Positions 1 to 64,000 of a stretch of DNA of 64,000 nt are shown here, in pieces. The translations under genes were made by a program, and so were the position numbers. The notes beneath the pieces are model-generated. The model ran no database searches and had not been told where the DNA came from. It worked only from the letters and a program-made list of their open reading frames with translations. The stretch lies in the IMG/VR virus record IMGVR_UViG_2657245091_000008; one strand, 5' to 3'. This DNA comes from a virus (taxonomy: Duplodnaviria > Heunggongvirae > Uroviricota > Caudoviricetes). Numbering within the stretch: the first letter of the stretch is position 1; the number at the start of each line of letters is the position of its first letter.

Positions 1-431
1 GTCTGCGTAATGCTTACGTCATTAAGGCTGAACGCGTGGAGAAAGATGCCGAAGGCAATATCACCACCATCTTCTGTACTTATGACGCCGACACCTTAAG
101 CAAAGATCCGGCAGATGGTCGTAAAGTGAAAGGCGTTATTCACTGGGTGAGCGCGGCACATGCGCTGCCGGTTGAAATCCGCCTGTACGATCGTCTGTTC
201 AGCGTGCCGAACCCAGGTGCTGCGGATGATTTCCTGTCGGTGATTAACCCGGAATCGCTGGTGATCAAACAGGGTTTTGCTGAACCGTCGCTGAAAGACG
301 CGGTAGCGGGTAAAGCATTCCAGTTTGAGCGTGAAGGTTATTTCTGCCTCGACAGCCGCCATTCCACGGCGGAAAAACCGGTATTTAACCGCACCGTTGG
401 GCTGCGTGATACCTGGGCGAAGTTAGGTTAA
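1..431 (+). CDS. glnS: glutaminyl-tRNA synthetase, C-terminal fragment (5' end lies outside the window)
   Basis: Open frame from the window edge to TAA at 429-431; translation ...[29 protein letters not shown] is recognisable as the enterobacterial GlnS C-terminus. Confidence 0.9.
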
Positions 432-456
432 TAGGTATTTCGCCACATAAAAAAGT

Positions 457-481
457 AAACGCCGCTACTGCGGCGTTTTTT
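457..481 (+). terminator. rho-independent terminator of glnS
   Basis: GC hairpin aaacgccgc-tact-gcggcgttt followed by a T run, immediately after the glnS stop. Confidence 0.7.
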
Positions 482-1385
482 ACTTCATTATTGCAATTAT
501 ATCGTTAGCAACTACACGTGTTGACGCCTTGCAGGACACCGACCGTCTGGCTGCCATATGATGTACTTTAAACCCGTTTCCTTCATATAGTTCACGGATG
601 TTTGGCGCACCACTATTTGTTATCACTACCTTAGCGCCGCGCTGGTGGGCTTCCACCAATAGAGATACCAGCCGTTTCTGTTCGTCGAAACGGAAGCTAT
701 TTCCTGAATAACTGGTAAACCCTTCTGTATCCGGCAGCGGTTCATACGGCGGATCGCAAAAAATCACATCGCCTTCACCAGCCGCCTCGATGACGCCAGC
801 AAAGTCACCTGATACAAAGTACGTGTTTTTGAGTACGTCATCAGCCAAAAATGCCTCCATCTCTGCATGTGGGAAGTAGGGCGCTTTGTATTTGCCATAC
901 CCCACGTTGAACTCGCCATTTTGGTTGTACCGCGTTACGCCATTAAAACAGTGCCGATTAAGGTACAAAAAGGCGGCAGCATGATGTAGCTGGTCATACT
1001 TTCCTCTGTTAAATGCCTCACGCACTTCGAGGTAAGCGTCAGCGTTGTTGTAATTTTGGAAAAAACTATATGACAGCGTGACGAGCGAATGTCCTTCTCG
1101 CTGCAATGTCTGATAGAAGTTAATCAGGTCACCGTTAATATCATTAAGCAGGTTGTGGCGAAATCCTGCATTTGTAAATACGGAACCGCCACCAACGAAT
1201 GGTTCTATTAACCGCTTGCCGTGTGGTAGATGCTCAAGCACTGTAGGCAACTCTGAGAATTTACCGCCTACCCATTTGAAGATCGGGCGCTCATATTCAT
1301 CCTGAGTCCGAATGGTGCGCATATAGCTAATTTCAGCCATCGTATCCTGTTTTTCTATGGCTATGCTTGCTATAGATTTACTCAT
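480..1385 (-). CDS. DNA adenine (N6) methyltransferase, Dam family
   Basis: PIFKWVGGK motif near the N-terminus and DPPY catalytic motif; start chosen at ATG 1383-1385 (AGGGGG Shine-Dalgarno, ATGAGTAA overlap with the upstream stop). ORF track extends to 1442. Confidence 0.8.
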   Translation of the reverse strand: MSKSIASIAIEKQDTMAEISYMRTIRTQDEYERPIFKWVGGKFSELPTVLEHLPHGKRLIEPFVGGGSVFTNAGFRHNLLNDINGDLINFYQTLQREGHSLVTLSYSFFQNYNNADAYLEVREAFNRGKYDQLHHAAAFLYLNRHCFNGVTRYNQNGEFNVGYGKYKAPYFPHAEMEAFLADDVLKNTYFVSGDFAGVIEAAGEGDVIFCDPPYEPLPDTEGFTSYSGNSFRFDEQKRLVSLLVEAHQRGAKVVITNSGAPNIRELYEGNGFKVHHMAARRSVSCKASTRVVANDIIAIMK

Positions 1386-2028
1386 AGAGCACCCCCTTAT
1401 TCGCTTCGAAAACTGCCTTTGCGAATCCATGCGGAGTAGCACTTCGAAAATTAGCCCTTTCAGGTCCAGGTGGCGCGGTATGGATTCTGTTATCTGGCTT
1501 GCCTAATGATTCGTCCATTAGGGCATCAGGCATGACAAAGCCTTGCCCGCTCCAGAGGCATGTTTTTTTGGTGTAATTGTCTTCCTTGCAATATGCAGTG
1601 AAGTGGTAAGGATGGAAGATGTGATCAGGTTTACGCCAGAATGTCGATATTTGGCTGACCGGGTTTTCAATCATGTACGGGCAACCAATCATCTTTGCAA
1701 TATCGTAACACTGCCAGACGACCTGCATCGCTTTGAACTGGAAAAACGGATCTTTGTCAGCCTTATGCGCAAACCAGCGCGCACCGGAAACAGCAAGGTC
1801 CGTGCACGGCGGAAAACCAGCTAAAAACACAATACGTTGTAAATTATTTCGGAGAAAAGCATAAACTTCATCACTATCGATAATCGCACTGATACGTGTC
1901 AGAACTGCGCCTGATTGCATCAGCTCATCTCTGGTCTCTGCGTGTTGTGGATCGACGATAACAGCATCTATACCATGCTCCAGCCAGGGGGCGACCATTT
2001 TCCCCGTGAAATCACAAAGACTCACCAT
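1378..2028 (-). CDS. small DNA methyltransferase-like protein with C5-cytosine MTase-like motifs
   Basis: Ordered motifs LCDFTGKM (motif I-like), GFPPC (PC catalytic motif) and ENPV (ENV-like); start taken at internal ATG 2026-2028 just after the rdgC-like stop; too short for a full C5 MTase, so the function is tentative. Confidence 0.4.
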   Translation of the reverse strand: MVSLCDFTGKMVAPWLEHGIDAVIVDPQHAETRDELMQSGAVLTRISAIIDSDEVYAFLRNNLQRIVFLAGFPPCTDLAVSGARWFAHKADKDPFFQFKAMQVVWQCYDIAKMIGCPYMIENPVSQISTFWRKPDHIFHPYHFTAYCKEDNYTKKTCLWSGQGFVMPDALMDESLGKPDNRIHTAPPGPERANFRSATPHGFAKAVFEANKGVLYE

Positions 2029-2041
2029 CAGAGGTCTATTG

Positions 2042-2947
2042 TTAACGTTCTGCTTCACCACCAACGGCCTCCACCAGCGAAGTGAACATCGCGGATAATT
2101 CAGCAGTAAACAGGATAAAGTCAGCGTCAAATCGTTGCGCAACATCCTCTCGATCAATATCGTCGTTCTGGTCGTACAATTCGTCGCTGAACGACAAAGC
2201 CTTGATACTCATATCGTCATTCAGTCTGAAAAATGCACGGTCTTGCCAGTTAACCGCAACTGTGGTTGCAACCTTACCAGCTTCTATATGACTCATGATC
2301 TCGTCGGATAGCAGGTCCACTTTTTTGCAGCGGACCGCGCCGCCATCATCAAGCAATGCTTTTAAGGTCGCTTCCTCACCGGCACGGAAACCGTTCGGGA
2401 AGCCATTTTTAATCCAGCCAGTGATGGTCAGTTCTAATGGGTCTTTCGGAGAGAAGGGGACAACGGGCAAGCTGCCAAGCGATTTCCGTAACAAAGCCAG
2501 CTGATCCTCTGCTTTTTTAGCACTGCTGGCCTCGACAAAAACCAGATGATTGCTTCGGTCTATCAGGATTTTAGCGACTGATTTTCTCGTGAAAGCACGA
2601 GGAAGCAGAGAGTGAAGCACTTCATCCTTCAGCGAATCTTTTTCAGTCTTCTTCAGCTTTCTGTCTTGCTCTTCTTCAAGTGTCAGGATTTTTTTCTGTA
2701 ACTCTTCTTTGAGCACTTGAGAGGGTAGGATTTTTTCCTCTCGTTTATGCTGTATCAGAAGAAAACCTTGGTATTCATGGGTGAGGTTGTCGCCAAGAAC
2801 GGGGGTCCAACCAGCTTTAGCCATATCCTGAGAACCGCATGGGGTAAACACAAACTTGCTAAGGGCTGCATTTACTTCTGCAGTATCCCAGCTAACTTCG
2901 CGTGAAAGACGATAGATGAAGATATTTTTGAAAGCGACTGATCTCAT
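2042..2947 (-). CDS. rdgC: recombination-associated protein RdgC homolog
   Basis: 301-aa ORF; N-terminal [12 protein letters not shown]...[14 protein letters not shown] is characteristic of RdgC. Confidence 0.85.
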
Positions 2948-2953
2948 GTCTCA

Positions 2954-2997
2954 CCATTTGTGTTAGAAAATACATATTAATTATCTAACACAAATGG
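2954..2997. promoter_or_regulatory. palindromic pair of operator-like half sites (CCATTTGTGTTAGA ... TCTAACACAAATGG)
   Basis: 14-bp perfect inverted repeat with 16-bp AT-rich spacer immediately upstream of the rdgC-like start; contains the recurrent TGTTAGAAA core. Confidence 0.5.
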
Positions 2998-3006
2998 GTG
3001 CATTTT

Positions 3007-3660
3007 CTATCCTTTCTTGAAATCGAAGTTGCTAGCAGTGGCCTGAAAGGTTCCTCCTGCCTTGAAAGCTATGTCTCCGTTAGCGGTGACAGCAATATTT
3101 TCCCCTTTAACATTGATGTTGTTGGCTGATTTGACGTTAACACTCCCTCCTGCATTCACGATTACATCAGCCGGACCAATGATATATATCTGCCCGGACT
3201 CATTCATGCCAATCCTTGAGCCTGCTGCCGTATTGGCAATTTCATAGCCGCCACCAGCAGTTCGTACTTCAAGAATATTGTTGCGGTGAATAACGAAGTC
3301 TTTCGTTGCTGAGATTTGGGGGCGGGGAGGTGCTCCATCTACTTCCGGCGGCGTCCAGCCGTTGCCTTTGCCAGATGCTTCTGGTGCAACGTTTGGAATT
3401 CCTCCCGGTGCATCCTGAGCGGCACCAACTATCATTGGGCGTCTGGTGTCTATTCGACCGTTAACATCTAAATAAGGAAACTCTACCCAGACCAGGTCAC
3501 CTTTGACTGTGGGTACAAAAGCGTTCCCGATGGGTAACTGGTATTCCGCCCAGGGTAGATCGTCATCAGGAACGCCATTCCAGTCAGGTAAAACACGGAC
3601 TTGAGCACGCATAAGCCCTGCCGGGTGCACAGTTCCAACAATTTGCGCTCTACGCTTCAT
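3007..3660 (-). CDS. hypothetical protein, Gly-rich C-terminal repeats (last gene of a 4-gene operon)
   Basis: 217-aa ORF; start overlaps the stop of the upstream gene; C-terminal G/N/V-rich repeat (NVKSANNINVKGENIAVTANGDIAFKAGG). Confidence 0.5.
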   Translation of the reverse strand: MKRRAQIVGTVHPAGLMRAQVRVLPDWNGVPDDDLPWAEYQLPIGNAFVPTVKGDLVWVEFPYLDVNGRIDTRRPMIVGAAQDAPGGIPNVAPEASGKGNGWTPPEVDGAPPRPQISATKDFVIHRNNILEVRTAGGGYEIANTAAGSRIGMNESGQIYIIGPADVIVNAGGSVNVKSANNINVKGENIAVTANGDIAFKAGGTFQATASNFDFKKG

Positions 3661-4637
3661 TTGTTCGGCACTCCCAATATCATTCGTGTTGTGTAGCCTA
3701 CGCGGTCCTCAAAGTGCGCAACATTTTTTACTATCAGCTTACGGGGCATTGATTCATCAATGCGGTTTTCCTGGTCATAGCGGTATACGATAATCTCTAT
3801 TACCATCCCCGGTTTTATATCAGGATTGCCTGCGACTTCTATATCCATTTTGGGGACGAGAGACAGCTGCATATTGCGAAGAGTTTCCATATCAGAGTCG
3901 GATATATAACGCACTGGGAGTGAGCTATCGCCATATTCGACGTAGCCATCGGTCATGGAATACCCAACAAAACGATATTGATTCTTTGCTGTTGTCGCAT
4001 GTTCCTGTTGGAGTAGGCGCATTTTGGACAAAGTGTATTCTGCTTTAGGGTTATTCCCCTCGTAGGTAAATGATGGCGTTTGCTTCATCAGATCAGCCAG
4101 GGTGTAAAAGTTAAATTCCCCCCGGCATACCCAACATAATGCACCTTTGTCTCGCGCTATCTCCGAAAGCATTTTTGACGGTTTGTCACCGGCATTCAGA
4201 TGATATGTAACTGCGCGTTTTAGCACGCTGCTGGTAATTTTAAGCTTGCCGGAATATGCCTTGAATATAGCGTCTGGTGTTTTGTTGGTATGTAAATTTG
4301 TGCGCGGGGAGGGGATCTTAAACCTGCGCACGTCTTCACTGACAGCAATAACGGTAACAACATCACCAGCCAGCATTGCAGACGTAACAAAGAAATCTGT
4401 TTTAAAAGTGCCTGCATTACCGTTTGGATCGCCCATTTCAGCCACCAGCGATGCACCGTATTTGGCTTTCCAGTCATCAATTACGGTGCCGGTAGCGTCA
4501 TGAATTTCCAGTTTTAGCAAAGGGGCTTTGAGGCTGGTTTTTTCTACATATACTGCGGTAAAAATCCAGTCTCGTGGCACTTTGTTATCGTTAATGAGCA
4601 CTGACTGTAGAAAATATTGTTGTAACTCCTGGGCCAC
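3657..4637 (-). CDS. hypothetical protein (operon gene 3 of 4)
   Basis: 326-aa ORF, translationally coupled to its neighbours. Confidence 0.55.
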   Translation of the reverse strand: MAQELQQYFLQSVLINDNKVPRDWIFTAVYVEKTSLKAPLLKLEIHDATGTVIDDWKAKYGASLVAEMGDPNGNAGTFKTDFFVTSAMLAGDVVTVIAVSEDVRRFKIPSPRTNLHTNKTPDAIFKAYSGKLKITSSVLKRAVTYHLNAGDKPSKMLSEIARDKGALCWVCRGEFNFYTLADLMKQTPSFTYEGNNPKAEYTLSKMRLLQQEHATTAKNQYRFVGYSMTDGYVEYGDSSLPVRYISDSDMETLRNMQLSLVPKMDIEVAGNPDIKPGMVIEIIVYRYDQENRIDESMPRKLIVKNVAHFEDRVGYTTRMILGVPNK

Positions 4638-4640
4638 TTA

Positions 4641-5408
4641 TCACCCCATAGATATCGAGGTTTCGGTAATAATACGTTTTGCGTCCAACTCCCATGCTGT
4701 GATCACGTCTGCAATCACACTTATCGGCGCTTGTGTGGCATAAATACGCTCTTCTCCAATTGGTGCTGAAACATCCGTAAAGCCGACTTCTTTGGCATCC
4801 TGTATCGAGCAAATCAACGGGACCGGGACACGAACAAGGTGAGTGGTGGCTTCAAATTGTGTACCTGTCATCAGGCGAAGCCGTGCGCCCAGTGAATTAC
4901 ACATCAGACTCATGGTCGCTTTATCAGTTGCCATTAACGTAACGTCATACGTCAGAATGGCCTGGGTGTATTCCAGTTCTGCTAAAGGCATTCCGGTATC
5001 CGGTTCGCAAAAACTGGCTACTTTTTTGCGGTCAATCTGCTGATCATCGTTGATATAATTGATATCCATAGTGCGTGAGATATTGACCAGGGGGAGAGCA
5101 TCCCGGTTAATGTTCTGGTTTTCAGGTTTTCTCCCTTGCCCGGCATTTGCGCGACGAACTGCTTTAAGAAACTCGATCGCATTGTCGAAACGGGCCACAT
5201 AGACACGCTCTGCTGGTGGACGATTCAGGAATGACGCAAAGCGTTTTTCTTCCGGCGCGGGGGCCACCAGTAAGATATCAGAAAAAATGTTGCTGATTAG
5301 CGTCGCAAACGCGTTATCCACGCTTTCAAAGCCCGTGGTCTGGAATTTTCCTGTGCGTGAGGTTTGCCATTCACCTGTTCGCGCCAGGAGGGTTTTATTT
5401 GAAGTCAT
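4641..5408 (-). CDS. hypothetical protein (operon gene 2 of 4)
   Basis: 255-aa ORF; 4-bp overlap with the upstream gene. Confidence 0.55.
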   Translation of the reverse strand: MTSNKTLLARTGEWQTSRTGKFQTTGFESVDNAFATLISNIFSDILLVAPAPEEKRFASFLNRPPAERVYVARFDNAIEFLKAVRRANAGQGRKPENQNINRDALPLVNISRTMDINYINDDQQIDRKKVASFCEPDTGMPLAELEYTQAILTYDVTLMATDKATMSLMCNSLGARLRLMTGTQFEATTHLVRVPVPLICSIQDAKEVGFTDVSAPIGEERIYATQAPISVIADVITAWELDAKRIITETSISMG

Positions 5409-6208
5409 TCGATCACTCCGTTTTGAGTCGTATCAAAATTCCTGGCAGGTATGCAGTAGTAAAGCGAACCAACATGCTGTGTGCCGTAGCTAAAAATACG
5501 GTGCACGTACCACCAGCGGCGGGCTACGCCGTTTACCATCTCTTCATTCCATTCAAGAATTGATCCGACGGGGACGTTATTTGCTGCAATACGCAGAATC
5601 AGAACATCATCGGTTAAGCCATCCTGCTCACCGTCTGCGTCAATTGCATGGAAAGAGTCACGCCCGTCCGGGTTATCCAGCACATAAACGATTTCAGGTT
5701 CCTGGTAAGTCAGTTCGCGCTGGTTGTTATCCAGTTCAGTGAATGACTCTTCTCCTGTTTCGTCGCTGACTACCCCATATGTGCCAACATCTGGTCGATA
5801 TAAGAGAGCCTGAAACGCGTCTGGGCTGGATTCAATAATCAGCATCCAGTCTGCGCGGATTTGGTCGTTAAAGGCTTTATGCCCGTTATAGCGTGCTTTT
5901 AACTGTGGAGTCGGTTCTCTGCCAGCCAGGGAAGATGGAAGTATGGCTATATCTGATTCGCCAGCATCCGGAGTAAGGCCACCGTTGCTATCAGCAAAAT
6001 TATCATGGCTATCAGCTTTGGCGGCGGGTTGCTCTTCCAGAATGCTGAATGAATCCGAACCTGTATTGCCATGTTCCGGCGCGCCTCCTGCATTCGCTTC
6101 AATCGGCGCTGGCGTTTCTCTCTGCGTGCTGTCATGTTCTGACTCCTTACTTGCCAGGTTTGCATCGTCAGCAAACCATTCGTCAAAACGGCCCATAAGC
6201 ATCCTCAA
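5405..6208 (-). CDS. hypothetical acidic protein (operon gene 1 of 4)
   Basis: 267-aa ORF with an Asp/Glu-rich low-complexity N-terminal half. Confidence 0.5.
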   Translation of the reverse strand: MRMLMGRFDEWFADDANLASKESEHDSTQRETPAPIEANAGGAPEHGNTGSDSFSILEEQPAAKADSHDNFADSNGGLTPDAGESDIAILPSSLAGREPTPQLKARYNGHKAFNDQIRADWMLIIESSPDAFQALLYRPDVGTYGVVSDETGEESFTELDNNQRELTYQEPEIVYVLDNPDGRDSFHAIDADGEQDGLTDDVLILRIAANNVPVGSILEWNEEMVNGVARRWWYVHRIFSYGTQHVGSLYYCIPARNFDTTQNGVIE

Positions 6209-6290
6209 AGGTCGATCTGTCAGGTATCGAAAGGAAGATTTTCGGGAGATTGTGATTTTGGATGAAGGAGGGGGAATTCATAAAATGCAC

Positions 6291-6319
6291 TTGCGCACAG
6301 TGCAACGGTGCGCTATAGT
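6291..6319 (+). promoter_or_regulatory. sigma70-like promoter with embedded palindrome upstream of higB
   Basis: TTGCGC -35, 17-bp spacer, TATAGT -10; the spacer carries inverted repeat GCGCAC...GTGCGC, a plausible autoregulatory operator. Confidence 0.5.
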
Positions 6320-6358
6320 TATGGCATTCGGTAATCATCACGGAGGATCAAATGACTA

Positions 6359-6661
6359 ATGACCAAAAAAATTAACATAAAGGATTTCAGGGATGCGTGG
6401 CTTGATGATTTTTTTGAATTTTCAACACCACATAGAAAGATACCTCCTGATATTCATATGACATTGTCACGGAAGTTGGACATTATCAATGCCGCAACTA
6501 CCTGTAAGGATTTAAGATCACCACCAGGTAATCGGTATGAGGAACTGTCAGGGAAGCTAAATGGCTATTCATCAGTAAGGGTGAATAAGCAATATAGGTT
6601 AATTTTTAAGTGGGTTAACGGAAAGGCCGAGGACTTGTATCTCGACCCTCACAAATACTAA
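6359..6661 (+). CDS. higB: type II toxin HigB (RelE/ParE superfamily)
   Basis: 100-aa ORF; small basic protein immediately upstream of an HTH antitoxin gene; RelE-like C-terminal region. Confidence 0.75.
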   Translation: MTKKINIKDFRDAWLDDFFEFSTPHRKIPPDIHMTLSRKLDIINAATTCKDLRSPPGNRYEELSGKLNGYSSVRVNKQYRLIFKWVNGKAEDLYLDPHKY

Positions 6662-6731
6662 AACAGATACCCGGTTACGGACCGGGTTCTGACCAGAGTC
6701 CACTTAATACGCACGCTAGTAAGGGCAAAAA

Positions 6732-7070
6732 ATGAAACAGGCAACCAGAAAACCGACGACCGTAGGTGATATCCTGCTGTACGAATACCTGGAGCCGTTA
6801 GAGCTGAAGATCAACGAGTTGGCAGAAATACTTCATGTTCATCGTAACACCGTAAGTGCTCTTGTTAATAATAATCGTAAGCTAACGATGGATATGGCAT
6901 ATCGCCTGGCAAAAGCATTCGATACTTCTGTAGATTTTTGGATTAATCTTCAGACCGCAGTAGACCTGTGGGAAGTCGAAAATGATATGCGCGTTCAGGA
7001 AGAGTTAAGTCGTATCAATACTGCTGAAAAATTTATTTCTCAGCGGAACCTGAATAAAAAAGCAGCCTGA
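6732..7070 (+). CDS. higA: antitoxin HigA (XRE-family HTH)
   Basis: 112-aa ORF with an N-terminal HTH (ELAEILHVHRNTVSALVNN). Confidence 0.75.
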   Translation: MKQATRKPTTVGDILLYEYLEPLELKINELAEILHVHRNTVSALVNNNRKLTMDMAYRLAKAFDTSVDFWINLQTAVDLWEVENDMRVQEELSRINTAEKFISQRNLNKKAA

Positions 7071-7126
7071 TATAGTAAAACACATACAAAAAGCCCACTT
7101 AGCAAGTGGGCTTTCCTTTGTAATTA

Positions 7127-7486
7127 ATGAACATTAAACCTATCCGTACAGAACAAGATTATGAGGCCGCACTGCGTGCGGTCGAACCGATGTTCGATAA
7201 CGAACCGGAAATGAATACTCCGGAAGGTGATTTCTTTGAGGTTATGAGTCTTCTCATTGAGGAGTACGAGAAAAAACATTACCCAATTGAGCCACCATCA
7301 CCTATTGAGGCCATTAAATTCCGTATGGAACAGCAAGGGCTGACCGTGAAGGATCTGGAACCGGCGATTGGTAAGTCAAATCGTGTTTACGAAGTGCTAA
7401 ATGGGACACGAAATTTGACGTTACCTATGATTCGCCGTTTACATTCCCAGTTTGGCATTCCTCTTGAAAGCTTGGTTGGTATTTGA
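7127..7486 (+). CDS. second HTH protein, HigA-like with C-terminal HTH
   Basis: 119-aa ORF; C-terminal HTH (GLTVKDLEPAIGKSNRVYEVLNGTR); no cognate toxin gene directly upstream. Confidence 0.5.
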   Translation: MNIKPIRTEQDYEAALRAVEPMFDNEPEMNTPEGDFFEVMSLLIEEYEKKHYPIEPPSPIEAIKFRMEQQGLTVKDLEPAIGKSNRVYEVLNGTRNLTLPMIRRLHSQFGIPLESLVGI

Positions 7487-7548
7487 GTTTGGCGGTCTGG
7501 ATGACCGCTATTTTCATAAAATAGATATTAGAAATCACGGTAGTTTAT

Positions 7549-8277
7549 ATGAATACAGATTCATCAACAGAAAAATTGACTGAAAATGATCTAATCAAAG
7601 TATCTTTTGGAGATGCCATAAAAGACAAGCTATTTAATAAAGTGTTTGCATATATATTAATTTCTTTTCTAATTATTAATTGGAAAGATATACTAATATT
7701 GATGAAGTCAAAGGATGATATCCTATATACTTTATCTGTAACATTTGTTGGAGGTAAGATTCCTCTAGTTTATGAAGGCGTTTTGTCTCCTTGGCTTTAT
7801 CATTTTTGCTTGCCATTTATTTTTGGAATTATTGCATCAATTGCAGCTCCGATTGTCACTCTTTGCGTATCAAAGCTAACAAGTAAAATATATACAGAGA
7901 TAAGGTATTTGGATGCCGACATGGATCAAAATAAAAGAAAGGCGTTGCAAATAAAAGAGACTGAAATAATAAAAAGCATTAATGATACACAATTCAACAA
8001 AAGAATTATGGATGAAAATAAAAATGAACTTGAGAGATTGCTTAGGCAGCAAAAAGAGATTATGGCGGCAATAAAGTTATTATATGATGATGTTGGAGTT
8101 ATCATTGAGCTTTTTAAAAGTAGAGGGGTTGGTATTGACTCCCCAGAAAAGTTATATGATTTTGTAATGGCAATAAAGAAGACTTCGCTTTATAATGGCG
8201 ATCATGATTTTAATAAATTGGTTGCTGATATTTCAAATTTATTTGATAAAACGGAAATTGATTTTTCAAAAAGATGA
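7549..8277 (+). CDS. hypothetical membrane protein encoded in a strongly AT-rich islet
   Basis: 242-aa ORF; two hydrophobic segments then a charged coiled-coil-like tail; base composition clearly lower in GC than the flanks. Confidence 0.5.
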   Translation: MNTDSSTEKLTENDLIKVSFGDAIKDKLFNKVFAYILISFLIINWKDILILMKSKDDILYTLSVTFVGGKIPLVYEGVLSPWLYHFCLPFIFGIIASIAAPIVTLCVSKLTSKIYTEIRYLDADMDQNKRKALQIKETEIIKSINDTQFNKRIMDENKNELERLLRQQKEIMAAIKLLYDDVGVIIELFKSRGVGIDSPEKLYDFVMAIKKTSLYNGDHDFNKLVADISNLFDKTEIDFSKR

Positions 8278-8310
8278 AAGCCTAGCCTAGGCAGCTAGGC
8301 TATGTGTGGT

Positions 8311-9504
8311 TTATGCTTTTTTTACATACTCCATGAACATTTTTTCAGCTTGTGCTGGTGGTGTTCCAGCCATGACAAGCGCATCAATGAACGCCTGCTT
8401 CTTCAGTGCGAACTGATCGGCAAGGCGTTGCTGAAGCTCCTTGTTTTTCTGTTTCTCACGTTGCAAGGCCGCTTCTTTTGCTGCCGCCCGTTTTTTCTGT
8501 GCATCTGACAACTTTCTGGCCTTGGTCAATTGGTCACGTAGTTTGTCGATCTTGCCGTTGTCCTTTGCCAGTTTTGTACTTAAAGCTGCCTGGCGCTTCT
8601 GATAGAGCCTCCATTCGCGTTTGGCGGCTTCAACGTTCGTTTTACTGCTACGATTGCGATTAAACTCCTTCTCGTCTTCTTTTGAGAAGTGTTTGGTTGT
8701 ACGGCGGCGATCGTCACCAAATGCAATTTGCGTTGCAGCCTTTTGTAGCGCACGAGCAATACTCATTTGCCAACTGGCGGACTGTAACCGCGTCATTGAG
8801 TGGATCACGTGTTTACAGGCGACGCCTTGCAGCTTCGGGTTGCGAACTTTTGGATAGGCGTATTCTTTTGGCGGTGCCAGGGCAAAGTTACCCGCAGTGG
8901 CGATGTAACGATACCAGTATTGATGACGACCACAGTCACAATCGAAAGACACTCGCCCGGCGCACAGTGATTTAGTGATTTTGAGAGCTGATTTATCGTC
9001 TTCTGCGATGTCATCAACCATCTGATCCCATTCTTCAAAGCGTATCCGGACGATATGGTGCTGGTGGACGGATATATCCGATGCTTCTACGCGGATATTA
9101 ATCACATTGTGGCGAAGAGATACGGGTGTAGCTCTTTTGATACCAGATCCGTCATCCACGGCGTTATTTGCACGCTTAATATCGATTGCCTGGCTGGATG
9201 CCACCAGCTGGGCGTATGTGATGCCAGCCGTCTTGCTGTCATATTTTTCGCGCGTTTTACTCCGTAGCTTTTCGAAACCTTTCAGGTCGTCTCGCGTGAA
9301 GAACGTGCCGCCTTTTTTCTTCCCTAACTTGAGAATATCTTCGGCGGATTTGTTCCTCAGTCTACCTGGCGTCAGCGTCCGGTGAGCTTGTCGGCGCTTA
9401 CGGGTTTGTTCTTTCCTGATAAGGTCGAATAAACGCGTGAAGTCCTTAGAGGACAGGCCGTCAGTGATATAGCGCCCGTCCTGGTTTTTCAGGAAATCAG
9501 GCAT
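8311..9504 (-). CDS. SWIM-type zinc-finger protein with basic coiled-coil C-terminus
   Basis: 397-aa ORF; CxC...CxH arrangement (FDCDCGRH...QGVACKHV) and a Lys/Arg/Gln-rich tail. Confidence 0.5.
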   Translation of the reverse strand: MPDFLKNQDGRYITDGLSSKDFTRLFDLIRKEQTRKRRQAHRTLTPGRLRNKSAEDILKLGKKKGGTFFTRDDLKGFEKLRSKTREKYDSKTAGITYAQLVASSQAIDIKRANNAVDDGSGIKRATPVSLRHNVINIRVEASDISVHQHHIVRIRFEEWDQMVDDIAEDDKSALKITKSLCAGRVSFDCDCGRHQYWYRYIATAGNFALAPPKEYAYPKVRNPKLQGVACKHVIHSMTRLQSASWQMSIARALQKAATQIAFGDDRRRTTKHFSKEDEKEFNRNRSSKTNVEAAKREWRLYQKRQAALSTKLAKDNGKIDKLRDQLTKARKLSDAQKKRAAAKEAALQREKQKNKELQQRLADQFALKKQAFIDALVMAGTPPAQAEKMFMEYVKKA

Positions 9505-9826
9505 TTTCTATCTCCGGTTCCGCGCTCGCGTAATCACGGATCTTGTTCCTCAGCCATGCCACATCAGGAAGAGTTAACGTGGTCCCGGCGGGCATTTCTT
9601 CCATTTCTGACTCATGGCCCACCAGCACCCGGAATACCCAGCGCAAATCTGCATTGCCATACGCCCTGTAGGCTGCAAGGTCTGAACGATATACTTCATC
9701 AATCTTTATCGTGTACTGGAAATTATCAGAGTGATACTCCGATACCCGCTTAATCATTTCCTGGTGAAACAGCGCACGAAAAATATCGTCTTCAATGTAC
9801 CTATCGTCGAGTCTGCTATAGCCCAT
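9497..9826 (-). CDS. hypothetical protein
   Basis: 109-aa ORF whose stop overlaps the start of the SWIM protein gene. Confidence 0.45.
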   Translation of the reverse strand: MGYSRLDDRYIEDDIFRALFHQEMIKRVSEYHSDNFQYTIKIDEVYRSDLAAYRAYGNADLRWVFRVLVGHESEMEEMPAGTTLTLPDVAWLRNKIRDYASAEPEIENA

Positions 9827-10154
9827 AACAAAGCCTCTCAGTCATAACCTGGGGGAAACTGTATGCAGGGTGTGAAATGCGAGAAACAGACAGGCCACCA
9901 GTTCAGGGGGATGTGGTTCATAAATCCCCTCACTGGTGACAAGTGACTTTCATTAATCTTTATGCGGGGGCCAGCTTCCTTTGCTGGCATTAGATTAAAA
10001 ATTAAACGGAGTGAATGACATGGATGTTATCTTCGAATTATTAATGCTAATTGATCTGTTTATGAACGCTTCATTGACCACTCAAATACTCGCGTCAATA
10101 TTTTTGTTACTCTTCTACCTGGTATTGAGGGAGTTAACAAAGCTACTAATGTGA

Positions 10155-10808
10155 TCAAAGTATCACGGTATCTTCATCAACTTCTTTCCCAGCCAGTGAC
10201 TTTGGCTGGGAGGTGCCTGCTTTAACTTTTTCATGCCCAATAATGGAAAGGAACGAAGCGAGTATGCCTGTTTTTTGCTCTTTCTCGACTGTACCGGTCA
10301 TCTGCTCTACGTAATCCGCACTGGCAACGTTGTGGTATACGGTCGCGTAGCAACACAGTATCATCAGAATATGCTCCGGCCTGATATCCTGCCAGTTCAC
10401 CCTGTAGACTTCTTCTCCGTTACCGTTGTATTCGGTATCAACGATAGAGTCGGGGATTTCGAAAGCACCTTTGTTATTTTGCGGCAGGGATAATAGCTTC
10501 TGGAGTTTTAACTCTCTGTATCTTTCCATCCCGACGATGATTGCTGCTCTGCCATCGGCATGACGGGTCTTGAGAGTCACCTGGCTTGCTCCGGTGCCAG
10601 CGGAGATCGTTGGCGTAATTTCGTCTACCAGTACCTTAAATTTGCTTTTCCGCAGGGCTGCTATAGCTGGAGGAATTTTTTGCTTTTGCTCCAATGCTGA
10701 CGCGGGAAGGGGTTTTACTTCGTTAATAATGAGAGCGCCGTCTTTCAGTATTGCAGTGAGCATTTGAGGCTTGCTGGTGGTCAGGCTGAATATTGCGATC
10801 TTTTCCAT
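10155..10808 (-). CDS. hypothetical protein
   Basis: Start set at ATG 10806-10808 preceded by GGAGGAAGG; a GC hairpin plus T run lies just upstream on the minus strand. Confidence 0.5.
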   Translation of the reverse strand: MEKIAIFSLTTSKPQMLTAILKDGALIINEVKPLPASALEQKQKIPPAIAALRKSKFKVLVDEITPTISAGTGASQVTLKTRHADGRAAIIVGMERYRELKLQKLLSLPQNNKGAFEIPDSIVDTEYNGNGEEVYRVNWQDIRPEHILMILCCYATVYHNVASADYVEQMTGTVEKEQKTGILASFLSIIGHEKVKAGTSQPKSLAGKEVDEDTVIL

Positions 10809-11153
10809 TGTCCTTCCTCCACGGATGACGGATACAAAAAAAGGCCGCACATGGCGGCCTGCTTTGGCGTTATGACTCCCTACCGCGCTTCGGCTGAAAG
10901 TTAATCGTCAAAAGAACCTTCAACGGGAGCCGTTAGCGCGATGGATTATGTGCAGTTTGTGATTTCAAAAATAGTGTCAACCACTTTTTTTGGATTTTAT
11001 TTTTTGACAGAAATTTGGCCTAAATCATGTTGATTTGGCTGATTATTTTTATAACATAAAAGTCATTTTGATTGCATGAAGGACGGTGCAGTGAAGTTAA
11101 GGGTTTTAGGGACCGCGCTCGCGGCTAAGATGGTAAAGTATGGAGTTAATGAA

Positions 11154-11996
11154 ATGTTTTTTATAAAAAATGGAAAAAGATGTTCCTCAACAATACTTGC
11201 TACTGTTGTTGCTCTCTCTGTTCCCACATTTGCCTTTGCTTATGATTTTAGCAAAATTGACTGCAATGCCCCTAAAACCAGACAGATGTTAATCGATGAT
11301 TATAATGAACTGCTGAAGGACGATCAGGAAGCAATCTCTGTAATTGATGCTTATAATCAGATCAATGAGATAAGAGAAAAAAATAAGCTCCAATGCCTGG
11401 GAACGTATGAATTCTCAGATGGAAGTGCGCTTAGGGTTAGATATAAGTTATATTTAAATAGCCTCGGCACACCCATATATGAATTTGCTCCAGTTGAGGA
11501 ATTAACGCAAGATGACGTAAGTGCATCTATTCATAATTCCCCTGCAACTCCTGCAACTACAGCGAGCATGGCTGGACATGATAAAAAAAATAATGGTGAA
11601 ACGTATGCCTGTAAGGTGGCTGTAACTTACAAGGGGGAGCGTTCTAACTATATGGGGGATTCCGGAACATGGGATCGTGTGATTACTGACTATGGCACTT
11701 ATTTTTCATGGGATTTGCCACGCGGGAACCGAGGTAACAGCACAGGTCAGGATGCTTTTAGTGGCATGGACGAATCAAAGCCTGTATTAGAAAATCAGCT
11801 AGTGAGAAAGGAAATTGAAAAAGATGGTAGCGTGGTTGATGAGTTTAGGACAGAAGTGAGTTATGGAGACAAACAACCGGTACATAAGTTTGTATATGCC
11901 CGTAGAATAAAACCTACAGGAACGAGAGAATATTATGTCACTGATTTGACGGACAAGCGGGCATTTATGTTTCTGAATTGCCAGCGAGATTCGTAA
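11154..11996 (+). CDS. hypothetical secreted protein
   Basis: Signal-peptide-like N-terminus MFFIKNGKRCSSTILATVVALSVPTFAFA; start chosen at the ATG with GGAG 9 nt upstream. Confidence 0.5.
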   Translation: MFFIKNGKRCSSTILATVVALSVPTFAFAYDFSKIDCNAPKTRQMLIDDYNELLKDDQEAISVIDAYNQINEIREKNKLQCLGTYEFSDGSALRVRYKLYLNSLGTPIYEFAPVEELTQDDVSASIHNSPATPATTASMAGHDKKNNGETYACKVAVTYKGERSNYMGDSGTWDRVITDYGTYFSWDLPRGNRGNSTGQDAFSGMDESKPVLENQLVRKEIEKDGSVVDEFRTEVSYGDKQPVHKFVYARRIKPTGTREYYVTDLTDKRAFMFLNCQRDS

Positions 11997-12002
11997 TTGA
12001 TA

Positions 12003-12032
12003 AAGCAGGCTTAACGACTAAGCCTGCTTTTT
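12003..12032 (+). terminator. rho-independent terminator
   Basis: Hairpin aagcaggctt-aacgact-aagcctgctt followed by TTTTT, between convergent genes. Confidence 0.65.
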
Positions 12033-12037
12033 GGATT

Positions 12038-12388
12038 TTACTCGGTAATAGTTTTGCAGTTGTTTTGGTTTAAGGCCAATCCAAGTTTGCTGGCGGCTAA
12101 CTCATTTTCTGTGTGAGAACCAGCAAATACAAATCCTTGTTTTATCTTATTTACGGTGAAATATTTATTGTATATAAATGCCCAGACAAGTGAAGCTACC
12201 CAAGGACCAATTCCTGCAGTGAGAAATGCCAAGATTAGCATCACAACGAACACCCCGATGAAAGTTATAAAGTCTTTCCTGAACAAAGCCGGGAAGGCAC
12301 CAAAAAAGAACGTAGTCCAGGAGAATCCATAAAAGCCTGAGATGGACTCGCCTGTCCGAGGGTTTTCTAAGTTAATTTTAGTAGCCAA
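12038..12388 (-). CDS. small integral membrane protein
   Basis: 116-aa ORF with two long hydrophobic helices. Confidence 0.5.
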   Translation of the reverse strand: MATKINLENPRTGESISGFYGFSWTTFFFGAFPALFRKDFITFIGVFVVMLILAFLTAGIGPWVASLVWAFIYNKYFTVNKIKQGFVFAGSHTENELAASKLGLALNQNNCKTITE

Positions 12389-12556
12389 AGTTATTCATCC
12401 TTTAACGTAAAAAAACAAATAATTATAAAGCTGTGTGAGTGCGCTATTTTACTAATCTACACTATGTTATGCAATTTATTGGTATCAGGCCCCGGCTAGG
12501 CCGGGGCAAAAGCTATTAACTAACGATCCAGTCCATAGCAATAACATCCTCTGGAG

Positions 12557-13456
12557 CTAAATCAATAGCATGGATTTTCCCGTCCCGGATGGTGCGCCAG
12601 TGCTTTCGTGATCCACCTTCGGGCCATACCATACACCTTCAGGCCAGGAAGAACGACGACACACTGTTGCGTATCCAGTCCTGATCTTCTCTCTGGCGGT
12701 ATGTAGTGACAGATTATCCTTTGGGCTTTCAGGCACAGGATGGTGGATTGCCTGAAACATCCCCATCTTTGGATGATACCAGCGTTTATTGCGTGGTTCT
12801 GCCTCCGACATCACCTGCTTAAAGGCTTTCCGGAAGGGGGCCAGGGCCACAATGGAGCGTCGCGCAAGCAAACCATCTGGAGTTAAAAACTCATGCGTAT
12901 CGGTGGGAATCCGGTAAGCGTTGACCAGGTTTCGGCATTTGGCTTCAGTCAGGCCGCATTTCGCCGCCAGCTGGCGGTAGCCAATGTAGCCTTCCGGCAT
13001 ATTGCCTTTCTTTATTTGCTCGACGGTTTCAGCGACTTTGGACACTTGTGCCGATACTTCGGCTACCTGGGCATTAACAGCGTTGATCCGGCGTTCATGC
13101 TCAAGATGCATTTGCGCCATTTCAGCCAGGATTTCGGCTTTTGATTTTAACGGTTCCCTGGCATTCTCCAGTTCGCGCCAGCGGTCCACCAGCCGGGCGG
13201 TGAATTCCGGAGAGAGCTGTGCGACGACAATGATACTATCGCGCTTGCCTTGTTCGCCTTCGAAGACGTAAGCCTCGACACTACGGCGTAGTCCTAAGTT
13301 GTTGATTTTTTCGAAAACCTCAATTTGAGGAAACCGGACAACGCCACCTTTGGCTAATGTCTCAATAGTGCGTTTCACATTATCATGACGCTTACCCACC
13401 AGTTCCGCGATCTCAATACTGGTCATTGTCGCTTTGCGAGAGATGGGCAGATTCAT
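12557..13456 (-). CDS. antirepressor-like protein (Rha/Ant family), copy 1, with C-terminal extension
   Basis: Clear paralogue of the protein at 53637-54344 over about 230 aa; here the stop is absent and the frame continues about 70 aa through sequence homologous to the small ORF 53440-53640. Confidence 0.65.
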   Translation of the reverse strand: MNLPISRKATMTSIEIAELVGKRHDNVKRTIETLAKGGVVRFPQIEVFEKINNLGLRRSVEAYVFEGEQGKRDSIIVVAQLSPEFTARLVDRWRELENAREPLKSKAEILAEMAQMHLEHERRINAVNAQVAEVSAQVSKVAETVEQIKKGNMPEGYIGYRQLAAKCGLTEAKCRNLVNAYRIPTDTHEFLTPDGLLARRSIVALAPFRKAFKQVMSEAEPRNKRWYHPKMGMFQAIHHPVPESPKDNLSLHTAREKIRTGYATVCRRSSWPEGVWYGPKVDHESTGAPSGTGKSMLLI

Positions 13457-13671
13457 CAGTGCACCTCCACGCAGTTCATCGGCAGATTCCAGTAATTGAG
13501 GATCTCCATCGCATCAAGAGTGAAGCGAGCAGCAAAAATGCAGGGTTCTTCGGGAAGGTATGAGCGCGCTTCTGCTTCGGTTGTAGCCATGACGCAGATA
13601 TACAGGTGTTTTTGGCAGGAATAGAAACGCCAGATAAATTCAGAATGAGTTGGGGTAGGGATAGTAGCCAT
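13456..13671 (-). CDS. Icd-like small protein, copy 1
   Basis: 71-aa ORF overlapping the ant start; paralogue of 54344-54568 (shared EFIWRF, TEAEARS); position matches P1 icd upstream of ant. Confidence 0.5.
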   Translation of the reverse strand: MATIPTPTHSEFIWRFYSCQKHLYICVMATTEAEARSYLPEEPCIFAARFTLDAMEILNYWNLPMNCVEVH

Positions 13672-13980
13672 ATTGGCAGCCTCCTTTTGCTAAGTTAAGG
13701 AGCTACCGCGTGAGGTTCCAATCTCAATGGCGGTAGCACTGACTGGGTTGGAACTACCGGCGCAAAAGGGAACCGGCCTGCCTTTCGGCAGCCCAGCCAG
13801 CACTACCATTGATCTCTGAGCTAAACGCTACGTATGGCTGTGCGATGGCATGACACAAAAAAAGACGCTTTCGGCGTCTGTGTCGCCTTTTGCATTATCC
13901 GGGGTTCCAATCCCGGCACCCGTTTTTCTAAGGTGCCGTAGAAATATACCCCACGATAATGCCAGGGCGCAACAGTCAGT
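13672..13980 (-). ncRNA. structured untranslated leader, candidate c4-like antisense RNA region (copy 1)
   Basis: No credible ORF; GGTTCCAATC occurs twice (13706-13715, 13903-13912) with a partial complement at 13736-13745; hairpin plus T run on the minus strand around 13856-13880. Confidence 0.3.
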
Positions 13981-14482
13981 ATTTTATGCTTTGGCGGATT
14001 TCTTCCGGGCTTGCTTGCAGGCGTAGGCCATTGCTTTAGCTTTCACTTCATCCAGCTTCCCGGTAATCACTTCTTTTCCGAGAGTGACAAACCAGTCATA
14101 GCAACCGCCAGTAATGTTCTTGATTTGAAAGTTGAGGTAGCGAACAGTCATTTTGACACCCCCAGCGCGAATAAAGAATGCAGATTATCGCGTGAGTGGT
14201 GGACGACGAGTGATGGGAAAAGACTGTAGTTGTTCATAGTGTAGTGACTCCTTGCTTTCGGAGCCGCCATCGACTGTTCCACGGTCTGGTGGCGGCGCAA
14301 TAAAGGCTGGAACACCGTGAGTCAACGGGGGCTTTTCAGCCACCTATATTGCACCGCCATAGGTATGGCGGCGGCAATAATACGAAAAACTAAATAGTTT
14401 GTCTCAAAAAGTTGACCGGTGTGCCAATCGGTAGTGAATGTACATCGGAGAAATTTTCAATTCAACTTAAAATGTTAGAAAA

Positions 14483-15061
14483 CTAATTTATCAATTCAAT
14501 TGCCATCTGATACAACGCCATTTCATCGGCATTGTGCCGTATGAAATCTGCTTTTCCGCCTATTTTTCCATCAGCATGAACAGGGACCAGCCAGGGATAT
14601 TGTTCTCGGACCTCGGCTGGCGCTGCGTACTGGTGGTGCCATTTACACAAAGGGAGGACATATTTATGCGCGTTCTCTGCCGTTCTCCCGAAGATATGGT
14701 GCAGGGATACCACTGGGCTATGTTGCCCGTGAATATGGCAGGCAATGCAGGGGAGAGTACCGATAGCGGTCTGTATCCGGCGTTCATCGGCTGTGAGTGA
14801 TCTGCCCTTCAGGCCGCGTGACGTGCGTGTTTTTTTGGGCGGAGCGGATACAGCTTTATCTTTTCTCCGCTGTTCATATTGCTTTGCTTTTTCAATTTTC
14901 TTTTGCCGATATTCAGGCGATGCGGCTTTTTCTCTCGCTCGCTGCTGCTGGCGTTGAGCTTGTTGAAGGCGCTTTGCCCTTTGTTCCTCTCGCCAGGCCG
15001 GGTCAGCCAATTTTTGCATGGCCTTTTGTCTCTGTTTCTCCCAATAACTCTGTTTCTGCAT
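14483..15061 (-). CDS. ref: Ref-like recombination enhancement HNH nuclease
   Basis: 192-aa ORF; highly basic Gln/Arg/Lys-rich N-terminal half and Cys/His-rich C-terminal core (PCIACHIHGQH...LPLCKWHH). Confidence 0.55.
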   Translation of the reverse strand: MQKQSYWEKQRQKAMQKLADPAWREEQRAKRLQQAQRQQQRAREKAASPEYRQKKIEKAKQYEQRRKDKAVSAPPKKTRTSRGLKGRSLTADERRIQTAIGTLPCIACHIHGQHSPVVSLHHIFGRTAENAHKYVLPLCKWHHQYAAPAEVREQYPWLVPVHADGKIGGKADFIRHNADEMALYQMAIELIN

Positions 15062-15107
15062 GATGGCTGCCTCTTACTTTTCAGCGATTTTTCTATGATT
15101 GATCAAA

Positions 15108-15140
15108 ATGGTTAGATATTCAAAATTGATTTTCTAACAC
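15108..15140. promoter_or_regulatory. operator-like inverted pair upstream of ref
   Basis: GGTTAGATATTC ... GATTTTCTAACAC about 50 bp upstream of the ref start. Confidence 0.5.
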
Positions 15141-15333
15141 AAAACATTAATATCATTCCTGATAACTGTTTGGAGGACATGATGCTTATAGCTTTAAGTG
15201 CGATCCACCAGCCATCTGTGAATGAGATTGGCCTGTTCTATGTGTTGTTTTTCGGGGCGTTGGCGCTACTTGAGCTTGGTATTGAGCTTTTCGCAGTGCT
15301 TATGTTTTGCGTCACGATTTTGGGGAAATTTTG

Positions 15334-15945
15334 ATGGTGAAACGTGTTTTGAAAATTTACATCGCGGGGCCGATGACTGGTTATCCAGATTACAACCGTG
15401 CGGCGTTTAATGCGAAAGCGAGCGAGCTGATGGCTGAAGGGCATATCGTTCTGAATCCAGCGGTGTTACCTGGTGGCCTTTGCCAGAGTGAATACATGGA
15501 TATTTGCCTGGCAATGGTGCGTTCTGCTGATGCGATCTATTTGCTCAATCGATGGGAAGAATCGGTTGGTGCTCGTGCAGAGCACGCGCTGGCTGAAAAG
15601 CTGGGGCTGACTGTAATTTATGAGTCACCAACCAACATTGAATGCCAGGTTGCTCCGCATATTTACCGGGAACTGGTCAATGCACTGCGTGATATCGCTG
15701 CTGTATATCACGGCACAGAACAGCTTCGTGAGCGTTTAGCCCATACCATTTCCTATTACCTTTCTTTATCTCATGAGCACAAGCTCCGCCAGAAGGTAAT
15801 GATCAAATTTATCATGAGGTTATCGAAATCCCTGGCAAACGCCGATCCAAAGAATCCATTACCGAAAGAGGCAATGAATTACCTGAAGTCCTGCAACGTT
15901 GTTTCTGAAGATGGCGTTCTTTTGGTTAGAAGGAGTTCTGCGTGA
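15334..15945 (+). CDS. DUF4406-like protein (nucleoside 2-deoxyribosyltransferase-like fold)
   Basis: N-terminal IYIAGPMTG motif; start at the ATG with an upstream purine-rich stretch. Confidence 0.5.
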   Translation: MVKRVLKIYIAGPMTGYPDYNRAAFNAKASELMAEGHIVLNPAVLPGGLCQSEYMDICLAMVRSADAIYLLNRWEESVGARAEHALAEKLGLTVIYESPTNIECQVAPHIYRELVNALRDIAAVYHGTEQLRERLAHTISYYLSLSHEHKLRQKVMIKFIMRLSKSLANADPKNPLPKEAMNYLKSCNVVSEDGVLLVRRSSA

Positions 15946-16259
15946 GCTGGCGGGGATGGGGAAGGGCAGAAATCATGATACTCCGCCAGTGCGCCGGAAC
16001 TATGACGGTCGAGAGTATTGGGAAGCTGATCGGTCGTACCGGTGATGCCGTCAGGACTAAAGCGCGGGAGTTGGGGATCAGCATGATTCTGAAAGGAGAC
16101 TTTCATCCGTCAGCCAAATACCGGCAGAGCGATATAGAACTGGCACGGCAGCTTCATCAGTGTGGTGTTCCCCGCCGTGAGATCGCGGAAAAACTCGAAA
16201 TGCCCCTGGGCATGATTAATCAGTACGTTTATTTCGAAAGGAGAGTGTATGAAGTCTGA
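15942..16259 (+). CDS. hypothetical protein
   Basis: 105-aa ORF in a chain of overlapping start/stop early genes. Confidence 0.45.
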   Translation: MSWRGWGRAEIMILRQCAGTMTVESIGKLIGRTGDAVRTKARELGISMILKGDFHPSAKYRQSDIELARQLHQCGVPRREIAEKLEMPLGMINQYVYFERRVYEV

Positions 16260-16644
16260 AGGTTTAACGCCCGCACAACTGGCAGAGCGTAACGCTGAGT
16301 ATGTAACGGAAATTTCCCGGCTTGAGAAAGCGTGTGCTGCGCTGGCGGCGGAGAATGCGGCGCTGAATAAATTTATCGCACAGAGTTGCTACGTGTTTGA
16401 TGGCGAGCAGGATGAAGTATCTGATGCGTATATCTGCGCAACAGATGGAGGGATGCCGCAAACCCCAGCCACCGACGCTTTTCTGGCTGATGTACGGGCG
16501 GTGGCGTTTAACGAGCTTCGCGCGGCGTTTGTCAGGCACGCAAAAGTTGCAGGACTGGATGATGCCGATACCGTAACGCTTAAGGAAGTGACAGAAGCAT
16601 TGTTGCATTGTGCGGAACAGATTCGCAAAGGAGCTGACAAGTGA
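16249..16644 (+). CDS. Ea22-like protein
   Basis: Coiled-coil ALAAENAALN followed by TPATDAFLADVRA, shared with the 17060-17845 paralogue. Confidence 0.55.
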   Translation: MKSEGLTPAQLAERNAEYVTEISRLEKACAALAAENAALNKFIAQSCYVFDGEQDEVSDAYICATDGGMPQTPATDAFLADVRAVAFNELRAAFVRHAKVAGLDDADTVTLKEVTEALLHCAEQIRKGADK

Positions 16645-17051
16645 AGAAGATGATTTTTGTGGCGGCATTGCTGACCATTACCCAACAGGCGCAGGCTTCA
16701 GCAGTTATTGTGGCATCTACCGCCGCGACCACGGCTGCTGTAGCTGCTGCGAACTCTGCGAATATCGCAAACCAACAGTCACAGCGTGCTGCCAATGCAT
16801 CAGCCAGTGTTCACCCAATCGCCATTAAGGCCAGCAAGAAAAATATAGGTTTCATAACATGCGGCAAACGTTCTGACGAGGCTGTAGGTTCGCTTGGATG
16901 TACGGTATATGGGGATAGTGAGAGTAGAGAAATTCCATGGAAAACGTGGCCCGGATACGTTCTCGGCTCGAAGCTTCCTGCCAGCTATGAAGTAAACGCC
17001 GTATCGTTTGATCACTATAACGGTGTGGCAACTGTCTATTTTGCATATTGA
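16641..17051 (+). CDS. hypothetical secreted protein
   Basis: Signal-peptide-like N-terminus MKKMIFVAALLTITQQAQA. Confidence 0.45.
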   Translation: MKKMIFVAALLTITQQAQASAVIVASTAATTAAVAAANSANIANQQSQRAANASASVHPIAIKASKKNIGFITCGKRSDEAVGSLGCTVYGDSESREIPWKTWPGYVLGSKLPASYEVNAVSFDHYNGVATVYFAY

Positions 17052-17059
17052 GGCTCCGC

Positions 17060-17845
17060 ATGAAATTCTCCAAATTTTCTGAGTTGGTGAATCGTATTTT
17101 GTCCAATAACCACAGCCATCGTCGCGATATGGATGTAACGATCGTTGTTCATTCGCCTGGCAGCATTGGTTCAACACCCTCAGTTGAGGTTCAGTCAATT
17201 CACGCTGGTTTTGATTGGGATTCCGGGAAAGTGCTGATTTTCCCAGCACAGCCACTGACTACGCTAACACCAGAACAGATTACTGATATTACTGATAGTG
17301 TGCGCAAAGGTCAGTCCTGGCACGCATATCAGGAATACAAGAAGCATAAAGAGCGGTTGGAAAAATTATCGATTGAACTTGATACCGCAAAACAGCGCAT
17401 TGCAGAGCTGGAGGGTAATCGCGCGGCGCTGGCTGCGGAGAATGCGAAACTGAAGGCGATATGTGAGGATCGCCGCACGTTCATTATGAATGGCGTGCAG
17501 CTTGGTTTTATCAAGGTGCCGACAGTGGAAATAGATCCAGCTCTTGAAACAATTCGTATCGCCCTATCACCACAAAAAACCACTCCTGCGACCGACACTT
17601 TCCTGGATGAAGTGAAGACTGAAGCACGCAAGGAGGGCGCTTACTTTGTGGCGAACAGGATGCTGGCTGCATGGGAAGCTGGTTTTATTGATGATACTGC
17701 GAAGAACGCCGCGGATATTGCCCGGATGATTCTTACCTCTACTGAGTTTATGGCTAATGCGCGGGAAGGCGATTTTGACCGCTCATTCTCTGATGGCGTT
17801 CTCGAAGATATCGCCGAACAGCTTCGAAAAGGAGGCAAACAGTGA
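17060..17845 (+). CDS. Ea22-like protein (longer paralogue)
   Basis: Same ALAAENAKL coiled coil and TPATDTFLDEVK motif; start at the ATG with upstream GAGG. Confidence 0.55.
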   Translation: MKFSKFSELVNRILSNNHSHRRDMDVTIVVHSPGSIGSTPSVEVQSIHAGFDWDSGKVLIFPAQPLTTLTPEQITDITDSVRKGQSWHAYQEYKKHKERLEKLSIELDTAKQRIAELEGNRAALAAENAKLKAICEDRRTFIMNGVQLGFIKVPTVEIDPALETIRIALSPQKTTPATDTFLDEVKTEARKEGAYFVANRMLAAWEAGFIDDTAKNAADIARMILTSTEFMANAREGDFDRSFSDGVLEDIAEQLRKGGKQ

Positions 17846-18090
17846 GTAATTCCGCACGACTACAGCTTGGTTTTTCACCGCTATCAAAAACCATCGTGTT
17901 GGCAAAAATGCGTGACTTAGGGGATGGAACAAAACGTCGTGTCGGCAATGATCGCGGTCGTGATGTAACCAACGAGGCCGCACAACTCGTTTGGCATCTA
18001 GTCATGGCTGAAGGCGGTGAAATTAATTGGGAGCTGGATGATGGTTCTCGCATGGTATTGAAGGCAGAAAAGCAGGAGCCACCACAGTGA
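17842..18090 (+). CDS. hypothetical protein
   Basis: 82-aa ORF with overlapping stop/start coupling. Confidence 0.4.
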   Translation: MSNSARLQLGFSPLSKTIVLAKMRDLGDGTKRRVGNDRGRDVTNEAAQLVWHLVMAEGGEINWELDDGSRMVLKAEKQEPPQ

Positions 18091-18362
18091 ATATCGACAC
18101 CACGATAACAATCGATACGGCCCTAAATACCGGTCTGGCACTTTTCGGTTGGCTTTACATCATGTCCCGTACCTGGCGATGGCTGGGTTCCATTTTCCTA
18201 AAAGAGTGGAAAAAACGGCGCAAACAGGAACTACGCCAGAAGGCATTAGAAGCGTTCTATGACGCATTTGAGCTTAGCCGCATTGAACCAGGCACAACAG
18301 CCAGAATAGCGACAAAAGGCGACCTGATGATAGTGATGTTCAGACAGGAGAAAACCAAATGA
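18087..18362 (+). CDS. hypothetical small membrane protein
   Basis: 91-aa ORF, one hydrophobic helix. Confidence 0.4.
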   Translation: MNIDTTITIDTALNTGLALFGWLYIMSRTWRWLGSIFLKEWKKRRKQELRQKALEAFYDAFELSRIEPGTTARIATKGDLMIVMFRQEKTK

Positions 18363-18583
18363 CAGAACAGACGATGACAAATCGCGAACTTGTTGATGCC
18401 GCGATTGAACTTGCTGGCGATTTTTATTCCATGATGGGTTACGAGCATCGACCTGGTTTTAAGTATTGGGAGTCACCGCATCCGCAAGAACAACAGGTGT
18501 TTGAAATGGCCTGCCGTGCTTTTGAGGTTATTCGCGGTTCTGATGTGATGGAGGCCGTTGCCGACTTGGAGGATGAAGAGTGA
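18359..18583 (+). CDS. hypothetical protein
   Basis: 74-aa ORF, coupled. Confidence 0.4.
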   Translation: MTEQTMTNRELVDAAIELAGDFYSMMGYEHRPGFKYWESPHPQEQQVFEMACRAFEVIRGSDVMEAVADLEDEE

Positions 18584-18891
18584 GCATCATTAAAGAAATG
18601 CCGGTAGAACGTGATGAATATGGCTGCTGGACACATCCGGAGTATGAGAAGTTTTGCGCAGGTCGTGAATATATTTCCACTGAGGAATTTGACGCCTGGA
18701 TGAAGGAAAATAATCTTCAGTGGACTATTCGCAGTATGGATGAAGATGATTTTGATCTGGACGCAGCTGGACCCGATATTGCCGCCTGGGAACCGGAGCG
18801 ACCAGAGGGTGAAGGCTGGTTTGTTGGCTCTATCCATGACACTGAAGATGGTCCAGTTTGTATCTGGCTGCGGGAGAAGGTTGCCGCATGA
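18580..18891 (+). CDS. hypothetical protein
   Basis: 103-aa acidic ORF, coupled. Confidence 0.4.
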
Positions 18892-19580
18892 TCCAGGCTA
18901 TGCATGAAGTGAATTTATATAGCCGTATTGATGGTTCTGGCTACAGAAACATATGGGTTGTTGGTGATCTGCATGGTTGCTACACCAGACTGATGTCCGA
19001 ACTCCATCGTGTGGATTTTGACCCGGCGCAGGATTTACTGATATCGGTTGGCGACCTTATCGATCGCGGCACCGAAAATGTTGAATGCCTGGAGCTATTG
19101 CAGATGCCCTGGTTTCGGTCAGTTATGGGAAACCACGAGCGATTAATGATCGATGCGTTAAGTCCTGATGGCAACGTGAATAACTGGCTAATGAATGGCG
19201 GACAATGGTTCTTCATGCTGGACGCTGATCAGGAAATATTAGCCAGGGCGCTGGTGGAGTTGGTAAGACGTCTGCCCTATATCATTGAGTTGAACACCGG
19301 GCATGAAACTATCGTTATAGCCCATGCCGACTATCCAGGTGGAGAGTACCAGTTCGGTAAGGATGTGTCGCTTTTTGATGTTGTCTGGTCGCGCAGTCGC
19401 GTCGGTGATTCGATAGATGGCATTGGTGGAGAAATCACAGGCGCAGATCGCTTTATCTTTGGGCACACACCGGTACGAAGACCAAAAGCATACTGGAATC
19501 AGCACTACATAGACACGGGTGCGGTTTTTTGCGGAAATCTGACGCTAATGCAGGTGAAGGGAGGGCAGCTTAAAGTCTGA
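18888..19580 (+). CDS. Ser/Thr protein phosphatase (calcineurin-like, NinI/PrpA-like)
   Basis: Metallophosphatase motifs GDLHGC, GDLIDRG, GNHE; start ATG overlaps the upstream stop. Confidence 0.75.
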
Positions 19581-19607
19581 TCAAATCATTTACGCACTCA
19601 AAATTAC

Positions 19608-19636
19608 GTTAGAACATTGATTTTAGTTTTCTAACA
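19608..19636. promoter_or_regulatory. operator-like inverted pair
   Basis: GTTAGAACATTG ... TTTTCTAACAT about 45 bp upstream of the 19679 start. Confidence 0.5.
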
Positions 19637-19678
19637 TATTATTTTACCGCTCGGAACAAAACAGAGTCGGTATGCATT

Positions 19679-20674
19679 ATGAGTGCAATAATCACCCCAT
19701 ATGTCGTAAATGAAACTGGTGTGGCTGTCTTTCCTGTAGATAAGCCCACCAGCAATTACATCGGCGCAGGACGTCGTTTTCTTATATCCCCATTGCCGCG
19801 TGAACAGGCTGAAAACACCCCTGATGGTGTCGTTGACCTGAATTATTCACTGGTTACCAACCAGTCACTGGCACCCTTTTTTCAAAGTGAGCGCGTATTT
19901 AACGCGTTAGGTGGTGAGGATTCTCTCGTTCACTGGGTTAGCACCAACATTCACGATTGCCAGGCGCATGATAAGCGCGATTGCAGCCACCAGCTAACCA
20001 CCCATTTCTATAACGGTTCTGCCGTTCGCCTGTGCTGGAAGCATGATGCGGAATACATGATGAAGGGATACGGCAAGCTGGAAGACCAACTGTCACTGAA
20101 TCGCGCCAACTGGATTATGAACTGGGCTGCCAGCGAGTTAAAACTTCCGCCAGATCGCGATCTGAGCATGGTTGAACTCACCTTTTGGGCCATTCGCCGG
20201 AATCTTAAAGACGAACTGCCTGATGAAGCTGGTCGCATTGCATTTTGTCAGCCAAAAACTGAAATCCCTACCGGCACTCTGAAAGAGTCGGATATTACCT
20301 GGGAGCATAGTACCCGCGAGCTGGTGGATATTTCCGCAGAGCAGATCGTCAATCTGTCCGTCGATGAAGATTCTGGCCTCCTATATATGCGCCGTCCAAA
20401 AACCTTACTCGGAAAAAGCCCGGCTTATCTCCGGTTTGTGGTGTCTCGCCCGTGTGTAGGCTGCGGCGGTAAGGTTAATCACCCATTCATGTACCGCGCC
20501 CGCTCGTTAAACGAACACGACCGCTGGGCTGTTCCTCTTTGCGATGACTGCGCCAGAAGCGCAGAAAACGATGTCCGGGCATGGGAAAAAGCACATGGCA
20601 TACGCCTTTACGTAGCCGCTAACCAGCTTTTCGACTTCGCCATCGAGCGCGGAGTAATCACGTTTAATAACTAA
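19679..20674 (+). CDS. hypothetical protein with C-terminal Cys4 zinc ribbon
   Basis: 331-aa ORF; CVGCGG...CDDC near the C-terminus. Confidence 0.5.
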   Translation: MSAIITPYVVNETGVAVFPVDKPTSNYIGAGRRFLISPLPREQAENTPDGVVDLNYSLVTNQSLAPFFQSERVFNALGGEDSLVHWVSTNIHDCQAHDKRDCSHQLTTHFYNGSAVRLCWKHDAEYMMKGYGKLEDQLSLNRANWIMNWAASELKLPPDRDLSMVELTFWAIRRNLKDELPDEAGRIAFCQPKTEIPTGTLKESDITWEHSTRELVDISAEQIVNLSVDEDSGLLYMRRPKTLLGKSPAYLRFVVSRPCVGCGGKVNHPFMYRARSLNEHDRWAVPLCDDCARSAENDVRAWEKAHGIRLYVAANQLFDFAIERGVITFNN

Positions 20675-20710
20675 TGAGATGGTTCGGATAATTCTTGGCG
20701 GGAATAACGA

Positions 20711-21589
20711 GTGACTATGCATCAAGTCGTCAGTTTTTCAGGTGGACGAACATCGGCCTATCTCGTCCATCTGATGGAGGCACAGCGAAAAGCTGGCGCT
20801 AGCGTCCATTTTATTTTTATGGATACCGGCTGTGAACATCCTCTGACGTATCGCTTTATTCGTGAGGTTGTGAAGTTCTGGAACGTACCGCTAACGGTGT
20901 TGCAGGTCGATATAAATCCAGAACTTGGGCAGCCAAATGGTTATACGGAATGGGAGCCAAAGGATATTCAGACGCGAATGCCGGTGCTTAAACCGTTTAT
21001 GGACATGGTTAAAAAGTACGGTACGCCATACATCGGCGGCGCGTTCTGTACTGACAGGCTAAAACTCACCCCTTTCACGAAATATTGCGATGACCATTTC
21101 GGACGAGGGAATTACATCACATGGCTGGGTATTCGTGCAGACGAACCCCGTAGGCTGAAACCGAAACCGGGCGTCCGGTATCTTGCCGAGCTGTCAGATT
21201 TTGATAAGTCGGATGTTATCCGGTGGTGGCGTAAACAACCTTTTGATTTGCAAATCCCGGAGCACCTCGGGAACTGTGTTTTCTGCATCAAAAAGTCAAC
21301 GCAAAAGCTGGGGCTTGCATGTAAAGACGAACCAGGTCTGATGCGAGTTTTTAATGAGCTGGTTACAGGCAAACACGTCAGGGATGATCATCGCAGAACA
21401 GGTAAAGACATTATGTACCGTGGTCACCTGACGCTTGACGGAATTGCCAGAATGTCTGCCAACAGCGACTACAGAAATTTGTATCAGGCGATGGTACAGG
21501 CCAGGCGATTCGATACCGGCTCGTGTTCAGAGTCATGTGAAATCTGGGGTGATCAATTGGAATTGAAATTCGAAGAGGTAGTGGCATGA
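20711..21589 (+). CDS. phosphoadenosine phosphosulfate reductase family protein
   Basis: N-terminal SFSGGRTS PP-loop-like motif typical of the PAPS reductase / ATP pyrophosphatase fold. Confidence 0.6.
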   Translation: MTMHQVVSFSGGRTSAYLVHLMEAQRKAGASVHFIFMDTGCEHPLTYRFIREVVKFWNVPLTVLQVDINPELGQPNGYTEWEPKDIQTRMPVLKPFMDMVKKYGTPYIGGAFCTDRLKLTPFTKYCDDHFGRGNYITWLGIRADEPRRLKPKPGVRYLAELSDFDKSDVIRWWRKQPFDLQIPEHLGNCVFCIKKSTQKLGLACKDEPGLMRVFNELVTGKHVRDDHRRTGKDIMYRGHLTLDGIARMSANSDYRNLYQAMVQARRFDTGSCSESCEIWGDQLELKFEEVVA

Positions 21590-21789
21590 CAATCGTAAAA
21601 ACCCATACCGGTACCGTGATCACCAAAGATGGCCCGCAGGTAAAAAAACTGCACCAAACAGAGCGGATGTGGGTCGTTGGCAAAAACGAGTTTTACCACA
21701 AAGAAACTGGACGCCGCCATTTTGCAGAAAATACGCGCCGCCGACTGCTGTTAGACACCATCAAGCCTATCGAGGTGAAGCATGTTTAA
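21586..21789 (+). CDS. hypothetical protein
   Basis: 67-aa ORF, coupled. Confidence 0.35.
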   Translation: MTIVKTHTGTVITKDGPQVKKLHQTERMWVVGKNEFYHKETGRRHFAENTRRRLLLDTIKPIEVKHV

Positions 21790-22021
21790 ACAGAACGAAA
21801 AAGCTATCGCTCAAATTGCTGATTATATCCCGCGTGCGTGCCGGGGTATGCAGTTGCAGGAAGCCAAAGCGCGCCTGGAGAAAAAAATTGCGCTCTATAT
21901 TGATGACGGCTGTGATGCCGCCGTTCTTAACGAGGCGTTCGCACCAGCTCTTAACAGTCATACTCGGGAGTCTTTTTTTTCGTGCATCGCAGCGCAACTC
22001 CACCAAGGAGGCATCCAGTGA
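21782..22021 (+). CDS. hypothetical protein
   Basis: 79-aa ORF, coupled. Confidence 0.4.
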   Translation: MFKQNEKAIAQIADYIPRACRGMQLQEAKARLEKKIALYIDDGCDAAVLNEAFAPALNSHTRESFFSCIAAQLHQGGIQ

Positions 22022-22662
22022 GTAACCGTTTTTACATGATGTGCTTGCGTGAAACTGTGGGTAATAACGCCTCATTCCATTGCCATAACGGCAATGGTTA
22101 CAGTTCTGATATCGATCGCGCTCATATTTACACGCTGGAAGAAGCCCAAAAAGCCTGGAATTGTGGGCGAGATATCGATCAGCCTGTTTGTGCCGATAGT
22201 GTGGATGCAATGGCTGTGTGGCACGTTGATTGCCAGTACATCCCTACAGAAAGCCTGATTGAGTCAGATTGCACTGCGTATGTGGCCTACAAAAAAGGTA
22301 GCTGGAACGGCAACGATGTTTACTGGCTTCAACACGGTGGATTGCCAACAGATGACTTCAGTAAAGCGACCATCTTTAGCGTCGCCAACAAAAACGAACC
22401 AGGAATAGTTTGGTTGCCATTTTCCATTGCTGATGCAGCAAAGCGCCGGACGTTCAATATCAATAACTTTAACCGCAGAACAATGGTTCAGGGCGCAGGT
22501 TTGGTCATGCCTGACTGGTTGAAAGAGCAGAACAGAAGAAAGAAGTCGCGAAGCGGGAAGGTGCGTTGGAATTGTCCGCATTGCGGAAAAATAACCTGGC
22601 AGTACAGCCCATATGATTTTGAAGGCTGTAGTGATTACAACTGTGAAGGATGGCGAGAATGA
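22018..22662 (+). CDS. hypothetical Cys-rich protein
   Basis: GTG start overlapping the upstream stop, AAGGAGG 6 nt upstream; C-terminal CPHCG...C cluster. Confidence 0.45.
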   Translation: MSNRFYMMCLRETVGNNASFHCHNGNGYSSDIDRAHIYTLEEAQKAWNCGRDIDQPVCADSVDAMAVWHVDCQYIPTESLIESDCTAYVAYKKGSWNGNDVYWLQHGGLPTDDFSKATIFSVANKNEPGIVWLPFSIADAAKRRTFNINNFNRRTMVQGAGLVMPDWLKEQNRRKKSRSGKVRWNCPHCGKITWQYSPYDFEGCSDYNCEGWRE

Positions 22663-23237
22663 CAATTGACTATCAAGAACTGCGCGAGGCAGCGGAACAG
22701 GCAACTCAAGACGAATGGGTAGCATATATTTTGCCGGGTCATAACGGCATTTATCCTGCGCGCACGTCTGAGGGTAGGCATTGCGGATACTTTATTGACT
22801 GTCCTGGCATTGATGGACAAAGGAATGCTGGTGCTAATGCCCGTTATATTGCGGCTATCCCACCAAAAGTTGCGCTGGCACTCCTGGGCGAAATTAAGCG
22901 CCTGGAAGACACAAATATTGATGCCATGTGCCGAATTGCAGAACTGGAAGCACGGGAAATAAAACCAGCCAAAGGCGAAGTTCTTGTCGTTGTATCTGGT
23001 TTTACTGGTTGCGGAAAAAGCGCCATTGCCGGGGAAATAGAAATTGCGATGAAGGCTATTGGTGTACCGGTTCAGTGGACTAATGGCGATGCAGAAAAGC
23101 GCATGACTGGTGCTGACTGGCTGACAGCAATTGAGATGTACAAACCAACTGTGCGCATCGTGGAAGTTAATGTGCCACGCGTCGCTGGCATTCGCATCAA
23201 AGGAGACGCAGGAGAGCAAAACGATGAAAAACCGTAA
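22650..23237 (+). CDS. hypothetical protein with Walker-A-like motif
   Basis: 195-aa ORF; SGFTGCGKS resembles a P-loop. Confidence 0.45.
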   Translation: MARMTIDYQELREAAEQATQDEWVAYILPGHNGIYPARTSEGRHCGYFIDCPGIDGQRNAGANARYIAAIPPKVALALLGEIKRLEDTNIDAMCRIAELEAREIKPAKGEVLVVVSGFTGCGKSAIAGEIEIAMKAIGVPVQWTNGDAEKRMTGADWLTAIEMYKPTVRIVEVNVPRVAGIRIKGDAGEQNDEKP

Positions 23238-23412
23238 AGCAAAGATTCTGTTAGTTCGTAGAAACGCTCCTGGCGTCTGGCAGTGGGTGAGACTCAGCAA
23301 CCGACGGATGGGGTTGATGAAATATTACGGGATGATGGATTGTGGTTTTTGCAAAAAGCCCAGCGCGGCGCAAAACCGCTGGAAAAACCACTTGCGCACT
23401 AAAGGAGAGTGA
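23224..23412 (+). CDS. hypothetical small Cys-containing protein
   Basis: Start at the internal ATG overlapping the upstream stop. Confidence 0.35.
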   Translation: MKNRKAKILLVRRNAPGVWQWVRLSNRRMGLMKYYGMMDCGFCKKPSAAQNRWKNHLRTKGE

Positions 23413-23413
23413 T

Positions 23414-23929
23414 ATGGCGTTAACACACCGCGAACTCTGTCAGATTGCGTATAAGTTCCTTAAGCGCAACGGGTTCAAGGTTTGTTTTCATGACCGCTTT
23501 ATAGCTGTAACCAGTACCGGAGAACAGCCAGATGCTATGGGATTCAGAAATTCAGCATCATGCCTGATAGAGGCGAAGTGTTCTCGTGCTGACTTGTTGG
23601 CAGATAGAAAAAAGCGTTTTCGTAAAAATCCATCTCTTGGAATGGGCGACTGGCGATTCTTTATTAGTGAGCCGGGAATTATTTCAGTTGAGGATTTACC
23701 ACCTGGCTGGGGATTACTTCACGTTGTTAACGGAAGAGTACGGAAAGTACATGGGTGGCCCAAGGGTAATTGCTGTTGGGGTAATCCTGACGATAAGCCA
23801 TTTACTGGAAATAAGCAGGTTGAATGCGATTACATGTTATCTGCATTAAGGCGCATGGAGTTGAGAGGGCACCTTAATGAAATATATGACGGTGTAATTG
23901 TTAATAAGAAAGAAGGAAACGCGGCATGA
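23414..23929 (+). CDS. PD-(D/E)xK nuclease-like protein (MmcB-like)
   Basis: D...EAK arrangement (DAMGF...LIEAKCSRAD); start at MALTHREL. Confidence 0.4.
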   Translation: MALTHRELCQIAYKFLKRNGFKVCFHDRFIAVTSTGEQPDAMGFRNSASCLIEAKCSRADLLADRKKRFRKNPSLGMGDWRFFISEPGIISVEDLPPGWGLLHVVNGRVRKVHGWPKGNCCWGNPDDKPFTGNKQVECDYMLSALRRMELRGHLNEIYDGVIVNKKEGNAA

Positions 23930-24789
23930 TCACTATTACCAAAGAGCGACTGCTGACAATCAAGCAGTGGCGCGAAACATACGGACCTGATAGCAACGTT
24001 GTACTGCCAGCAGAAGAAGCGGAAGAACTGGCGCGTATCGTGCTGGCATCGCTGGAAGCAGAGCCTGTTCTGTATCAGTCCTGCACTCGCCCCACCTGGA
24101 ATAGCGGTGTTCCGTGGACGGAATGGAAAGAACGTAGTCGTGAGTGCTACGAAGACGATTTGCGTTTTACAGACACGCCTGACCATGCCGGTTGGATATA
24201 CAAATGTCGAAAACTATATACCACTCCGCCAGCGCCGATAGCGTTAGAGGCCATTGAAAACGCAATTGAATACATTCGTAGTATCGCTTTTCACATCGAT
24301 GAAGACGATTACCACGGCAAACATATTGCGTATTTCATGCGACAAGCATTGGCCTGGCTGGAAGGGCATTCATGCAGCGACGACAGACTGGGTAAAGCCG
24401 ACAATCAACCAGTACGCGGCAACCAGGCTGCCGAATCCAATCGCGGTAATGAGTGGACCGGCAATCCTGATATTGATAACGCCATCATCATGCTCGACCG
24501 CATAGATACGCTGGAAAATTGCGATGATGACCGTATTGAGGCTGTTAAGGCTGTTTTGCGTAGACTGGCAGGCAACTCTCCGGTAACTCCGGATGGTTGG
24601 ATAAGCTGTAGTGAGCGAATGCCGGATAAGTTAATTCCGGTAATGGTCATGTATGAAGACGGTGAGATGTGGTCTGCAATGTGGAATGGTAATCGCTGGG
24701 ATGATGGCACCGAATATCCGGATCCGCACTCAGTTACGCACTGGCGTGAAATGCCAGCAGCACCGAAGCAGGAGGTTAACCGTGGCTAA
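23926..24789 (+). CDS. DUF551-domain protein
   Basis: C-terminal ...HSVTHWREMPAAPK resembles the DUF551 signature. Confidence 0.55.
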   Translation: MITITKERLLTIKQWRETYGPDSNVVLPAEEAEELARIVLASLEAEPVLYQSCTRPTWNSGVPWTEWKERSRECYEDDLRFTDTPDHAGWIYKCRKLYTTPPAPIALEAIENAIEYIRSIAFHIDEDDYHGKHIAYFMRQALAWLEGHSCSDDRLGKADNQPVRGNQAAESNRGNEWTGNPDIDNAIIMLDRIDTLENCDDDRIEAVKAVLRRLAGNSPVTPDGWISCSERMPDKLIPVMVMYEDGEMWSAMWNGNRWDDGTEYPDPHSVTHWREMPAAPKQEVNRG

Positions 24790-25081
24790 CCTGCAACTTG
24801 CCGTTAAAGGTGAATACTTCGATGCCATGATTCGCGGAGAGAAAACGGAAGAGTATCGCCTGTGTAATGACTACTGGAATAAGCGAATTATGTTCCGGGA
24901 GTATGACCGCCTGATTATCACAAAGGGATATCCGAAGCGCGACGACTTCAGTCGCAGAATTGACGTCCCGTATAACGGATATGAAATAAAAACAATCACA
25001 CATCCCCACTTCGGCGATAAACCGGTAAAGGTGTTCGCGATAAAGGTAAAATTAACACGGAGTAATTATGTGGCGCGGTAA
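24782..25081 (+). CDS. ASCH-domain protein
   Basis: GTG start with GGAGG upstream; AVKGEYFDAMIRGEKTEEYR matches the ASCH GxKxxExR motif. Confidence 0.5.
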   Translation: MANLQLAVKGEYFDAMIRGEKTEEYRLCNDYWNKRIMFREYDRLIITKGYPKRDDFSRRIDVPYNGYEIKTITHPHFGDKPVKVFAIKVKLTRSNYVAR

Positions 25082-25361
25082 TAATCATGGCGGAAGCCAG
25101 ATGATACTTACCGAATATACGTTCGACCACAAAACCAATAAATCACGTTCAGTATATTTGCTTCGGCACAATAGCCGCGTAAGAAATACCGTGCTGGAGC
25201 AAAATCTGACCGTCGAAATGGATAATTTGGGAAACTTCAAGCCAACAATATCGCTTGATGATTTTCCGTGTGGTTTAAGCGAAAGAGAAGCAATGCTGAA
25301 ATTAGCAGAATGGTTACAAAGATTGAGCATTGCTATTGAAGATAACTGGATTCAACCATAA
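25068..25361 (+). CDS. hypothetical protein
   Basis: 97-aa ORF, coupled. Confidence 0.4.
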   Translation: MWRGNNHGGSQMILTEYTFDHKTNKSRSVYLLRHNSRVRNTVLEQNLTVEMDNLGNFKPTISLDDFPCGLSEREAMLKLAEWLQRLSIAIEDNWIQP

Positions 25362-25385
25362 TGAAAAACAGAAAGAAAGATTGCT

Positions 25386-25595
25386 ATGACAACATTTAGT
25401 AAATTCGCAGTAATTATGATTTTATTAATCCCCCTCACTGTTACAGCAGGGGAACAGCAACATTGCACAAAAGAGAATGAACACCCTTTCATCGTTATTC
25501 AATGCGATGACGGAACGGTGACTGTGGTTAATGTAAGAAATGACCGTGTAGCTGTTTGCCGTAAAGGCGAACCATGCAAGGAAATAAAACTATGA
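25386..25595 (+). CDS. hypothetical small secreted protein
   Basis: 69-aa ORF with signal-peptide-like N-terminus and 4 Cys. Confidence 0.4.
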   Translation: MTTFSKFAVIMILLIPLTVTAGEQQHCTKENEHPFIVIQCDDGTVTVVNVRNDRVAVCRKGEPCKEIKL

Positions 25596-26341
25596 CAAGA
25601 ATCACTAAAGAGCGTATTTCAGATATTATTTCCCGTATCGAAATGTATGGTCACGGTGCTGGATACACAGCAGATGAAGTATTGGAGCTTGCCAAAATAG
25701 CTTTAGCGCCTTGCAAGGATGGTAAAGCTATGACACTGATTGACTTGTTAGTGAAGGAATTATCTAAGGGGCGTGGATGGCCTGATGGAAAAGATTTTTG
25801 CCATCTATCCATTACGATGCCAGGTAGTAGTCGCGCTACGGTTCTTTTTGGTACGCGCCATAAAAATTACCAATCATCAAAGAATTATTCCATTGATGGC
25901 ATTATTTGCGATATCAGTGACCTTGATCGCAGTGCGTTTACATCGGTTGTCACTCGTGAACAGTATGAAGCAGCTCGCATAGCGTCTCAGAAAGTTAAGT
26001 CTGAAAGTAAGGCTTACAAGTTAGATTTTGAGCAATGGCTGGAACAGCAACGCGGGAAAATCGATGTGGACTGCGGTTGTGTGTCTGCGGAAACATTCAT
26101 GCACTGGTTGCGGGTAGCTTATGAGGCTGGCAACCATCCGGATTTTCCGGATAGTTCCCAACAATCGCCCAAGAAAAGCGTAAAAACCACTCTGGAAAGA
26201 GGCTATCTTGAGGCCGCATTAAAGATTAAGCCGGGCCATACGCTAGGCGTCATTGATGCCATGTTGGTTCATGAAATGGCTAAGGCTTTATTGCCACTGG
26301 TAGCAGATCAACATGAGGCGAGTCATGCCAACGAAAGCTGA
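25592..26341 (+). CDS. hypothetical protein
   Basis: Start at the ATG overlapping the upstream stop; about 249 aa. Confidence 0.45.
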   Translation: MTRITKERISDIISRIEMYGHGAGYTADEVLELAKIALAPCKDGKAMTLIDLLVKELSKGRGWPDGKDFCHLSITMPGSSRATVLFGTRHKNYQSSKNYSIDGIICDISDLDRSAFTSVVTREQYEAARIASQKVKSESKAYKLDFEQWLEQQRGKIDVDCGCVSAETFMHWLRVAYEAGNHPDFPDSSQQSPKKSVKTTLERGYLEAALKIKPGHTLGVIDAMLVHEMAKALLPLVADQHEASHANES

Positions 26342-26609
26342 ACTACAGACGCGTGTAGAGGAACTTGAAAAAGAGAACGCTGGCCTCAAAAAAATGCTGG
26401 CCCGGGCAGAAAGGGAGTTGTCCGGCAAACTTCTGCCAGAAGAACTGCCACCAGCAGATATACCCGAGCGAGTGTCCCGGTGGATGAAATCTTTTTGTTT
26501 GCCGTGGGAGACTTTTTGGTGCTACGACCATCGCAGATGGTGTGATGAGCTTGATAGCAGTTTCCCCTATTTTGCGGAAGGGAACTCTTGCCCTGAATGT
26601 AGGAGTTAA
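26313..26609 (+). CDS. small coiled-coil / zinc-ribbon protein (tandem paralogue A)
   Basis: 98 aa; C-terminal W..F.C.DH..W.DELDSSFPYF...CPEC shared with the next gene. Confidence 0.45.
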   Translation: MRRVMPTKAELQTRVEELEKENAGLKKMLARAERELSGKLLPEELPPADIPERVSRWMKSFCLPWETFWCYDHRRWCDELDSSFPYFAEGNSCPECRS

Positions 26610-26914
26610 TGATGACCGGCGAGCTTTATTTTAAAATGGCACGGGAGCGGCGTGTGCATCTGGATCGGATATTTCATCTCCAGAAGAGAGTAGAAGAACT
26701 GGAACGTCGTCTGAACTGTTATCCTGTTGATATGGTGTCTGCAATACCGCCGATTCCAATAGAAATGCAGATCCGCCTATGGATGGAAGAATATGGAATG
26801 CCGTGGGAGATATTTTTCTGCTTCGACCATAAACAGTGGGTAGATGAGCTGGATAATAGTTTCCCATATTTCACAGAGAACACATGCCCAGTATGCAGGA
26901 AGAACGGAATATGA
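26609..26914 (+). CDS. small coiled-coil / zinc-ribbon protein (tandem paralogue B)
   Basis: 101 aa; same C-terminal motif (WEIFFCFDHKQWVDELDNSFPYF...CPVC). Confidence 0.45.
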   Translation: MMTGELYFKMARERRVHLDRIFHLQKRVEELERRLNCYPVDMVSAIPPIPIEMQIRLWMEEYGMPWEIFFCFDHKQWVDELDNSFPYFTENTCPVCRKNGI

Positions 26915-27435
26915 CAAAATTTGGAAAGCTGGAAGCTCATTTGCTAACTCGTAACTACCGCCATGATATACACCCATATAGACAGTGGATCGATGAAAGC
27001 GAAGGAGTAGTTACATTCCCTCTATACAGGTTTGATGGGATGTTGGCTGGGTATCAGACATATAGACCAGGTGCTCCTAAGCAGCATAGCAATCCGAAGA
27101 TGGCCCGGTATTTCACGCGATCACACGGCAGACAGTTACTTTGGGGAACCTATCTTCCTTTAAAAGATGGCCCAATATGGATAACTGAGTCTATTTTTAA
27201 GAGCGCAGCTGTACACAACGCGGGCGGCAATTCGTGGGCGCTGTTAGGTTCAACTTTCTCCGCAGGATTACGCCGTCAACTTGCGATGCTGCCGTATGAC
27301 TTTCGTGTAATAGGTGACAATGATGCGGCTGGTGAATCACTTGTGAAGTCTTTCGGAAAAGGTTTTGTGGCCCCGGATCTTGACGAGCTACAACCACATG
27401 AAGTGTCTCATTTGATTTTTAGCCATAGCCAATAA
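26911..27435 (+). CDS. Toprim-domain protein
   Basis: Conserved ITES...VIGDNDAAG (Toprim Glu and DxD) arrangement; start overlaps the upstream stop. Confidence 0.45.
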   Translation: MTKFGKLEAHLLTRNYRHDIHPYRQWIDESEGVVTFPLYRFDGMLAGYQTYRPGAPKQHSNPKMARYFTRSHGRQLLWGTYLPLKDGPIWITESIFKSAAVHNAGGNSWALLGSTFSAGLRRQLAMLPYDFRVIGDNDAAGESLVKSFGKGFVAPDLDELQPHEVSHLIFSHSQ

Positions 27436-27643
27436 GCATCTCTCCCCTTTGAGGTCACAATTAGTGGCCTTAAACAATGTGTTTTCTACCTCGATTTAGC
27501 CTTTATTATCGTTTTGCATTTCTCTAATCCGGGCAACGAGGTTACGCTGATCCGTTGGTGATGAATAGTAGCAAAGCGCACAAAATCATCAGCGGTGGTT
27601 GATGTACGTAACGCGTTTGCACCAAAGGTGTCTCTTTAATGTA

Positions 27644-27663
27644 TACTGTATAAATGAACAGTA
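27644..27663 (+). promoter_or_regulatory. LexA (SOS) box
   Basis: TACTGTATAAATGAACAGTA fits CTGT-N8-ACAG exactly, 20 bp upstream of humD. Confidence 0.75.
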
Positions 27664-27682
27664 TCATTGAGGTGAAAACGCT

Positions 27683-28072
27683 ATGGGCTTCCCTTCTCCT
27701 GCGGCGGATTATGTTGAAAGCCGAATTTCTCTTGATCAGCAACTAATCAGGCATCCATCAGCAACCTACTTCATGCGGGCGGCAGACAGCCATCACCGTG
27801 AGGGAATATTGCAGGGTGCTTTGCTGGTGGTTGATTCTTCGCTTACTCCAGTTGATGGTTCGCTGCTTGTGTGCGCTATGGAGGGTGAATATCGCATAAA
27901 GAGATACCGAAAGTATCCGCGCCAGCACCTGGAGGATTTAAGCACCGGGAAGAAAGAGGCGTTACCAGTAGATGACGATGGTTACACGGGTAGTAATGCT
28001 GTTTTTGGTGTGATCACTCATGTCATCAATGATGCCCGAAGTGGGGAGTTTGATGATTGTCCGGTCATTTAA
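27683..28072 (+). CDS. humD: UmuD'-like protein (HumD)
   Basis: Begins MGFPSPAADYVE, i.e. at the position of the UmuD cleavage product; SOS box upstream; followed by phd-doc as in P1. Confidence 0.8.
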   Translation: MGFPSPAADYVESRISLDQQLIRHPSATYFMRAADSHHREGILQGALLVVDSSLTPVDGSLLVCAMEGEYRIKRYRKYPRQHLEDLSTGKKEALPVDDDGYTGSNAVFGVITHVINDARSGEFDDCPVI

Positions 28073-28144
28073 GCTGCAAAGTGCTGGTGCTTTATGCCTG
28101 TGAAGTTTATGATTGTGTACACATAACGAGTACACGAGGTGTTT

Positions 28145-28366
28145 ATGCAGTCCATTAACTTCCGTACCGCGCGCGGCAACCTTTCTGAATTGCTCAACAA
28201 TGTTGAAGCCGGGGAAGAGGTTGAAATCACCCGCAGAGGCCGTGAACCAGCAGTAATTGTCAGCAAGGCTACTTTCGAAGCCTACAAAAAGGCGGCGCTG
28301 GATGCTGAATTTGCATCCCTGTTTGACACCCTGGACTCCACCAACAAGGAACTGGTTAACCGATAA
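28145..28366 (+). CDS. phd: antitoxin Phd
   Basis: 73-aa product [39 protein letters not shown]...; GAGGTG Shine-Dalgarno; overlaps the doc start. Confidence 0.9.
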
Positions 28367-28746
28367 TGAGGCATATATCACCGGAAGAACTTATTGCGCT
28401 TCATGATGCGAATATAAGCCGCTACGGCGGCCTGCCGGGAATGTCAGATCCGGGTAGGGCAGAGGCCATTATCGGGAGAGTTCAGGCCAGAGTTGCCTAC
28501 GAAGAGATCACCGACCTTTTCGAAGTCTCCGCAACCTACCTGGTGGCTACTGCGAGAGGGCATATATTCAATGATGCCAATAAGCGTACCGCGCTAAACA
28601 GTGCGCTGCTATTTCTACGCCGTAACGGTATACAGGTATATGATTCTCCCGTGCTGGTGGAACTTGCGGTGGGGGCTGCAACTGGTGAAATCCCCGTATC
28701 TTCAGTAGCGGAAAAACTACGTGAACTATATGGTTCCAATATTTGA
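28366..28746 (+). CDS. doc: toxin Doc (Fic family)
   Basis: 126-aa product [22 protein letters not shown]..., recognisable as P1 Doc. Confidence 0.9.
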
Positions 28747-28781
28747 AAAGAAGCCCGCTCAACCAGGCGGGCTTCCTACTA

Positions 28782-29888
28782 TCACTCAATGATTTTTTCT
28801 GCTGTCAGCCAGCTAATTTCTTGCCTGTCTTTCGGCGGTTTTAGCATGTGGGCGTATTCAGCAACATTCTCCCACGGAATTGTTTTTGCCCACTCAACGA
28901 TAGCATTGTGATCTGCAGTGAAGAGTGGAATGGTGTGCGATTTCAACCACTCCAATGTTGTAACGCCATGTTTTTTGGCGTGGTGCTGTGCATGATGCCG
29001 GGCTATCACTCGTAATGGCATTATCCATTCACTACCATCAGGCATCGAAAAGCGCATTGTCTTCGGCATATCTGATTCAAGAACAGCCTCCCTAATACCA
29101 GGAAACTCACCAAGAACCATACGACGGTAGTAATCGCTGTTTTTACCACCATATATTTCTGCAATGTTATCAAGATAACCTTGAGAAATAATGGGGGTAT
29201 CTTCTGCGTTCAGCTTGATGGCTGTATAAATACCACATGGATTTTCTTCTGATTTAGCACGACCATGATGGGAATCGTAAAAGTGTCCATGCTCCTCCTC
29301 TGAAGGAGCGGACATTAAAAGTATACGTGAATCGTCACTTACTAACGATGCTCTTAACATGCTGAATAGCCGATCGCCAGCAAGAGCCGCCTCCGTAACA
29401 ATGATTAAAAGATGTTCAGCATAATATCCACCGAAACCTTCCTCATAATTTCGGTGATATGGCTTAATTTCGCAGCCCCAATATTCCCGGTAACGATGAT
29501 TGATGCCGTTTCCATCGACTTTAAAATATTCTCCCAGCAATGGGATTCTGTTACTGACTCTATCCCAATACGTACTTATGTATTGGATAACTTGCCTGCG
29601 ACAATTATAGAACTTTGGGGAAACAATAACCGTTTTAGACTCAGGCATCAGGATTGTATAAAGAATACTAATTATAGCGATAACCGTCTTTTGGCCTATC
29701 CCTTCAGGAGTGGTGACGCTGACTGCTGAACCTTTTTGTTGAATCGCCTCAACAATTAGCTTTTGCTGGTGGGTTAACTTAACACCCATCAACTCTTCTG
29801 CTGCTAATGCCCAGTCATGGCTATATTTGCTTACCAGCTCTCTCCACTCTGGTAATTCGGTGATGTTTTTAGGCGTCAGCATCAGCAT
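28782..29888 (-). CDS. terminase-large-subunit (PacB)-like ATPase paralogue
   Basis: Region GFGGYYAEHLLIIVTEAALAGDR...LLMSAPSEEEHGHFYDSHHGRAKSEENPCGIYTAIKLNAEDTP aligns by eye with the PacB core at 35223-36731; Walker-B-like DEAS is replaced by TEAA. Confidence 0.5.
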   Translation of the reverse strand: MLMLTPKNITELPEWRELVSKYSHDWALAAEELMGVKLTHQQKLIVEAIQQKGSAVSVTTPEGIGQKTVIAIISILYTILMPESKTVIVSPKFYNCRRQVIQYISTYWDRVSNRIPLLGEYFKVDGNGINHRYREYWGCEIKPYHRNYEEGFGGYYAEHLLIIVTEAALAGDRLFSMLRASLVSDDSRILLMSAPSEEEHGHFYDSHHGRAKSEENPCGIYTAIKLNAEDTPIISQGYLDNIAEIYGGKNSDYYRRMVLGEFPGIREAVLESDMPKTMRFSMPDGSEWIMPLRVIARHHAQHHAKKHGVTTLEWLKSHTIPLFTADHNAIVEWAKTIPWENVAEYAHMLKPPKDRQEISWLTAEKIIE

Positions 29889-30675
29889 CCTCCGCTACCT
29901 CTGCCTCCACATCTGCCGCGACTTCATCGGACTGTTCTTCTTTGGCCTGTTCTGCAATCGCCGCACGGCATTTGGCCCTTGCTGTGGCGATTGCTTCAGC
30001 ACGCACATCATCAGGAATCGTTGACGTGATATACATATCCAGTTCTTCGGCGCGGAACACTGTTTGGTCCAGATATTCGCGTAGCATCCAGGTAAATTCG
30101 AAATCACACGCGATAATCTCTGCGCTACCTTCTGCACCATTTGGGAAATGAATAAATGCCTGTTTAGCCAAACCGATAACACGACATGCGGTTGCCAAAA
30201 CAGCGACAACCAGATTTACATTTTCACACGCTACGGGCTGATTAACGCCGGAGATTACTCCATTTAACTGTCGGTTATATGGAAGGTAGTTTGAGATGCG
30301 TTCTACGCGCCATGTGCCAGTCAGGCTGCCATTTTTAAAGATAATTGGTGTAACGGATAGCCCAAGCTCGCGTATAAGTCGTTGCGCTATAGCAGGATCA
30401 TTAAACAGGTCTAATGCTACACATTCGAAAGACTGCGCAAGGGCAAACAGTTCTTCCAGAGAGTAGTCTTTGCCCCTGGCGGTGATGTAACGACGAACGC
30501 CGCTGTCTGCATCACTCCATATAGCTACGCCATGCTCTTCATTCAGTTCTTCATTAAAGCCGAGATACGTCATGATAGTGCGTTCAATCGTGTCAAACGG
30601 CAGTGACATGTCGGCGTTAACAGCCACCAGCAGGCCATTACGCAAGCGGTATTGAATTGTTTTGGTGCTTTCCAT
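29869..30675 (-). CDS. hypothetical protein with acidic C-terminal tail
   Basis: 268-aa ORF in the dre operon. Confidence 0.45.
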   Translation of the reverse strand: MESTKTIQYRLRNGLLVAVNADMSLPFDTIERTIMTYLGFNEELNEEHGVAIWSDADSGVRRYITARGKDYSLEELFALAQSFECVALDLFNDPAIAQRLIRELGLSVTPIIFKNGSLTGTWRVERISNYLPYNRQLNGVISGVNQPVACENVNLVVAVLATACRVIGLAKQAFIHFPNGAEGSAEIIACDFEFTWMLREYLDQTVFRAEELDMYITSTIPDDVRAEAIATARAKCRAAIAEQAKEEQSDEVAADVEAEVAEDADADA

Positions 30676-30681
30676 GTCAAA

Positions 30682-31338
30682 TTACTCCACTACAAACCAG
30701 TCACATGCCAGTAAATCAGCAACAGACGGCAACCAAACGTTGTCTATATTTTGCGCATCCTTCAATACAAAATGGTCGCCATAAGGAACCTGAATGTCGT
30801 GGAAATTGACGCACCCAGCTAGAACTAACCAGCAGCATTGCTTTTCGCCTTTCCACCCGCGTCGAGATACCTTTCTTCCTTCTTTCAACCACGTCAGCGC
30901 GACAGAAAAGTCGGCTGCTTCAAGGTCGATTTCTTCTTGTTGGGTAGTGATACCACCAGCAGAAATAGTTACGTCCCTGGCTGTAATGAATGTCACCCCA
31001 TTGTGACCTTCAATCCTGAGCGATACCCCATTTTCGAAGATGTCGTTAGTTCGACTAAAGCCATCTTTAAATTTCTTTTCTGATAAACAGGACAGATGAC
31101 CTTCTTCATCAACGACAAGATAGCCGCCAACTTGTGGTAGGTGTTTTTGCAAAAACATTGCATCAACATAGATTCTTACTCCTTTGGGTTCTGTGACCTC
31201 GATTTCACCACAATTAGGCATCACAGGAGTAATACCACCGATGTATTTGATATTCTTGATTTTCGATGCACTAACGTTTTTGTGAGCTTTGTATTTGGGA
31301 AGGAACTTAAAAAGCTCTTTCGTTGCCATGTTATTCAT
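30682..31338 (-). CDS. protein with C-terminal DUF2829 (Tad2-like) domain
   Basis: C-terminal FSVALTWLKEGRKVSRRGWKGEK matches the DUF2829 pattern A..LK.G.KV.R.GW.G. Confidence 0.45.
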   Translation of the reverse strand: MNNMATKELFKFLPKYKAHKNVSASKIKNIKYIGGITPVMPNCGEIEVTEPKGVRIYVDAMFLQKHLPQVGGYLVVDEEGHLSCLSEKKFKDGFSRTNDIFENGVSLRIEGHNGVTFITARDVTISAGGITTQQEEIDLEAADFSVALTWLKEGRKVSRRGWKGEKQCCWLVLAGCVNFHDIQVPYGDHFVLKDAQNIDNVWLPSVADLLACDWFVVE

Positions 31339-31352
31339 AGTCTTTTCTCTGC

Positions 31353-31847
31353 TTATAACTTTTCGTACTGAAGCGGTGAACGCTTAATTTCAAAGTGGCC
31401 TTCCGATGTGCTACCAAAGCCACCAGCACCACGTTCCGTTTCGTTGAGTTCCTCAACCTCGACTAGTGAGACTTGTTCAACACGCTCAAAAATGCCTTGC
31501 ATGACAGCCATTCCAGGCTTGAGACAAACGCCTTCCCCGCCGGGATCAGTAATCAGTTTTGCCATGATTTCACCGCGATAATCGGAGTCGATAATTCCTA
31601 CGCAGTTAGCCAGGCGAGTATGTTTTTTGCAGCCCAATCCGGATCGCGGATAGAGTTTCAGACACCAGCCGGGCGGGATCTCCATAGCCAGTCCGGTATA
31701 CACCCACCAGCTTGAGGAAATTGCACCATTGCTATCGACGCATGGTTTTATTTCAACAGCCTCAAAATCCATCGCCGCCGATCCGGAGGTGGCATAAGCT
31801 GGAAGTTTTGCTGCCGGATGTAGGCGTTTCACTTTTACGTAAATCAT
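31353..31847 (-). CDS. dut: dUTPase
   Basis: dUTPase motifs GIIDSDYRGE (motif III) and RGAGGFGSTSEG (motif V). Confidence 0.7.
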   Translation of the reverse strand: MIYVKVKRLHPAAKLPAYATSGSAAMDFEAVEIKPCVDSNGAISSSWWVYTGLAMEIPPGWCLKLYPRSGLGCKKHTRLANCVGIIDSDYRGEIMAKLITDPGGEGVCLKPGMAVMQGIFERVEQVSLVEVEELNETERGAGGFGSTSEGHFEIKRSPLQYEKL

Positions 31848-32320
31848 TGTTTTTTAGCTCTCTGCGTGAAGGTGTAAACCCGACGTTTGATATGTGGAAC
31901 GGTAGGAACAGGAAGACAGGAACTTTCAATAACTCCTTGCTCCTCCAGCGATCGCACCGCCCGCAAGAACTGCGACGTGTCGCCGCCAAACTGGCGGGCA
32001 TAGGTGCTGCCGTTATGAAGTATTTGAGCTATTACCCGAGCTTTTGTCTGGCTGACACGATATGCGAATAGCCGCACGGCCTCTTCTGGCGCAATCGCTA
32101 ACTGATAGCCTTTCCCGGCACGGTGTCGAATGAATCCATGCGCCAGTAGGTTTTTGAGTTCGTTACGAGTGCGAACAGATCCGTAATCCAGGAAGTGTGG
32201 ATTGATAACGACTGGCTTAAACCATTCCGTAGGTGCTTTAGCTAATAGAGCTAACAGCTTCCCGGATAATTCTGGATAGGAAGACGGGTAACAATTCAGA
32301 GATGGGTAATAAGTTTTCAC
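31844..32320 (-). CDS. hypothetical protein
   Basis: 158-aa ORF, coupled. Confidence 0.45.
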   Translation of the reverse strand: MKTYYPSLNCYPSSYPELSGKLLALLAKAPTEWFKPVVINPHFLDYGSVRTRNELKNLLAHGFIRHRAGKGYQLAIAPEEAVRLFAYRVSQTKARVIAQILHNGSTYARQFGGDTSQFLRAVRSLEEQGVIESSCLPVPTVPHIKRRVYTFTQRAKKQ

Positions 32321-32661
32321 CGACGCCCCCTTGCAGGATATCGACCTGCATTAGTATCCGGTGCAATAAAGCCGGTAGTGGGGCGAGTGAAAGCGAGATT
32401 AATCTTCTCGACCATAGTGCGATAATTTTCCTGATAGTGGGCCAGGAGTTTTTCGGCGGCAATGATGGTTACTTTCCGGACGTAGCTTTCTGCTTCCTCC
32501 AGATTTCGCCAGTTTTTTTCGAGGGTAAACACAGGGACGGCCTCAAGCCCGGTCATGATGCCGAACACAACGACAGCATGACTGTTCTTAACACCAGCGG
32601 CGAAGGTTACGGTGTAACCATCCACCTTGAAGCGTCTTGATTCCGTGATTTGACTCTGCAA
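32317..32661 (-). CDS. hypothetical protein
   Basis: 114-aa ORF; operator-like site directly upstream. Confidence 0.45.
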   Translation of the reverse strand: MQSQITESRRFKVDGYTVTFAAGVKNSHAVVVFGIMTGLEAVPVFTLEKNWRNLEEAESYVRKVTIIAAEKLLAHYQENYRTMVEKINLAFTRPTTGFIAPDTNAGRYPARGRR

Positions 32662-32706
32662 AGCACCCTCCTAAATAGGCGAGGGTACTTTACAGCAAAG
32701 GCGTTA

Positions 32707-32726
32707 ATCTAAAAAGATGTGTTAGA
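32707..32726. promoter_or_regulatory. operator-like site
   Basis: GTGTTAGAAATTTAAT between the recombinase stop and the next gene start. Confidence 0.45.
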
Positions 32727-32734
32727 AATTTAAT

Positions 32735-33763
32735 TTACGAATCCATCAGGCGGCTATTAGCCCCCACAGACACGCCGCCACGGCGAAGATACCGCATAAG
32801 TGTTTCCGGTTTCTTCCAGGTTCCTTCCTGCATGATCTCCACCATAGACACCTGCTTTTCAGCCATATCAATAGCGGCCCCGACGCGTGCACTATGCCCG
32901 GTCCACGTCCGGTATCTTCCTTTGTTTGGCGTAGCATCTCTTTTATTCAGCAACACCCAGGCGTCGCTGAATATTTTCTCCATTGCAGGTGCAGTAAGGG
33001 GTGTTGTCGTGATCCTGGCCTTATTGCTACGGTGTATCGGCGGGAACAGCACTGCGTCAGGATGTTCGCGAAGCCCGGAAACATCCAGCCAGTCATTCAG
33101 CACAGCGGTAGTGCGACGGGAAAGCACCTTATCAAGCCCGGCGGCGGTCGTTATTGTCTTCGTGTGTGAAATATGTAGCGTGACAGTGTCACCTGTTTGA
33201 TCCAGATCTCCTACACGAATACGCGAGATTTCCGACATACGCATCAGCGTATTGTATGCAACAAAGAGAAAAGCCCGGTTGCGCAGGTCCACCAGCCGTT
33301 CTGACCTGGACAACAGGACGTCGAGCAGTTTCAGATCGTCCCACCGAAGCGGTATAGCCTGGCCTGTTCGTTCGCCTTTTTCAGTTGCCGCTTCGCGCCG
33401 GATGCGCCGCATAGCCAGAGAAACACTTTTATCATCCGAAAGTGGCGGAAGACCACAATGCGAAAGCAGCATGTTCAGCATGGCGTAGTGCTTATCAATG
33501 GTGGTCGAAGCCAGATCGGCATCATGCAGCTGAAGAAAATACTCGCGGGCCATTTCTGGTGAGATCGGAAACCAGGCAAGCTGGCGAGCGTGACACCAGC
33601 GCGCCCAGGAATGAAACACCAACCGGAGGTCGCGCAGAGTATTCGGCGCATAAGCCCCCTGGTCATTCATGAACCGCATAAAGTTTTCTGCGGCTTCCTG
33701 GTACTCTTTGCCAATGTTGCGCAGAAAACCACCGGAACTGCCAGAGATAATTAATTCACTCAT
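32735..33763 (-). CDS. dre: Cre-family tyrosine recombinase (Dre-like)
   Basis: 342 aa; blocks aligning with Cre by eye (AFLFVAYNTLMRMSEISRIRVGDL; TWTGHSARVGAAIDMA with catalytic-region His/Arg, C-terminal Tyr region); a rox-type site about 150 bp upstream. Confidence 0.8.
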   Translation of the reverse strand: MSELIISGSSGGFLRNIGKEYQEAAENFMRFMNDQGAYAPNTLRDLRLVFHSWARWCHARQLAWFPISPEMAREYFLQLHDADLASTTIDKHYAMLNMLLSHCGLPPLSDDKSVSLAMRRIRREAATEKGERTGQAIPLRWDDLKLLDVLLSRSERLVDLRNRAFLFVAYNTLMRMSEISRIRVGDLDQTGDTVTLHISHTKTITTAAGLDKVLSRRTTAVLNDWLDVSGLREHPDAVLFPPIHRSNKARITTTPLTAPAMEKIFSDAWVLLNKRDATPNKGRYRTWTGHSARVGAAIDMAEKQVSMVEIMQEGTWKKPETLMRYLRRGGVSVGANSRLMDS

Positions 33764-33915
33764 GAAACTATTTGACCTCTATATACAGATGACGCTACGC
33801 GAAAAATATAAAAATGACAGGGTAGCTATAAGTTAATTTTCAAAATACAAGCCTTTGATTCGAGGCACGTATTTTCAGTGATGTCAACACTGTTCATCTA
33901 CACATGATTATAGCC

Positions 33916-33947
33916 TAACTTTAAATAATGCCAATTATTTAAAGTTA
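33916..33947. other. rox-like recombination target site (14-bp inverted repeats, 4-bp spacer)
   Basis: TAACTTTAAATAAT-GCCA-ATTATTTAAAGTTA, a perfect inverted repeat; arms begin TAACTT like loxP arms; matches the published rox site as I recall it. Confidence 0.75.
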
Positions 33948-34044
33948 CAGAATGGCGATTTTTTTTAATCCATCATAGATTGATTTTGACCAGTAACACG
34001 TTGCCTTCATGGTCTTTAATTTGCGAAGTGTGGTTTATACAGTT

Positions 34045-34145
34045 GGTTTTCTAAAATTGATGACAAAAAATCACAGTTCGATCCTTTACTCACTCTGTTA
34101 TTCGACATAAATTTGTCATAGTAATTTTATGTTAGAAAACTAAAT
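34045..34145. promoter_or_regulatory. two operator-like sites in the promoter of the candidate repressor gene
   Basis: GGTTTTCTAAAATTGA (34045-34060) and ATGTTAGAAAACTAAAT (34129-34145), the second only 12 bp before the start codon. Confidence 0.5.
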
Positions 34146-34157
34146 CGAGTAGGAATA

Positions 34158-35195
34158 ATGAGTAAGAAGTCGATCGAGAAAGAGTACAAACGGTTCCTGC
34201 AAACCGCTGAACGGTGGAAAGAGCTGGTGGTCGCAAACTCTGTTTTCCATGATACCAGTTATGCTGGCGAGGAATTCCGCCATGTTGCATTAACGCATGA
34301 CCAAAACATATTAGAAGAAGCTGAAAAATGTCTTGCTGAATGGAAAGCCTTCGTTGACATGTGCCGCGATGCCGACGGCAAAGCGTCGAACATTGTTGAG
34401 TCTGTATATTCTCCGATCCCATTCATCATTGAGGACACCAATCAAAGCACGCATGTTGTTGTGCAAAGCGCTACAACAACACGTACATTTACACGTGAAC
34501 AATTGCTCAAAAAATACGACAAAATCATAAAGAAAAGCCTGAAAAATAGGGTTTTTTCTCAAATTGTAGGTGCTCTTGAAGAAGAACAGCGCTTCTTTGA
34601 AGCTGAGCCTGAAGGCGAGATCTACCGGGCGCGTAAAGAGGCATATACAGATGTTGTGCTGACAACAAACATCGAAGGCAGCAATGCCCTTTCTCGCTTT
34701 AGAGTTGGCGCACATGGCGCATTGGTTTTCGCAAGACTACCGAAGACAACGATCCCCGTTGTCAATAATGTTGGTGAACGCCGGAGCATTACAATTTATT
34801 CAGGCGTCGAATCGGTACCTTGCAGCCTTCTCGGCGATTTTAACTTATATCGTGTTCGTGACCTGGAAAAACACCAGCCAAGCTACGTTGCGAAGTCGTA
34901 CATCTTAAGGAACATCGATATTCGCAATGAAAGCCTTAAGCAGAAATCCGCTAAGATGCTGGAGGATGCCGATCCGGCTATTCGCCATATCATTGAGCGT
35001 AAGATACGTACATCACGTGAAGCAATGGCAAGGCTGGATAAAATGGATCTGGAATTGTTAGACGTAATGATGGCCTCTGGAGACGACCTGACCGGCATTA
35101 AACTGAATGAAGCTCGTAAAAAATACGGCAAAGCAATCGAAGAACGTTACGGATACACATTCCCCCAAACGCAGTACGCCGCGAAGCTCTGGTAA
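34158..35195 (+). CDS. candidate master (C1-analogous) repressor
   Basis: 345-aa ORF at the c1 position (convergent with pacB, beside the rox site) with two operator-like motifs just upstream; no similarity to P1 C1 that I can recognise by eye. Confidence 0.35.
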   Translation: MSKKSIEKEYKRFLQTAERWKELVVANSVFHDTSYAGEEFRHVALTHDQNILEEAEKCLAEWKAFVDMCRDADGKASNIVESVYSPIPFIIEDTNQSTHVVVQSATTTRTFTREQLLKKYDKIIKKSLKNRVFSQIVGALEEEQRFFEAEPEGEIYRARKEAYTDVVLTTNIEGSNALSRFRVGAHGALVFARLPKTTIPVVNNVGERRSITIYSGVESVPCSLLGDFNLYRVRDLEKHQPSYVAKSYILRNIDIRNESLKQKSAKMLEDADPAIRHIIERKIRTSREAMARLDKMDLELLDVMMASGDDLTGIKLNEARKKYGKAIEERYGYTFPQTQYAAKLW

Positions 35196-35203
35196 TCACA
35201 ACC

Positions 35204-35224
35204 GGCCCCGCATCGCGGGGCTTT
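35204..35224. terminator. bidirectional terminator hairpin between convergent genes
   Basis: CCCCGC-atc-GCGGGG hairpin flanked by T-rich sequence. Confidence 0.5.
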
Positions 35225-36731
35225 ATATATCCAGATCTGGCATTTCGATATCCGCCAGAACCTGATCTCGGAAAGTTGCCATTTCGGCACCAATATCTTC
35301 ATTAGCAGGCACATAGTCCACCAGCATAGTGAAGCAGTAGGTATCCCATCGGTCAGGCGATTTGATGTTTAGCTTTTGCCGCATGTGCTCTTTGCGCATC
35401 ATCGCCATTTTCCCTTCCTCATTCAGTAAAAAGGGGATTTTTGACGCTTGCTCTGCCGTTTTAGGGTCACTGTCTATCCGCATACGCCCTGACTTTATGG
35501 CATCACGCGCCATAATATTTGCGTAGGCACGCTGATTAACAAATCGCTCCCTGTCTTTGTTCGCAAACATGGGTTTTCCCCACCGAATACGTACCGGGTT
35601 CGCACCACGACGCACCAACTGCGCACACGTATCAGAACCAAAACCATCGGCATCAACCGCGATTGTTATATTCGGGTATTTTTCCGGCGTACATTCGTTA
35701 TATATAAAGTCAGCAAAGGCCAATGGGTCCATAGTGCCAGGCATCTCCATTACCTTAAAGTTAACAACGCGCCGCTTATCCCTGTGACCAGATACCTTGC
35801 AGATGTTGAGGACCGACTTATCTCGCCCATTACCAACGTCAGCCGTTGCCACCCATCCCCAGTTTTTCTCCAACAACACCTTGCGGCGAGCAGCGCGATC
35901 GCATTCATCACGACCAAGCAAATAGCCGTTAATTTCTCGTGGGAACTGACCAAGCACCTTGACCATATACTCAATAGAATCGCGCCCACCATATTCCAGA
36001 AGCTTCTGCTTGATGAATTGTGGTGTGACGAACGGTGATTCTTCCGAGTTAAGAACAATTGCTGTCCAGATCCCTTTCGGGTTGTCTGGGGTTTTTGCTT
36101 GAGAATGGTGCGAATCGTAGAAATAACCACTTGGCCTTGTTGGCTGGGATAGCATCAACATCCGGTTATCTTCTTCAGTAAGAGCACCGGTCATTACGCC
36201 GATCGCCTTATCAGATATACCAGATGCTTCATCCAGAATTAGAAGCAAATGTGCCGCGTGTTCCCCCGCCAGCGCTTCTTCGTTGCCGAGTCGATAACCT
36301 TTGCAGAGAACTTCCCAAATCCCCTTACGGGAGCGCTCATAAAACATGGTGTCAGAGAGGACAAAATAGGTCTGCAACCACCCATGACGCTTAACTGCAT
36401 TCGCCCAATACTGTTTAACGTATTTGAATACGCCTGTTTTTACCTGGCCTATCTTGTTAGCAACAATGATGACACGGGCATCGGGGAACAGGATCATAAA
36501 AATCAACAGCAACATCGCGGTAAGGGACGACTTCCCCGTTCCGTGTCCGGACGTGACGGTCGTCCTACTCCCCGTTTCCTGCACTGACTGAATGATCTGC
36601 TGCTGCTGGTGGGAGGGGAACATCCCAAAAATATCGACAACAGCCTGGGTAAAGTTGTAGCGGTATTTGATTACCATATCGCGCCAGCGTGGATCGCTGG
36701 TGACGCATTTAATCTTGCGCCCGCCAGCCAT
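35223..36731 (-). CDS. pacB: terminase large subunit PacB
   Basis: 502 aa; Walker A TSGHGTGKSS, Walker B LLLILDEASG, C-terminal nuclease-like region; directly after pacA. Confidence 0.8.
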   Translation of the reverse strand: MAGGRKIKCVTSDPRWRDMVIKYRYNFTQAVVDIFGMFPSHQQQQIIQSVQETGSRTTVTSGHGTGKSSLTAMLLLIFMILFPDARVIIVANKIGQVKTGVFKYVKQYWANAVKRHGWLQTYFVLSDTMFYERSRKGIWEVLCKGYRLGNEEALAGEHAAHLLLILDEASGISDKAIGVMTGALTEEDNRMLMLSQPTRPSGYFYDSHHSQAKTPDNPKGIWTAIVLNSEESPFVTPQFIKQKLLEYGGRDSIEYMVKVLGQFPREINGYLLGRDECDRAARRKVLLEKNWGWVATADVGNGRDKSVLNICKVSGHRDKRRVVNFKVMEMPGTMDPLAFADFIYNECTPEKYPNITIAVDADGFGSDTCAQLVRRGANPVRIRWGKPMFANKDRERFVNQRAYANIMARDAIKSGRMRIDSDPKTAEQASKIPFLLNEEGKMAMMRKEHMRQKLNIKSPDRWDTYCFTMLVDYVPANEDIGAEMATFRDQVLADIEMPDLDI

Positions 36732-38095
36732 TAATCATCCTCCGGCGGTTCTATCGCGATATCATCATCTCCGGCGTCATACCCTGCATCAGATGCATCA
36801 TAATCACCGTAAATTTCAGCCGTTGCCGAAGGGTCAATATCCAGCTCTTCGTCGTTGGCCTCGAATTCTCCAGCTTTACGCTCGCCATTGCGGTCGTAAT
36901 CTCCGCACCCCAATTCTTCAACAATGGTTGCCACATCCGCCCGGCGCTCTGCCAGCCATTGCGGATGGTTAGCCTGAAGCGTTGCAAACTCCCTTGCCTC
37001 TTTGTCCAGCTGTTCATCATCAACATCATTGACGTCAGAAACAGGTGGTTCGAGAAGAGTGATAGCTTTCGCCGCGCGCGCCGCGAGGATAGCCGGGACG
37101 CTGACCCCCTGGCGCTCGATGTATTCAGCAACACCGATATCATCCAGTTCCTCGCGCTCACGCATACGTATAGCGGCGGCGATAACTCTGGCAGCGCGTG
37201 CGTCAGCGCCAATGCGATATTCAATCTCTTTGCCACGCTGTTCGGCCTGTAGGCGTGCTAATTCGAGTTTTTCTCTGGCCTCAGCCTCTTTGAATGCTTG
37301 CTGGCGAGCGCTCTGACGAAGCTTTTCATCCCCCTGTCGCAGCTTTTGTTCGGACTGATATATAGCTGCCAACCTACTGATAAAATCATTCATGTAGTAG
37401 GCCGCGTCACTGATTAGACCGAGAAGGCGCTGCCCAGGGTGCATTCCTTCTGGCTCTTTATCGCCCAAGGCGTCTATTTCCGCCTGTAGACGTTCGGCCT
37501 CCTGATCAACAATGCTTTGATACTGAAGTGCGCGCTCTTGCGCCATTTGAATTGCTAACCGCAGGTGTTCTTCTGCGCCGTTCTTCATCATATCGCGAGC
37601 CACATTCGTAGTGGGCAATGTGGCACGCTGCACAGCACCGCCAGGGATCATTGCTGAAGATCCCTCAATTTTTGGGGCGCTTTTATCTTCTTCGGGGATC
37701 ATTTTCGCCATTTTTTCGCGCAATGATCTCCTGACAGATTCTTTTATCTCATTGTTATTATTGGTATTACTTTCATGATCCGAAGTTTTCTTTCTTGGCA
37801 TACTTCGGAAAGAACCTGCACCCTGCGAATTGTCAATTTCTGTAAATTTTGTTTTTTCTGCACCCTCTTCCAGCTTTTTTGTTGCTCTTCCCGCCCGTTT
37901 TTTTTCAGGTGATTTGGTGCTTTTTTTTGTTGTCTTTACCTGCGACCGCACCTCATTTTTTTTCATATTGAGATGCTTTCTGGCTGTATTGAAGCTAAGA
38001 CCATGCTCCTCACAGTATTCCTTTACAGTGATCCCTTTTTCTTCACGCAACGCTATAAAGCGGGCGCGGTGCTCCTCCCAATTAACCAGACTCAT
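36731..38095 (-). CDS. pacA: terminase small subunit PacA
   Basis: 454 aa; N-terminal HTH-like region (MSLVNWEEHRARFIALREEKGITVKEYCEEHGLS), acidic C-terminus; 1-bp overlap with pacB. Confidence 0.7.
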   Translation of the reverse strand: MSLVNWEEHRARFIALREEKGITVKEYCEEHGLSFNTARKHLNMKKNEVRSQVKTTKKSTKSPEKKRAGRATKKLEEGAEKTKFTEIDNSQGAGSFRSMPRKKTSDHESNTNNNNEIKESVRRSLREKMAKMIPEEDKSAPKIEGSSAMIPGGAVQRATLPTTNVARDMMKNGAEEHLRLAIQMAQERALQYQSIVDQEAERLQAEIDALGDKEPEGMHPGQRLLGLISDAAYYMNDFISRLAAIYQSEQKLRQGDEKLRQSARQQAFKEAEAREKLELARLQAEQRGKEIEYRIGADARAARVIAAAIRMREREELDDIGVAEYIERQGVSVPAILAARAAKAITLLEPPVSDVNDVDDEQLDKEAREFATLQANHPQWLAERRADVATIVEELGCGDYDRNGERKAGEFEANDEELDIDPSATAEIYGDYDASDAGYDAGDDDIAIEPPEDD

Positions 38096-38484
38096 AAAGC
38101 AACACCACGCTTTTTAACGGCGGCATTCCACAGCTTATTCGCCATGTCCACCAGCTCTCGTTGCTCTTTTCGCGCCTGTTCGACTGATTTCCTGCTACAG
38201 TTTTTAACCAGTAAGCTACCGTATTCAGGCGTGCGCCCGCGCACCTTGAACTGATATCCGTTCAGACCATGTAGCCAGTATTTTCGTGGATACACACGAT
38301 CATCCAGCTCACAGATTGCCCTGCTTGAACGAACAAAATGACGAATGATGTTAGTTACACTTACTCGTGAAACATGGAGATGAGGGTATTTTTCTTTGGC
38401 GAGAGTGGTAATTTCAGTGACTGTCAGATAGCAGTCAGCCCTGATCATGATATCCGCAATTTCTGCGCTGCTGATTTGTTCCAT
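38092..38484 (-). CDS. lpa: late promoter activator Lpa
   Basis: 130-aa ORF immediately upstream of pacA with an operator-like site in its promoter, as for P1 lpa. Confidence 0.55.
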   Translation of the reverse strand: MEQISSAEIADIMIRADCYLTVTEITTLAKEKYPHLHVSRVSVTNIIRHFVRSSRAICELDDRVYPRKYWLHGLNGYQFKVRGRTPEYGSLLVKNCSRKSVEQARKEQRELVDMANKLWNAAVKKRGVAL

Positions 38485-38560
38485 TAATCCCCCGGGCAGG
38501 AAATGACCGAGGGGATGATAATGAGAATGTTAAAACTGTATAGACTGGTAAAAAGATGAT

Positions 38561-38577
38561 TGTATTAGAAAATTAAT
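38561..38577. promoter_or_regulatory. operator-like site upstream of lpa
   Basis: TGTATTAGAAAATTAAT about 80 bp upstream of the lpa start. Confidence 0.45.
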
Positions 38578-38592
38578 ATTAAACACCTAATG

Positions 38593-38985
38593 CTACCAGC
38601 GAGACAAACGAACAACATGTTTCACTTTTGCGATCCACTTTCCGCGATAACTATTGATTACGGCCTGTGCCAGCTTCAAATTGGCTTCAAAATCAGCCTT
38701 ACTACCATCAGACTCCACCAGCATTCCTCCATCTATTTCTGGTAAACATAGATAATCCTGCTCAACCTGCAGCGGCATTGATGGCTCTCTGAATGGCGTT
38801 ACTTGCTCTGCTTTCCAGCGAAATCTAACCCTCATCCCCCTGGTGGTCATTACTAGATAGCCTGTTATAGTGCTTTTATGGCCCACATCAGTACGCGTGG
38901 CATTGCATGACACGATCTTACAGTTAGCGATAGACCACTCCATATTGGTGGCCTGTTGAGTGCTTAATTTGGTAGTCCCGTACAT
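38593..38985 (-). CDS. hypothetical protein
   Basis: 130-aa ORF. Confidence 0.45.
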   Translation of the reverse strand: MYGTTKLSTQQATNMEWSIANCKIVSCNATRTDVGHKSTITGYLVMTTRGMRVRFRWKAEQVTPFREPSMPLQVEQDYLCLPEIDGGMLVESDGSKADFEANLKLAQAVINSYRGKWIAKVKHVVRLSRW

Positions 38986-39560
38986 CAGAAAGCCTCCCAG
39001 TCAGTCGCGATAATATCCACACCAGTTGCAAACCAGTCTGTCTGCGCCTGTAAATCCCCATTCATCATTACCAGGCGAGGCATCACCATCACATCGCACC
39101 CTTCCACAATATCGAATGCCTCTTCCGGCAAGAATTCGAAGAGCTTTTCTTTGCTGCCAATGCTGCCACGGAACATCGATATATAGCTCCCTTTAGGCCA
39201 TGATGTCCGCCGGGCATCAAGCCCTTTCATCATCCAGTAAAAAGCCGAGGAAAAAGGGATATTCTTTTTGCCAATGATTACATTATTCGCTTCTGTGTAC
39301 TTCAGGAACTTAACTAACCTTACCATTGACTCGGATAACGCAACGTATGGCTCATGATTGATTGCTGACACGCTTACACCGTGCAATCCAACGCTTACCA
39401 CTGTCATATCGCCGCTCTGTGCGGTTTCGATATTGACGCCTTTGCGAACTAATGAGGCGTAAAGTTCCTCTCGCTTTTGGGTCCAGCGTTCCCGCTTCCC
39501 TATGAAGTCACTCAAAATGAGATCTTCTTCTGCATATGCGTTATCGTTCGCCATTAACAT
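38985..39560 (-). CDS. hypothetical protein with DUF2829-like segment
   Basis: 191 aa; FSSAFYWMMKGLDARRTSWPKGSYI resembles the DUF2829 core. Confidence 0.4.
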   Translation of the reverse strand: MLMANDNAYAEEDLILSDFIGKRERWTQKREELYASLVRKGVNIETAQSGDMTVVSVGLHGVSVSAINHEPYVALSESMVRLVKFLKYTEANNVIIGKKNIPFSSAFYWMMKGLDARRTSWPKGSYISMFRGSIGSKEKLFEFLPEEAFDIVEGCDVMVMPRLVMMNGDLQAQTDWFATGVDIIATDWEAF

Positions 39561-40014
39561 AACGTCTCCTTTTTTACGCGCGCGACTATCCCCCGGAAGT
39601 ACCGGTAGTGATGTCGTAACTTCGTATTAATTAAGGGGTACAGCCTGAGCGGCTATATGATGAATTGAAAGGAGTTGTGGCGGTGGTGCCTCCACCTGCC
39701 AGGTTAGCCACTCCTGGCGACGTCACTTATCAGAACGTAGTGAATGAAAATGGCTTCGTCACGAGCGCATAGCCGCAATTACCACAACGGAAACGGCGCT
39801 CGCATTAATTAAACGCCTTTTCCTGTTGTGCGCCGTACTCTTCCGGCTGTCACACCGAATCGCCAGGATGGTGAGTCCCTGAGTCCGCTATCCCTCCAGC
39901 GGTGACTTGCACATTCCGGCTACCTGATGTGCCCATGCAGTGTTAGTAAGGTACCTAACAGCTACACCAGACCGCTAACGACGCATGTGCCATACGTCGT
40001 GTTACAACCAAATA

Positions 40015-40090
40015 TGGTGGCCCCTACCGGATTTGAACCGGTGACCGTGCGATTATGAGTCGCCTGCTCTAACCACTGAGCTAAAGGGCC
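40015..40090 (-). tRNA. tRNA-Ile (anticodon CAU, ileX-like) or tRNA-Met
   Basis: Minus-strand GGCCCTTTAGCTCAGTGGTTAGAGCAGGCGACTCATAATCGC...GGTTCAAATCC...GGGGCCACCA; cloverleaf with CAU anticodon and encoded CCA; very close to E. coli ileX as I recall it. Confidence 0.8.
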
Positions 40091-40227
40091 AGATTACTGT
40101 TAATTCCGCTTACGCTTTTTGCCAGAACCGCGTAAGGCTTTTGCCGCTTGCTCGACCCCATATGCAACCACCAGCAAAAATAAAAATGTCCAACCAGGGT
40201 TCTTATCGGCAAACGCCCAAAAATTCA

Positions 40228-40551
40228 TCACTTACAGCCACCTTGCATTTCCTCGGATAATTCATTGATTTTAGTGCTCAATAAGTAATCAAAGTAAAGA
40301 TAAAACACAAAAGTAACGATAGTGCTTAAAGTGTCTGAAATTGCGTATTTCAGCTCAGGAAGCATGACAAAGCAGACAAATAGCGGAAGAAATAACTGCA
40401 CTATGCACAGGCTCTCCTTCCACAACCATCTATATCTGAAGTCTGACAACAAAAACTCCATTGCTTGAAACTTTATTAGATTGCGGTGCCTGGTGCCTCC
40501 AGGTGACGTTAACCAGTTAACAATTAACGCCGGGATGTTTGACTTAACCAC
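40228..40551 (-). CDS. possible small membrane protein between tRNA genes
   Basis: 107-aa AT-rich ORF with hydrophobic stretches; no clear ribosome-binding site. Confidence 0.25.
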   Translation of the reverse strand: MVKSNIPALIVNWLTSPGGTRHRNLIKFQAMEFLLSDFRYRWLWKESLCIVQLFLPLFVCFVMLPELKYAISDTLSTIVTFVFYLYFDYLLSTKINELSEEMQGGCK

Positions 40552-40711
40552 TAAGGAGGATTGTTTTAACTGTTCCGCGTGCGCTTAGCCGCATTCACCG
40601 CAATGGTAAGAGCACTTGGCTGGCTGGGCGGCGATGACGCCTGTACGCATTTGGTGATCCGGTTCTGCTTCCGGCATTCGCTTAATTAGCCAAATACTCT
40701 TAACGTTGCGC

Positions 40712-40798
40712 TGGCGGAGAGTAATGGAATCGAACCATCATCGCTTGCGCAATGGGACGGTTTTCAAGACCGCTTGAGCACCATGCTCCCTACTCTCC
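40712..40798 (-). tRNA. class II tRNA, anticodon UGA (tRNA-Ser-like)
   Basis: 87 nt; acceptor GGAGAGT/ACTCTCC, anticodon loop CUUGAAA, variable arm with GCAA tetraloop, T loop TTCGATT, discriminator G, encoded CCA. Confidence 0.65.
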
Positions 40799-41170
40799 CG
40801 TTATTGTGGCGACCGGTGCTGATCTCCGGCTTGCGGTTATTTCAGACTCTCACGGGCGTTTAATTGCCCCGCCGAACAGCTCTTTTCCGCAATAGCTGCA
40901 ATGTCTTTCGCGCATCAGCCTGCGCATTCACCACAATGTTGAGAACACTGGTTGTCACGCTGCAACGCAACATTTATTCGTAGATTGGGATATGACCCCG
41001 TTACGCCAGTGTTCTCAACGTTGTAGTGCCGGTTACGGTTCCGGCCAGGCCTCTTCCTCAACGGGGTGTTCTCCATACGGACTACCGTTTATTGGTCGTT
41101 CCTGCGGTTTATGTTGTGAAGCCAGATGCTTATCTTCTGGTTGCTTCAAAGAGCTGCACTTCCTCACAAC

Positions 41171-41244
41171 GGTAAGGGTACTTCGTAGGGATTCGAACCC
41201 TCTGCCAAGCTCGGCGATCTCCGACGTCGCAAAATACCCTTACC
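41171..41244 (-). other. tRNA-like fragment / degenerate tRNA
   Basis: Contains a T-arm-like GGGTTCGAATCCC and a 10-bp terminal inverted repeat (GGTAAGGGTA...TACCCTTACC) but no foldable anticodon or D arm. Confidence 0.3.
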
Positions 41245-41252
41245 TGTTGTGC

Positions 41253-41328
41253 TGGTGCCGATTAACGGACTCGAACCGCTGACCATTCGCTTACAAAGCG
41301 ACTGCTCTACCAACTGAGCTAAATCGGC
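41253..41328 (-). tRNA. tRNA-Thr (anticodon UGU)
   Basis: GCCGATTTAGCTCAGTTGGTAGAGCAGTCGCTTTGTAAGCGAATGGTCAGCGGTTCGAGTCCGTTAATCGGCACCA on the minus strand. Confidence 0.85.
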
Positions 41329-41332
41329 AATT

Positions 41333-41419
41333 TGGTGGGGAGTGATGGAGTCGAACCACCCGAGTCGCAATGACAGTAGATTTACAGTCTACCCCGCTAC
41401 CCCTACGGACTAACTCCCC
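41333..41419 (-). tRNA. tRNA-Tyr (anticodon GUA)
   Basis: 87-nt class II tRNA; anticodon arm GTAGACTGTAAATCTAC, T loop GGTTCGACTCC, discriminator A, CCA. Confidence 0.8.
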
Positions 41420-41424
41420 TAAAG

Positions 41425-41501
41425 TGGCGATGGTGGGTGGATTCGAACCACCGACCGACAGCTTAGAAGGCTGCTGCTCTATCCTACTGAGCTACACCAT
41501 C
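41425..41501 (-). tRNA. tRNA-Arg (anticodon UCU, rare AGA/AGG decoder)
   Basis: GATGGTGTAGCTCAGTAGGATAGAGCAGCAGCCTTCTAAGCTGTCGGTCGGTGGTTCGAATCCACCCACCATCGCCA. Confidence 0.8.
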
Positions 41502-42735
41502 ACTTGCCGGGTACGTCTCCGGCGAGGGCTTCCACCTCCGTATGCTTTTCGGCGCACCGCGCCCTGGCTGCAATTCGGTAACAGGGGATGCATAACCCTG
41601 GCTTCCAGCGTGATTAGCGCCTTCAGCATGACGGGATATACCCGTTACAAGAAATTCCCCCAGGATGCCATTAAGCAATGGCTGTTACGCGGGAGGGACG
41701 TAACAGGTAAGGGCGCTGACCAGAAAGACCTGACCCTTCTCATTCATCTGGTTAATCACACCAGCGCCCTTGCCTGTTATGCCTCCCCGTTCCCTAATAC
41801 ACAGACGGGGACACTCTGCGGTCGATTTTTTGACGGGGGACGACTCATACCCCGTGGCGTCTGGCTTCTTAGGCCGCTACCATCATCAGATCATCGTTTG
41901 CATTTACTTTAATGGTCGGTTTCTAAACCGCCGCAAAGTCGCTAACCATGACGAAAACCCTAAAAAAGCCCACCCGAAGATGGGCAAATACGCTACATCT
42001 CACACAAGAAAGAAGCCGACTGCCTGAGCTGGATTCACTTTCAAATGCCCGCAGAAAGGGATCACAAGTCGGCTTCTTTCTTGATGCGGCACTCTCTCCG
42101 CCCGTCACCGCTCTGTCTCGGTTGTCGCGTTTGCCACGCCAGCCGTAACGAGGTTTAAAGTCTTTGCACGTTTCCATCACTCGACTGCCGTCTGTGGCTG
42201 TTCGTTGCAGCGGGGGTGCCTCCCCCTGGGGATATCCCCGGCCTTACCCCATTCTTTCAAGACACAATGCAAGGCCACATCCGCATAGGTGCATTACCGC
42301 AACATTAAGGAGACTCAGGGCAAAAGGTAACCGCCACAAAAATCCCTATGCCTCCTTAATGTTGAAGATGTGCATTGATGATTAGATGCAGCATGTACTG
42401 TTACTCTCTGCCGGACCATCATCAATGAACACCTTAAAAAGACCTTCCGTGGCTCAACATGTATTGTCGTTTACTCCGCAAAGTGCTCTCTCTGAAACCA
42501 CTTTCCGCACTAAACCTGTTGAACTTTGGTCAGCTCGGTGCCAAAGCGTGCTTTTGCTTTACTATACTTTTCTAACACTTTAATTTGTTAACAGCCGGTG
42601 GGCAAACAATAACCAATAAGTGACTATCAAGCCCAGCAAGCGAAACGTGGGTGCCGCCCACCAGCAAGGAAAATTCTATGTTAAGTTATCATCACAATCA
42701 ATACATTCGAATTGTGATTTTAGATTTCTAACACA

Positions 42736-43959
42736 TTACTTCCCGTAAAGATCTTCTACGCCCCCATTCTTCTTATCCCATTCGTTCGCCCATACCCGGC
42801 AAGCGTCAATGATTTCCTGACGACGATCTCCTTGCATGAACGGGATGCTTTCATGGAAACAGCTTGGAATGCAGGCCACACTGAATACGGTATCAAACTC
42901 CGTCTGCTTGATTGCCTCCAGCGTCTCTGGACGCATTTTTAATTCATCGATTGGCGCATCCTTAGAGTCCATAATCCGGCGATATAAGCGCGGAAAATCC
43001 GTCTCCAGGTACGCCATAATTTTATCTGCGAGACATTCGTCTATGTCGGTATTCCAGTCCTTTTCGAAGCCCGGCAGGCGATAGTAAAGCGGCGTTCCCC
43101 ATACCGATGGGATCACATCCATCGTTAACAGGCGATTGGTTCTGATTTGTTGATGGTAATTAGCCGTCAGCAGTGCTTCGCCACGCTGCCCAGTTTCCGC
43201 AACCAGGCCGTGCGGATACTCATGGATGTAGGCAATGGCATCCCTTCCATCATACATAAGTGGAAATGTCTCTGGTCTTTGTCCCATGCCACAAGCACGG
43301 TTCAGATCGTGACCAAGCTGTGAGCACTCTCGCTTTAATGTTTCGATAATGCTCTGCGCTGTAGCCAACTTTTTACGCAGTGTGACGCCTTCGCCTTGAT
43401 AATCAATGCATTGCTGATTGAGCTTGGTTAAACGCTCTTTTAGTTCCCGGCGCTCTCTTTTCAGCGTGCGGTTATCCTTCTCCGCAACATCCAGCCGCTT
43501 TGTCAGGCTGGGCGGATAGTCTTTTTTGTAACGGTTCAAATCGGCTTCGGCAGATTTACGCAGTGTATTTGCCTGTTCAAGACGCGCTTCCAGATTGCCG
43601 ATCTCATTACGCATATTCGCGGCAAATTGATTAACTGCATCACCCAGGCTTTCAACTGTCGCTGATACGCCTGTGACTTGTGAAAAACGGATCAAGCCAT
43701 CATTAACGGCTTGTTGGTATTCCTCAAACTGATCCACCAGCTTATTGTAATCAACTGCCCCATCATCAAGCAGCTTGTTGATTTCCGCCACCAGGTTATC
43801 TGTAGTGGCAATGACACTCTCGTGCAGTCGCTTTGACAGGTCATCACCCGGATTCCGTTTCTGTATAAGAGCGATTTGTGTGCGCAGCGTTTCAATTGCT
43901 GTCGAGATAATTTCCAGATTAGAAGTATCAGTGTGTTGACTCATTGCTGTTCCCGTCAC
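42736..43959 (-). CDS. hypothetical coiled-coil protein
   Basis: 407-aa ORF; operator-like sites both upstream (43962-43988) and at its 3' end (42719-42738). Confidence 0.5.
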   Translation of the reverse strand: MTGTAMSQHTDTSNLEIISTAIETLRTQIALIQKRNPGDDLSKRLHESVIATTDNLVAEINKLLDDGAVDYNKLVDQFEEYQQAVNDGLIRFSQVTGVSATVESLGDAVNQFAANMRNEIGNLEARLEQANTLRKSAEADLNRYKKDYPPSLTKRLDVAEKDNRTLKRERRELKERLTKLNQQCIDYQGEGVTLRKKLATAQSIIETLKRECSQLGHDLNRACGMGQRPETFPLMYDGRDAIAYIHEYPHGLVAETGQRGEALLTANYHQQIRTNRLLTMDVIPSVWGTPLYYRLPGFEKDWNTDIDECLADKIMAYLETDFPRLYRRIMDSKDAPIDELKMRPETLEAIKQTEFDTVFSVACIPSCFHESIPFMQGDRRQEIIDACRVWANEWDKKNGGVEDLYGK

Positions 43960-44057
43960 CTTGTTAAATTAGTTTTCTAACATATTTTATTAGTTTGATG
44001 GCGGTATCGGAAGATGCAATAAACAAAAAACCCGCTAATTGGCGGGTTTTTATGCAA

Positions 44058-44372
44058 TTACTGTGTTGCAGCCTGATAAATAAGATACGCGATAAATACA
44101 GGTACGATGGCCCATTGCAGCAATGAAAGTAGCCTCATTACTGTTATTGGGGTAACTCCATCCACGTATTGTTTCTCTGACATTTTCCCGAACCAACTAA
44201 CCGACAACAGTGCCGAGTTTTCCCCCAATTCCAGCTCTCTGAGAGCTTCACGGATTAACGGCGCTGTCACAGCCTTAACCGGTGTGCTCAACGTGATACT
44301 CCGCGTCCTCCCCGCATCGTCAGCGAACGCCAGACTCACATAATATTTTTTGCTCAATGTACAAACTCCCAA
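44058..44372 (-). CDS. hypothetical small membrane protein
   Basis: 104-aa ORF with a C-terminal hydrophobic helix. Confidence 0.4.
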   Translation of the reverse strand: MGVCTLSKKYYVSLAFADDAGRTRSITLSTPVKAVTAPLIREALRELELGENSALLSVSWFGKMSEKQYVDGVTPITVMRLLSLLQWAIVPVFIAYLIYQAATQ

Positions 44373-44554
44373 TCATCAGCGCTTGCACTTTCCGGGGTTA
44401 TGTGAACCTTATCGCCAGTAACAATATTGCGAGCTTCAAAACTTCCATTGATACGTTTCGAGATCTCAATACATAGAGCCTGCTGCCATGAGCGACGACG
44501 AGCGATAGCATTAGTTCCTGCAGGGATAAGTTCTGCCACGTTAAGTAAACGCAA
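44354..44554 (-). CDS. hypothetical protein
   Basis: 66-aa ORF overlapping the next gene. Confidence 0.3.
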   Translation of the reverse strand: MRLLNVAELIPAGTNAIARRRSWQQALCIEISKRINGSFEARNIVTGDKVHITPESASADDWEFVH

Positions 44555-44568
44555 AACGATTTCTCCGT

Positions 44569-45063
44569 TTAATCAAGACAAACATACTCCGTGATAGCTT
44601 TTATGGCTTCAGCGGCACTGCGCGCCTCAAAGCAGTAGTAACCGGCTTCAGTGAGGCGAGTCATCCAGACGAGTTGTTCGGGAGTCAGGCGATTTCTCCC
44701 ATGTTTCATCTCAATGCGCATTCCGTGGTATCCCCCACAAGCAAGGTCTATAGAAAGATCGGGATATCCCTTCTTTTGGCCCTCTGCCACCATTTTTATT
44801 GCCGTCCTTATGCCTCGCAGGCCACCGTTTGGAGTGGCGTGAGTATGCTCATACACATAACGCATATTGCGATACAACCAGTCCAGGACGCGAACCTGCT
44901 CGTAATGCTCATGGTTCCTTTTGATTAGATCTGGGTTTTTCTCCAGTTCTCTAAGAGCTGCGGCATGTGGGGATGTTTCAGAATATTCACTGCGACGCCT
45001 TCTCTTTCGCGCTATTTTTCTAACACACCCATTGATAGTAAATGTGCGAAATAATAACAACAA
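44569..45063 (-). CDS. VRR-NUC domain nuclease (start uncertain)
   Basis: ...HATPNGGLRG...GQKKGYPDLSIDL...MRIEMKHGRNRLTPEQLVW matches the VRR-NUC pattern; the ORF begins at TTG and runs through an operator-like site, so the true start is probably further downstream. Confidence 0.55.
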   Translation of the reverse strand: MLLLFRTFTINGCVRKIARKRRRRSEYSETSPHAAALRELEKNPDLIKRNHEHYEQVRVLDWLYRNMRYVYEHTHATPNGGLRGIRTAIKMVAEGQKKGYPDLSIDLACGGYHGMRIEMKHGRNRLTPEQLVWMTRLTEAGYYCFEARSAAEAIKAITEYVCLD

Positions 45064-45199
45064 CGTTAGATTTGTAAAACAAGAGAGATACTACTCAAGG
45101 ATGGTCTATATGCAACAGGTCGGATTTGCTTTTAGAGTAAAGAGTGACCTTAATCAACAAGGAGGGTAAATCGCATGGCATTTACCCAACCTGTTATTT

Positions 45200-45460
45200 T
45201 TAAAGGGTTATTTTATCCTGTTCGGATAATTCTTTGATTGTCTTGTCGATTGCGATCAACCAACCTTCATAGGTTAAATCATCAACAAGTTCTACCAACT
45301 TATCATCGGTGTGAGGAAAGTATATCCAGCTCCAGTTCGCAGGGTTTTCTGCTTTTCGCAGCGTAAAAACCTTCTTGTATCGGTGGAACTCAAGGATATA
45401 CCCCTTCGATATGGAATATTCCTTTAGGTCTTCGACCGTAAACCTACGATTCTTTCGCAT
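45200..45460 (-). CDS. hypothetical protein
   Basis: 86-aa ORF downstream of darB. Confidence 0.4.
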   Translation of the reverse strand: MRKNRRFTVEDLKEYSISKGYILEFHRYKKVFTLRKAENPANWSWIYFPHTDDKLVELVDDLTYEGWLIAIDKTIKELSEQDKITL

Positions 45461-45462
45461 GG

Positions 45463-45897
45463 CTACCCCATGATTCGATATTTCTCTATAGACTCGTCGT
45501 AACTTGTGTACACGTATGGCTCTGTATCATCGGCATAAGGTGCGACTTCCAGAGCATGAACAGGATTGTATACCGCGTCATTTTCCAGGCGATCGCTCGA
45601 ATACAGATGCCCAGCCAAAACCGTAAGCGCCGGGCGACTCATTTTGTAGATCTCTGCCACATCACTATCTACAACTTGTCCAAATGATATGTCGCCGCGC
45701 TCCAGCAATAACGTTTTAAGCGCAGGCCACCACGGCCCATAAAGGTGATAAAGCTGTGGATCTCGTTTCAGCCTTTCCACCATGCCATTCAGATATGCAT
45801 CCAGAAACGCCTCTTCACTCCTGCCATTGAGCGCCTGCGGCAAAATGTCCTCAAGGTAGGATTCCGTCGGTTTTACAGTGTCAATTAATGTCGTCAT
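45463..45897 (-). CDS. hypothetical protein
   Basis: 144-aa ORF downstream of darB. Confidence 0.45.
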   Translation of the reverse strand: MTTLIDTVKPTESYLEDILPQALNGRSEEAFLDAYLNGMVERLKRDPQLYHLYGPWWPALKTLLLERGDISFGQVVDSDVAEIYKMSRPALTVLAGHLYSSDRLENDAVYNPVHALEVAPYADDTEPYVYTSYDESIEKYRIMG

Positions 45898-45933
45898 TCA
45901 AATTCGGCCCCGGTTGGGGCCGCTCCTTATCTG

Positions 45934-48900
45934 TTAGGCCGCATCGGCGATTATTTTACGCAGTTCATCTACCGAGTAACGCGTAGATACCATCCATGCA
46001 GGACGGTCAAAGTTCACATCAGCAACCGGGTTTGCTTCAAAATTCCAGAAACGCCCGCCAATCTTCTTAATCGCGTCTTTGGCGTTCCGTATTGTCGAGG
46101 AACCTGGTTGGTCGGCAATGAGATAAACCGCGCCAACGTCCTCGCTGACGCTCCACCAGCGCCCGCGAACACGCGCCTTAGCGCGAATCGGCTTATCATT
46201 AACCACAATGATATAGTCATCATTCGCCGCTTCATCAGCTCTGGCTTCAGCCACTGCCGCCTGCTCTTCTCTTTTGCTTTCAGCCTGCTCAAGCCTTTCC
46301 GCGATCTCTGATTCAGTGGCCCCGCCGTTTTTCAGCGATACATAGTCCTGCCACGTTGCCGATTTGAGCGCATCCGGCAACTCATTCACATAGTCGCCGT
46401 CTTTCAACTCACGGGCGCGACGGGTAGCCATTTCTACCAGGCGATTAACAGAAACAGCATCAGCAAAATCGTCCTTACTAATGTATTTTTCATCAAATGC
46501 ATTGATGACAGCCCCCACCTTAATCCACTGTGCTGCCGGTGATTCCAGGGGGTTATCAGCCTGAACAATGGCTAGTTTTGCTCCATCTACCCCATTATTC
46601 GCCAGCTGTTCCAATGCCGCCCATCCATCTGCATCACTGAGTGATTTATATTGCTCAAACAATGCATCGCGCCAGGCCACCAGCGCAGAACGTGTTTTTT
46701 CGATCTTCGTCTTAATTTTCGCTATCTTGACCTGATTAAACATCCGTTCAATATCATCGATATTGCTAAAGGCTTTCATCCTGCCCTGGAATAAACGGTA
46801 TGCCAGCACGGTCCTCCAGAATGATTCCAGACCTTCTCCGGACGGTTTGCGGAACAAGCTAAGAATATCTTCAGAAGTGACTTTATTAAGCGAACGACCT
46901 GACAGACCACGCCCAGCCATCCAGTTTTCGAACTCCTGGGCAACATCATCCATCGTTGCCTGTGCGCCCCATGCCTGCATTCCCTGGATGTAATCATACC
47001 CATACAATGCCTGGAGGAATCCCTCGCCGTCCACGATATTCAGCGGGTTATCACTGGCTTGTATTTTTGCCACTTCACGCTTCAGCGCCTCGTCGTTGCC
47101 ATCAGGATATATCCATCGCTCAGGTGCTATATCCGATGCTCGCCCGATTTTTTGGCCTATCACGCCATCATAGGTCGATGACAGTGCGATCTGACCATCA
47201 TCTGTGCGATAAGCCCAGTATTTAATAGCTGACCCACCGCCCCATGCATTACCAGGTTTACCAGCAATAACATTCATTACCCCATTACGAATAGCATCAT
47301 AGAACTGATCGCGAGTAAGTATTGTTGATAGCTGGTGGCACTGAACACCACGCGCAGCCGTTGCGCGCGATTCAGCAACCCCCTCTTCAAAAGTTACCGC
47401 TTCAATCACAGAGTCAAACGGCAATGTAACGATTGACCCCGGTGATCGAGCGTAACGACTTGCTCTATCCAGCCAGGCGATACGGCAGATGTATTGTGCT
47501 TTTTCACCGTCAATTTTTTCCACCCGGACAATCGCTGTTGTTTCGCGATCATCAATGACTGCACGGTAATAACTACCTTTATGCAACAGGATATTCTTGT
47601 CAGTGCGCATATATTCCTGTGGGTTCTGAATAACATCGATACTGATATCCAGCACACCAGACTTAATAGCGCGCTCCACATCACCACGAGAGCGTTTCAT
47701 TATGGTATCCGCGTCTTTTGCCCTGGTGATCGCAAACCGCAGCACCCGCGCACGTTTTCTGTAGCTACTCAACTGCTCAAGCGCGTATTTTTGCCCATTC
47801 CTGTTCGTACCCGCTTTTATCAGGTCGTCAAGATTGCGCTGGTAATACTCTATCTGTTCCATCGCGCTTTTCAGTTCTGTCTCCATCATGCCGATATCTT
47901 TTCCGGCGGCGTTTGCCGCTTTCAGGTAGATATCGAGAGCATTGTTGGCCTCGCGCTGTGCTTTCAGTTTCAGACGTTCTTCACGCTCTTGCGCCTGGCG
48001 AGCCATGATTGCGCGGCGTTCTTCCGGGTTTGCCGCCAGCATAATGGCGCGTTCATCAGCATCATCCGCATCACCATTGGCGATCTCTGACATGTCGGAG
48101 GTCATCACCATCTTGATCCAGTCTTTCTTACGTTTCAGCGTATCCAGACGGAAGTCGTCGAATGTGCCTTTGCCACAATAGTAGTGAACATTGACCTTTT
48201 CTTGCGGTGAACCTACGCGCGCACCGCGCCCATTTCGTTGGTCGATACTGGCTGGCGTCCAGGGCAGTGTCAGGTGGTGGATATCGGTTGTCCCGATGTG
48301 CAGGTTAATACCTACTTCAGCCTTCTTGTTACAGATTATGATGCGCGTGCGACCTTCGTTATAGTCGGCGGCAATACCTTCCATGCCCTCAAGGCCAGCA
48401 TCATTTTTAGCGGAGAGATAATCCTCATATTGGGCAAGTTTGCTGTAGTAGGTTTCCCATGCCCCTTCTTTGTATTCACCGTTTTTGTTTGGAGTAGGTT
48501 CGGTCGGCTTATTCACCTTCTTCAGCTTGATGCCGCCAGCCTGGCTAACTGTCGTTGCATTGATAATGCCAATCTCCTGCTCCGGCATTTGCAGTGCACT
48601 GGCGATAATACGGCGCAGCTTCTGGTGCTGGGCTTTTTCATCAATAAAGACGATCTGCTTACCGTTCTTCAGACCTTCACGAAGATTTTCGATCAGCGCG
48701 GCATACTTCGGCGGGATGGGGTGCGATACCTGCTGCATATCAATACCGGCAGCCGCAATGGCCTTAAGTATTTCAGCTTCCAGTTCAATGCTGGCACGTA
48801 TTTCAACATGCGTCGGATGTTCACTAAAAGCGGTCTTCACTACCTTGCTGGTACGCGTACTGACCAGCCCGCCAGCGCCGTCTTCCTCGGCCTCATCAAC

Positions 48901-51900
48901 ATCATCTGCCACTTTACCGCCAGCTACTTTTGGCAAGGCATCAGCAATAGCTTTTACCTGGTCTGCAAGCTCAACGGGGAACTGGAATGTAATCGCACTG
49001 GCATACAGATCCGGGTCTATAGCAACCTTGTCCATGTCACGGATGATGGAGAAGATGAAATCATCCGGTTTGTCGTTAGTGATATGCCCGTTTTCATCGA
49101 CTGTCAGCTCATCATTGCGACTTAACTCCTGAGCACGCTTACGAAGCTCTTCATAAGCAGTCTCCTGCTCCCCTGTCATCGGGATCTGCAAGGTGTTCTC
49201 AATGATGTCGGGAATTTTAACCGTTGCTCCGACATCTGCAGCAGTCTTCAGAGTGGTCCAACGATGGAAAATACCACGCAGGCCGTCAAGGTTCTGGAAG
49301 CCCACCAGCCCCTGCTTCTCTTCCACTTCCCCGGAAATTTTCTGGACCTGAACTGTGGCTGTTTTGCCAAACACACGAACGAAATCATCAGGCGTAATGA
49401 TGCCCATGCGCATCCACTCTTCCTGCGGAATGACAGTAGACAGCATGTTGAAGGCATCAATCGGACTGTTCACCAGCGGAGTTGCCGTCAGCATGACTAC
49501 ACCACGCCCGTTGTTGCGTTTCATCATGTACGCAGCTTTTACAGCCATGTCGCGGGCCATCTTGGATACTGCCGGGTTAGGCAAATATGCCAGTTGTCCC
49601 GCTTCACGCCCGGCATTAAAGGAGTTGCGGTAGTTATGCCCCTCGTCGGCAATCACGCTATCGAAGTTCATATCCTCAAAGTACGGGATATTCTGCTTCT
49701 TCGTTGTACCGGTATTCGCGGCCTGATCCTTAATCTTGTTCTTCTTCTGCGCATCACGGTGTTTACCGGACGCCAGGTCAAGACGCCCCATTTCCACAGC
49801 ATTAAAGACAGCTTGCTGTGAGTTCTCCTCGATGGTTTTTTCTCGTAGCGGGATAGACGCGAATTGTTCTTTTGTCATGATGACCGTTCGCCAATTTGAC
49901 GACGGGATCATGTTCATGCGCTGAACGATAACGGCGCTGGCGGACTCTTTCACAACATTTCTGGTAAGAGGCTGCCCGTTACTGTCGAGGCGTGGTTCGC
50001 CATTTTCATCAAGCACCGGCGCGGTCAGAATATTTCCGCTGTCATCACGAACTTCATCCAAACCGATAAACATCATATTGGCGAAGGCATCAGCACTGTA
50101 GAAACTCTGTGCCTCGTGATACCAGTTCTGATAAACCGCCTTCGGAACAACAATACACGTGCGTTTAGTGCGACCTGTTTCGAAGTTATACGCCTCAAGC
50201 GCAAGCGCGGTCGTGGTTTTACCCAGCCCGGTACCAAATCCCATGATGCCGCGCCCATCTTCTGACAAGCGCCGAACTTCTTCATTCTGATAAGTCAGAG
50301 GAATGCGCTTTCCACTAATCCCTTCCAGGCCAAGCGGTGCGTCAGAATGCGTGAACGGAATGAAACCATTGAATGCGTCGTTATACTCGCGGGCTATCTG
50401 ATCAGCCTGCGGGTGAGTGCGTAACCAGTCGTTAAAGCTAACTTCCAGTTGAGCAATTTTATCCAGGTACTCGTTAGCGTTCTGCCCACGCGGTTTAACA
50501 CCGTTCAGGTAGTTTTCTAACTGGTTCAGGAAGCCGTCTTTATTGTTGGCCTTCTTGAACTCATTCCCGTTTTTGCCGTTTACGGTTCGTAGCTGATAGC
50601 CGGTAAATACACCGTCCTTACCTTCGTAATCGTCCGGAGATACCAGAATGCCATCGACGACCTTCAGATCAGGTTCAGTGTACTTAAACTCGTCATAGCC
50701 CTGCTCTGCCAGGAACTCTTTTATCAAGCGGCGATCCAGCCAGCGGGCATTCAGATTAACGGTGACTTTATTTAGTGGCGTGAAAATACGTTTCTCTTCG
50801 ATTTTCGCCAACTGACGCTCAAAGTTGGCTTTCTGCTCACCTGTTGACGCATCACGCCAGCTCATCAGCAAAGCTGTTTTGGTTGCAATATCGCCGCTGG
50901 TGGCGCGGTCCATCGGCAGCAGGCAGCCATACCCATCAATAGCGATATCATCAAATTTCGCCAGGTATTCAAGGGCCGCGTCGTCGTCCTCTGGCAGTTC
51001 ACCAGCAAACGCCTCACGAAAGTCTCCCAGCGTTATAGGATTAAGGGCTACATCACTGAAAAGATGTGCTATCACTTGTTCAGGACGTGTAAAGTCAATA
51101 CCGGCAGCACCATCCGTTACATCAAGTCGCCCTGCCAGAAGGTCAGAAGTGGAACCATCCTGTTTCACATTGCCAGTGAACGTCATCCAGTTTTTAGCGC
51201 CAGCTTCAGCAAGCCCATTCAGCTTAATGGCGTGCGGTGGCCCATACTTCGCAACTTCTGCTGCCGCCAGGCGGGATGCATCTGCCAGTTTGTCATCAAC
51301 GTTCACACCCAGGTTACGCAAATCAAGTGCCTTGTTGATCAACTGACCTATCAGCGCACCGCGCATAACGCGCTCCCTGTCTTTTTCTCGCTGCTTGCCA
51401 GCAAAGCGAATCATTGCTGCCACTTCATCACTGACAACCGATGGATAGTCGGACGCGATCGCCGATATCTGGTCCCATGACAAAGCCAGAATCCCGTTTG
51501 TTGACTGGAACGCGATCTGCAGATCGCCAAACGTCGAAACACCATATCGACTTACATCAAGCGCGGAGGATTTGGTTGTCGTGTCCTTAACCCATTTCAG
51601 ACCATCAAACTCATGCCAGATACCGCCTACAAGGCGTTTATCGCCCACTTTCGCGCCCTGCCATGCCTGAGTAGTTACGCCGAGCAAATCCCAATTGATG
51701 CGACTATCAAAGCGACGAGATAGCGCGGTTTTCATCGACTCATTGGATACACGACCGTCTTTTTTCACCACCAGGGTATTGCGGAAGCTGGTACGTTCCA
51801 TGTCGCCGTAAACAAATCGCTTCCCTTCGGTTGTAAACCATTTTCCTTTGAGGAAGGTATCCCAAAGGACGTTTGCCGATTTGAGTGTTGAATCATCCGT

Positions 51901-52770
51901 GTCGGGGATCATCTCCAGGAAGGTTTCCGGGTGTTTACGCAATACCCATACGTCCACCACGGTATCTGTACCGGATTCGCTGAACGTACCAGAAGGCATA
52001 CGATGTGCGCCCAAAAATTCCGCTTTACGGCTGACTTTATCGCGCAATTTTTTATATTTCGCACCATCGGTCATGCCATTCGGCACCACCAATACGATAA
52101 GCCCACCAGGCTTAACCTTGTCGATCGTGCGCAGCACAAAGTAATTGCCAACGTTCTTCTCGTTTGCATATGCCGGATCAAGCCCGGCGACACCGGAACG
52201 CCCTTCACCAAACGGTACGTTACCAACAGCGTGATCATACATTGCGTCTTTCGCCGCCAGCGCCTCAAACGCCCCGATATTCACATCGTCTTCCGGGTGC
52301 AAAAGCTGGTTTATTCGACCGGAAATCGGAGACAGTTCGGCGCTGGTCATTATCATGCCCTGCCGTTTTGTCTCCTGGAAAATACCTGTGCCCGCTGATG
52401 GTTCCAGTACGTGCCCGCCATCAATACCGTAGTCAGCAAACAGATCCCATATACCTTCAGCCATAAACTGTGGCGTGTAGTATTCGTATTGGCTGCCCTC
52501 ACCATCTGTCAGGCCGCCTTCACCGGTATACCCGGCAAGAATCTGACGTTGTTCGTCAGTTAATTTCGCCCCATCGAAGCCGGGCGGAAGGGAATTAAGA
52601 AGATTTACTGCGGCATTATTTGCTGCCCGGCGTGTTTTCTGAATACTGACGCCATCGGCTTTCCTGACGCCAAAGGTCGCAACAGCACGTAATTTATGCA
52701 ACCGACTAACAATTTCAATCAGTTCGCCTAAGCTGGAGGCTTCACTGATTGAATGAAGTAGTTTGTCCAA
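45934..52770 (-). CDS. darB: DarB-like antirestriction protein (N6-adenine methyltransferase plus SF2 helicase)
   Basis: 2278-aa single ORF; methyltransferase motif GNVPFGEG near the N-terminus, helicase DEGH box mid-protein; size and architecture match P1 DarB; TTG start with GAGGGGGA Shine-Dalgarno. Confidence 0.75.
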   Translation of the reverse strand: MDKLLHSISEASSLGELIEIVSRLHKLRAVATFGVRKADGVSIQKTRRAANNAAVNLLNSLPPGFDGAKLTDEQRQILAGYTGEGGLTDGEGSQYEYYTPQFMAEGIWDLFADYGIDGGHVLEPSAGTGIFQETKRQGMIMTSAELSPISGRINQLLHPEDDVNIGAFEALAAKDAMYDHAVGNVPFGEGRSGVAGLDPAYANEKNVGNYFVLRTIDKVKPGGLIVLVVPNGMTDGAKYKKLRDKVSRKAEFLGAHRMPSGTFSESGTDTVVDVWVLRKHPETFLEMIPDTDDSTLKSANVLWDTFLKGKWFTTEGKRFVYGDMERTSFRNTLVVKKDGRVSNESMKTALSRRFDSRINWDLLGVTTQAWQGAKVGDKRLVGGIWHEFDGLKWVKDTTTKSSALDVSRYGVSTFGDLQIAFQSTNGILALSWDQISAIASDYPSVVSDEVAAMIRFAGKQREKDRERVMRGALIGQLINKALDLRNLGVNVDDKLADASRLAAAEVAKYGPPHAIKLNGLAEAGAKNWMTFTGNVKQDGSTSDLLAGRLDVTDGAAGIDFTRPEQVIAHLFSDVALNPITLGDFREAFAGELPEDDDAALEYLAKFDDIAIDGYGCLLPMDRATSGDIATKTALLMSWRDASTGEQKANFERQLAKIEEKRIFTPLNKVTVNLNARWLDRRLIKEFLAEQGYDEFKYTEPDLKVVDGILVSPDDYEGKDGVFTGYQLRTVNGKNGNEFKKANNKDGFLNQLENYLNGVKPRGQNANEYLDKIAQLEVSFNDWLRTHPQADQIAREYNDAFNGFIPFTHSDAPLGLEGISGKRIPLTYQNEEVRRLSEDGRGIMGFGTGLGKTTTALALEAYNFETGRTKRTCIVVPKAVYQNWYHEAQSFYSADAFANMMFIGLDEVRDDSGNILTAPVLDENGEPRLDSNGQPLTRNVVKESASAVIVQRMNMIPSSNWRTVIMTKEQFASIPLREKTIEENSQQAVFNAVEMGRLDLASGKHRDAQKKNKIKDQAANTGTTKKQNIPYFEDMNFDSVIADEGHNYRNSFNAGREAGQLAYLPNPAVSKMARDMAVKAAYMMKRNNGRGVVMLTATPLVNSPIDAFNMLSTVIPQEEWMRMGIITPDDFVRVFGKTATVQVQKISGEVEEKQGLVGFQNLDGLRGIFHRWTTLKTAADVGATVKIPDIIENTLQIPMTGEQETAYEELRKRAQELSRNDELTVDENGHITNDKPDDFIFSIIRDMDKVAIDPDLYASAITFQFPVELADQVKAIADALPKVAGGKVADDVDEAEEDGAGGLVSTRTSKVVKTAFSEHPTHVEIRASIELEAEILKAIAAAGIDMQQVSHPIPPKYAALIENLREGLKNGKQIVFIDEKAQHQKLRRIIASALQMPEQEIGIINATTVSQAGGIKLKKVNKPTEPTPNKNGEYKEGAWETYYSKLAQYEDYLSAKNDAGLEGMEGIAADYNEGRTRIIICNKKAEVGINLHIGTTDIHHLTLPWTPASIDQRNGRGARVGSPQEKVNVHYYCGKGTFDDFRLDTLKRKKDWIKMVMTSDMSEIANGDADDADERAIMLAANPEERRAIMARQAQEREERLKLKAQREANNALDIYLKAANAAGKDIGMMETELKSAMEQIEYYQRNLDDLIKAGTNRNGQKYALEQLSSYRKRARVLRFAITRAKDADTIMKRSRGDVERAIKSGVLDISIDVIQNPQEYMRTDKNILLHKGSYYRAVIDDRETTAIVRVEKIDGEKAQYICRIAWLDRASRYARSPGSIVTLPFDSVIEAVTFEEGVAESRATAARGVQCHQLSTILTRDQFYDAIRNGVMNVIAGKPGNAWGGGSAIKYWAYRTDDGQIALSSTYDGVIGQKIGRASDIAPERWIYPDGNDEALKREVAKIQASDNPLNIVDGEGFLQALYGYDYIQGMQAWGAQATMDDVAQEFENWMAGRGLSGRSLNKVTSEDILSLFRKPSGEGLESFWRTVLAYRLFQGRMKAFSNIDDIERMFNQVKIAKIKTKIEKTRSALVAWRDALFEQYKSLSDADGWAALEQLANNGVDGAKLAIVQADNPLESPAAQWIKVGAVINAFDEKYISKDDFADAVSVNRLVEMATRRARELKDGDYVNELPDALKSATWQDYVSLKNGGATESEIAERLEQAESKREEQAAVAEARADEAANDDYIIVVNDKPIRAKARVRGRWWSVSEDVGAVYLIADQPGSSTIRNAKDAIKKIGGRFWNFEANPVADVNFDRPAWMVSTRYSVDELRKIIADAA

Positions 52771-52921
52771 AGGATTTCCCCCTCTAAACCGTAAAAAATT
52801 CCGCTATGCGGTACGGTTGAGAGGGTATGGAGAATGTTATTTTCAGGGGGACGATACTACCGTCAAAATCACATACTCCCCATAGTTTGCCTACTTATTA
52901 ACCCATGACCGGGAGAAAAAT

Positions 52922-53407
52922 ATGGCAAACATTGAACCTCGCTGGCTAATTGAAGCCCGTAAGCACATTGGCCTGACTGAAATAAAAGGCGCTAAACACA
53001 ACCCTGAAATCGTTCAGTTCTGGCGCGACATCAAGCGCGGCGGAATTAAAGACGATGAAACGCCGTGGTGCGCAGCATTTGTCGGTGCAATGCTGGAACG
53101 TGTAGGCATCCGCTCAACAAGATTTGAGTCGGCAAAATCCTATCTGGATTGGGGCGAGAAATTAGATACACCGGCATACGGATGTATCGTTGTATTTACC
53201 CGCGTAGGCGGTGGACACGTAGGCTTCGTTGTCGGACGCCGCGCCAATGGCGATCTGCTTGTCTTGGGTGGGAACCAGGGGGATGCGGTTAATATTCGCG
53301 CATTCCCAACATCAAGAGTGTCTGGCTATCGCTGGCCTGCTGGCGAACCACGCAATACCGCTCTGTTACCAGTCGGAGACGCAGCAACCTCAACTAATGA
53401 GGCATGA
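52922..53407 (+). CDS. putative cell-wall hydrolase (NlpC/P60-CHAP-like, TIGR02594-like)
   Basis: 161 aa; conserved Cys in TPWCAAFVG and His in GGGHVGFVVG. Confidence 0.5.
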   Translation: MANIEPRWLIEARKHIGLTEIKGAKHNPEIVQFWRDIKRGGIKDDETPWCAAFVGAMLERVGIRSTRFESAKSYLDWGEKLDTPAYGCIVVFTRVGGGHVGFVVGRRANGDLLVLGGNQGDAVNIRAFPTSRVSGYRWPAGEPRNTALLPVGDAATSTNEA

Positions 53408-53431
53408 AAAAAGCCCCGGCCAGGCCGGGGC
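53406..53431 (-). terminator. GC hairpin plus U run (minus-strand terminator); also present as a repeat at 12489-12507
   Basis: GCCCCGGCCAGGCCGGGGC preceded on the plus strand by AAAAAA. Confidence 0.5.
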
Positions 53432-53439
53432 ATCACGCT

Positions 53440-53640
53440 TCAAGTCACGATCCAATCATTACCGACTATATCAGCCGTCGATAAATCAACTTCCCGGATC
53501 TGGAGTCCATTAATACAAAACCATCCGGTAGTAGAGTAATTATCAGGCCAGGCCCATACACCAACACTCCATGCTTTACGGCGGCACACTTCAGCCTGTC
53601 CTTCCCTGATTTTTTTTACCGCCTGCATGATGTCCATCAC
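53440..53640 (-). CDS. hypothetical small protein downstream of ant copy 2
   Basis: 66-aa ORF; its homologue in copy 1 is fused in frame to the ant gene. Confidence 0.35.
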   Translation of the reverse strand: MMDIMQAVKKIREGQAEVCRRKAWSVGVWAWPDNYSTTGWFCINGLQIREVDLSTADIVGNDWIVT

Positions 53641-54344
53641 TCACCTCCCCAACCGATCACCTGGAATTGCCCCATTTTGGGGTGATACCAGCGTTTTCCT
53701 CGGTGTTCAGCCTCCGACATCATCCGGTTAAAAGCATTCATGAAGGGATATAAGGCCACGATGGAACGACGCGACAATACCCCCTCTGGAGTTAAAAACT
53801 CATGCGTATCGGTGGGAATCCGGTAAGCGTTGACAAGGTTGCGGCATTTGGCTTCAGTCAGGCCACATTTCGCCGCCAGCTGGCGGTAGCCAATGTAGCC
53901 TTCCGGAATATTGCCTTTCTTTATTTGCTCGACGGTTTCAGCGACCTGGCTAACCTTTGACTCAACAGCATGAATCCGCTTTTGCTGCTGAACTGCATTC
54001 GCAGCCATTGCAGCGATCATCTCTATTTCGGTCAACGGCTGGCGTACTTGTTCTTCCAGTTCGCGCCAGCGGTCCACCAGCCGGGCGGTGAATTCGGGAG
54101 AGAGCTGCGCGACGACAATGATGCTGTCTCGTTTGCCTTGCTCGCCTTCGAAGACGTAAGCCTCAACGCCACGACGCAATCCTAAGTTATTGATTTTTTC
54201 GAAAACAGCCATTGGCGGTTTTCGGATAATGCTTCGAGCAACCATACGCTCAATACTACGTTTAACGTCAGAGTGTTGGCTTCCCACCAGCTCCGCAATC
54301 TCAATGCTGGTCATTGATAGTTTTTCGAGAATGCAGATACCCAT
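53637..54344 (-). CDS. antirepressor-like protein (Rha/Ant family), copy 2
   Basis: 235 aa; paralogue of 12557-13456; coupled to the upstream Icd-like ORF. Confidence 0.65.
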   Translation of the reverse strand: MGICILEKLSMTSIEIAELVGSQHSDVKRSIERMVARSIIRKPPMAVFEKINNLGLRRGVEAYVFEGEQGKRDSIIVVAQLSPEFTARLVDRWRELEEQVRQPLTEIEMIAAMAANAVQQQKRIHAVESKVSQVAETVEQIKKGNIPEGYIGYRQLAAKCGLTEAKCRNLVNAYRIPTDTHEFLTPEGVLSRRSIVALYPFMNAFNRMMSEAEHRGKRWYHPKMGQFQVIGWGGE

Positions 54345-54568
54345 CAGTGAGCCTCCGCAATGCCGGGATTGGTAATATTGCGATACCAGGGATTAGTGTT
54401 TGGTTGTGGGGAAGTAGAGAAACGACCAGTAAGAACACCATGCTGATCAGGGATCAGAGAACGGGCTTCTTTTTCGGTTGCGGCAATTGCGAAGTGATCG
54501 CAGCGTTTTTGCAGGGAGTGGAAACGCCAGATGAATTCTGGACGTGAACAAGGATTGGCATTAACCAT
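54344..54568 (-). CDS. Icd-like small protein, copy 2
   Basis: 74 aa; paralogue of 13456-13671. Confidence 0.5.
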   Translation of the reverse strand: MVNANPCSRPEFIWRFHSLQKRCDHFAIAATEKEARSLIPDQHGVLTGRFSTSPQPNTNPWYRNITNPGIAEAH

Positions 54569-54890
54569 AGTTACGGCCTCACTAACAGGTTTAACAACCT
54601 GCCACCCGCTGTCAAACAGGTGGCAGGACGTGACAGGGTTGACAGACTGGCGTTAGTGAAACCAGCAGGCCGAAGCCTCCCCATCACGCCCCACCATAAT
54701 TCGGGCGTAACGCGGTTTACGGACACAAAAATACCGCAATATCGGAAATCTGCGGTTGTCCGCACTAACATTCAGGCTGTCAAACCCGGTCGCAGAATTT
54801 GCTACGACGGCATGAATATAAGCCTGAAAACATGGAAGATCAACTAAAAATTTCAGCAATGGATGACTTCAGTCGATGATGCAGATCATA
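54569..54890 (-). ncRNA. structured untranslated leader, candidate c4-like antisense RNA region (copy 2)
   Basis: CTGTCAAAC occurs twice (54609-54617, 54777-54785) with its complement GTTGACAG at 54638-54645; 9-bp stem hairpin CCTGCCACC...GGTGGCAGG. Confidence 0.3.
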
Positions 54891-54894
54891 CATT

Positions 54895-54931
54895 CCGTTT
54901 TAGAAACAGCAAATTAATTTTCTAACATAAA
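54895..54931. promoter_or_regulatory. operator-like inverted pair upstream of immI-like module 2
   Basis: GTTTTAGAAACAGC ... ATTTTCTAACATAAAT. Confidence 0.5.
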
Positions 54932-54981
54932 TCATCGGCCGAGCATTTTCCGATCATTGGGATGTTTTGTAGACACACAGG

Positions 54982-55944
54982 TCATCCCCTAAATCCCGCA
55001 GGGATTGACCAATCCTCACGGTCAAATTCAGACCGATAGCCACGCTGTTTCATCAGGTCAAAGGCTTCACCAATGGTTGCACACCCCTGGGAGCCAGAAT
55101 AATCCATTGAGAAATCTAGGGCACTGGATTGTTTAGGCTTATTCACTGCGGTAGCGGCACTACGTATCCATGCAAATTTTTTTGCCAGCTTTTCAGCGGT
55201 ACGATACAGAGCCTGCCGTTTTGCGTGCCCCTCGTCTGAACGACGCTTTGCAGCTCTCGCTTTTGCCGCCGCCAGGCAGTGGTTGGTATGTTCTTCCCTG
55301 ATTACTGGTTTTTTATCCAGTACCACGTTATCCGTTTGAGAACTATCTGCTGGTGAAGCCTTTGGCTGAACCGCGCATGATCTTTCTCTTCTTTTGGCTA
55401 TAGAGTGACTCTTATTTTCTATTGGCTGTTCATTTTGAACATGGGGGGACTTGTTCAATTTGAACAGGGGGTTCCCAGTTTCAAAAAAATAACGAACCTT
55501 TGAAATCAACTGCTTAACCAGTTTTGTGGCGTTGGCAAATTTGATGCCCTGCTTACCCCCTATCTCCATTGCTACATGAATGAAGTGGAGAAATTGTGTC
55601 GTAAACCGATATACGTTACACACCTGGGCATTGTTATTCGCTACCTGATGTTGCTTAACAAGCATTCCGCACTTCGTCGCTTCAGCAAATGCCCGGCGCA
55701 CAGTAGAAATACTGCGTCCTGTAATCTCGGACATATCAGCATATGAGCGACGGATCATGTATTCATCGGTAGACCCTGCCAGGTTAGCGAACTCGGCAAT
55801 AATGGCGCTATGTGAAGGGGAAAGAAGACCGCTATGACGAGCAAAAAAACTCAACTGATGACCTTTGATTTTTTTGTGGTATTCAGTGTTGTTTTTATAC
55901 TCAGAAGTGTTGAAAGTTACTGAAACTGAATTTAAAATACTCAC
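54982..55944 (-). CDS. putative replication / DNA-binding protein with HTH (RepL-like?)
   Basis: 320 aa; HTH-like segment YADMSEITGRSISTVRRAFAEATKCGMLV and a basic C-terminal half; operator-like site in its promoter. Confidence 0.35.
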   Translation of the reverse strand: MSILNSVSVTFNTSEYKNNTEYHKKIKGHQLSFFARHSGLLSPSHSAIIAEFANLAGSTDEYMIRRSYADMSEITGRSISTVRRAFAEATKCGMLVKQHQVANNNAQVCNVYRFTTQFLHFIHVAMEIGGKQGIKFANATKLVKQLISKVRYFFETGNPLFKLNKSPHVQNEQPIENKSHSIAKRRERSCAVQPKASPADSSQTDNVVLDKKPVIREEHTNHCLAAAKARAAKRRSDEGHAKRQALYRTAEKLAKKFAWIRSAATAVNKPKQSSALDFSMDYSGSQGCATIGEAFDLMKQRGYRSEFDREDWSIPAGFRG

Positions 55945-56112
55945 CAGATAGTTCCGTGAAAAAATCTATCTACCGTATAAATCTATGGCAGTGGATTTAT
56001 ACACCCAAAAAGCCGCTTCTCAGCGGCTTTTGCTTTTTTGGCAGTCGCTACCGGAGCAGTGACCGCGATCCTACTCGATCCCATCCACCAGGATCAACAG
56101 TGTATATAAATA

Positions 56113-56132
56113 CACTATGTTAGAAATTTAAC
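56113..56132. promoter_or_regulatory. operator-like site
   Basis: ATGTTAGAAATTTAAC upstream of the 55944 start. Confidence 0.45.
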
Positions 56133-56144
56133 TTAACAAGGCGA

Positions 56145-57143
56145 TTACCCCCTTCTAGAAACGAAGAGTAACGGGGTGGTGTTTTTGTTCTCTTTCGGTG
56201 ATAACTCTGGTTCTTTCTTGCCTGATACCGGTAAGCCATAAGTAGCATTTGCCCCAAGAGATTCAAGCATCGCAGCCACTATGCGGGCATCATCTTCAGA
56301 CTGCATACGGCAGAGCGCCCGGCGCTGTTCTGCGCTGATAAAAACAGGCATTTCCTGGATAGCGTCACGCAAAATCCGGCGGCATTGCTTTGCATTTTCC
56401 CCCTGGCTTTCCATCATCGCTGTTTGAGCGCGCAGCTTATCTCGAAGCTGTATGTTTTCCACTTCAAGGAGCATCAATTCTGATTCCAGGGCTTCACGAT
56501 GTGCAGATTCGAGCATGGCTTGCTGATTTTTCATTGCTGAAAAGTGGTGAACCAGATCCGTAGCAGCGTTATCAGTAAAACCTTGTTCGATAAGTGCTGC
56601 ATGAATAGCCGCATCGCGCTCTTCTGCTGATTCAAGCATCAGGCTTTTCTTGTCGAGGCTGATATAGTTAGGCACAGTTACGTAATCAAAGCCGTGGAAA
56701 GACTTTACCAGGGATACCGATGAATCTGGACCAGATGTAGCCCACGACCAACCACCAGCACCAGAATTAATCATGCCCTGAACAATACGCCCGGTGTCTG
56801 TATCCAGTATTTCCTGCGTATGCGTAACAATGCCGTTGTCGTCAATCGAAATGTCGATAGTCCTGTTTGACGGCACGTTCTCCAATACAACAGGCTTCCC
56901 ATCTACCATCACAACAGAGACTTCCGGCAAGTTCAGGCTTTTCGTTTTGTTATAGTGCATCGCCCGGCGACCATGACCGTAATAACCATACATCTCACCC
57001 AGCGCGATACGCTCTTTTGTTTCTGGCGAGTTGAATGTGTCTCGTACCGACTGAATGACGTAATTTCGGTTGTTCTGCGGTGTGTGTTTGCGGATTTTCT
57101 CTACCAGGGAGAAGCGATCCGTAACAGTATTCAGTGATTGCAT
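56145..57143 (-). CDS. hypothetical protein
   Basis: 332-aa ORF, 13 bp downstream of the 560-aa gene. Confidence 0.45.
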   Translation of the reverse strand: MQSLNTVTDRFSLVEKIRKHTPQNNRNYVIQSVRDTFNSPETKERIALGEMYGYYGHGRRAMHYNKTKSLNLPEVSVVMVDGKPVVLENVPSNRTIDISIDDNGIVTHTQEILDTDTGRIVQGMINSGAGGWSWATSGPDSSVSLVKSFHGFDYVTVPNYISLDKKSLMLESAEERDAAIHAALIEQGFTDNAATDLVHHFSAMKNQQAMLESAHREALESELMLLEVENIQLRDKLRAQTAMMESQGENAKQCRRILRDAIQEMPVFISAEQRRALCRMQSEDDARIVAAMLESLGANATYGLPVSGKKEPELSPKENKNTTPLLFVSRRG

Positions 57144-57156
57144 TATTTCCCTCCGG

Positions 57157-58839
57157 TTAATTGCTCATCACAAATTTTGCAAAGTTTATTAACTGTTCTG
57201 GCGTCCAGTTTTCCGGATCGTCACCGGACGACAACGGCGCGGATTCGTACATACCATGCTCGTTGTTTTGCTCTGATTCATTCGCCTTAAACTCTTTGAT
57301 CATGGTGTTGAGAGTGTCATCGTCGATGTGCAACTGCTCGATGAACAGATAACGCATAAACGCGTCACTACCAGCCAGTTTCGGGTTGTTCTGGATCTGG
57401 TCCATAATTTGGGAGATGACAGCAACAAAGTTGGCGCGTGCATCCAGTTCCCGGTTTTCCTCTTCCTGGATAGCAGTGTTCATTGAGTTGAATTGCACGT
57501 CATAAGGACGGTTTTTTTCGGTGTAAACCTTCCCGTATTTATAAGCGAGGTGAATATCATGAAGCCGATAAATAGTTCGCTGGGCGGCCTGTCTGATCCA
57601 GTTCGCACGTAATGCGGCCTGGATAGCTGTTTGCTGCCAACCGCCTTCCCCAAGTCCACCACTCATCTGATCAGCCCAGCCAAGCATTGTTGCGTCAATG
57701 CCTAGGCTTGCAGCAAGCTGCCGGAGGTGAAACATAACGTCTTCGATACCACTGATATCTGCGGGTATGGATTGCGTATCAATGGTGATGCCATTCTTCC
57801 CATCCCCCATAACAGGTATCAGGTGGTTTAGCACCGTCGGAATAGCGTTGGCATTAATCGACCTTTGCGCCACCAGGTCACTATGACGCTTCAATGCCTG
57901 ACTGACGCCACGCGTATAGTTCGCCGCATTAACCGGGTCCAGTGTATTCGTCGTAAGAGCAATCAGGCGGTCAATTTTGGCTGCATTATTTCGCGTTGAT
58001 TTCAGCGCGGCGAGCGCAGCACATAAATTCAGGTAAGGTTCATAGCTGTATTCAAGGAATGAAGTTCCGTAATTCTGCGTCTCCATTAACGGCTTATCAG
58101 CCTGCTCACTTAACAGTGAGTACCCTTTTGTGCCGTAGCTAACCGGAATAACTTTATGCTGCGGCGTCCAATAGGGATTTTTCATGGAAACCAGATTCCA
58201 CGGTTCGGTTATTACTCTGCGCAAACTATGCGTATCCAGGATGTAATCACCACTGAAACCTACCAGCTGGCTACCACGATAAAACTCCTGGACGAAGTGT
58301 GGCAGAGTGTAATAACTGGACTCAATGCCTGTTATCCCCCTGCCCTGTTCAGCATAAGGGCGGACATAAGACACCCCAAAGATCGCCATAATCATGGCCC
58401 ATGAAGGAAGTCCGTCATTAATCATCGCCCCCAAATCAGCGGTTAACTCTTCACATCTACTTACTGCCTCGGCATCGGAACCATCCTTTGGCGAAAGGAT
58501 GAATGCTTGTCCGGTTTTTTTTGAAGGCGCAAGCGCATGTGCAATGTGAATGTTTAAAGCCGTCGAGATAGTCGGGCTTTTAGCCATCGTTTCCAGGATG
58601 TTGTACTTTTGCAGGCGCTCGCCGGGCAGTTCAGCGGATAAAGAAATTGAATCTGCTGCACTCGTCATGCCATCGCTGTTGCTCCCCAGTATACCTGGAC
58701 GTAAAGCAGACAGGCCGGAACGAGCAACGACACTATGCCCGCTCGTAAAAACGACCGGATCGGCGGGCGTAACATCACCACCGTTGAAGGCTTTCTTCAA
58801 TGCTGACAGAAAGCCTTTATTTTTGTCTTTCGTTGCCAT
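57157..58839 (-). CDS. hypothetical protein, possible virion structural protein
   Basis: 560-aa ORF in the late-looking operon; no diagnostic motif recognised. Confidence 0.45.
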   Translation of the reverse strand: MATKDKNKGFLSALKKAFNGGDVTPADPVVFTSGHSVVARSGLSALRPGILGSNSDGMTSAADSISLSAELPGERLQKYNILETMAKSPTISTALNIHIAHALAPSKKTGQAFILSPKDGSDAEAVSRCEELTADLGAMINDGLPSWAMIMAIFGVSYVRPYAEQGRGITGIESSYYTLPHFVQEFYRGSQLVGFSGDYILDTHSLRRVITEPWNLVSMKNPYWTPQHKVIPVSYGTKGYSLLSEQADKPLMETQNYGTSFLEYSYEPYLNLCAALAALKSTRNNAAKIDRLIALTTNTLDPVNAANYTRGVSQALKRHSDLVAQRSINANAIPTVLNHLIPVMGDGKNGITIDTQSIPADISGIEDVMFHLRQLAASLGIDATMLGWADQMSGGLGEGGWQQTAIQAALRANWIRQAAQRTIYRLHDIHLAYKYGKVYTEKNRPYDVQFNSMNTAIQEEENRELDARANFVAVISQIMDQIQNNPKLAGSDAFMRYLFIEQLHIDDDTLNTMIKEFKANESEQNNEHGMYESAPLSSGDDPENWTPEQLINFAKFVMSN

Positions 58840-58903
58840 GAATCACCGCAAATTGTTTCCAGTTTTGCGGCAGCATAATCAGTATGTGATTTCAGCGGTT
58901 GGT

Positions 58904-60301
58904 TTAGTTTTCCGTACGGCAATTATTTAAATCTGTAGAATTTTCAAACATAGCAAAGTTCAGACCTTTCCCTTCGCCAAATTCACCCTCAATTTCATCA
59001 GATACAGCAGACAAAATACGACGCAGATCAACATCGCCACCGCCGAACATATCGCCTAATGCCTGTTGTTTATGAGTCAGCTCGTCGTTGATTTTTTGCG
59101 CCATTTTTTTGAATGCTGCCCCCATACGCTTCGCACTGCGATTATTTGCTACGATGAATAACGCCAATGCCTCAGCTTCCGGTGTACTGTCGCCGAATAA
59201 CCCCCTTTGGGCGATCACTTCTTCAACGGCCTGACCGTTGTCTTTGGCTTCACGTACAAGATTAATTGCTTCCTGGAGTGCTGCTATCGCCTGTGTATCC
59301 AGGCTATTAACCTGCTCTATACCGTCCACTAATCCTGTTACTGCGTCATGGTGAGCGTCGCCAGACAGCGACTGCATTTGCGCAAAATCGCTGGCTGCCG
59401 TATTTAATGCGGTCAGGATATTACGCATTTCCGGATCTGGCTCTTCCGACACCAGCCGAACAAGCCTTTCATCCTTGTACGCTTTGGCAAAAATTGCATT
59501 CTGAATGCGATCGATAAGCTGTTTCGTGGGACGCCCATCGGCAGTAAGCAAGCCTGCCGTCGCTGTATCGCCAATTTCACGCAAAAACGCACGAATAAAC
59601 GCATCATTGGATCGCGCCAGCAGATTTCCATCATCTGAAGGATTAAATAGCGCCATGACGCTCTCAGTGAGAAATTGCGCATCCGCATACGCTTTTTCAC
59701 TTGCTGCCATCTCTTGCAGATCGCTAATGTTTGAATCGCGGGCAAATTGAGCGCGGTCTACATCTGTGAGTCTTTCTCGCACCAGTACGGGCATAGACAT
59801 TTGCGAAATTTCGTCAGGATTCAGACCAAACTCTTTCGCATGGTCGATCAGGTACTGGCGATACTCATCCGCCTGTCCCTGCTCATAGGCACGCCAGATA
59901 CCCATACTCCTTCCGTTGCCGGATTCAACAACGTTGTCCGGACCGACTATCGGCGCTCCGTGGCTGCTCATACCGGAATCCGTTAATTGTGCCGGGCGTA
60001 AATTAGAGGCAATACGGTTAACCTGGAGTTTGCTGGATAGCCGGGTACGATCTCGTGGTTGGAGTTCTTCCGGGAAGGCCGGGTTAATCGTACCGTCAAG
60101 GTTGTTCGAAATGATCAGACTGCTGGCATCAACGACCTTAAAAGCCGTCTTTACCTCTGCACCTTTGCTGGTGACTACGTAGCTACTTCGCCCCAGACGT
60201 GTTTCTTCCCTTTCTAATGAAGAAACCAGAGCAATGACGCTGTTAATATCTGCGGCCTCGGAAAGCGCAGAAGTAACTGATTTGTTCAAAATACACTCCA
60301 A
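58904..60301 (-). CDS. hypothetical protein (DdrB position in a Dar-like operon)
   Basis: 465-aa ORF. Confidence 0.4.
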   Translation of the reverse strand: MECILNKSVTSALSEAADINSVIALVSSLEREETRLGRSSYVVTSKGAEVKTAFKVVDASSLIISNNLDGTINPAFPEELQPRDRTRLSSKLQVNRIASNLRPAQLTDSGMSSHGAPIVGPDNVVESGNGRSMGIWRAYEQGQADEYRQYLIDHAKEFGLNPDEISQMSMPVLVRERLTDVDRAQFARDSNISDLQEMAASEKAYADAQFLTESVMALFNPSDDGNLLARSNDAFIRAFLREIGDTATAGLLTADGRPTKQLIDRIQNAIFAKAYKDERLVRLVSEEPDPEMRNILTALNTAASDFAQMQSLSGDAHHDAVTGLVDGIEQVNSLDTQAIAALQEAINLVREAKDNGQAVEEVIAQRGLFGDSTPEAEALALFIVANNRSAKRMGAAFKKMAQKINDELTHKQQALGDMFGGGDVDLRRILSAVSDEIEGEFGEGKGLNFAMFENSTDLNNCRTEN

Positions 60302-60383
60302 CTATAGAGAAAGCTGTGAGTGTAAAAAGTGTGTGATTTATGTGAGAACAGATAAGTGAAAGGGGCATTTCAGCCCCTTTTGA

Positions 60384-60752
60384 TTACCCGGCATAACCGT
60401 TAGCTTTCACCCAGCTTATGGTCTGCTCTTTAGCCTGCTCCAACGTAAGGAACTCGCCAACATAGTTTGAGATCCCACGCAGCGCATCAATAAATTCCAT
60501 TTGTGTGGACTTTGTGAAGACACCGCCCAAGAAGTCAGTCACTATCTTAGGGACTTCATCTACAACAGGATCAGTCTGTTGTTGCGGTTCCGCTACCGGT
60601 TGCGCGGCAGTCCCCAGGCCCAATTTCAGCATCACATCAACAATCTGCTTACCAATGGTGACGCGTTGCAATACTGGCGCAGTTTTCTGCGCCTGCATTA
60701 GATCTGATAGCTCTTTACCTAATTTCAGGCGGTCTAAAACAGATATGGTCAT
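60384..60752 (-). CDS. hypothetical protein (DdrA position)
   Basis: 122-aa ORF, 1-bp overlap with the upstream gene. Confidence 0.4.
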   Translation of the reverse strand: MTISVLDRLKLGKELSDLMQAQKTAPVLQRVTIGKQIVDVMLKLGLGTAAQPVAEPQQQTDPVVDEVPKIVTDFLGGVFTKSTQMEFIDALRGISNYVGEFLTLEQAKEQTISWVKANGYAG

Positions 60753-62671
60753 TAAGCACCTCCCTGCTGAATTTCAGCCAGAATGTTGATCAGGTAGTCA
60801 ACTGCTGCACCCACAGTGGCTTCGTTCTCGTCGTATCGACCTGCACTGATTAGAGCGTTTGCTGCTTCCTGCACATGATCAAGTTCAGCACTGATGACCG
60901 TCAGATCGCGGGATGTAAACTGCTCCGGCACGGATTTCAGGTACTCCAGCGCTTTATCTGCCTCCTGATCAGCTTCACTTGCTGATTCACCCGTTTCTTC
61001 TGGCTCCTGTTCTGGTGCTGGTTGTGGTTGTGATTCTGGCTCAACCATATGCTCTGTTTTTACTTCGCTTGAATGATTTTGAAGGGCGTTATACACGTCC
61101 ATAATGAAAAGGTTCTCCCCATCACTAAGTGGATACGCCACGTTTGGAAACGCTTTGCGGAAAAGAATTTTCACTTGCGCCTTGAATGTTTTCAGGTCAC
61201 TGCCAAACAGGTCCACATAGCCATCAATATGTTTCGACATGCTGGACGCAACCAATTGGCCTGCAAAATCTTTCAGCTCATCTTCATCAGGAAGATAGAG
61301 CAACTCGTACTGGCTGACTTCTTCATCTGTCAGTTTACGGTCATACGTAATGATACCGTGACGAGCATATTCGTAATACTGATCAGCCTGGTCAGGACGA
61401 TCAAGCACGGCTTTATTTCCATCCGGAACAGCACCAACACCAGCCGGGCGAGATTGAAGTGCATAGTGGTATTTACCTACATCTTGGCTCTCTGGTTGTA
61501 ATACTGGGTTCGTTTCGGGGTCTGTCTGTGGTGGTTCGGAGTCTTCCAACTGGCCTGGTAACACATCAACTTTATATTTATCTGCGTTATGCTCTCGGTA
61601 GGCTTTAAGTAATTTGGTTGCAGCATCTGCCAAACTGCCTCCTTTGACAGCACTGGCATCAATACTGAATTTACCTTCAGGTGCTACTATCGTAACGAAA
61701 TTGTCACTGCCGGACGTGACATAATTAACTTCAGCGCCATTATCCAGCACTGTTTTTCCGTCAATGGCAAGATTATGTTTTACATGTCGCAGCTGGTCAC
61801 TAAACGCTCGTTCTTTCGTTTTTTCACCTTTAGCAGACAACAATTTATCGCGTTTTGCTTGTAATTCCTCGTTGATGGCTTTCTGGGCATCAAGTTTTTT
61901 TTGCATCTCCGTAAGAGCAGCACGCTTTTCAGTCAGCCCACGTTGCGCAACTTCCACCTGATCAATCATTATTGACCGTTCTTCTGCCAGTTTATCTGCT
62001 TCATTGAGATAACTCTCAATATCTGCCTTCATTTTGTCCTGGCGCTCTTTTGCTTTCTTAAATTTTTCGCTGTTACGCTCAATCAAATTAGATAGCGCCT
62101 GGCATACCTGGCTTAAAGAAACATCTCTCCCACCAATCGGGGCGACAACGTGAGTTACGTTACGTTTATTAAGTAAAAACTGAAATGCAACAAGCTCGTC
62201 GTTACTCTTTATTTTTGCCCCGTCAGCTGTTGGAGAGTGGAAAATTATGCTTGTACTCTGCCCGTCAGTAAGCGGTATCTGCGCGGTCAAAACAGGGATA
62301 TTAGCTACCCGACGTACACGACCGATAATCGCACCACCAATACAATTACGTCCATTTTCATCGGTCCCAGCTTCATCAGTCCCTGCCATAATATTCGTAC
62401 CATTCAGGCCACGATTCAGCGCACGGACGAAAGCTCGCATTGTTTGAGCTAACCGAATTCTGGTTGTAGTTATGGACTCAAACATAGCTTCGTCAGACAC
62501 AACCAGAATTTCATTGCCCATATAGGCAAGCTCAATATCTTCTAAGGTCGCCGCCTCAAAAATCAGGTCATCTTCGCTTAATTCTTCTGAAGACCAGCGA
62601 CTTGGCATATAGCCGGGGATCGTATCAGCAAAAGTAGACTGAATATTAATTCGTAAAGGATTGTTAATCAT
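60752..62671 (-). CDS. DarA-like internal head / antirestriction protein (tentative)
   Basis: Start placed at the ATG with GGAGG 6 nt upstream, giving about 639 aa; coiled-coil middle and acidic C-terminus; operon context with a DarB homologue elsewhere. Confidence 0.35.
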   Translation of the reverse strand: MINNPLRINIQSTFADTIPGYMPSRWSSEELSEDDLIFEAATLEDIELAYMGNEILVVSDEAMFESITTTRIRLAQTMRAFVRALNRGLNGTNIMAGTDEAGTDENGRNCIGGAIIGRVRRVANIPVLTAQIPLTDGQSTSIIFHSPTADGAKIKSNDELVAFQFLLNKRNVTHVVAPIGGRDVSLSQVCQALSNLIERNSEKFKKAKERQDKMKADIESYLNEADKLAEERSIMIDQVEVAQRGLTEKRAALTEMQKKLDAQKAINEELQAKRDKLLSAKGEKTKERAFSDQLRHVKHNLAIDGKTVLDNGAEVNYVTSGSDNFVTIVAPEGKFSIDASAVKGGSLADAATKLLKAYREHNADKYKVDVLPGQLEDSEPPQTDPETNPVLQPESQDVGKYHYALQSRPAGVGAVPDGNKAVLDRPDQADQYYEYARHGIITYDRKLTDEEVSQYELLYLPDEDELKDFAGQLVASSMSKHIDGYVDLFGSDLKTFKAQVKILFRKAFPNVAYPLSDGENLFIMDVYNALQNHSSEVKTEHMVEPESQPQPAPEQEPEETGESASEADQEADKALEYLKSVPEQFTSRDLTVISAELDHVQEAANALISAGRYDENEATVGAAVDYLINILAEIQQGGA

Positions 62672-63284
62672 GCTCATCCTCCAGGCGCGCGATTTCTTCT
62701 TTAAGAGCACGTGTCTTAGCTACTTCCTGAGACAAGGCAGCTTTAACATTACCCGTATCTTGCATTACTTTGTCTGACTTGCTCTGGAGTTTAGACAGTT
62801 TGTCGTTAGCATTAGCGATATCTTCACGGAGTGCATCACGTGATTCTTTCGCTTCAGCTAATTTCTGAGCGTTAGATTTAACTCCCTGCCGCTTCTTATT
62901 TCCGTCATCAATATTTTTTGCTGCACGAGCAAGTTTTCGAGCTAATGACTTCTGGAAAGAAGTTGCTCCACGATTAAATAAAGCCGCAAGAGATTGCCCC
63001 AAAGCCGACATTGTTTTTACTGGCTTGAACGGTACTGTTTTACCATTCAGTTTGATCCCAGATATATCACCGGTATCGTTAACCTGAACTTCCATTGTCT
63101 GTTCATCAATACCAATAAGGGTAAACGTGCGCGTCATGATCCCATCTTTCTTCCTGCCATTACTTGCAGGGATCACCCTCGCTATCTTGTAACCACCTTT
63201 GCTGATTTCTTTGACGAGTTTTGCCAGCCCCTTTTCGTTTAACTCATCATAATTAAGAAGAACATAATTATTCTTATTTGACAT
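62664..63284 (-). CDS. hypothetical protein (Hdf position, tentative)
   Basis: About 206 aa from the ATG preceded by GAAGGAGA. Confidence 0.35.
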   Translation of the reverse strand: MSNKNNYVLLNYDELNEKGLAKLVKEISKGGYKIARVIPASNGRKKDGIMTRTFTLIGIDEQTMEVQVNDTGDISGIKLNGKTVPFKPVKTMSALGQSLAALFNRGATSFQKSLARKLARAAKNIDDGNKKRQGVKSNAQKLAEAKESRDALREDIANANDKLSKLQSKSDKVMQDTGNVKAALSQEVAKTRALKEEIARLEDEHD

Positions 63285-63720
63285 CCCAGTCTCCTTCACG
63301 CTTTTCGATCGTAAACTGGCGCTCTATGCAGTCATTGATAGGGAAAATGCGATAAAGCGGATTCAGTCGACAGTTACCGTTAGTCAATGTGACTTTCAGA
63401 TCCCACTTCGTTGGCTCAAGATATTTCGTATCGATGAGCAAATACTCTTCTCTCTCACCGCGTTTTGAGGCGTCAACTGGTCGCGTTTTCCCTGAAATAA
63501 CCACAGATGGATTTTTCAGGTCTTGCAACCAATATTCGATTTGAGCATTGCTGACCCAGCTTCGCTTAACACGTAGCGAAACAGGAAATGCTATAGCGGA
63601 TTCTTTCACTACAGCGTCACCAATACTCAAAATCTCAACACTCTTGCGACGAAAAATGAAACGGTCAATGATGGCAACAAATGCCATGATAAAAATGAAA
63701 TAATTTCCAAAGTTACCCAT
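63274..63720 (-). CDS. membrane protein (LydB-like position, tentative)
   Basis: 148 aa with an N-terminal transmembrane helix. Confidence 0.35.
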   Translation of the reverse strand: MGNFGNYFIFIMAFVAIIDRFIFRRKSVEILSIGDAVVKESAIAFPVSLRVKRSWVSNAQIEYWLQDLKNPSVVISGKTRPVDASKRGEREEYLLIDTKYLEPTKWDLKVTLTNGNCRLNPLYRIFPINDCIERQFTIEKREGDWDVK

Positions 63721-63920
63721 TATTTCTCTCCACCTTTTCCCCCATTCGCTATTACGCTTAAGAGATTCAAGACGTTACTAGCTCTGGACTTCAAGCCCTG
63801 TAAAATTTCACTACCGTTGTTACTGGCAATCAGAACAACGCAGAAAATGATACCTTCAGGCCATTCTTGGCTAACCGCCACCCCATACCCCGCAAGCCCG
63901 GCTGTTACCGCAGTAAACAA
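63720..63920 (-). CDS. small membrane protein (holin-like position, tentative)
   Basis: 66-aa hydrophobic ORF at the window edge. Confidence 0.3.
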   Translation of the reverse strand: MFTAVTAGLAGYGVAVSQEWPEGIIFCVVLIASNNGSEILQGLKSRASNVLNLLSVIANGGKGGEK

Positions 63921-64000
63921 TTCACTCGCAAGATTGAGCAGGGACGCAGAAATGCGCCCGTCTCTAACTCCGAGAAGGAATACGCCGGTTCCACTTAGTA

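Follow-up and report, generated by a model that had tools for sequence, protein, structure and literature searches.

The locus described here raises the question of whether two proteins of a tailed virus (Caudoviricetes), each resembling the Thoeris anti-defence protein Tad2 in its C-terminal half, act as sponges that sequester the nucleotide immune signals of the host. Both are encoded in the window, by which we mean the whole 64,000-nucleotide stretch of IMG/VR record IMGVR_UViG_2657245091_000008 that was analysed. An earlier note had attributed DUF2829 (Tad2-like) signatures to both and regarded them as candidate anti-defence factors. We consider it moderately probable that protein 1 and protein 2 are Tad2-family sponges, a function that is well supported for protein 1 and less so for protein 2.

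Family assignment and genomic background

When the profile search suggested by the earlier note was run, the C-terminal halves of both proteins were matched by PF11195 (Tad2-like/DUF2829) over nearly the full profile and above the Pfam gathering cut-off of 25 bits (scores in Table 1), so that the DUF2829 signatures are borne out in both. AlphaFold models of the two proteins superpose on every solved Tad2, with Foldseek TM-scores on the target of 0.6-0.86. No third Tad2 copy was found in the window, an NCBIfam scan gave nothing significant for either protein or the neighbouring genes, and an Rfam scan of positions 28000-42500 returned tRNAs only. A pairwise BLASTP comparison of the two Tad2 domains gave E 0.14 at 23% identity, which rules out a recent duplication as the source of both; judged by their sequences, they are distantly related two-domain proteins, each about twice the size of the characterised Tad2s.

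The host element is a D6-like (P1-family) phage-plasmid of E. coli. Around protein 2 the window matches Escherichia phage D6 at about 99% identity; around protein 1 it is mosaic. In agreement with the mention of DarB in the earlier note, a 2278-aa open reading frame at 45934-52770 has the methylase and SNF2-helicase architecture of that protein. P1-type C1 operators (ATTGCTCTAATAAATTT, at most 3 mismatches) had no match in the window, and D6-type immunity must therefore use other sites. Protein 1 is identical to cluster P0001, which NCBI lists as 'DUF2829 domain-containing protein' and UniRef as 'Thoeris anti-defense Tad2 family protein', and the anti-defence label is thus already in public databases for one of the two proteins; protein 2 is identical to D6 orf6 (D6_6), annotated as 'hypothetical protein'. 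What is new is modest: the two proteins extend an established family by unusual fusions and by alleles that are shuffled.

Table 1. Features of the two Tad2-family loci, in window coordinates
Feature	Position	Strand	Basis or remark
Protein 1 gene, 218 aa	30682..31338 (incl. stop)	-	ORF list; Pfam PF11195, 62.3 bits; 100% match to P0001
Protein 1 Tad2 domain, aa 140-218, Lys-type short-insertion allele	30685..30921	-	Pfam, PDB sequence match, Foldseek, alignment
Protein 1 linker/stalk, aa 99-139	30922..31044	-	aligned to Dec C-terminal beta-helix stalk
Protein 1 N-terminal OB-fold-like module, aa 14-97	31048..31299	-	homology to phage L Dec; AF2, Foldseek and profile
Candidate sigma-70 promoter, TTGGCA-16-TATAAT, 11/12 match	33907..33934	-	heads the dre-...-368 aa string
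orf5, 130 aa, phrog_7004	38593..38985	-	start shares base 38985 with end of protein 2 ORF (stop included)
Protein 2 gene, 191 aa	38985..39560 (incl. stop)	-	PF11195, 39.1 bits; 100% identity to D6
Protein 2 Tad2 domain, aa 103-190, 'W-P' type	38991..39254	-	family alignment, profile match, structure comparison
Protein 2 N-terminal alpha-alpha-beta-beta-beta-alpha domain, aa 10-91	39288..39533	-	generic dsRBD/HPF-like fold

Pocket residues, tested relatives and the proposed sponge function

Tad2 has been described as a homotetramer (a dimer of dimers) with ligand pockets between protomers, and in SPO1 Tad2 the pocket contains W25 and W73, which form a van der Waals clamp, together with the pocket aspartate D79. 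This core is kept as W162, W202 and D208 in protein 1 and as W121, W176 and D182 in protein 2, and the three columns are invariant in an eight-sequence alignment that includes four solved Tad2s. Both tryptophans are also invariant across each protein's own family; the aspartate is invariant in the protein 1 family and mostly kept, with some Ser or Cys, in the protein 2 family.

Against the sponge reading, two further ligand contacts have been replaced. Asn26 of SPO1 Tad2 (N22 in HgmTad2) contacts the ligand diphosphate, and a W21A/N22A mutant of HgmTad2 has lost binding; the equivalent residue is Lys163 in protein 1 and Pro122 in protein 2, and the asparagine is conserved nowhere in the protein 2 family. 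Similarly, the threonine that hydrogen-bonds adenine (T78 in SPO1, T92 in HgmTad2) corresponds to Ala207 in protein 1 and Val181 in protein 2, where SPO1 Ser76 aligns with T179; the Thr78 position also varies in active members, being Ser in ModTad2 and Gly in Tad2_68.

The functional survey of Tad2 homologues by Hadary et al. supplies the closest experimental comparisons (Table S2, bioRxiv 10.1101/2025.08.24.671296). [quoted passage not shown] Tad2_69 showed no activity in any of the seven assays, and Tad2_80, a Trp-Pro protein like Tad2_72, is also listed as inactive. The activity of Tad2_72 makes proline at the Asn26 position compatible with activity, and by this analogy the loss of the asparagine would not be disqualifying. 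Counting against a sponge role for protein 2, Tad2_69 is its closest tested relative, at 27% identity, and Trp-Pro Tad2_80 is likewise inactive. The Tad2 domain of protein 1 is 44% identical to Tad2_68 and 37.5% to ModTad2, and the commoner allele at the protein 1 locus reaches 68% identity to Tad2_68; among PDB sequences, those of ModTad2 and SPO1 Tad2 were matched by protein 1. The G-W-K-G motif of protein 1 occurs in no tested homologue of the Hadary et al. table (bioRxiv 10.1101/2025.08.24.671296), and a peptide search of the supplements found neither window protein, whether among the homologues assayed or in the accompanying lists of homologues.

In the mechanism proposed here, the C-terminal domains would most likely form a Tad2 oligomer, and the pockets between protomers would trap a nucleotide-derived immune signal, so that the host effector would never be activated. 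While the sequestration of gcADPR by Tad2, as stated in the earlier note, holds for one family ligand, it is only one of several now known, the others being His-ADPR, N7-cADPR, cGG/cGAMP and cUMP/cCMP. The target of protein 1 would most likely be TIR/Thoeris signals, 3'cADPR and/or His-ADPR, with its Dec-like OB-fold and stalk probably serving as an oligomerisation scaffold. Protein 2 belongs to a separate, divergent 'Trp-Pro' Tad2 clade, fixed directly upstream of lpa-pacA-pacB in D6-like elements, and probably binds a related small molecule. On this analysis both proteins appear to be credible anti-defence candidates, and their earlier description as such is a fair one, qualified by their two-domain size, the lost asparagine, the wider choice of ligands and the inactivity of Tad2_69.

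Domain fusions, gene neighbourhoods and alternative readings

The N-terminal half of protein 1 resembles Dec of phage L. Its family profile matched Dec in the PDB at E 7.5e-6 (Dec residues 53-130), and Foldseek matched the OB-fold-like module, modelled with an AF2 pLDDT of 81-91 over most of its length, to Dec (6e3c) at E 2.1e-4 and 29% identity. The stalk that follows has a pLDDT below 50 in the monomer model; the corresponding beta-helix stalk of Dec is folded only in the trimer, and by analogy the protein 1 stalk may also form a trimer. Such architecture counts against the sponge reading in two ways: both proteins carry N-terminal domains of ~100-140 aa where Tad2 tetramerises along its N-terminal helix, and a trimeric Dec-like stalk would mismatch a tetrameric Tad2 core.

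The Dec matches, stalk region included, together with a relative (P0050) in which a tail-fibre N-terminal repeat (PF03406) is fused in front, would also suit a virion-associated decoration-type protein, in which a Dec-like trimer sits on the capsid and the Tad2-like domain is a surface binding module. This is very unlikely, since the gene is found in non-structural strings, dre-dut-...-isaA here and ssb-...-isaA in Punaviruses, and in Klebsiella phage SopranoGao a full-length homologue sits next to divergent regulators in the early region. In another relative (P0060) a dUTPase is the fusion partner of this Tad2 module, the gene is missing from P1, and the Tad2 domain is 44-68% identical, across the alleles of the locus, to a validated cytoplasmic sponge.

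In the window, protein 1 is part of a closely packed minus-strand gene string (dre-orf117-orf116-dut-protein 1-isaA-368 aa), headed by a candidate promoter that overlaps the rox site (33916-33947). Because the genes are closely packed and a terminator-like hairpin (28753-28768) follows the last of them, we infer that this promoter drives protein 1. In Punaviruses the gene is accessory and is located between ssb and isaA, adjoining hxr; we take this locus to adjoin the ddrB/ddrA/darB operon as well, as on the P1 map. The gene is present in SJ46, split by IS26 in RCS47 and absent from P1, which is not a case of interruption by IS1, as P1 is simply without ~670 nt between ssb and isaA.

Three Tad2-domain alleles (Lys/short, Asn/B and Asn/C) occur at the protein 1 locus behind an invariant 'EEIDLEAADFS' junction, and protein 1 is one allele of a cassette shuffled among P1-family phage-plasmids. 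The Lys allele, present in 21 clusters, is a coherent variant rather than a one-off mutation. The Trp-to-Trp insertion of protein 1, at 40 residues, is the shortest of those compared (48 in SPO1 Tad2 and 66 in HgmTad2).

Protein 2 differs in its setting, being a conserved syntenic gene rather than a variable accessory one, which is unusual for anti-defence genes and counts against the sponge reading. It always lies directly upstream of lpa-pacA-pacB, its position directly ahead of lpa-pacA-pacB-c1 is kept down to 23% identity, and it is present in 125 plasmid (phage-plasmid) records, mostly at 90% identity or more. orf5 is a possible translationally coupled partner; it is also present beside the homologue P0075 and absent beside the distant relative P0091, so the linkage is not universal. 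The ~450-nt leader upstream of protein 2 contains no known RNA family (Rfam). A tblastn search with protein 2 against the phage collection matched D6 only, P1 being without a match, and this excludes P1 pdcB as its counterpart; the 368-aa open reading frame of the protein 1 string is unrelated to PdcB.

This fixed position and wide distribution could mean that in D6-like phage-plasmids the Tad2 fold of protein 2 has been put to a core regulatory or life-cycle use rather than to signal sequestration, and the protein might, perhaps with its dsRBD/HPF-like domain and orf5, act in nucleotide sensing or RNA binding at a late-expression/packaging switch. The unconserved Asn26, the inactivity of Tad2_69 and, in a by-eye reading of the alignment, the unconserved cGG contacts of HgmTad2 are also in line with this. 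We nevertheless regard such a role as doubtful: the Trp/Trp/Asp core kept in the family is hard to explain without small-molecule binding, Tad2_72 has the same Trp-Pro motif and is marked as a type I Thoeris inhibitor, and we know of no DUF2829 protein with a regulatory role.

Database names point elsewhere again, as P0075 and several plasmid copies of protein 2 homologues are called 'MW1434 family type I TA system toxin' by NCBI, and AcrIIA7 is a DUF2829 protein from an anti-Cas9 screen. That the window proteins are toxins or anti-CRISPRs is nonetheless highly improbable. AcrIIA7 has been reinterpreted by the Tad2 authors as the sponge HgmTad2, with ligand complexes solved, and neither E. coli nor Salmonella is known for type II-A CRISPR-Cas9. 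The MW1434 label derives from a bioinformatic list that names an 81-aa phiSa2 prophage gene and, in its accessible part, gives no toxicity data; no NCBIfam model matches protein 2 at E 0.1 or better, and a typical type I toxin is a small membrane peptide, whereas protein 2 is a soluble two-domain protein of 191 aa.

The sponge function preferred here may also be extended into a joint reading of both proteins, which we consider unlikely in its entirety. A trimeric scaffold, the Dec-like OB-fold and beta-helix in protein 1 or a trimeric dUTPase in P0060, would display the Tad2 domains as a sponge on a stalk, and three-fold and two-fold interfaces would combine into higher-order assemblies. Alleles swapped at the 'EEIDLEAADFS' junction would switch specificity among Thoeris-type signals in Enterobacterales, and protein 2, as a Trp-Pro orphan clade with an undescribed signal, would be hard-wired beside the late-gene activator, possibly protecting the prophage-to-lytic switch.

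Significance and comparison with known systems

P1-family phage-plasmids have a wide distribution among E. coli, Salmonella and Shigella of clinical and animal origin. If the two proteins are active sponges, these temperate elements combine the injected Dar antirestriction system with a counter-defence based on signal sequestration, and a prophage-borne copy might blunt host Thoeris, CBASS or Pycsar signalling against other phages. P1, a workhorse of phage genetics, has neither the protein 1 gene nor a match to protein 2 and can thus be used as a natural 'minus' background; it was the test phage when two Tad2 homologues that counter Pycsar were assayed in E. coli. The shuffled natural alleles (Asn versus Lys, with three insertion types) are a ready panel for determinants of Tad2 ligand specificity, and the Trp-Pro clade offers a route to Tad2 ligands still to be assigned.

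Compared with phage L Dec (PDB 6E3C), protein 1 is homologous over residues ~14-135 to the OB-fold and stalk, whereas Dec is a 134-aa capsid-binding trimer without a Tad2 domain and the gene context of protein 1 is non-structural. SPO1 Tad2 (gp34.65; PDB 8SME/8SMF/8SMG), the founding member, has the same fold and the same W25/W73/D79 core; it is an 89-aa single-domain protein of a lytic Bacillus phage, and its N26, T78, D67 and H71 are conserved in neither window protein.

HgmTad2 (AcrIIA7) and SptTad2 (PDB 8KBI-8KBM, 8WJD, 9KZR) are the best profile matches of the protein 2 family (E ~1e-10) and have in common with protein 2 a long beta2-beta5 insertion with a conserved Pro. In protein 2, N22 of HgmTad2 is replaced by Pro and T92 by Val, and the profile alignment, read by eye, shows no conservation of the cGG-contact residues R31, S47, F70 and N85, so that HgmTad2-like cyclic-dinucleotide binding by protein 2 is unsupported. 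N-terminal extensions do occur in the family, as the 158-aa AcrIIA7-type proteins (PDB 9KZR; tested homologue Tad2_73) illustrate.

ModTad2/MoTad2 from a Myroides odoratus prophage (PDB 8V3E, 9EIB) is a His-ADPR sponge in which residues conferring specificity for His-ADPR or cUMP have been described; it is a single-domain protein of 89 aa and has Asn as residue 26. Of the experimentally tested proteins, the one nearest to the protein 1 Tad2 domain is Tad2_68, an 87-aa metagenomic protein from IMG/VR, which is single-domain with a canonical G-W-N-G motif, whereas protein 1 has G-W-K-G and a 139-aa N-terminal Dec-like module; Tad2_68 and the majority allele at the protein 1 locus have the '…YPARMEA.KG…' insertion in common.

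Two Tad2 domains and their predicted ligand pockets

Two ORFs with DUF2829 signatures had been proposed in an earlier note, and both are indeed present where it placed them, on the minus strand, each with a significant match to PF11195 (Tad2-like, formerly DUF2829; gathering score 25). Protein 1 (218 aa) is matched over aa 143-217 (62.3 bits, E 6.6e-17) and protein 2 (191 aa) over aa 103-190 (39.1 bits, E 1.1e-9). An HMM built from the domain, searched without filters over all six reading frames of the window, yielded no third Tad2 copy. Recent duplication as the origin of the pair was considered and rejected, since the domain they have in common is barely picked up by pairwise BLASTP (23% identity, E 0.14).

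In SPO1 Tad2, the ligand 1''-3' gcADPR is held between two protomers of a homotetramer, where W25 and W73 make van der Waals contacts, N26 and D79 contact phosphates and hydroxyls, T78 contacts the adenine, non-polar contacts come from I63 and T65, and waters are coordinated by D67, H71 and S76 (bioRxiv 10.1101/2023.05.01.538930). In HgmTad2, binding is lost in the mutants W21A/N22A and S90A/T92A/D93A (bioRxiv 10.1101/2023.11.15.567273). When four solved Tad2s were aligned with proteins 1 and 2 and one relative of each, both Trp columns and the Asp column were kept and the N26 and T78 positions were substituted, thus leaving the aromatic clamp and key Asp intact with two polar contacts changed; F7, A10, G17, R22, A82, D84 and W85 are also invariant in this alignment.

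Pocket residues of SPO1 Tad2 and the residues aligned with them
SPO1 Tad2	Solved Tad2s	Protein 1	Protein 2
W25	Trp	W162	W121
N26	Asn	K163	P122
W73	Trp	W202	W176
S76	Ser	Ser	T179
T78	Thr or Ser	A207	V181
D79	Asp	D208	D182

Protein 1: Dec-like module, alleles and gene context

The first 139 aa of protein 1 are not a Tad2 feature. A sequence search of the PDB with the whole protein finds ModTad2 (E 2.7e-10) and SPO1 Tad2 (E 4.7e-6), and in its AlphaFold model (mean pLDDT 70) the N-terminal and Tad2 domains are reasonably confident, with aa 99-139 below 50. In a Foldseek search with this model the best 23 matches are all Tad2 chains (TM-score on the target up to 0.86), and hit 24 aligns the N-terminus with Dec, the capsid-binding decoration protein of phage L (E 2.1e-4, 29% identity). 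Dec is also matched by sequence (E 7.5e-6) with a profile of N-terminal halves from the protein 1 family, in an alignment that begins where the OB-fold ends ('PE.GGYL…Y…AFE') and extends into the C-terminal stalk of Dec. This stalk is folded only in the Dec trimer, which would account for the low pLDDT of aa 99-139 when protein 1 is modelled as a monomer.

Three alleles of the Tad2 domain are seen across 67 homologue clusters of protein 1, each joined to the modules before it through an invariant 'EEIDLEAADFS' junction. The allele in the window combines G-W-K-G with a short insertion, and its Lys, in place of Asn26, and that insertion are strictly linked (21 clusters); the other two have the canonical G-W-N-G and longer insertions. 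In the family alignment each of the three alleles is found with both stalk variants and with several N-termini, in nearly all combinations, and such mixing at a conserved junction looks like cassette exchange by recombination. One homologue cluster, P0060 (15 sequences, seen on 4 contigs), carried by some E. coli phage-plasmids, is an in-frame dUTPase-Tad2 fusion of 241 aa, joined at a shared 'AGG' (…ERGAGG/ITTQQEEIDLE…), whereby the dUTPase C-terminal 'GFGST' motif is lost. In another, P0050 (E. coli, 306 aa), the phage tail-fibre conserved N-terminal repeat (PF03406) precedes the Dec-like and Tad2 body, either as a genuine chimera or through decay of a prophage. The family was found in 244 PLSDB plasmids, almost all non-mobilizable and, among the matches listed, mostly of ~80-100 kb; the window allele at at least 95% identity is found in only two.

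Within 28500-40000, the sequence is ~99% identical to Escherichia phage D6 from ~31540 onward and diverges from it left of that point (megablast), which makes the element a relative of D6 whose accessory region is mosaic. D6 is a P1-like phage-plasmid and the source of Dre/rox; the origin of its record lies mid-rox, at window 33931/33932. The D6 counterpart of protein 1 (orf114) is annotated at only 146 aa, and the tblastn match to it begins at query residue 75 and runs upstream past the start given in the record, reaching into the 3' end of the annotated dut.

Features of the window discussed in the text
Feature	Position	Strand	Remark
368-aa ORF	28782-29888	-	
Protein 1	30682-31338	-	
dut	31353-31847	-	compare the dUTPase-Tad2 fusion P0060
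Dre recombinase	32735-33763	-	
Candidate sigma-70 promoter	33907-33934	-	best in region; -35 TTGGCA 33934-33929, -10 TATAAT 33912-33907; into dre
rox site	33916-33947		
C1	34158-35195		
PacB	35223-36731		
PacA	36731-38095		
Lpa	38092-38484		
orf5	38593-38985	-	130 aa, phrog_7004; start shares base 38985 with end of protein 2 ORF
Protein 2	38985-39560	-	
Non-coding leader	39561-40014	-	~450 nt, between tRNA-Met and start of protein 2
Five tRNA genes	40015-41501	-	Arg-TCT, Tyr, Thr, Ser-TGA, Met
tRNA-Ser	40712-40798		D6 6781-6867
DarB-architecture protein	45934-52770		2278 aa; methylase and SNF2-helicase

The gene of protein 1 belongs to a series of closely spaced minus-strand genes (dre, orf117, orf116, dut, protein 1, an isaA-like gene and a 368-aa ORF), whose sole strong sigma-70-like site (11/12) overlaps rox upstream of dre and whose last gene is followed by a terminator-like hairpin. 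The candidate -35 hexamer lies within the rox spacer and the candidate -10 just downstream, so that the promoter could be rebuilt or disrupted when Dre recombines rox. The 368-aa ORF that ends the series is paralogous to the large terminase subunit PacB, of which it resembles the N-terminal ATPase half (34% identity over 258 aa, E 2e-52). Its Walker A is altered from GTGKS to GIGQKT and the nuclease half is absent, making it a degenerate second copy of a terminase ATPase in a phage-plasmid; it had no match in a Pfam search and is unrelated to P1 PdcB.

Homology of the N-terminus to Dec would be in keeping with a role of protein 1 in capsid decoration, but the contexts of its gene across phages argue against this. 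In the punaviruses SJ46 and Ro157c2YLVW, a homologue (~65% identical) lies between ssb and isaA and adjoins hxr, with ddrB-ddrA-darB presumably next along, as on the P1 map; the gene is absent from the P1 genome and truncated by IS26 in RCS47. Klebsiella phage SopranoGao, which is unrelated, has a full-length homologue in its early region, right after a divergent regulator pair. The gene thus behaves as an accessory, non-structural one, and a decoration role is therefore disfavoured despite the Dec homology.

Protein 2: a narrow family upstream of lpa

Protein 2 is 100% identical to D6 orf6, annotated there as 'hypothetical protein', and its family is narrow, with 10 clusters at 90% identity in a search of 5.8 billion proteins and 16 representatives at 50% identity in an exhaustive search of 1.84 billion; it occurs in 125 PLSDB plasmids, from E. 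coli, Salmonella, Shigella, Pantoea and Enterobacter, and P1 gave no match to it. In relatives that are 56% and 23% identical to protein 2, the gene is again followed immediately by lpa-pacA-pacB-c1. The one-base overlap with orf5, which has no match in Pfam or NCBIfam, suggests translational coupling; orf5 is kept beside the closer relative and in D6-like elements, and a different small upstream gene is found beside the distant one (P0091). No Rfam family matches the leader of ~450 nt that precedes protein 2, and no consensus promoter was found in it; a good ribosome-binding site comes next. The same-strand tRNA genes upstream are arranged differently from the D6 record, where the counterpart of tRNA-Ser falls within a gene annotated as tciA-like (D6_8).

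Some copies of protein 2 (PLSDB hits, and the closer relative, P0075) carry the NCBI name 'MW1434 family type I TA system toxin', with identical or near-identical copies named 'hypothetical protein'. The toxin name, which appears traceable to a 2018 bioinformatic list, conflicts with the Tad2 assignment and is probably a propagating annotation error; the labels 'type I toxin' and anti-CRISPR are both weakly founded.

Proposed mechanism and comparison with tested Tad2 proteins

Taking the two proteins together, we lean towards a model in which their Tad2 domains would oligomerise and trap a nucleotide immune signal. Such a signal sponge is likely for protein 1, where the signal would probably be a Thoeris-type ADPR derivative, and is a more tentative proposal for protein 2. 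The Lys-for-Asn change and shortened insertion of protein 1 suggest shifted specificity rather than loss of function, because the Lys allele is maintained in many clusters. The Dec-like module would most simply serve as an oligomerisation scaffold, with a putatively trimeric stalk that would have to combine with a tetrameric Tad2 core.

Ligands of the Tad2 family to date include 3'cADPR, His-ADPR, N7-cADPR, CBASS dinucleotides and Pycsar cUMP/cCMP (bioRxiv 10.1101/2025.08.24.671296 and earlier papers). Hadary et al. examined 18 homologues against seven systems (bioRxiv 10.1101/2025.08.24.671296), and neither protein 1 nor protein 2 is in the supplements of that study, nor is G-W-K-G in any tested protein of its Table S2, where we read 'n, N/A, y' as a failed plate-screen transformation followed by plaque-assay validation. 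Tad2_68, which is 44% identical to the protein 1 domain of the window and 68% to the majority allele (BLASTP), is marked positive against type I and II Thoeris (Table S2, bioRxiv 10.1101/2025.08.24.671296). Tad2_72, which has Pro after the first pocket Trp as in protein 2, is marked positive for type I Thoeris by plaque assay, and Tad2_69 and Tad2_80, both also Trp-Pro, were negative in 7/7 systems (Table S2, bioRxiv 10.1101/2025.08.24.671296). Tad2_69 is the nearest tested relative of protein 2 (27% identity, BLASTP). Because of this inactive relative and the strict synteny of protein 2, the alternative of a core factor of the life cycle that has taken over the Tad2 fold is retained, as an unlikely one; Tad2_72 shares the Trp-Pro motif of protein 2, and the signal sponge is preferred.

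The domain assignment itself is already in public annotation, where the exact sequence of protein 1 is a 'DUF2829 domain-containing protein' (NCBI) and a 'Thoeris anti-defense Tad2 family protein' (UniRef), and Tad2 homologues in temperate enterobacterial phages will not surprise a specialist. In the searchable literature, no description was found of a Dec-like module joined to Tad2, of the shuffling among three alleles, one of them with the Lys-type pocket, of the fusion between dUTPase and Tad2 or of the syntenic Trp-Pro clade adjoining lpa, all of which are variations inside the known Tad2 family.

Follow-up and report, generated by a model that had tools for sequence, protein, structure and literature searches.

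The locus examined here carries a Cre-family tyrosine recombinase gene with an inverted repeat upstream of it, which raises the question of which site-specific recombination system the two form and what kind of element carries them. It lies in a stretch of viral DNA of 64,000 nucleotides (IMG/VR record IMGVR_UViG_2657245091_000008), the whole of which is called the window below. A preliminary description, made from the letters of the sequence, had assigned the pair to the Dre/rox system, and we found this assignment to be correct but ordinary, as the feature is an already known system. Dre/rox of Escherichia phage D6 was reportedly described by Sauer and McDermott in 2004, and it is a standard genome-engineering tool alongside Cre/loxP. 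Taking the evidence jointly, we are nearly certain that the locus is the Dre/rox module of a D6-like Escherichia coli phage-plasmid, with a Cre-like mechanism and P1-like roles.

The recombinase gene, dre, occupies positions 32735..33763 on the minus strand, as an open reading frame of 342 amino acids with its ATG start at 33763. BLASTP comparison with D6 Dre (AAV84949.1, from AY753669; also ASR76376.1) showed 342 identities in 342 residues and no gaps. The catalytic domain was recognized by Pfam as Phage_integrase (PF00589) with an E-value of 5.3e-17 (62.6 bits vs a cut-off of 27.1), and the N-terminal SAM-like domain gave a weak Pfam match. It had been stated that the recombinase aligns with Cre over its conserved catalytic blocks, and this was borne out: Cre chains were the best PDB matches of the protein in a phmmer search (E = 5e-69, residues 22-341), and full-length identity to P1 Cre amounts to 40.2%. 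The six residues of the R-K-H-R-W/H-Y set, R175, K202, H290, R293, W316 and Y325, were all found in the protein and were invariant over 38 aligned relatives, Cre among these. They agree with the catalytic residues given for Dre in the literature, which are R175, H290, R293, W316 and Y325 (PMC4777119), K202 being additional to that list.

The target site, rox, is located at 33916..33947 on the plus strand, where the 32-bp sequence TAACTTTAAATAATGCCAATTATTTAAAGTTA is present exactly once in the window. It consists of the arm TAACTTTAAATAAT, the core GCCA and the arm ATTATTTAAAGTTA. The site had been called a perfect 32-bp palindrome, which holds for the 14-bp arms, as these are perfect inverted repeats, but not for the 4-bp core, which is asymmetric (its reverse complement is TGGC). 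This is the 14-4-14 layout known for rox, in which 14-bp inverted repeats flank an asymmetric 4-bp spacer (PMC4777119). All 32 of the 32 positions are identical to those of the misc_recomb feature annotated in AY753669 as rox for Dre recombinase, and the site equals the wild-type roxP oligonucleotide as printed in PMC4777119, 5'-TAACTTTAAATAATGCCAATTATTTAAAGTTA-3'. The proposal that the site corresponds to D6 rox was therefore confirmed by the comparison with published rox. The preliminary description had named a low protein identity to Dre and a published rox sequence different from this site as the outcomes that would speak against the assignment; with 342/342 identities in the protein and 32/32 in the site, neither was found.

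The site position also matches the rox arrangement, just upstream of dre and between dre and c1, in the order pacA-pacB-c1-rox-dre. The distance from rox to the dre ATG, given earlier as 150 bp, was measured as exactly 152 bp, and the range 32735..33947 covers the gene together with the site. On the other side, 210 bp separate rox from the c1 ATG at 34158, so that rox is placed inside a dre-c1 intergenic region of 394 bp. No second copy of rox was found in the 64-kb window at up to 3 mismatches, and none occurred in 100 shuffles. Orphan rox half-sites, which were sought at up to 2 mismatches as a sign of an invertible or excisable segment, were found nowhere else in the window. A single copy is expected of a plasmid prophage, and a recombination product is for that reason invisible in the sequence itself.

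Comparisons at the nucleotide level further showed how strongly the gene and its site are kept. Between the window dre and D6 dre there are 28 nucleotide differences, 28 synonymous and 0 non-synonymous, with 26 at third-position and 2 at first-position codon sites. The dre leader, which extends from rox to the ATG (33764..33915, minus strand) and contains a Shine-Dalgarno-like AGAGG 9-13 nt before the ATG, is 96.7% identical to that of D6, with an equal length of 152 bp. Against the 32/32 identity of rox, its flanks differ from D6 at 5 of these 152 bp and, toward c1, at 8 of 210 bp. Judged from these alignments, dre is under strict purifying selection, and the site is kept too while its flanks diverge.

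Because both partners are identical to an experimentally tested pair, the window Dre would be expected to recombine two rox sites, and not loxP. Experiments in E. coli and mammalian cells have shown recombination by this pair (PMC4777119, PMC3553980, PMC4957104). Dre was found by experiment to act on rox and to be inactive on vox (PMC3553980), and Dre recombination of rox has been shown again (PMC4957104). From the homology to Cre and the conserved catalytic residues we infer the chemical mechanism, in which one Dre monomer would bind each 14-bp rox arm, and two rox sites with four Dre monomers would form a tetrameric synapse. Tyr325 would then cut one pair of strands to give a 3'-phosphotyrosyl link, strand exchange would lead to a Holliday junction, and a second pair of cleavages would resolve the junction. 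Neither an accessory protein nor an energy source should be required. The asymmetric core GCCA would fix the orientation of the site and with it the choice between excision and inversion. The layout of loxP is 13-8-13 (34 bp) vs 14-4-14 (32 bp) for rox, and the functional crossover region of rox has been argued to include the first base of each arm and to be probably nearer to the loxP length (PMC4777119).

We also found a predicted sigma-70 promoter directed toward dre that overlaps the site (33907..33934, minus strand; consensus match 11/12). It consists of a -35 element TTGGCA (33934..33929), a spacer of 16 nt and a -10 element TATAAT (33912..33907). The -35 element comprises the whole 4-bp core with one arm base on either side, namely the last base (T) of one rox arm and the first base (A) of the other. 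The spacer corresponds to the rox arm nearer to dre and 2 further nt, and TATAAT is located just outside rox. A consensus scan of 32600..34200 returned one promoter-like site, which is this one on the dre strand, and no other match of 11/12 or better was found in the 64-kb window when both strands were scanned. TATAAT is retained in 35 of the 37 aligned relatives, and the neighbouring columns vary. It is conceivable, though in our view rather doubtful, that rox doubles as a part of the dre promoter, in which case Dre bound at rox would repress its own transcription. If true, this would be a built-in negative feedback that is absent from the P1 cre/lox arrangement, and natural core variants would alter recombination compatibility and dre expression alike. 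No description of a promoter within rox or of Dre autoregulation was found in the literature searched, the original 2004 account lying outside it.

The same features would accord with a reading in which the inverted repeat is mainly an operator or promoter element of a divergent dre/c1 control region and its likeness to a recombination site is secondary, as the promoter is near-consensus, with its -35 in the site core and its -10 just outside, and as the site is included in the dre-c1 intergenic region. We consider this very unlikely. The same 32 bp, taken out of their context, suffice for Dre-dependent recombination on plasmids and in mammalian cells (PMC4777119, PMC4957104), so a regulatory role would add to recombination and not replace it. 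Moreover, both arms are retained in relatives whose -35 element is weakened by core changes (TGGGGA, TTGGAG and TTAGCA).

To place the module in its element, the window was compared with D6 and P1 in collection searches with three window chunks. The D6 genome (MF356679) has 91,159 bp and its coordinate origin lies within rox. The window is collinear with it across the record origin at 95.5-98.6% identity: 1..24598 corresponds to D6 61156..84324 (95.5%), 33932..50000 to D6 1..16349 (98.6%), and 50001..64000 to D6 16350..31432 (97.1%). The coverage of the three chunks by D6 was 79%, 62% (plus a second place) and 100%, vs 3-12% per chunk by P1 records, and loxP was absent from the window at up to 3 mismatches, its half-site having been checked against the P1 record. 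The view that the element is D6-like rather than P1 proper was thereby upheld. That the open reading frame is instead P1 Cre or some variant of it that uses a lox-type site, in a P1/P7 prophage, would agree with Cre topping the matches among solved structures and with window patches that match P1 at 93-96% identity, but it was rejected as next to impossible, because the 40.2% identity to Cre stands against 100% to Dre, loxP is missing, the P1 matches are patchy compared with the 62-100% coverage by D6, and Dre/rox and Cre/loxP are handled as distinct systems in Vika/vox-type assays and used as separate, orthogonal tools (PMC3553980).

The D6-like assignment of the element was further examined with the dre segment. 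In a megablast of 32600..34160 against the phage collection, phage D6 was the sole match at 97% identity, and the matched D6 records carry the annotations "dre: tyrosine recombinase" and "region of crossover (rox) site for Dre recombinase". With a DNA identity of 97% in this segment, the window is distinct from the D6 isolate. The segment, 1.56 kb in length, was present on 144 plasmids, most of them non-mobilizable, 86-97 kb in size and from E. coli, Salmonella and Shigella. Its places in complete E. coli genomes number 127, of which 124 were on plasmids. The nearest record was NZ_CP031917.1, a plasmid of about 95 kb from E. coli O45:H2 FWSEC0003, with 99.7% identity over window positions 22001..47000. 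Plasmid prophages of the D6 type have been recognized as a group (PMC6799933). By these sequence comparisons, the element is a D6-like phage-plasmid of E. coli, and neither D6 itself nor P1. The value of the result is one of annotation, as the window can confidently be labelled as a D6-like phage-plasmid with a wild-type and presumably fully active Dre/rox.

The gene context shows parallels with P1 as well as differences from it. The order pacB, c1, rox, dre and orf2 is the D6 order (AY753669, MF356679), with matching orientation, and the P1 order pacA-pacB-c1-lox-cre is mirrored by pacA-pacB-c1-rox-dre in the window and D6. The divergent neighbour of rox is the prophage repressor gene c1 (34158..35195, plus strand), called phage repressor protein C1 in the AY753669 and MF356679 annotations; it is 99.6% identical to D6 c1 at the nucleotide level and belongs to the context, outside the recombination machinery. 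It is followed, likewise as context, by the terminase subunit gene pacB (35223..36731, minus strand), with 99.2% nucleotide identity to D6 pacB. Dre shares fold family and catalytic residues with P1 Cre, and in both systems the site lies upstream of the recombinase gene, by the c1 immunity region and the pac genes. In P1, however, cra and three mapped cre promoters are located between lox and cre, the promoters being downstream of lox, and the cre ATG is at 436 from the lox centre, compared with the 152 bp between rox and the dre ATG. Unlike P1, the window has no cra, and its predicted promoter overlaps rox.

The likeness to Cre/loxP extends to a simple two-arm site without accessory factors and, presumably, to the same roles in cyclization and dimer resolution. 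P1 Cre/lox serves the cyclization of terminally redundant injected DNA and the resolution of plasmid-prophage dimers. By analogy, Dre/rox most likely does for the D6-like phage what Cre/lox does for P1. It would circularize terminally redundant phage DNA after injection, and it would resolve dimers of the prophage, a low-copy plasmid, into separate copies ready for partition.

The module was also compared with its relatives. In IMG/VR, 36 loci with Dre relatives were found, 35 of which were aligned (the partial L112 was omitted), and their protein identities to Dre were 100, 99, 94, 89-90, 70 and 55-56%; a protein 100% identical to Dre is encoded by many IMG/VR contigs. For the variability of columns, 34 of the aligned sequences were used, those reaching 89% protein identity or more, the window and D6 counted in. 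Of the 32 rox columns, 4 vary, compared with 65 of 72 in the neighbouring flank toward c1 and 70 of 152 in the dre leader. Relatives with as little as 70% protein identity still have the rox site, and the flanks diverge.

Several natural site variants were observed among the 37 sequences. The wild-type site TAACTTTAAATAATGCCAATTATTTAAAGTTA (in window orientation) was found in 23 of them, with proteins 94-100% identical to Dre. A second form, TAACTTTAAATAATGCCAATTATCTAAAGTTA, with one base changed in the c1-proximal arm, was found in 9 sequences with 89.5-100% protein identity, and in each locus it is located about 152-183 nt upstream of the gene start. Its carriers are L081, L085, L087, L094-L096, L099, L106 and L108, some of which have a 100% identical Dre. 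Three further forms were each found once: TAACTTTAAATAATCCCCATTATTTAAAGTTA, with the core CCCC, in L097 (protein 99.4%); TAACTTTAAATAACTCCAATTATCTAAAGTTA, with one core base and one base per arm changed, in L107 (89.5%); and TAACTTTAAATAATGCTAATTATTTAAAGTTA, with the core GCTA, in L111 (69.9%). The form TAACTTTATATAACTGACATTATATAAAGTTA, with a symmetric change in both arms and a different centre, was found in L113 and L114, whose proteins are about 56% identical to Dre. For recombinase engineers, the rox arm and core variants paired with an identical or near-identical Dre may be minor points of interest, as may the strict purifying selection on Dre and the promoter predicted to overlap rox; existing knowledge of the system is unchanged by any of these.

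No Dre was found in one-genome-per-species representatives, where 74 relatives at 41-47% identity (L005-L078) were found instead. These relatives come from Pantoea, Mixta, Rahnella, Erwinia, Chimaeribacter and others, and they are often located on large plasmids or contigs, at times two per genome. Panto, a Cre-like recombinase of Pantoea sp. aB, shares 52% identity with Dre; its site, pox, has an inverted repeat one nucleotide apart from that of rox, and Panto and Dre each recombine rox and pox alike (PMC4957104). The sites of L113 and L114 carry the arm TAACTTTATATAA, a pattern that agrees with the account of pox in PMC4957104. L113 and L114, together with the 41-47% relatives from Pantoea, Mixta, Rahnella and Erwinia, probably belong near Panto/pox. 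The window protein, in contrast, is Dre itself and not of the Panto type, and the arms and core of the window site are those of rox.

Some further observations concern the regions adjacent to the module. In the pacA region (36731..38600), no cluster of TGATCA/G hexamers in the style of P1 pac was visible; a single TGATCA is located at 37503, and two further hexamers lie beyond 38290. Going by these motifs, the pac site of the D6 type seems to differ from P1 pac.

Between rox and the c1 leader, at about 33948..34080, a stretch of 130-170 bp is swapped for unrelated sequence in many relatives. At least three versions of this replacement were observed, with rox and the c1 leader retained on either side. 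A Dre-mediated exchange between phage-plasmids was considered as the cause of the divergence at the c1-side edge of rox, and it was not adopted because the sequences are similar again some 130-170 bp beyond that edge, at the c1 leader. The divergence by rox is a variable island and not a one-sided mosaic junction, and this stretch may be an immunity-control island.

At lower window coordinates, the dUTPase region (31353..31847) is only 74% identical to the older D6 immC record when the two are compared without gaps, and its neighbours are 99% identical. The low value could reflect an indel, another allele, or a frame difference in that older record.

Follow-up and report, generated by a model that had tools for sequence, protein, structure and literature searches.

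The plus-strand gene at 34158..35195 of the 64-kb window (the whole stretch of DNA that was analyzed) very probably codes for C1, the master immunity repressor of a D6-like plasmid prophage, and would represent a divergent member of the P1/P7 C1 family. This assignment is based on homology, gene position, and motif genomics. The initial annotation had placed a candidate immunity repressor, suggested to be autoregulated, at the c1 position, and the repressor proposal gains support from homology to P1 C1, from synteny, and from the location of operator-like motifs. The gene is already known, having been annotated as c1 since 2004. The parts of this analysis that may be new are a consensus for the operator, together with a map of its sites, and a predicted Tus-like fold, both of which are computational.

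The window is a phage D6-like plasmid prophage of the P1 family. Its DNA between positions 33700 and 35300 is 98.9 to 99.0% identical to Escherichia phage D6 (AY753669 and MF356679) and reaches 99.8% identity with E. coli plasmids, and elsewhere the D6-like DNA is mosaic (80 to 98% identity, with gaps). Judged by these identities, we consider the window a relative of D6 and not the phage itself. The 345-amino-acid (aa) protein is 100% identical to D6 C1 (AAV84948.1/ASR76322.1), whose gene occupies the same place between rox/dre and pacB. The product is annotated in AY753669 as [quoted passage not shown] and in MF356679 (ASR76322) as "prophage repressor," and on many plasmids the identical protein has received from PGAP the name "phage repressor protein" or "hypothetical protein." As the c1 name and the plasmid name "phage repressor protein" already exist, the finding as first given matters little. 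Neither D6 GenBank record (AY753669 or MF356679) has annotated operators. Matches were found in 140 plasmid records, and in 110 of these, which are from E. coli, Salmonella, and Shigella, the match covers at least 80% of the query.

The c1 open reading frame (ORF) starts with ATG and specifies 345 aa, the length originally reported. A reading of the sequence just upstream points to a putative ribosome-binding site (TAGGA; 34150..34154, plus strand). Farther upstream lies dre (32735..33763, minus strand), the gene for a Cre-like tyrosine recombinase. The 394-bp interval between dre and c1 has no ORF longer than 33 aa and includes the rox site for Dre (33916..33947), which consists of 14-bp inverted arms and a 4-bp spacer, is annotated in AY753669, and is present here as an exact 32-bp match (TAACTTTAAATAAT-GCCA-ATTATTTAAAGTTA). 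On its other side, c1 is convergent with pacB, the gene for the terminase large subunit (35223..36731, minus strand), and with pacA. The 27-bp gap between c1 and pacB contains a GC-rich hairpin terminator (35204..35222, plus strand) situated between the two stop codons. The earlier descriptions of c1 as convergent with pacB and as separated from the Cre-like recombinase gene only by a rox-type site are therefore accurate. Two relatives, L006 and L007, share the gene order recombinase, site, c1, pacB, pacA, lpa; their C1 proteins are 52% and 43% identical, respectively, to the D6-type protein. P1/P7 c1 is found in the same immC locus, between a lox-type site with its recombinase gene and pacB and convergent with the latter, and this position of c1 is also conserved in L006 and L007.

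The protein is a distant homologue of P1 C1 over a core of approximately 240 aa, as judged by several kinds of sequence comparison. A tblastn search against 50,697 phage records (E ≤ 10) matched only D6, and profile methods were needed to reach P1 C1, which explains why the initial annotation saw no recognizable relative. That view has to be given up in light of the identity to D6 C1 and of the P1 C1 homology found with PHROG, PF27008, NF041318, and hhalign. By BLASTP, the protein is collinear with P1 C1 (residues 7 to 237 against 8 to 242) and 21% identical to it over 240 residues. D6-type C1 and P1 C1 both belong to PHROG 1678 from end to end (E = 2.8e-170 and 2.6e-140, respectively). PF27008 (Phage_P7_repressor_C1) is precomputed on all homologues of both proteins; this name was taken from precomputed annotations, as the Pfam set that we scanned includes no model for either C1. 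The NCBIfam model NF041318 (phage_rep_C1) matches residues 7 to 240 (E = 8.9e-6) with 25.4 bits, and the curated equivalog cutoff of that model is 500 bits, so D6-type C1 is to be seen as a distant relative or distinct subfamily and not as a P1 C1 equivalog.

Alignment of the two groups by hhalign (9 D6-type sequences against 12 P1-type sequences) gave a probability of 97% and an E value of 9.8e-11 over 230 columns (residues 7 to 241 against P1 residues 8 to 246). The initial annotation had proposed profile searches as a check on the gene, and those by hhalign, PHROG, and NCBIfam thus revealed distant kinship to the P1 C1 family. Fifteen residues are invariant in the joint alignment (Y10, F13, D32, G37, R41, P86, P88, I90, L140, R157, R159, V183, G187, Y214, and C222). 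An exhaustive HMMER search retrieved 134 clusters at 50% identity (E ≤ 0.001), most of which comprise proteins of 250 to 290 aa. Roughly ten clusters are 340 to 380 aa long, and their profile match runs through the D6-type C-terminal region.

This region sets the D6-type protein apart from P1/P7 C1, which has 283 aa rather than 345 aa. The D6-type protein consists of a core homologous to P1 C1 (approximately residues 7 to 241) and a D6-type-specific helical C-terminal extension (approximately residues 245 to 345). In the predicted model, the C-terminal region forms two long helices (residues 233 to 269 and 276 to 307) followed by three short ones. Where P1 C1 has a short basic tail of low predicted confidence, the D6-type protein thus has a structured helical domain of about 100 additional residues. 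A search with the C-terminal 113 aa alone against Pfam and NCBIfam gave nothing meaningful. The C-terminal domain may supply oligomerization or partner binding.

A Pfam scan of the 345-aa protein detected no helix-turn-helix (HTH) domain and no match of any kind at an E value of ≤1, in agreement with the earlier remark that no HTH could be placed with confidence. Neither HTH_3 nor a Cro/C1-type HTH, with or without an S24 peptidase, was found by Pfam, and fold searches returned no such neighbor. In this respect, D6-type C1 differs from the lambda-type CI/Cro repressors, which carry an HTH. The absence of an HTH is a trait of the whole C1 family and not an anomaly of the D6-type gene.

The region upstream of c1 carries two copies of an asymmetric 15-bp motif with the consensus TTAGTTTTCTAACAT, both less than 120 bp from the c1 start. 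The proximal operator-like site (34129..34143, minus strand) matches the consensus TTAGTTTTCTAACAT perfectly and is located 15 to 29 bp upstream of the c1 ATG, while the distal site (TTGGTTTTCTAAAAT; 34043..34057, plus strand) is located 101 to 115 bp upstream. The two sites are inverted relative to each other, with a spacing of 86 bp (the relatives have spacings of 87 bp and about 98 bp). We scanned the window with the pattern TTRRTTTTCTAANAY, allowing up to 2 mismatches, and found 19 sites where 3.97 were expected; none of 100 shuffles reached this number. Despite the window being approximately 87% coding, 16 of the 19 sites are intergenic (binomial P of about 6e-12), and 15 are wholly within intergenic segments, compared with 0.7 in composition-matched shuffles of those segments. 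The three sites inside ORFs may be chance matches. The whole D6 genome contains 20 sites, only one of which is in the 25-kb late structural block, and across the genome, the sites lie 10 to 140 bp upstream of gene starts.

According to the initial annotation, c1 was the only gene with two operator-like motifs. This is correct in that c1 alone has two perfect matches to the degenerate pattern, but it is an overstatement because the hrdC-like gene (2042..2947, minus strand) also has two sites. These form a divergent pair (2960 to 2974, minus strand, with 2 mismatches, and 2977 to 2991, plus strand, with 1 mismatch) that lies 12 to 29 bp upstream of the gene, which heads an operon of hrdC, a cytosine methylase gene, and dmt. 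Two weak motif sites are also found in the pmgM region.

Many of the remaining operator-like sites are found next to genes with a place in the early or lytic program. One site (38562..38576, minus strand) is located 77 bp upstream of lpa (38092..38484, minus strand), the gene for the late-gene activator, and another (56117..56131, minus strand; 1 mismatch) is upstream of repL, which serves lytic replication. The divergent region between the ref homologue (14483..15061, minus strand) and a plus-strand operon contains a site at 15126..15140 (plus strand). Both modules for the C4 antisense RNA, Icd, and antirepressor have a site of their own: one at 14472..14486 (minus strand), upstream of the minus-strand module of a small ORF, C4 RNA, icd, and ant, and one at 54914..54928 (plus strand), about 90 bp upstream of the second module (c4/a1b1/icd/ant). 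Further sites precede a pdcB-like gene (19679..20674, plus strand) by 41 bp (19623..19637, plus strand) and pmgS (42736..43944, minus strand) by 24 bp (43969..43983, plus strand), and a site with 1 mismatch occupies the gap that separates pmgS from the tRNA genes (42720..42734, plus strand). A site just past the dre stop codon (32719..32733, minus strand; 1 mismatch) is upstream of the orf117/orf116/dut operon and has equivalents in L006 and L007. A weaker site with 2 mismatches (11043..11057, plus strand) lies 18 bp upstream of a simB-like gene.

On the sequence level, this placement parallels the P1 C1 regulon at lpa, repL, ref, c4/icd/ant, dmt, and the upstream region of c1 itself. P1 has 22 C1 operators, which are dispersed and asymmetric, and both lpa and repL are under C1 control (PMC8546580), as are ref, dmt, ssb, ban, and kilA (kilA/repL) (PMC4713147). 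The D6-type motif likewise occurs as dispersed, asymmetric sites at lpa, repL, ref, c4, and the candidate promoter of its own c1. The correspondence extends to distances, as P1 Olpa is located 71 to 87 bp upstream of P1 lpa, matching the D6-type site at 77 bp.

The motif itself differs from that of P1. With up to 3 mismatches allowed, the P1 operator consensus ATTGCTCTAATAAATTT matched nothing in either the window or D6, although the same scan recovered four annotated operators (Olpa, Oc1a, Oc1d, and Oc1e) from the P1 immC fragment as a positive control, and the D6 motif was not found in this fragment. ATTGCTCTAATAAATTT and TTAGTTTTCTAACAT have only TCTAA in common, and a similarity between the two operators was rejected as not above chance (4,294 of 5,000 shuffles score as well). 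We propose that the different operator sequences make the D6 type and P1 heteroimmune. A full-text literature search for the D6 motif, the coverage of which lay outside the original D6 papers, returned only unrelated primers, and the operator consensus and site map may be new. If read by C1, the consensus would define an immunity group and the C1 regulon of D6-type elements, which are present on at least 110 plasmids of E. coli, Salmonella, and Shigella.

The operator core is conserved between elements. The core TTTTCTAACA recurs in L006 and L007 at the same positions and in the same orientations upstream of c1 (plus strand at about −115 and minus strand at about −25) and upstream of lpa, and it also adjoins the recombinase gene in both. 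At the lpa site, the core is conserved in L006 and variant in L007. As the core has been kept at the same places while the surrounding DNA has diverged, it forms a phylogenetic footprint.

The two conserved c1 sites flank a candidate c1 promoter, Pc1 (34085..34113, plus strand), with a −35 element TTTACT (34085 to 34090), a 17-nucleotide spacer, and a −10 element TAAATT (34108 to 34113). A strict sigma-70 scan gave no c1 promoter; the candidate is weak, agreeing with the consensus at only 8 of 12 positions, but it is the sole candidate whose position is retained in L006 (TTTACT-17-TAAATT) and L007 (TTTACG-17-TATAGA) as well. The proximal site would then be just downstream of the transcription start, and the distal site about 70 bp upstream of it. 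C1-mediated looping is said to have been described for P1 by Heinzel et al. in 1994, and by analogy, inverted sites 86 bp apart are compatible with P1-like looping by the D6-type protein.

From these observations, a mechanism can be outlined. C1 would bind the asymmetric 15-bp operator TTAGTTTTCTAACAT, probably as a monomer, and so shut off the early and lytic promoters of lpa, repL, ref, the hrdC-dmt operon, and the two c4/icd/antirepressor modules. It would also repress its own gene through the two inverted operators, one just downstream of Pc1 and the other approximately 86 bp upstream, which may be joined by a DNA loop. Recognition without an HTH would probably depend on a Tus-like alpha/beta core, as suggested by structure prediction, the long beta-strands of which would carry the family-wide conserved arginines R41, R157, and R159. 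Compared with P1, the D6-type repressor would use another operator sequence, operate without coi, imcA, imcB, and lxc, and have an extra helical C-terminal domain of roughly 100 aa.

The absence of the partner genes has consequences for how far the P1 circuit can serve as a model. Searches with P1 Coi (an antirepressor), ImcA, ImcB, and Lxc (a corepressor) by tblastn gave E values of >0.1 everywhere, the 86-aa ORF that occupies the lxc position (45200..45460) does not resemble Lxc, and no LexA box was found near c1. All four genes are present in P1, where induction proceeds from the SOS response to Coi (PMC4713147). Because the D6-type element has neither homologues of these genes nor a LexA box near c1, the SOS-to-Coi route cannot operate here, and because the partner genes are absent, the regulatory circuit is not transferable from P1. 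With no Coi and Lxc and with an extra C-terminal domain, the D6-type circuit must be induced differently from that of P1. We infer that obvious candidates for exerting control are the pair of c4/ant modules and the additional C-terminal domain.

As a by-product of the analysis, predicted models were compared with solved structures. An AlphaFold2 model of the 345-aa protein (19-sequence multiple-sequence alignment [MSA]; pLDDT, 84.9; pTM, 0.53) was searched against the PDB with Foldseek, a check that the initial annotation had suggested, and the only significant neighbors were complexes of E. coli Tus, the replication terminus site-binding protein, with Ter DNA (4XR2, 4XR0, 4XR1, and 1ECR). These matches had E values of 1.2e-8 to 6.8e-7, a probability of 1.00, and TM-scores of 0.34 to 0.44 over approximately 300 columns, and the next match had an E value of 0.06. 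A model of a P1-type C1 (pLDDT, 78.9) again found only Tus (E = 2.4e-8 to 9.2e-8; next match, E = 0.23), although the two models are not fully independent because one MSA was common to both. The Tus fold consists of two alpha/beta domains with long interdomain beta-strands, a feature that is also seen in the predicted model.

On the sequence level, the similarity to Tus is unstable. With 19 C1 sequences, hhalign gave a probability of 17% (E = 0.0015) against close relatives of Tus only and 56% (E = 1.1e-4) against a slightly more diverse Tus alignment; with 103 C1 sequences, the probability against the latter fell to 1.8% (E = 0.027). All three runs aligned approximately residues 109 to 175 of D6 C1 with residues 179 to 246 of Tus, a register that sets the invariant YRxR (R157 and R159) opposite the KIKR strand of Tus, and the order of elements in this region (helix, helix, long strand, strand, and strand) agrees between the proteins. 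The 345-aa protein had no match to PF05472 (Ter) at an E value of ≤1, while Tus itself matched the same model with an E value of 1.7e-136, and a profile search of the PDB with C1 did not find Tus or any solved relative of C1. Tus has only 7 to 11% identity to C1 and TM-scores of only about 0.4. Homology at the sequence level was rejected, as the hhalign probability went from 17% to 56% and then to 1.8% with the deeper C1 alignment, and owing to this instability, we claim similarity of predicted fold only. A likeness of the D6 operator to Ter (ATGTT..AACTAA) was likewise rejected (762 of 5,000 shuffles score as well).

Kamada et al. reportedly described in 1996 how Tus, as a monomer, uses interdomain beta-strands to read a site that is asymmetric. 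P1 C1 is likewise monomeric on its 17-bp operators, the asymmetry of which is documented (PMC8546580). The functions differ, as Tus arrests replication forks and C1 represses promoters. We put forward, at somewhat less than even odds, that the HTH-less P1- and D6-type C1 repressors are structural and possibly evolutionary relatives of Tus that read DNA as monomers via Tus-like interdomain beta-strands. This analogy offers a concrete and testable explanation for the failure to find an HTH, and the predicted fold would offer a structural hypothesis for DNA binding by the long-studied P1 C1. If true, it would provide a structural basis for the unusual DNA recognition of C1 and would link Tus, which to our knowledge is restricted to Enterobacterales and a few neighboring groups, to a mobile-element repressor family of at least 134 clusters at 50% identity. 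In the searchable literature, which did not extend to central papers on P1 and D6 or to the text of the Pfam entry, no paper linked Tus and C1, and the prediction of a Tus-like fold may be new.

The resemblance to Tus also raises the question of whether the protein could act as Tus does. As the predicted fold is Tus-like, the protein might be a polar fork or helicase barrier that controls plasmid or lytic replication rather than a transcriptional repressor. Tus being the top and only significant structural neighbor, the asymmetry of the sites, and the position of one site near repL would fit such a role, but the sites lie 10 to 140 bp upstream of gene starts, with strands mixed and with no orientation pattern of a fork trap. 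Moreover, experiments have established the homologous P1 C1 as a repressor of transcription (PMC8546580 and PMC4713147), and significant sequence similarity to Tus is lacking (no Pfam Ter match; hhalign probabilities of 17%, 56%, and 1.8%), which makes a fork barrier very unlikely. We give even less credit to the case that the initial annotation named as refuting its proposal, namely, a protein that serves partition, replication, or structure and does not bind DNA. The lack of an HTH and of any Pfam domain in the set scanned would agree with it, yet the protein is homologous to a known DNA-binding repressor, its only structural neighbor is a DNA-binding protein, and the partition (StbA/StbB and ParA-like) and replication (RepA-like and RepL) genes of D6 are annotated elsewhere.

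A more serious, though still improbable, alternative is that the protein is a C1 homologue and yet either does not read the TTAGTTTTCTAACAT motif or is not the master repressor, having instead a narrower or different role, with D6-like immunity exerted mainly by the two c4/icd/ant modules or by another regulator. The identity to P1 C1 of only 21%, the missing coi and lxc partner genes, the extra C-terminal domain, and the presence of two complete C4 antisense RNA modules all leave room for this explanation. Against it, the motif occupies the loci where P1 has its C1 operators, among them the region upstream of c1 itself; D6 lacks the P1 operator and the P1 immC fragment lacks the D6 motif, which is what one would expect of C1 types that each have an operator of their own; and the motif and its positions accompany c1 across relatives at 43 to 52% identity. 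We therefore favor the master repressor, a single protein that would act at dispersed operators.

An arrangement of this kind has a parallel outside the P1 family. The repressors of the mycobacteriophages L5 (gp71) and L1 are HTH proteins unrelated to C1 in sequence or fold, and the comparison is one of analogy only. As described in PMC1934351, one repressor similarly acts there at many dispersed, asymmetric sites ("stoperators").

A strong sigma-70-like promoter (TTGGCA, 16 nt, TATAAT; 11/12 matches) lies at 33907-33934 on the minus strand, facing the gene of the Cre-like recombinase Dre. Its -35 hexamer is contained in the spacer and one arm of rox, the Dre recombination site, so that Dre occupying rox could occlude the promoter of its own gene. 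In L007, a metagenomic relative, a recombinase gene with 64% identity to Dre (L007 8544-9572) adjoins a rox-like variant, TAACTTTAGATAAC-TCCC-ATTATCTAAAGTTA (about 9730-9765), which differs from rox by one symmetric arm change and has a different spacer. This recombinase and its neighboring site may constitute a new Dre-like recombinase/site pair.

Operator-like sites, the putative targets of the C1 immunity repressor, precede both of the complete ImmI-type modules found on the minus strand of the window (13726-13936 and 54616-54821). The first module comprises a C4 antisense RNA gene (13726-13813) and an isrK-like RNA (13858-13936), and the second comprises a C4 antisense RNA gene (54616-54701) and an a1b1 target element (54769-54821). 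Directly 5′ of the hrdC-like gene, two divergent operator-like sites spaced just 2 bp apart (2960-2991) recall the "bivalent" operators of P1.

At the ImmT position, an 86-aa ORF (45200-45460, minus strand; D6 orf13, PHROG 6844) is located directly 3′ of ulx, exactly where P1 carries lxc, the gene of the 82-aa corepressor of C1. Similarity between the product of this ORF and P1 Lxc was not detectable, and the ORF may be a nonhomologous replacement of lxc. PHROG 1678 is labeled "unknown function" although the experimentally characterized C1 repressor of P1 is a member, a gap that keeps C1-type repressors out of sight in PHROG-based pipelines.

ARAGORN and Rfam place five tRNA genes (Met-CAT, Ser-TGA, Thr-TGT, Tyr-GTA, and Arg-TCT) on the minus strand at 40015-41501, whereas the D6 GenBank record has three (Ser, Thr, and Asn) on the plus strand at the matching place. 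Either the tRNA content differs between the two, or the annotation of strand or identity is questionable, or both. Scanning the window revealed no LexA box near c1; the window has just one LexA-box-like site that is perfect, CTGTATAAATGAACAG (27646-27661), and the hot and humD (umuD′-like) genes are just downstream of it.

Follow-up and report, generated by a model that had tools for sequence, protein, structure and literature searches.

A modular five-gene tRNA cluster, a probable operon with intervening RNA hairpins, in a D6-like relative of phage P1

Phage P1 (NC_005856) encodes trnA-Asn, trnT-Thr, tciABC and trnI-Ile2 within its C1-controlled ban operon, where the tRNA module is flanked by dmt and ban and follows the C1-controlled Pban promoter, and where plp and upl are annotated over hairpins of the module. 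For phage D6 (NC_050154) and D6-like plasmid prophages, the published tRNA list comprises Asn, Thr, Ser and 'Met' (PMC6799933), while among the rV5-like phages (Vequintavirus) LL12 carries a cluster in the order Arg-Tyr-Ser-?-Thr-Met-Pro. Literature searches on transcripts of the P1 tRNA region, and on tRNAs and codon usage in P1-like phages, found no relevant description. The DNA analysed here, a stretch of 64,000 nucleotides from IMG/VR record IMGVR_UViG_2657245091_000008 that we refer to as the window, belongs to a D6-like relative of P1 (a phage-plasmid), not to P1 proper.

The tRNA module of the window matches that of P1 in orientation and order, in a leader of approximately 480 nt that is also found in D6, and in its Thr slot; the Ile2 genes of the two are 97% identical, and the tRNA-like hairpin 3' of the Thr gene is identical in both. 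P1 differs in having Asn where the window has Arg-Tyr, in lacking a Ser gene, in carrying tciA/B/C in a slot filled by two small ORFs in the window, and in its flanking genes, as the module of the window sits between a PmgS-like gene and the Tad2-like (39 bits) and Lpa (192 bits) genes downstream. D6 likewise has a PmgS-like gene upstream and orf6, orf5 and an Lpa-like gene downstream; its Ser gene is 99% identical to that of the window, and the first ~320 nt of the Thr-Ser spacer, hairpins B and C (described below) included, are ~99% identical before the two sequences diverge. However, D6 has Asn-Thr in place of Arg-Tyr-Thr, its Thr gene has another anticodon stem, and tciA/tciB are still present. 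LL12 shares the same five specificities, and its cluster contains homologous Tyr (93%) and Ser (91%) genes, but its Arg, Thr and CAU genes are just 70-73% identical and follow another order and spacing; the megablast matches that the window query gave in rV5-like phages include none of the hairpin modules.

The same 1.9 kb is found in public plasmids at 95–99.9% identity, and over ~120 related loci the region is combinatorial, with Asn or Arg, optional Tyr, Thr and optional Ser preceding Ile2. In a three-way alignment, leader and tRNA module are ~97% conserved among the window, D6 and P1, and the upstream genes are unrelated. The initial annotation had described the tRNA set as expanded and partly different relative to P1. 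The set does differ from the Asn-Thr...Ile of P1, but the window is of D6 type, and public plasmids and phages already contain this set, which represents a single allele of a modular phage tRNA region that was known before. The five-gene tRNA cluster is genuine and largely ordinary, with a few under-described details; these findings leave current understanding of such loci in place, and their value lies mostly in cleaner annotation of E. coli, Salmonella and Klebsiella phage-plasmids, a large group that is clinically common. We also considered an integron attC-like cassette of tRNA plus hairpin and rejected it: Arg, Tyr and Thr are only 4-5 nt apart with no hairpin between them, the conserved ends misfit the attC core as we understand it, and no integrase gene occurs among the flanking ORFs examined.

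Across the 64-kb window, ARAGORN predicts exactly five tRNA genes, all on the minus strand, with the same coordinates and anticodons as first proposed for Ile(CAU), Ser(UGA), Thr(UGU), Tyr(GUA) and Arg(UCU). The close spacing reported for Thr, Tyr and Arg likewise holds, with gaps of 4 nt (Thr-Tyr) and 5 nt (Tyr-Arg). The Arg (72.1 bits), Thr (69.6 bits), CAU (68.2 bits) and Tyr (41.9 bits) genes pass the gathering score of Rfam family RF00005, which is 29. All five genes encode the 3'-CCA, and in each of them the anticodon loop is the same as in the host counterpart. The initial annotation had singled out the Ser-like and Arg genes as those that prediction programs might reject or assign to other anticodons. 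No program gave another anticodon, but tRNAscan-based annotation leaves the Ser gene without an isotype (D6 note, 'tRNA-OTHER'), which goes part of the way towards that refutation.

The CAU gene (40015..40090, minus strand) is a tRNA-Ile2, which decodes AUA. Its best chromosomal match is a tRNA-Ile gene at 89.5% identity in every E. coli genome searched (5,426/5,426), it is annotated by PGAP as tRNA-Ile on plasmids, and its first 42 nt, which span the acceptor 5' strand GGCCC, the D-arm and the anticodon arm, do not differ from the K-12 gene. The body that carries the CAU anticodon is thus that of an ileX/ileY homologue and not that of a Met tRNA, as the Ile assignment of the initial annotation implied, and the gene should be named Ile2, not Met. 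C34 of its anticodon is expected to be modified to lysidine by host TilS, and the tRNA is predicted to be charged by IleRS. In one relative (L097), a single C34-to-T change yields Ile(UAU), an allele that lends indirect support to lysidine-dependent reading by Ile2.

At the upstream end of the module, tRNA-Arg(UCU) (41425..41501, minus strand), which decodes AGA and probably AGG, is built on the family's Asn(GUU) scaffold and is identical to the Asn alleles outside the D-loop and anticodon arm. Its D-arm and anticodon loop match argU, with a D-loop, AGUAGGAUA, that contains the argU-type GGAUA (A20), the anticodon UCU and discriminator G73. ArgRS recognizes A20 in the D-loop together with C35 and U36/G73, all of which are found in this gene, and charging with arginine is predicted. 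The class II tRNA-Tyr(GUA) (41333..41419, minus strand) is 100% identical to the Tyr gene of Ro157c2YLVW, compared with 93% for LL12, and shares the anticodon loop of tyrU. The neighbouring tRNA-Thr(UGU) (41253..41328, minus strand), which decodes ACA, is 97% identical to its Ro157c2YLVW counterpart, 90% to those of P1/D6 and 79% to thrU.

The tRNA-Ser(UGA) gene (40712..40798, minus strand), which would decode UCA, is non-canonical. It passes the Rfam gathering threshold of neither RF00005 nor RF01852, its best model being tRNA-Sec (RF01852; 43.5 bits against a cutoff of 47), and PGAP labels it 'tRNA-OTHER'. To examine its fold, we parsed the arms sequence by sequence in seven phage homologues, as a MAFFT alignment mis-registered the D-arm; homologues of the gene occur in P7 and in rV5-like, Klebsiella and Acinetobacter phages. 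All helices pair in the seven homologues, and covariation in the stems of the D, anticodon and T arms backs the fold. The compact D-arm, with a 4-5 bp stem and a 3-4 nt loop in 7/7 homologues, shows compensatory changes (GAGCA/UGCUC, UGCUC/GAGCA, GUCA/UGAC and GCUA/UAGC); the variable arm of 17 nt consists of a 5-bp stem and a GCAA loop, and the discriminator is G73, or U73 in the Acinetobacter homologue. The 'class II Ser-like' label of the initial annotation was right. Residue A8 could form an eighth acceptor pair with a U whose alternative is to close a 5-bp T-stem through a G-U pair; RNAfold favours this extended form whereas ARAGORN draws a 7/5 arrangement, and A8, the T-stem 5' G and the T-stem 3' U are invariant in 7/7 homologues, such that both the 8/4 and the 7/5 pairings are unvaried. 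Judged by its predicted arms, the gene fits the (8/4) tRNA-Ser/allo-tRNA class described by Mukai et al. (NAR 2017; PMC5389517), whose long variable arm, G73/U73 discriminator and tRNA-Sec-like D-arm it shares, and the gene now unannotated or filed as 'tRNA-OTHER' would be better annotated as a probable (8/4)-type Ser(UGA) tRNA. Serylation by SerRS is predicted from G1-C72, G2-C71, A3-U70, G73, the variable arm and the anticodon arm, of which a 15-nt core, CGGUCUUGAAAACCG, is identical to serT.

The spacers of the module fold into five related hairpins (A-E), all on the minus strand, whose fold z-scores range from -2.8 to -6.9 and whose tips vary between relatives. Hairpin A (41695..41787; -45.4 kcal/mol, z -4.5), with the base CAUAACAGGCAAGGG.../...CCCUUACCUGUUA, contains inverted repeat I1 and a repeat of the family designated D6. 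Hairpin B (41165..41251; -41.6 kcal/mol, z -5.0) has a stem of ~22 bp and begins about 1-4 nt past the tRNA-Thr CCA in the window; of ~157 instances, 99 have the hairpin start 4-5 nt past that CCA. Hairpin C (40929..41028; -49.2 kcal/mol, z -6.9; inverted repeat I2 and repeat family D4) has a ~23-bp stem and is followed by GGUGAAUGCG and a small hairpin, while hairpin D (40599..40710; -46.5 kcal/mol, z -2.8; repeats D4 and D7), with an imperfect ~20-bp stem, starts directly past the tRNA-Ser CCA. Hairpin E (39781..39833; repeats D4, D6, D7 and D10), with the ends CACAACAGGAAAAGGCG.../...CGCCGUUUCCGUUGUGG and again a following small hairpin after UAAUUGCG, is present in phage D6 and missing from P1. 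Rfam scans of the hairpins and leader, including DicF, found no family. A boxA/nut-like reading of UGCUCUUA, seen in some 3' arms, was dropped, as the sequence is unconserved among the window's own hairpins.

The tip of hairpin B (41171-41244) is the 74-bp element that the initial annotation had called degenerate and tRNA-like. It contains the 13-mer GGGTTCGAATCCC and folds into a D-arm-like helix and a perfect T-arm (GGGUUCGAAUCCC), and, as had been noted, no anticodon arm is present in the element. What the label missed is that the element forms the tip of a conserved hairpin: the tip is identical in the window, P1, D6 and about 75 viral contigs and is replaced elsewhere, as the base of the stem is conserved with compensatory changes while relatives carry at least eight unrelated tips, one of which (in L005) also bears a T-arm-like hairpin, GUAGAG-UUCGACU-CUCUAC. 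As a tRNA gene the element was rejected. A permissive Rfam scan of 131 nt gave no RF00005 match, with mascRNA (14.9 bits, E 0.93) and tRNA-Sec (14.6 bits, E 1.4) as insignificant best scores, and ARAGORN, in relaxed and mitochondrial modes, accepts it only at ≤60% of default thresholds with mutually inconsistent models. The element is most likely a tRNA-derived relic or mimic and no decoder.

Downstream of hairpin D lies a structured segment (40482..40602, minus strand) that resembles the STnc100 family (RF02076) but scores 39.4 bits (E about 1e-6) against a gathering threshold of 47, the match being confined to positions 31-147 of the 206-position model, and it is not filed here as a member. 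The segment shares the GGUGAAU start and closing helix of STnc100/PasD, and P1 has an equivalent segment upstream of tciA. STnc100/PasD is a prophage-borne sRNA family that is often found near tRNA matches (bioRxiv 10.64898/2026.05.13.724894); here the segment lies in a P1-type tRNA operon and not in a lambdoid late region. On the other side of the module, a tmRNA had been considered for the leader frame ANDDLMMVAA-stop and was discarded: ARAGORN predicts none, RF04321 scores 24.1 bits against 47, and blastn to E. coli ssrA shows no significant similarity, which leaves only the peptide-like pattern.

The upstream edge of the leader is an intrinsic-terminator-like hairpin, GCCCATCTTCGGGTGGGC followed by T6 (41968..41985, minus strand), at which conservation with P1 and D6 begins and beyond which the upstream genes differ. 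Further upstream, 42569..42741 (minus strand) is a candidate control region whose function we infer from a promoter scan, direct repeat D8 and motif statistics. A candidate sigma-70-like promoter, TTGATT-17-TAGAAT (42701-42673), is flanked there by two 17-nt repeat copies with the core TGTTAGAAA (42725-42741 and 42569-42585), and this motif is intergenic at 12/12 of its sites. A literature search on the TGTTAGAAA motif found no relevant description. The terminator-like hairpin lies between the candidate promoter and the tRNA genes, and therefore read-through or a further promoter would be required.

To ask what the tRNAs supply, we compared codon usage in 53 ORFs of the window (15,566 codons) with that of 40 K-12 ORFs (14,612 codons). 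Enrichment in the window is strongest for AGG (6.3x), AUA (5.2x), AGA (4.7x), ACA (2.65x), CGA (2.6x) and UCA (2.35x), and every cognate codon has a Fisher p < 1e-10, whereas Tyr codons are enriched only about 1.25x. The presence of AUA, AGA/AGG, ACA and UCA among these six supports codon supplementation and leaves Tyr unexplained. We consider it fairly probable that the region is a portable, polycistronic, codon-supplying tRNA operon of a D6/P1-family phage-plasmid, with spacer hairpins. It would be co-transcribed in the minus direction, probably in a repressor-controlled early-lytic unit running into the Tad2-like anti-defence gene and lpa, and host enzymes would process the transcript to five elongator tRNAs. 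Ile2 (AUA), Arg-UCU (AGA/AGG), Thr-UGU (ACA) and Ser-UGA (UCA) would then provide decoders for codons that the phage uses at 2.4-6.3x the frequency of E. coli and that the host decodes poorly, which may keep phage protein synthesis fast during lytic growth. The anatomy of the long hairpins suggests that they are spacers of the transcript that signal its processing and/or stabilize it, and they may be substrates of the RNase III type. Relatives with the same genes carry Asn for Arg or lack Ser and Tyr, so that none of the tRNAs seems to be essential by itself. The codon match is a correlation, in an element of lower GC content that is enriched generally in A-ending and rare codons; CGA, AGT and AAT are enriched as well and have no matching phage tRNA.

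A possible, though distinctly less likely, reading is counter-defence: when tRNA-targeting immunity or toxins destroy host tRNAs, some or all of the phage tRNAs, above all Tyr and the occupant of the Asn/Arg slot, would stand in for them and let translation go on once the host has triggered abortive infection. The adversaries would be retron-Eco7 or Septu PtuAB acting on tRNA-Tyr, PrrC-like anticodon nucleases, or tRNA-cleaving colicins. This would account for Tyr, which codon usage does not, and for the presence-absence of Tyr and Ser and the alternation of Asn and Arg, which behave as accessory genes; in addition, the cluster adjoins a Tad2-like anti-Thoeris gene, and that of P1 adjoins tci genes annotated as colicin/tellurite resistance. 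The mechanism has published support in other phages: T5 tRNA-Tyr rescues infection from retron-Eco7 (PMC11555353), Septu cleaves tRNA-Tyr (PMC13096335), and changes in the anticodon loop have been suggested as a way for phage tRNAs to escape anticodon nucleases (PMC10264068). However, the host-identical anticodon loops of all five tRNAs give no sign of escape of the loop-mutation type, four of the five tRNAs fit the phage codon bias very well, which this reading does not predict, and an encounter with a relevant nuclease is assumed by it. Given that close relatives carry different combinations of the same tRNA modules, among them an Asn/Arg pair differing only in D-loop and anticodon arm, the locus is a compact natural experiment, convenient for telling apart what phage tRNAs contribute to codon supply and to anti-defence.

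The hairpins, which the codon-supply reading treats as spacers, might instead be functional small RNAs excised from the tRNA transcript with their specificity in the variable tips, for example as tRNA mimics that decoy nucleases or tRNA-binding enzymes, or as base-pairing or sponge RNAs; we regard this as doubtful. The wholesale exchange of tips on a compensated stem base would fit it, as would the T-arm tip that P1, D6, the window and the viral contigs have in common and the second, unrelated T-arm-like tip of L005, and the occurrence of GGUGAAUGCG after hairpins C and D, where the 39.4-bit STnc100-like match begins, ties them to a prophage sRNA family. Structured non-tRNA RNAs within tRNA transcripts, and tRNA-like folds used as processing handles, have precedents: stable RNAs with no assigned function are also encoded in the tRNA cluster of T4, the E. 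coli sRNA sponge 3'ETS-leuZ derives from the spacer of a tRNA operon, and tRNA-like handles direct RNase P processing of the P1/P7 C4 antisense RNA and the processing of mascRNA. Nonetheless, the window hairpins show no significant similarity to any of these and match no Rfam family, the T-arm tip varies too little for a covariation test of its inner helices, and its identity among P1, D6 and the window may reflect recent recombination, as the flanking 320 nt are also ~99% identical. Rather improbable, taken as a whole, is the broader proposal that the tRNA-abutting hairpins constitute an undescribed phage spacer-RNA family with a conserved processing stem and exchangeable tips, that the common tip (in P1, P7-like and D6-like elements, under the 'plp' annotation) would mimic a tRNA acceptor/T-arm/D-arm, and that the Arg/Asn alternation on one scaffold would be natural tRNA identity switching through exchange of D-loop and anticodon-arm cassettes; if true, the excised tip would engage tRNA-binding host factors, such as RNase P, TruB/TrmA, EF-Tu-independent nucleases or tRNA-targeting defence effectors, either as a decoy or as a handle. 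That the Thr-Ser spacer is conserved instead for opposite-strand proteins, with incidental hairpins, is hardly credible, although the P1 reference annotation does place plp and upl on the opposite strand across the Thr-Ser segment and a 96-aa frame is open there in the window (40992-41282, plus strand). Tip variants differ in length by 63, 82, 84 and 85 nt, not consistently multiples of three, the frame across the hairpin ranges from 31 to 156 aa among relatives even with the same tip, the 96-aa product overlaps the tRNA-Thr gene and is odd in composition, and upl is missing from the window, where the Ser gene takes its place. We reject the coding explanation on the inconsistent frames, and the P1 plp and upl ORFs, beneath which lie conserved RNA hairpins, are probably not genes.

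Beyond the Ile2 gene, the initial annotation had reported an operator-like palindrome at 39941-39960. The 20-nt palindrome exists, 55 nt from the CAU gene, with perfect arms of 6 bp only, and it forms the apex of a longer imperfect trailer hairpin (39929..39972, minus strand). In P1, D6 and most relatives another stem (GGGG...CCCC) takes this position, while the ACCTT core of the loop is kept in P1 and most relatives; because the stem differs and the loop core is kept, we read the palindrome as the apex of an RNA hairpin and no operator. That it is nevertheless a DNA operator for a phage repressor is very unlikely. The six bases with which the intergenic motif TGTTAGAAA begins, TGTTAG, recur in both arms, and this motif may be the operator core of this phage; by manual count each half agrees with 11/17 positions of the extended consensus, but the AT-rich half of the motif is absent from the palindrome, D6 shares the TGTTAGAAA sites upstream of the module and yet has another hairpin here, as do P1 and most relatives, and the site lies within the trailer of the predicted transcript, with no promoter-like site nearby in the promoter scan. 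An operator of P1 type was rejected separately: ATTGCTCTAATAAATTT, which we take to be the 17-bp consensus of the P1 C1 operator, has no match at up to 3 mismatches in the whole window, and the palindrome is unrelated to it in sequence.

Between the STnc100-like segment and the Ile2 gene, the slot held by tciA/B/C in P1 is occupied on the minus strand by two small hydrophobic-rich ORFs (together 40100..40470) of 80 aa (40228-40470) and 43 aa (40100-40231). Neither has a family match, and at the position of the 43-aa ORF a hypothetical-protein CDS is annotated in a near-identical plasmid.

Five minus-strand tRNA genes are predicted in the window by ARAGORN, each at exactly the position proposed in the initial annotation: tRNA CAU (40015-40090), tRNA-Ser(UGA) (40712-40798), tRNA-Thr(UGU) (41253-41328), tRNA-Tyr(GUA) (41333-41419) and tRNA-Arg(UCU) (41425-41501). 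Each encodes its 3'-CCA, and the Thr-Tyr and Tyr-Arg gaps measure 4 and 5 nt. While ARAGORN accepts all five, Rfam accepts four as tRNA (Arg 72.1, Thr 69.6, CAU 68.2 and Tyr 41.9 bits, above curated thresholds), the Ser gene being absent at those thresholds. The finding is confirmed and largely ordinary: this tRNA operon of a phage represents one allele of a known region that public sequences already contain and in part annotate. As far as we found, what is under-described is the apparent (8/4)-type nature of the P1/D6-family Ser gene, the Asn/Arg pair on one scaffold, the hairpin family with a tRNA-like tip under 'plp', and the clean fit of the tRNA set to the phage codon bias.

The 1.9-kb tRNA region resembles P1-family phages, with D6 as the top phage match (93% identity, 73% coverage), and numerous P1-like E. 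coli and Salmonella plasmids match as well; nine plasmid records reach 100% coverage at 95-99.9% identity and 74 have coverage of at least 80%. The module is flanked by a PmgS-like ORF upstream and a D6 orf6/orf5/Lpa-like set downstream. Judged by these matches and flanking genes, the window is a D6-type relative and not P1 proper. Directly downstream of the module lies a 191-aa ORF (38985-39560, minus strand) with a Tad2-like anti-Thoeris domain (PF11195; 39.1 bits, cutoff 25), followed by a 130-aa ORF of no assigned function and then Lpa (PF25716; 192 bits), a succession that places the tRNAs in an accessory/early gene block.

To compare related loci, 120 viral contigs were retrieved by hairpin motif and ARAGORN was run on all loci gathered. 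The most frequent arrangement is Asn-Thr...CAU (40 loci), followed by Asn-Thr-Ser-CAU and Asn-Tyr-Thr-CAU (11 loci each), Arg-Tyr-Thr-Ser-CAU (5 loci, window included) and Arg-Thr-Ser-CAU (3 loci), and truncated forms are present too. Within this modular region, which is already known, the window's tRNA set is therefore one of the less common alleles, at 5 loci against 40 for Asn-Thr...CAU. Asn, Thr, Ser and 'Met' tRNAs have already been listed for D6-like elements (PMC6799933), and rV5-like phages carry the window's same five specificities in a different order. One rV5-like phage, LL12, has at 790-888 of its locus a 99-nt tRNA-like gene, annotated as tRNA-Lys with an inconsistent isotype, to which ARAGORN gives a 4-base anticodon (atcc); this non-canonical phage tRNA neighbours the Ser homologue. 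In the D6 RefSeq record (NC_050154, locus positions 2771-3476) the Ser, Thr and Asn features are on the strand opposite to the homologous genes as read in the window, P1 and the related locus Ro157c2YLVW, which is probably an annotation error.

ARAGORN labels the CAU gene Met on the basis of its anticodon, an assignment we rejected in favor of an Ile2-type tRNA by its match to E. coli tRNA-Ile. In each of the 5,426 complete E. coli genomes, its top chromosomal match is annotated tRNA-Ile (89.5% identity); over its first 42 nt it does not differ from the K-12 gene, and PGAP gives the plasmid copies the same tRNA-Ile annotation. In an IMG/VR contig (L097, 2199-2274), the Ile2 gene equals the P1 allele except for a C34-to-T change that yields tRNA-Ile(UAU), which would keep AUA decoding and need no TilS lysidine formation; the change could be a true variant or a sequencing error. 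Identity to E. coli thrU, tyrU and argU is 79%, 69% and 69% for the Thr, Tyr and Arg genes, whose anticodon loops are the same as in those host genes. The Arg gene is 78-82% identical to the Asn gene of the family but only 70% to rV5-like Arg. Relative to a common Asn allele, its acceptor stem, D-stem, variable loop and T-arm are identical, and all differences are confined to the D-loop, which has the argU-type GGAUA with A20 absent from the Asn allele, and the 17-nt anticodon arm, which is similar to the arms of other phage Arg(UCU) tRNAs; the discriminator G73 is common to both identities. Differences so confined suggest that a segment was exchanged while the scaffold stayed fixed.

The Ser gene is the structural outlier of the set. 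Its best Rfam model is tRNA-Sec (43.5 bits, slightly under the cutoff of 47), it has only 64% identity to serT, PGAP labels it 'tRNA-OTHER', and, according to the D6 authors' note, tRNAscan-SE assigns no amino acid to the homologue in the D6 record. It is 100% identical to a P7 segment that has no annotation in the P7 record (AF503408), and homologues occur in rV5-like phages (~90%) and in Klebsiella and Acinetobacter phages (73-78%). All helices pair in each of seven homologues, with compensatory changes in the D stem (4-5 bp, 3-4 nt loop), anticodon stem and T stem. Position 8 is A in all seven and may form an eighth acceptor pair, the rival pairing being a G-U that closes a 5-bp T-stem; both pairings are invariant, so the 8/4 and 7/5 folds are indistinguishable. 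An (8/4) tRNA-Ser/allo-tRNA class, reported by its authors from bacteriophages and proteobacteria (PMC5389517), is similar in its long V-arm, G73 or U73, tRNA-Sec-like D-arm and high tRNA-Sec score, and the features of the Ser gene appear to match this class, with 8/4 itself not separable from 7/5.

Codon usage in 53 long window ORFs (15,566 codons) was compared with that in 40 ORFs of a 50-kb K-12 segment (14,612 codons) obtained by the same procedure. The six most enriched codons of all are AGG (6.3x), AUA (5.2x), AGA (4.7x), ACA (2.65x), CGA (2.6x) and UCA (2.35x), four of which correspond directly to Ile2, Arg(UCU), Thr(UGU) and Ser(UGA), with AGG a likely wobble partner of anticodon UCU. 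Because the top enriched codons match the tRNA set, this correlation, which is no more than that, supports codon supplementation as its main role. This reading is limited by the enrichment of further A/T-ending codons in the window ORFs and by relatives that evidently cope without Arg, Ser or Tyr; Tyr codons are enriched only about 1.25x. The main alternative, compatible with codon supply, is that the tRNAs replace host tRNAs destroyed by tRNA-targeting defenses. In other phages this function has experimental support, notably for tRNA-Tyr against retron-Eco7/Septu (PMC11555353, PMC13096335, PMC10264068); here, the accessory nature of the Tyr gene and the Tad2-like gene next to the module agree with it, but the anticodon loops are the same as the host's.

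A family of hairpins accompanies these genes. The T-arm-like motif GGGTTCGAATCCC is present as described in the initial annotation, although the 74-bp element that bears it (41171-41244), read there as a degenerate tRNA-like element, is not a tRNA: it scores ~15 bits in Rfam (E ~1) with no ARAGORN call at normal thresholds, and makes up the tip of a hairpin whose stem is ~22 bp long (41165-41251; -41.6 kcal/mol, z -5.0). This tip is identical in D6 and in P1, in the latter lying under the annotated opposite-strand plp ORF. A tRNA-derived origin of the tip is likely, since 64 kb would be very unlikely to contain an exact 13-nt T-arm consensus by chance. Compensatory changes preserve the stem in Ro157c2YLVW, where the tip is unrelated and lacks the T-arm. 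The viral contigs yield 27 distinct hairpin cores with the common base CAC-AACAGGTAAGRGYA...TRCYCTTACCGTTG-TG and tips (63-89 nt) of at least eight unrelated types, of which one besides the window's also bears a T-arm-like hairpin. The start of the hairpin lies 4-5 nt past the tRNA-Thr CCA in 99 of ~157 instances. Four sisters of this hairpin, related to it in base sequence, occur in the window, at 41695-41787 and 39781-39833 (fold/repeat analysis), 40929-41028 (z -6.9) and 40599-40710 (directly past the Ser CCA). Coding by plp was rejected as an explanation because the open frame that crosses the hairpin on the opposite strand spans 31 to 156 aa among relatives. The hairpins are probably spacer elements of a polycistronic tRNA transcript, with stems about as long as RNase III-type processing or 3'-end protection would call for; alternatively, they may act as small RNAs released from the transcript.

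Two of the sister hairpins are followed by GGUGAAUGCG and a small hairpin, one of which runs on into a segment resembling STnc100, a PasD-related family of prophage sRNAs (40482-40602, minus strand; sub-threshold match at 39.4 bits vs 47). This segment lies between tRNA-Ser and two small hydrophobic-rich ORFs, and its P1 homologue precedes tciA, one of the P1 genes between the Thr and Ile tRNAs.

The 20-nt palindrome at 39941-39960 is likewise present, and its proposed operator character did not hold. It caps the hairpin that spans 39929-39972 in the Ile2 trailer, the hairpin's stem varies between relatives at one position, and the P1 C1-operator consensus has no match in the whole window. The window's stem is common to only four sources; P1, D6 and most relatives have at the same place a GGGG...CCCC stem whose loop has a conserved ACCTT core, so the palindrome behaves as an RNA hairpin rather than an operator. 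A candidate operator of this D6-type phage's own repressor is a motif with the 9-nt core TGTTAGAAA, which has 12 exact sites (2961, 14473, 15131, 19628, 32720, 34130, 42569, 42725, 43974, 45017, 54919 and 56118), all intergenic and in both orientations relative to neighboring genes. The motif carries an AT-rich extension, roughly TGTTAGAAAACTAATTT; at no more than 2 mismatches it gives 12 matches vs 5.2 expected. Two copies flank the sole sigma-70-like promoter predicted upstream of the module (42701-42673), an arrangement that parallels Pban and its operator in P1; there, the corresponding tRNA module follows the C1-controlled Pban promoter and precedes ban. A terminator-like hairpin (41985-41968, minus strand) separates promoter and tRNAs, so read-through or another promoter must be assumed; it starts a ~480-nt leader that is ~97% conserved with P1 and D6.

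On the minus strand, a perfect 17-bp inverted-repeat hairpin (42005-42083) followed by this strong terminator-like hairpin (41968-41985) looks like an sRNA or attenuator unit. The unit stands in place of P1's annotated 'dicF-like region', with only the terminator common to P1, and has no Rfam match to DicF. Within the conserved leader, a start-less frame at 41869-41901 (minus strand; GCA AAC GAT GAT CTG ATG ATG GTA GCG GCC TAA) reads ANDDLMMVAA*, recalling the tmRNA tag of E. coli (ANDENYALAA*) by its length and both its ends; this pattern is seen a single time in the window and in none of 300 shuffles. At this frame ARAGORN calls no tmRNA, Rfam tmRNA_permuted reaches only 24 bits, and there is no ssrA nucleotide similarity. 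Past the Ile2 trailer hairpin, ~90 nt (39835-39925, minus strand; CAGGTAGCCGGAATGTGCAAG ... CACCATCCTGGCGATTCGGTGTGACAGCCGGAAGAG) are almost invariant among the window, P1, D6 and Ro157c2YLVW while the downstream genes differ (ban in P1, Tad2-like in the window), and this stretch may be a further conserved RNA element or leader.
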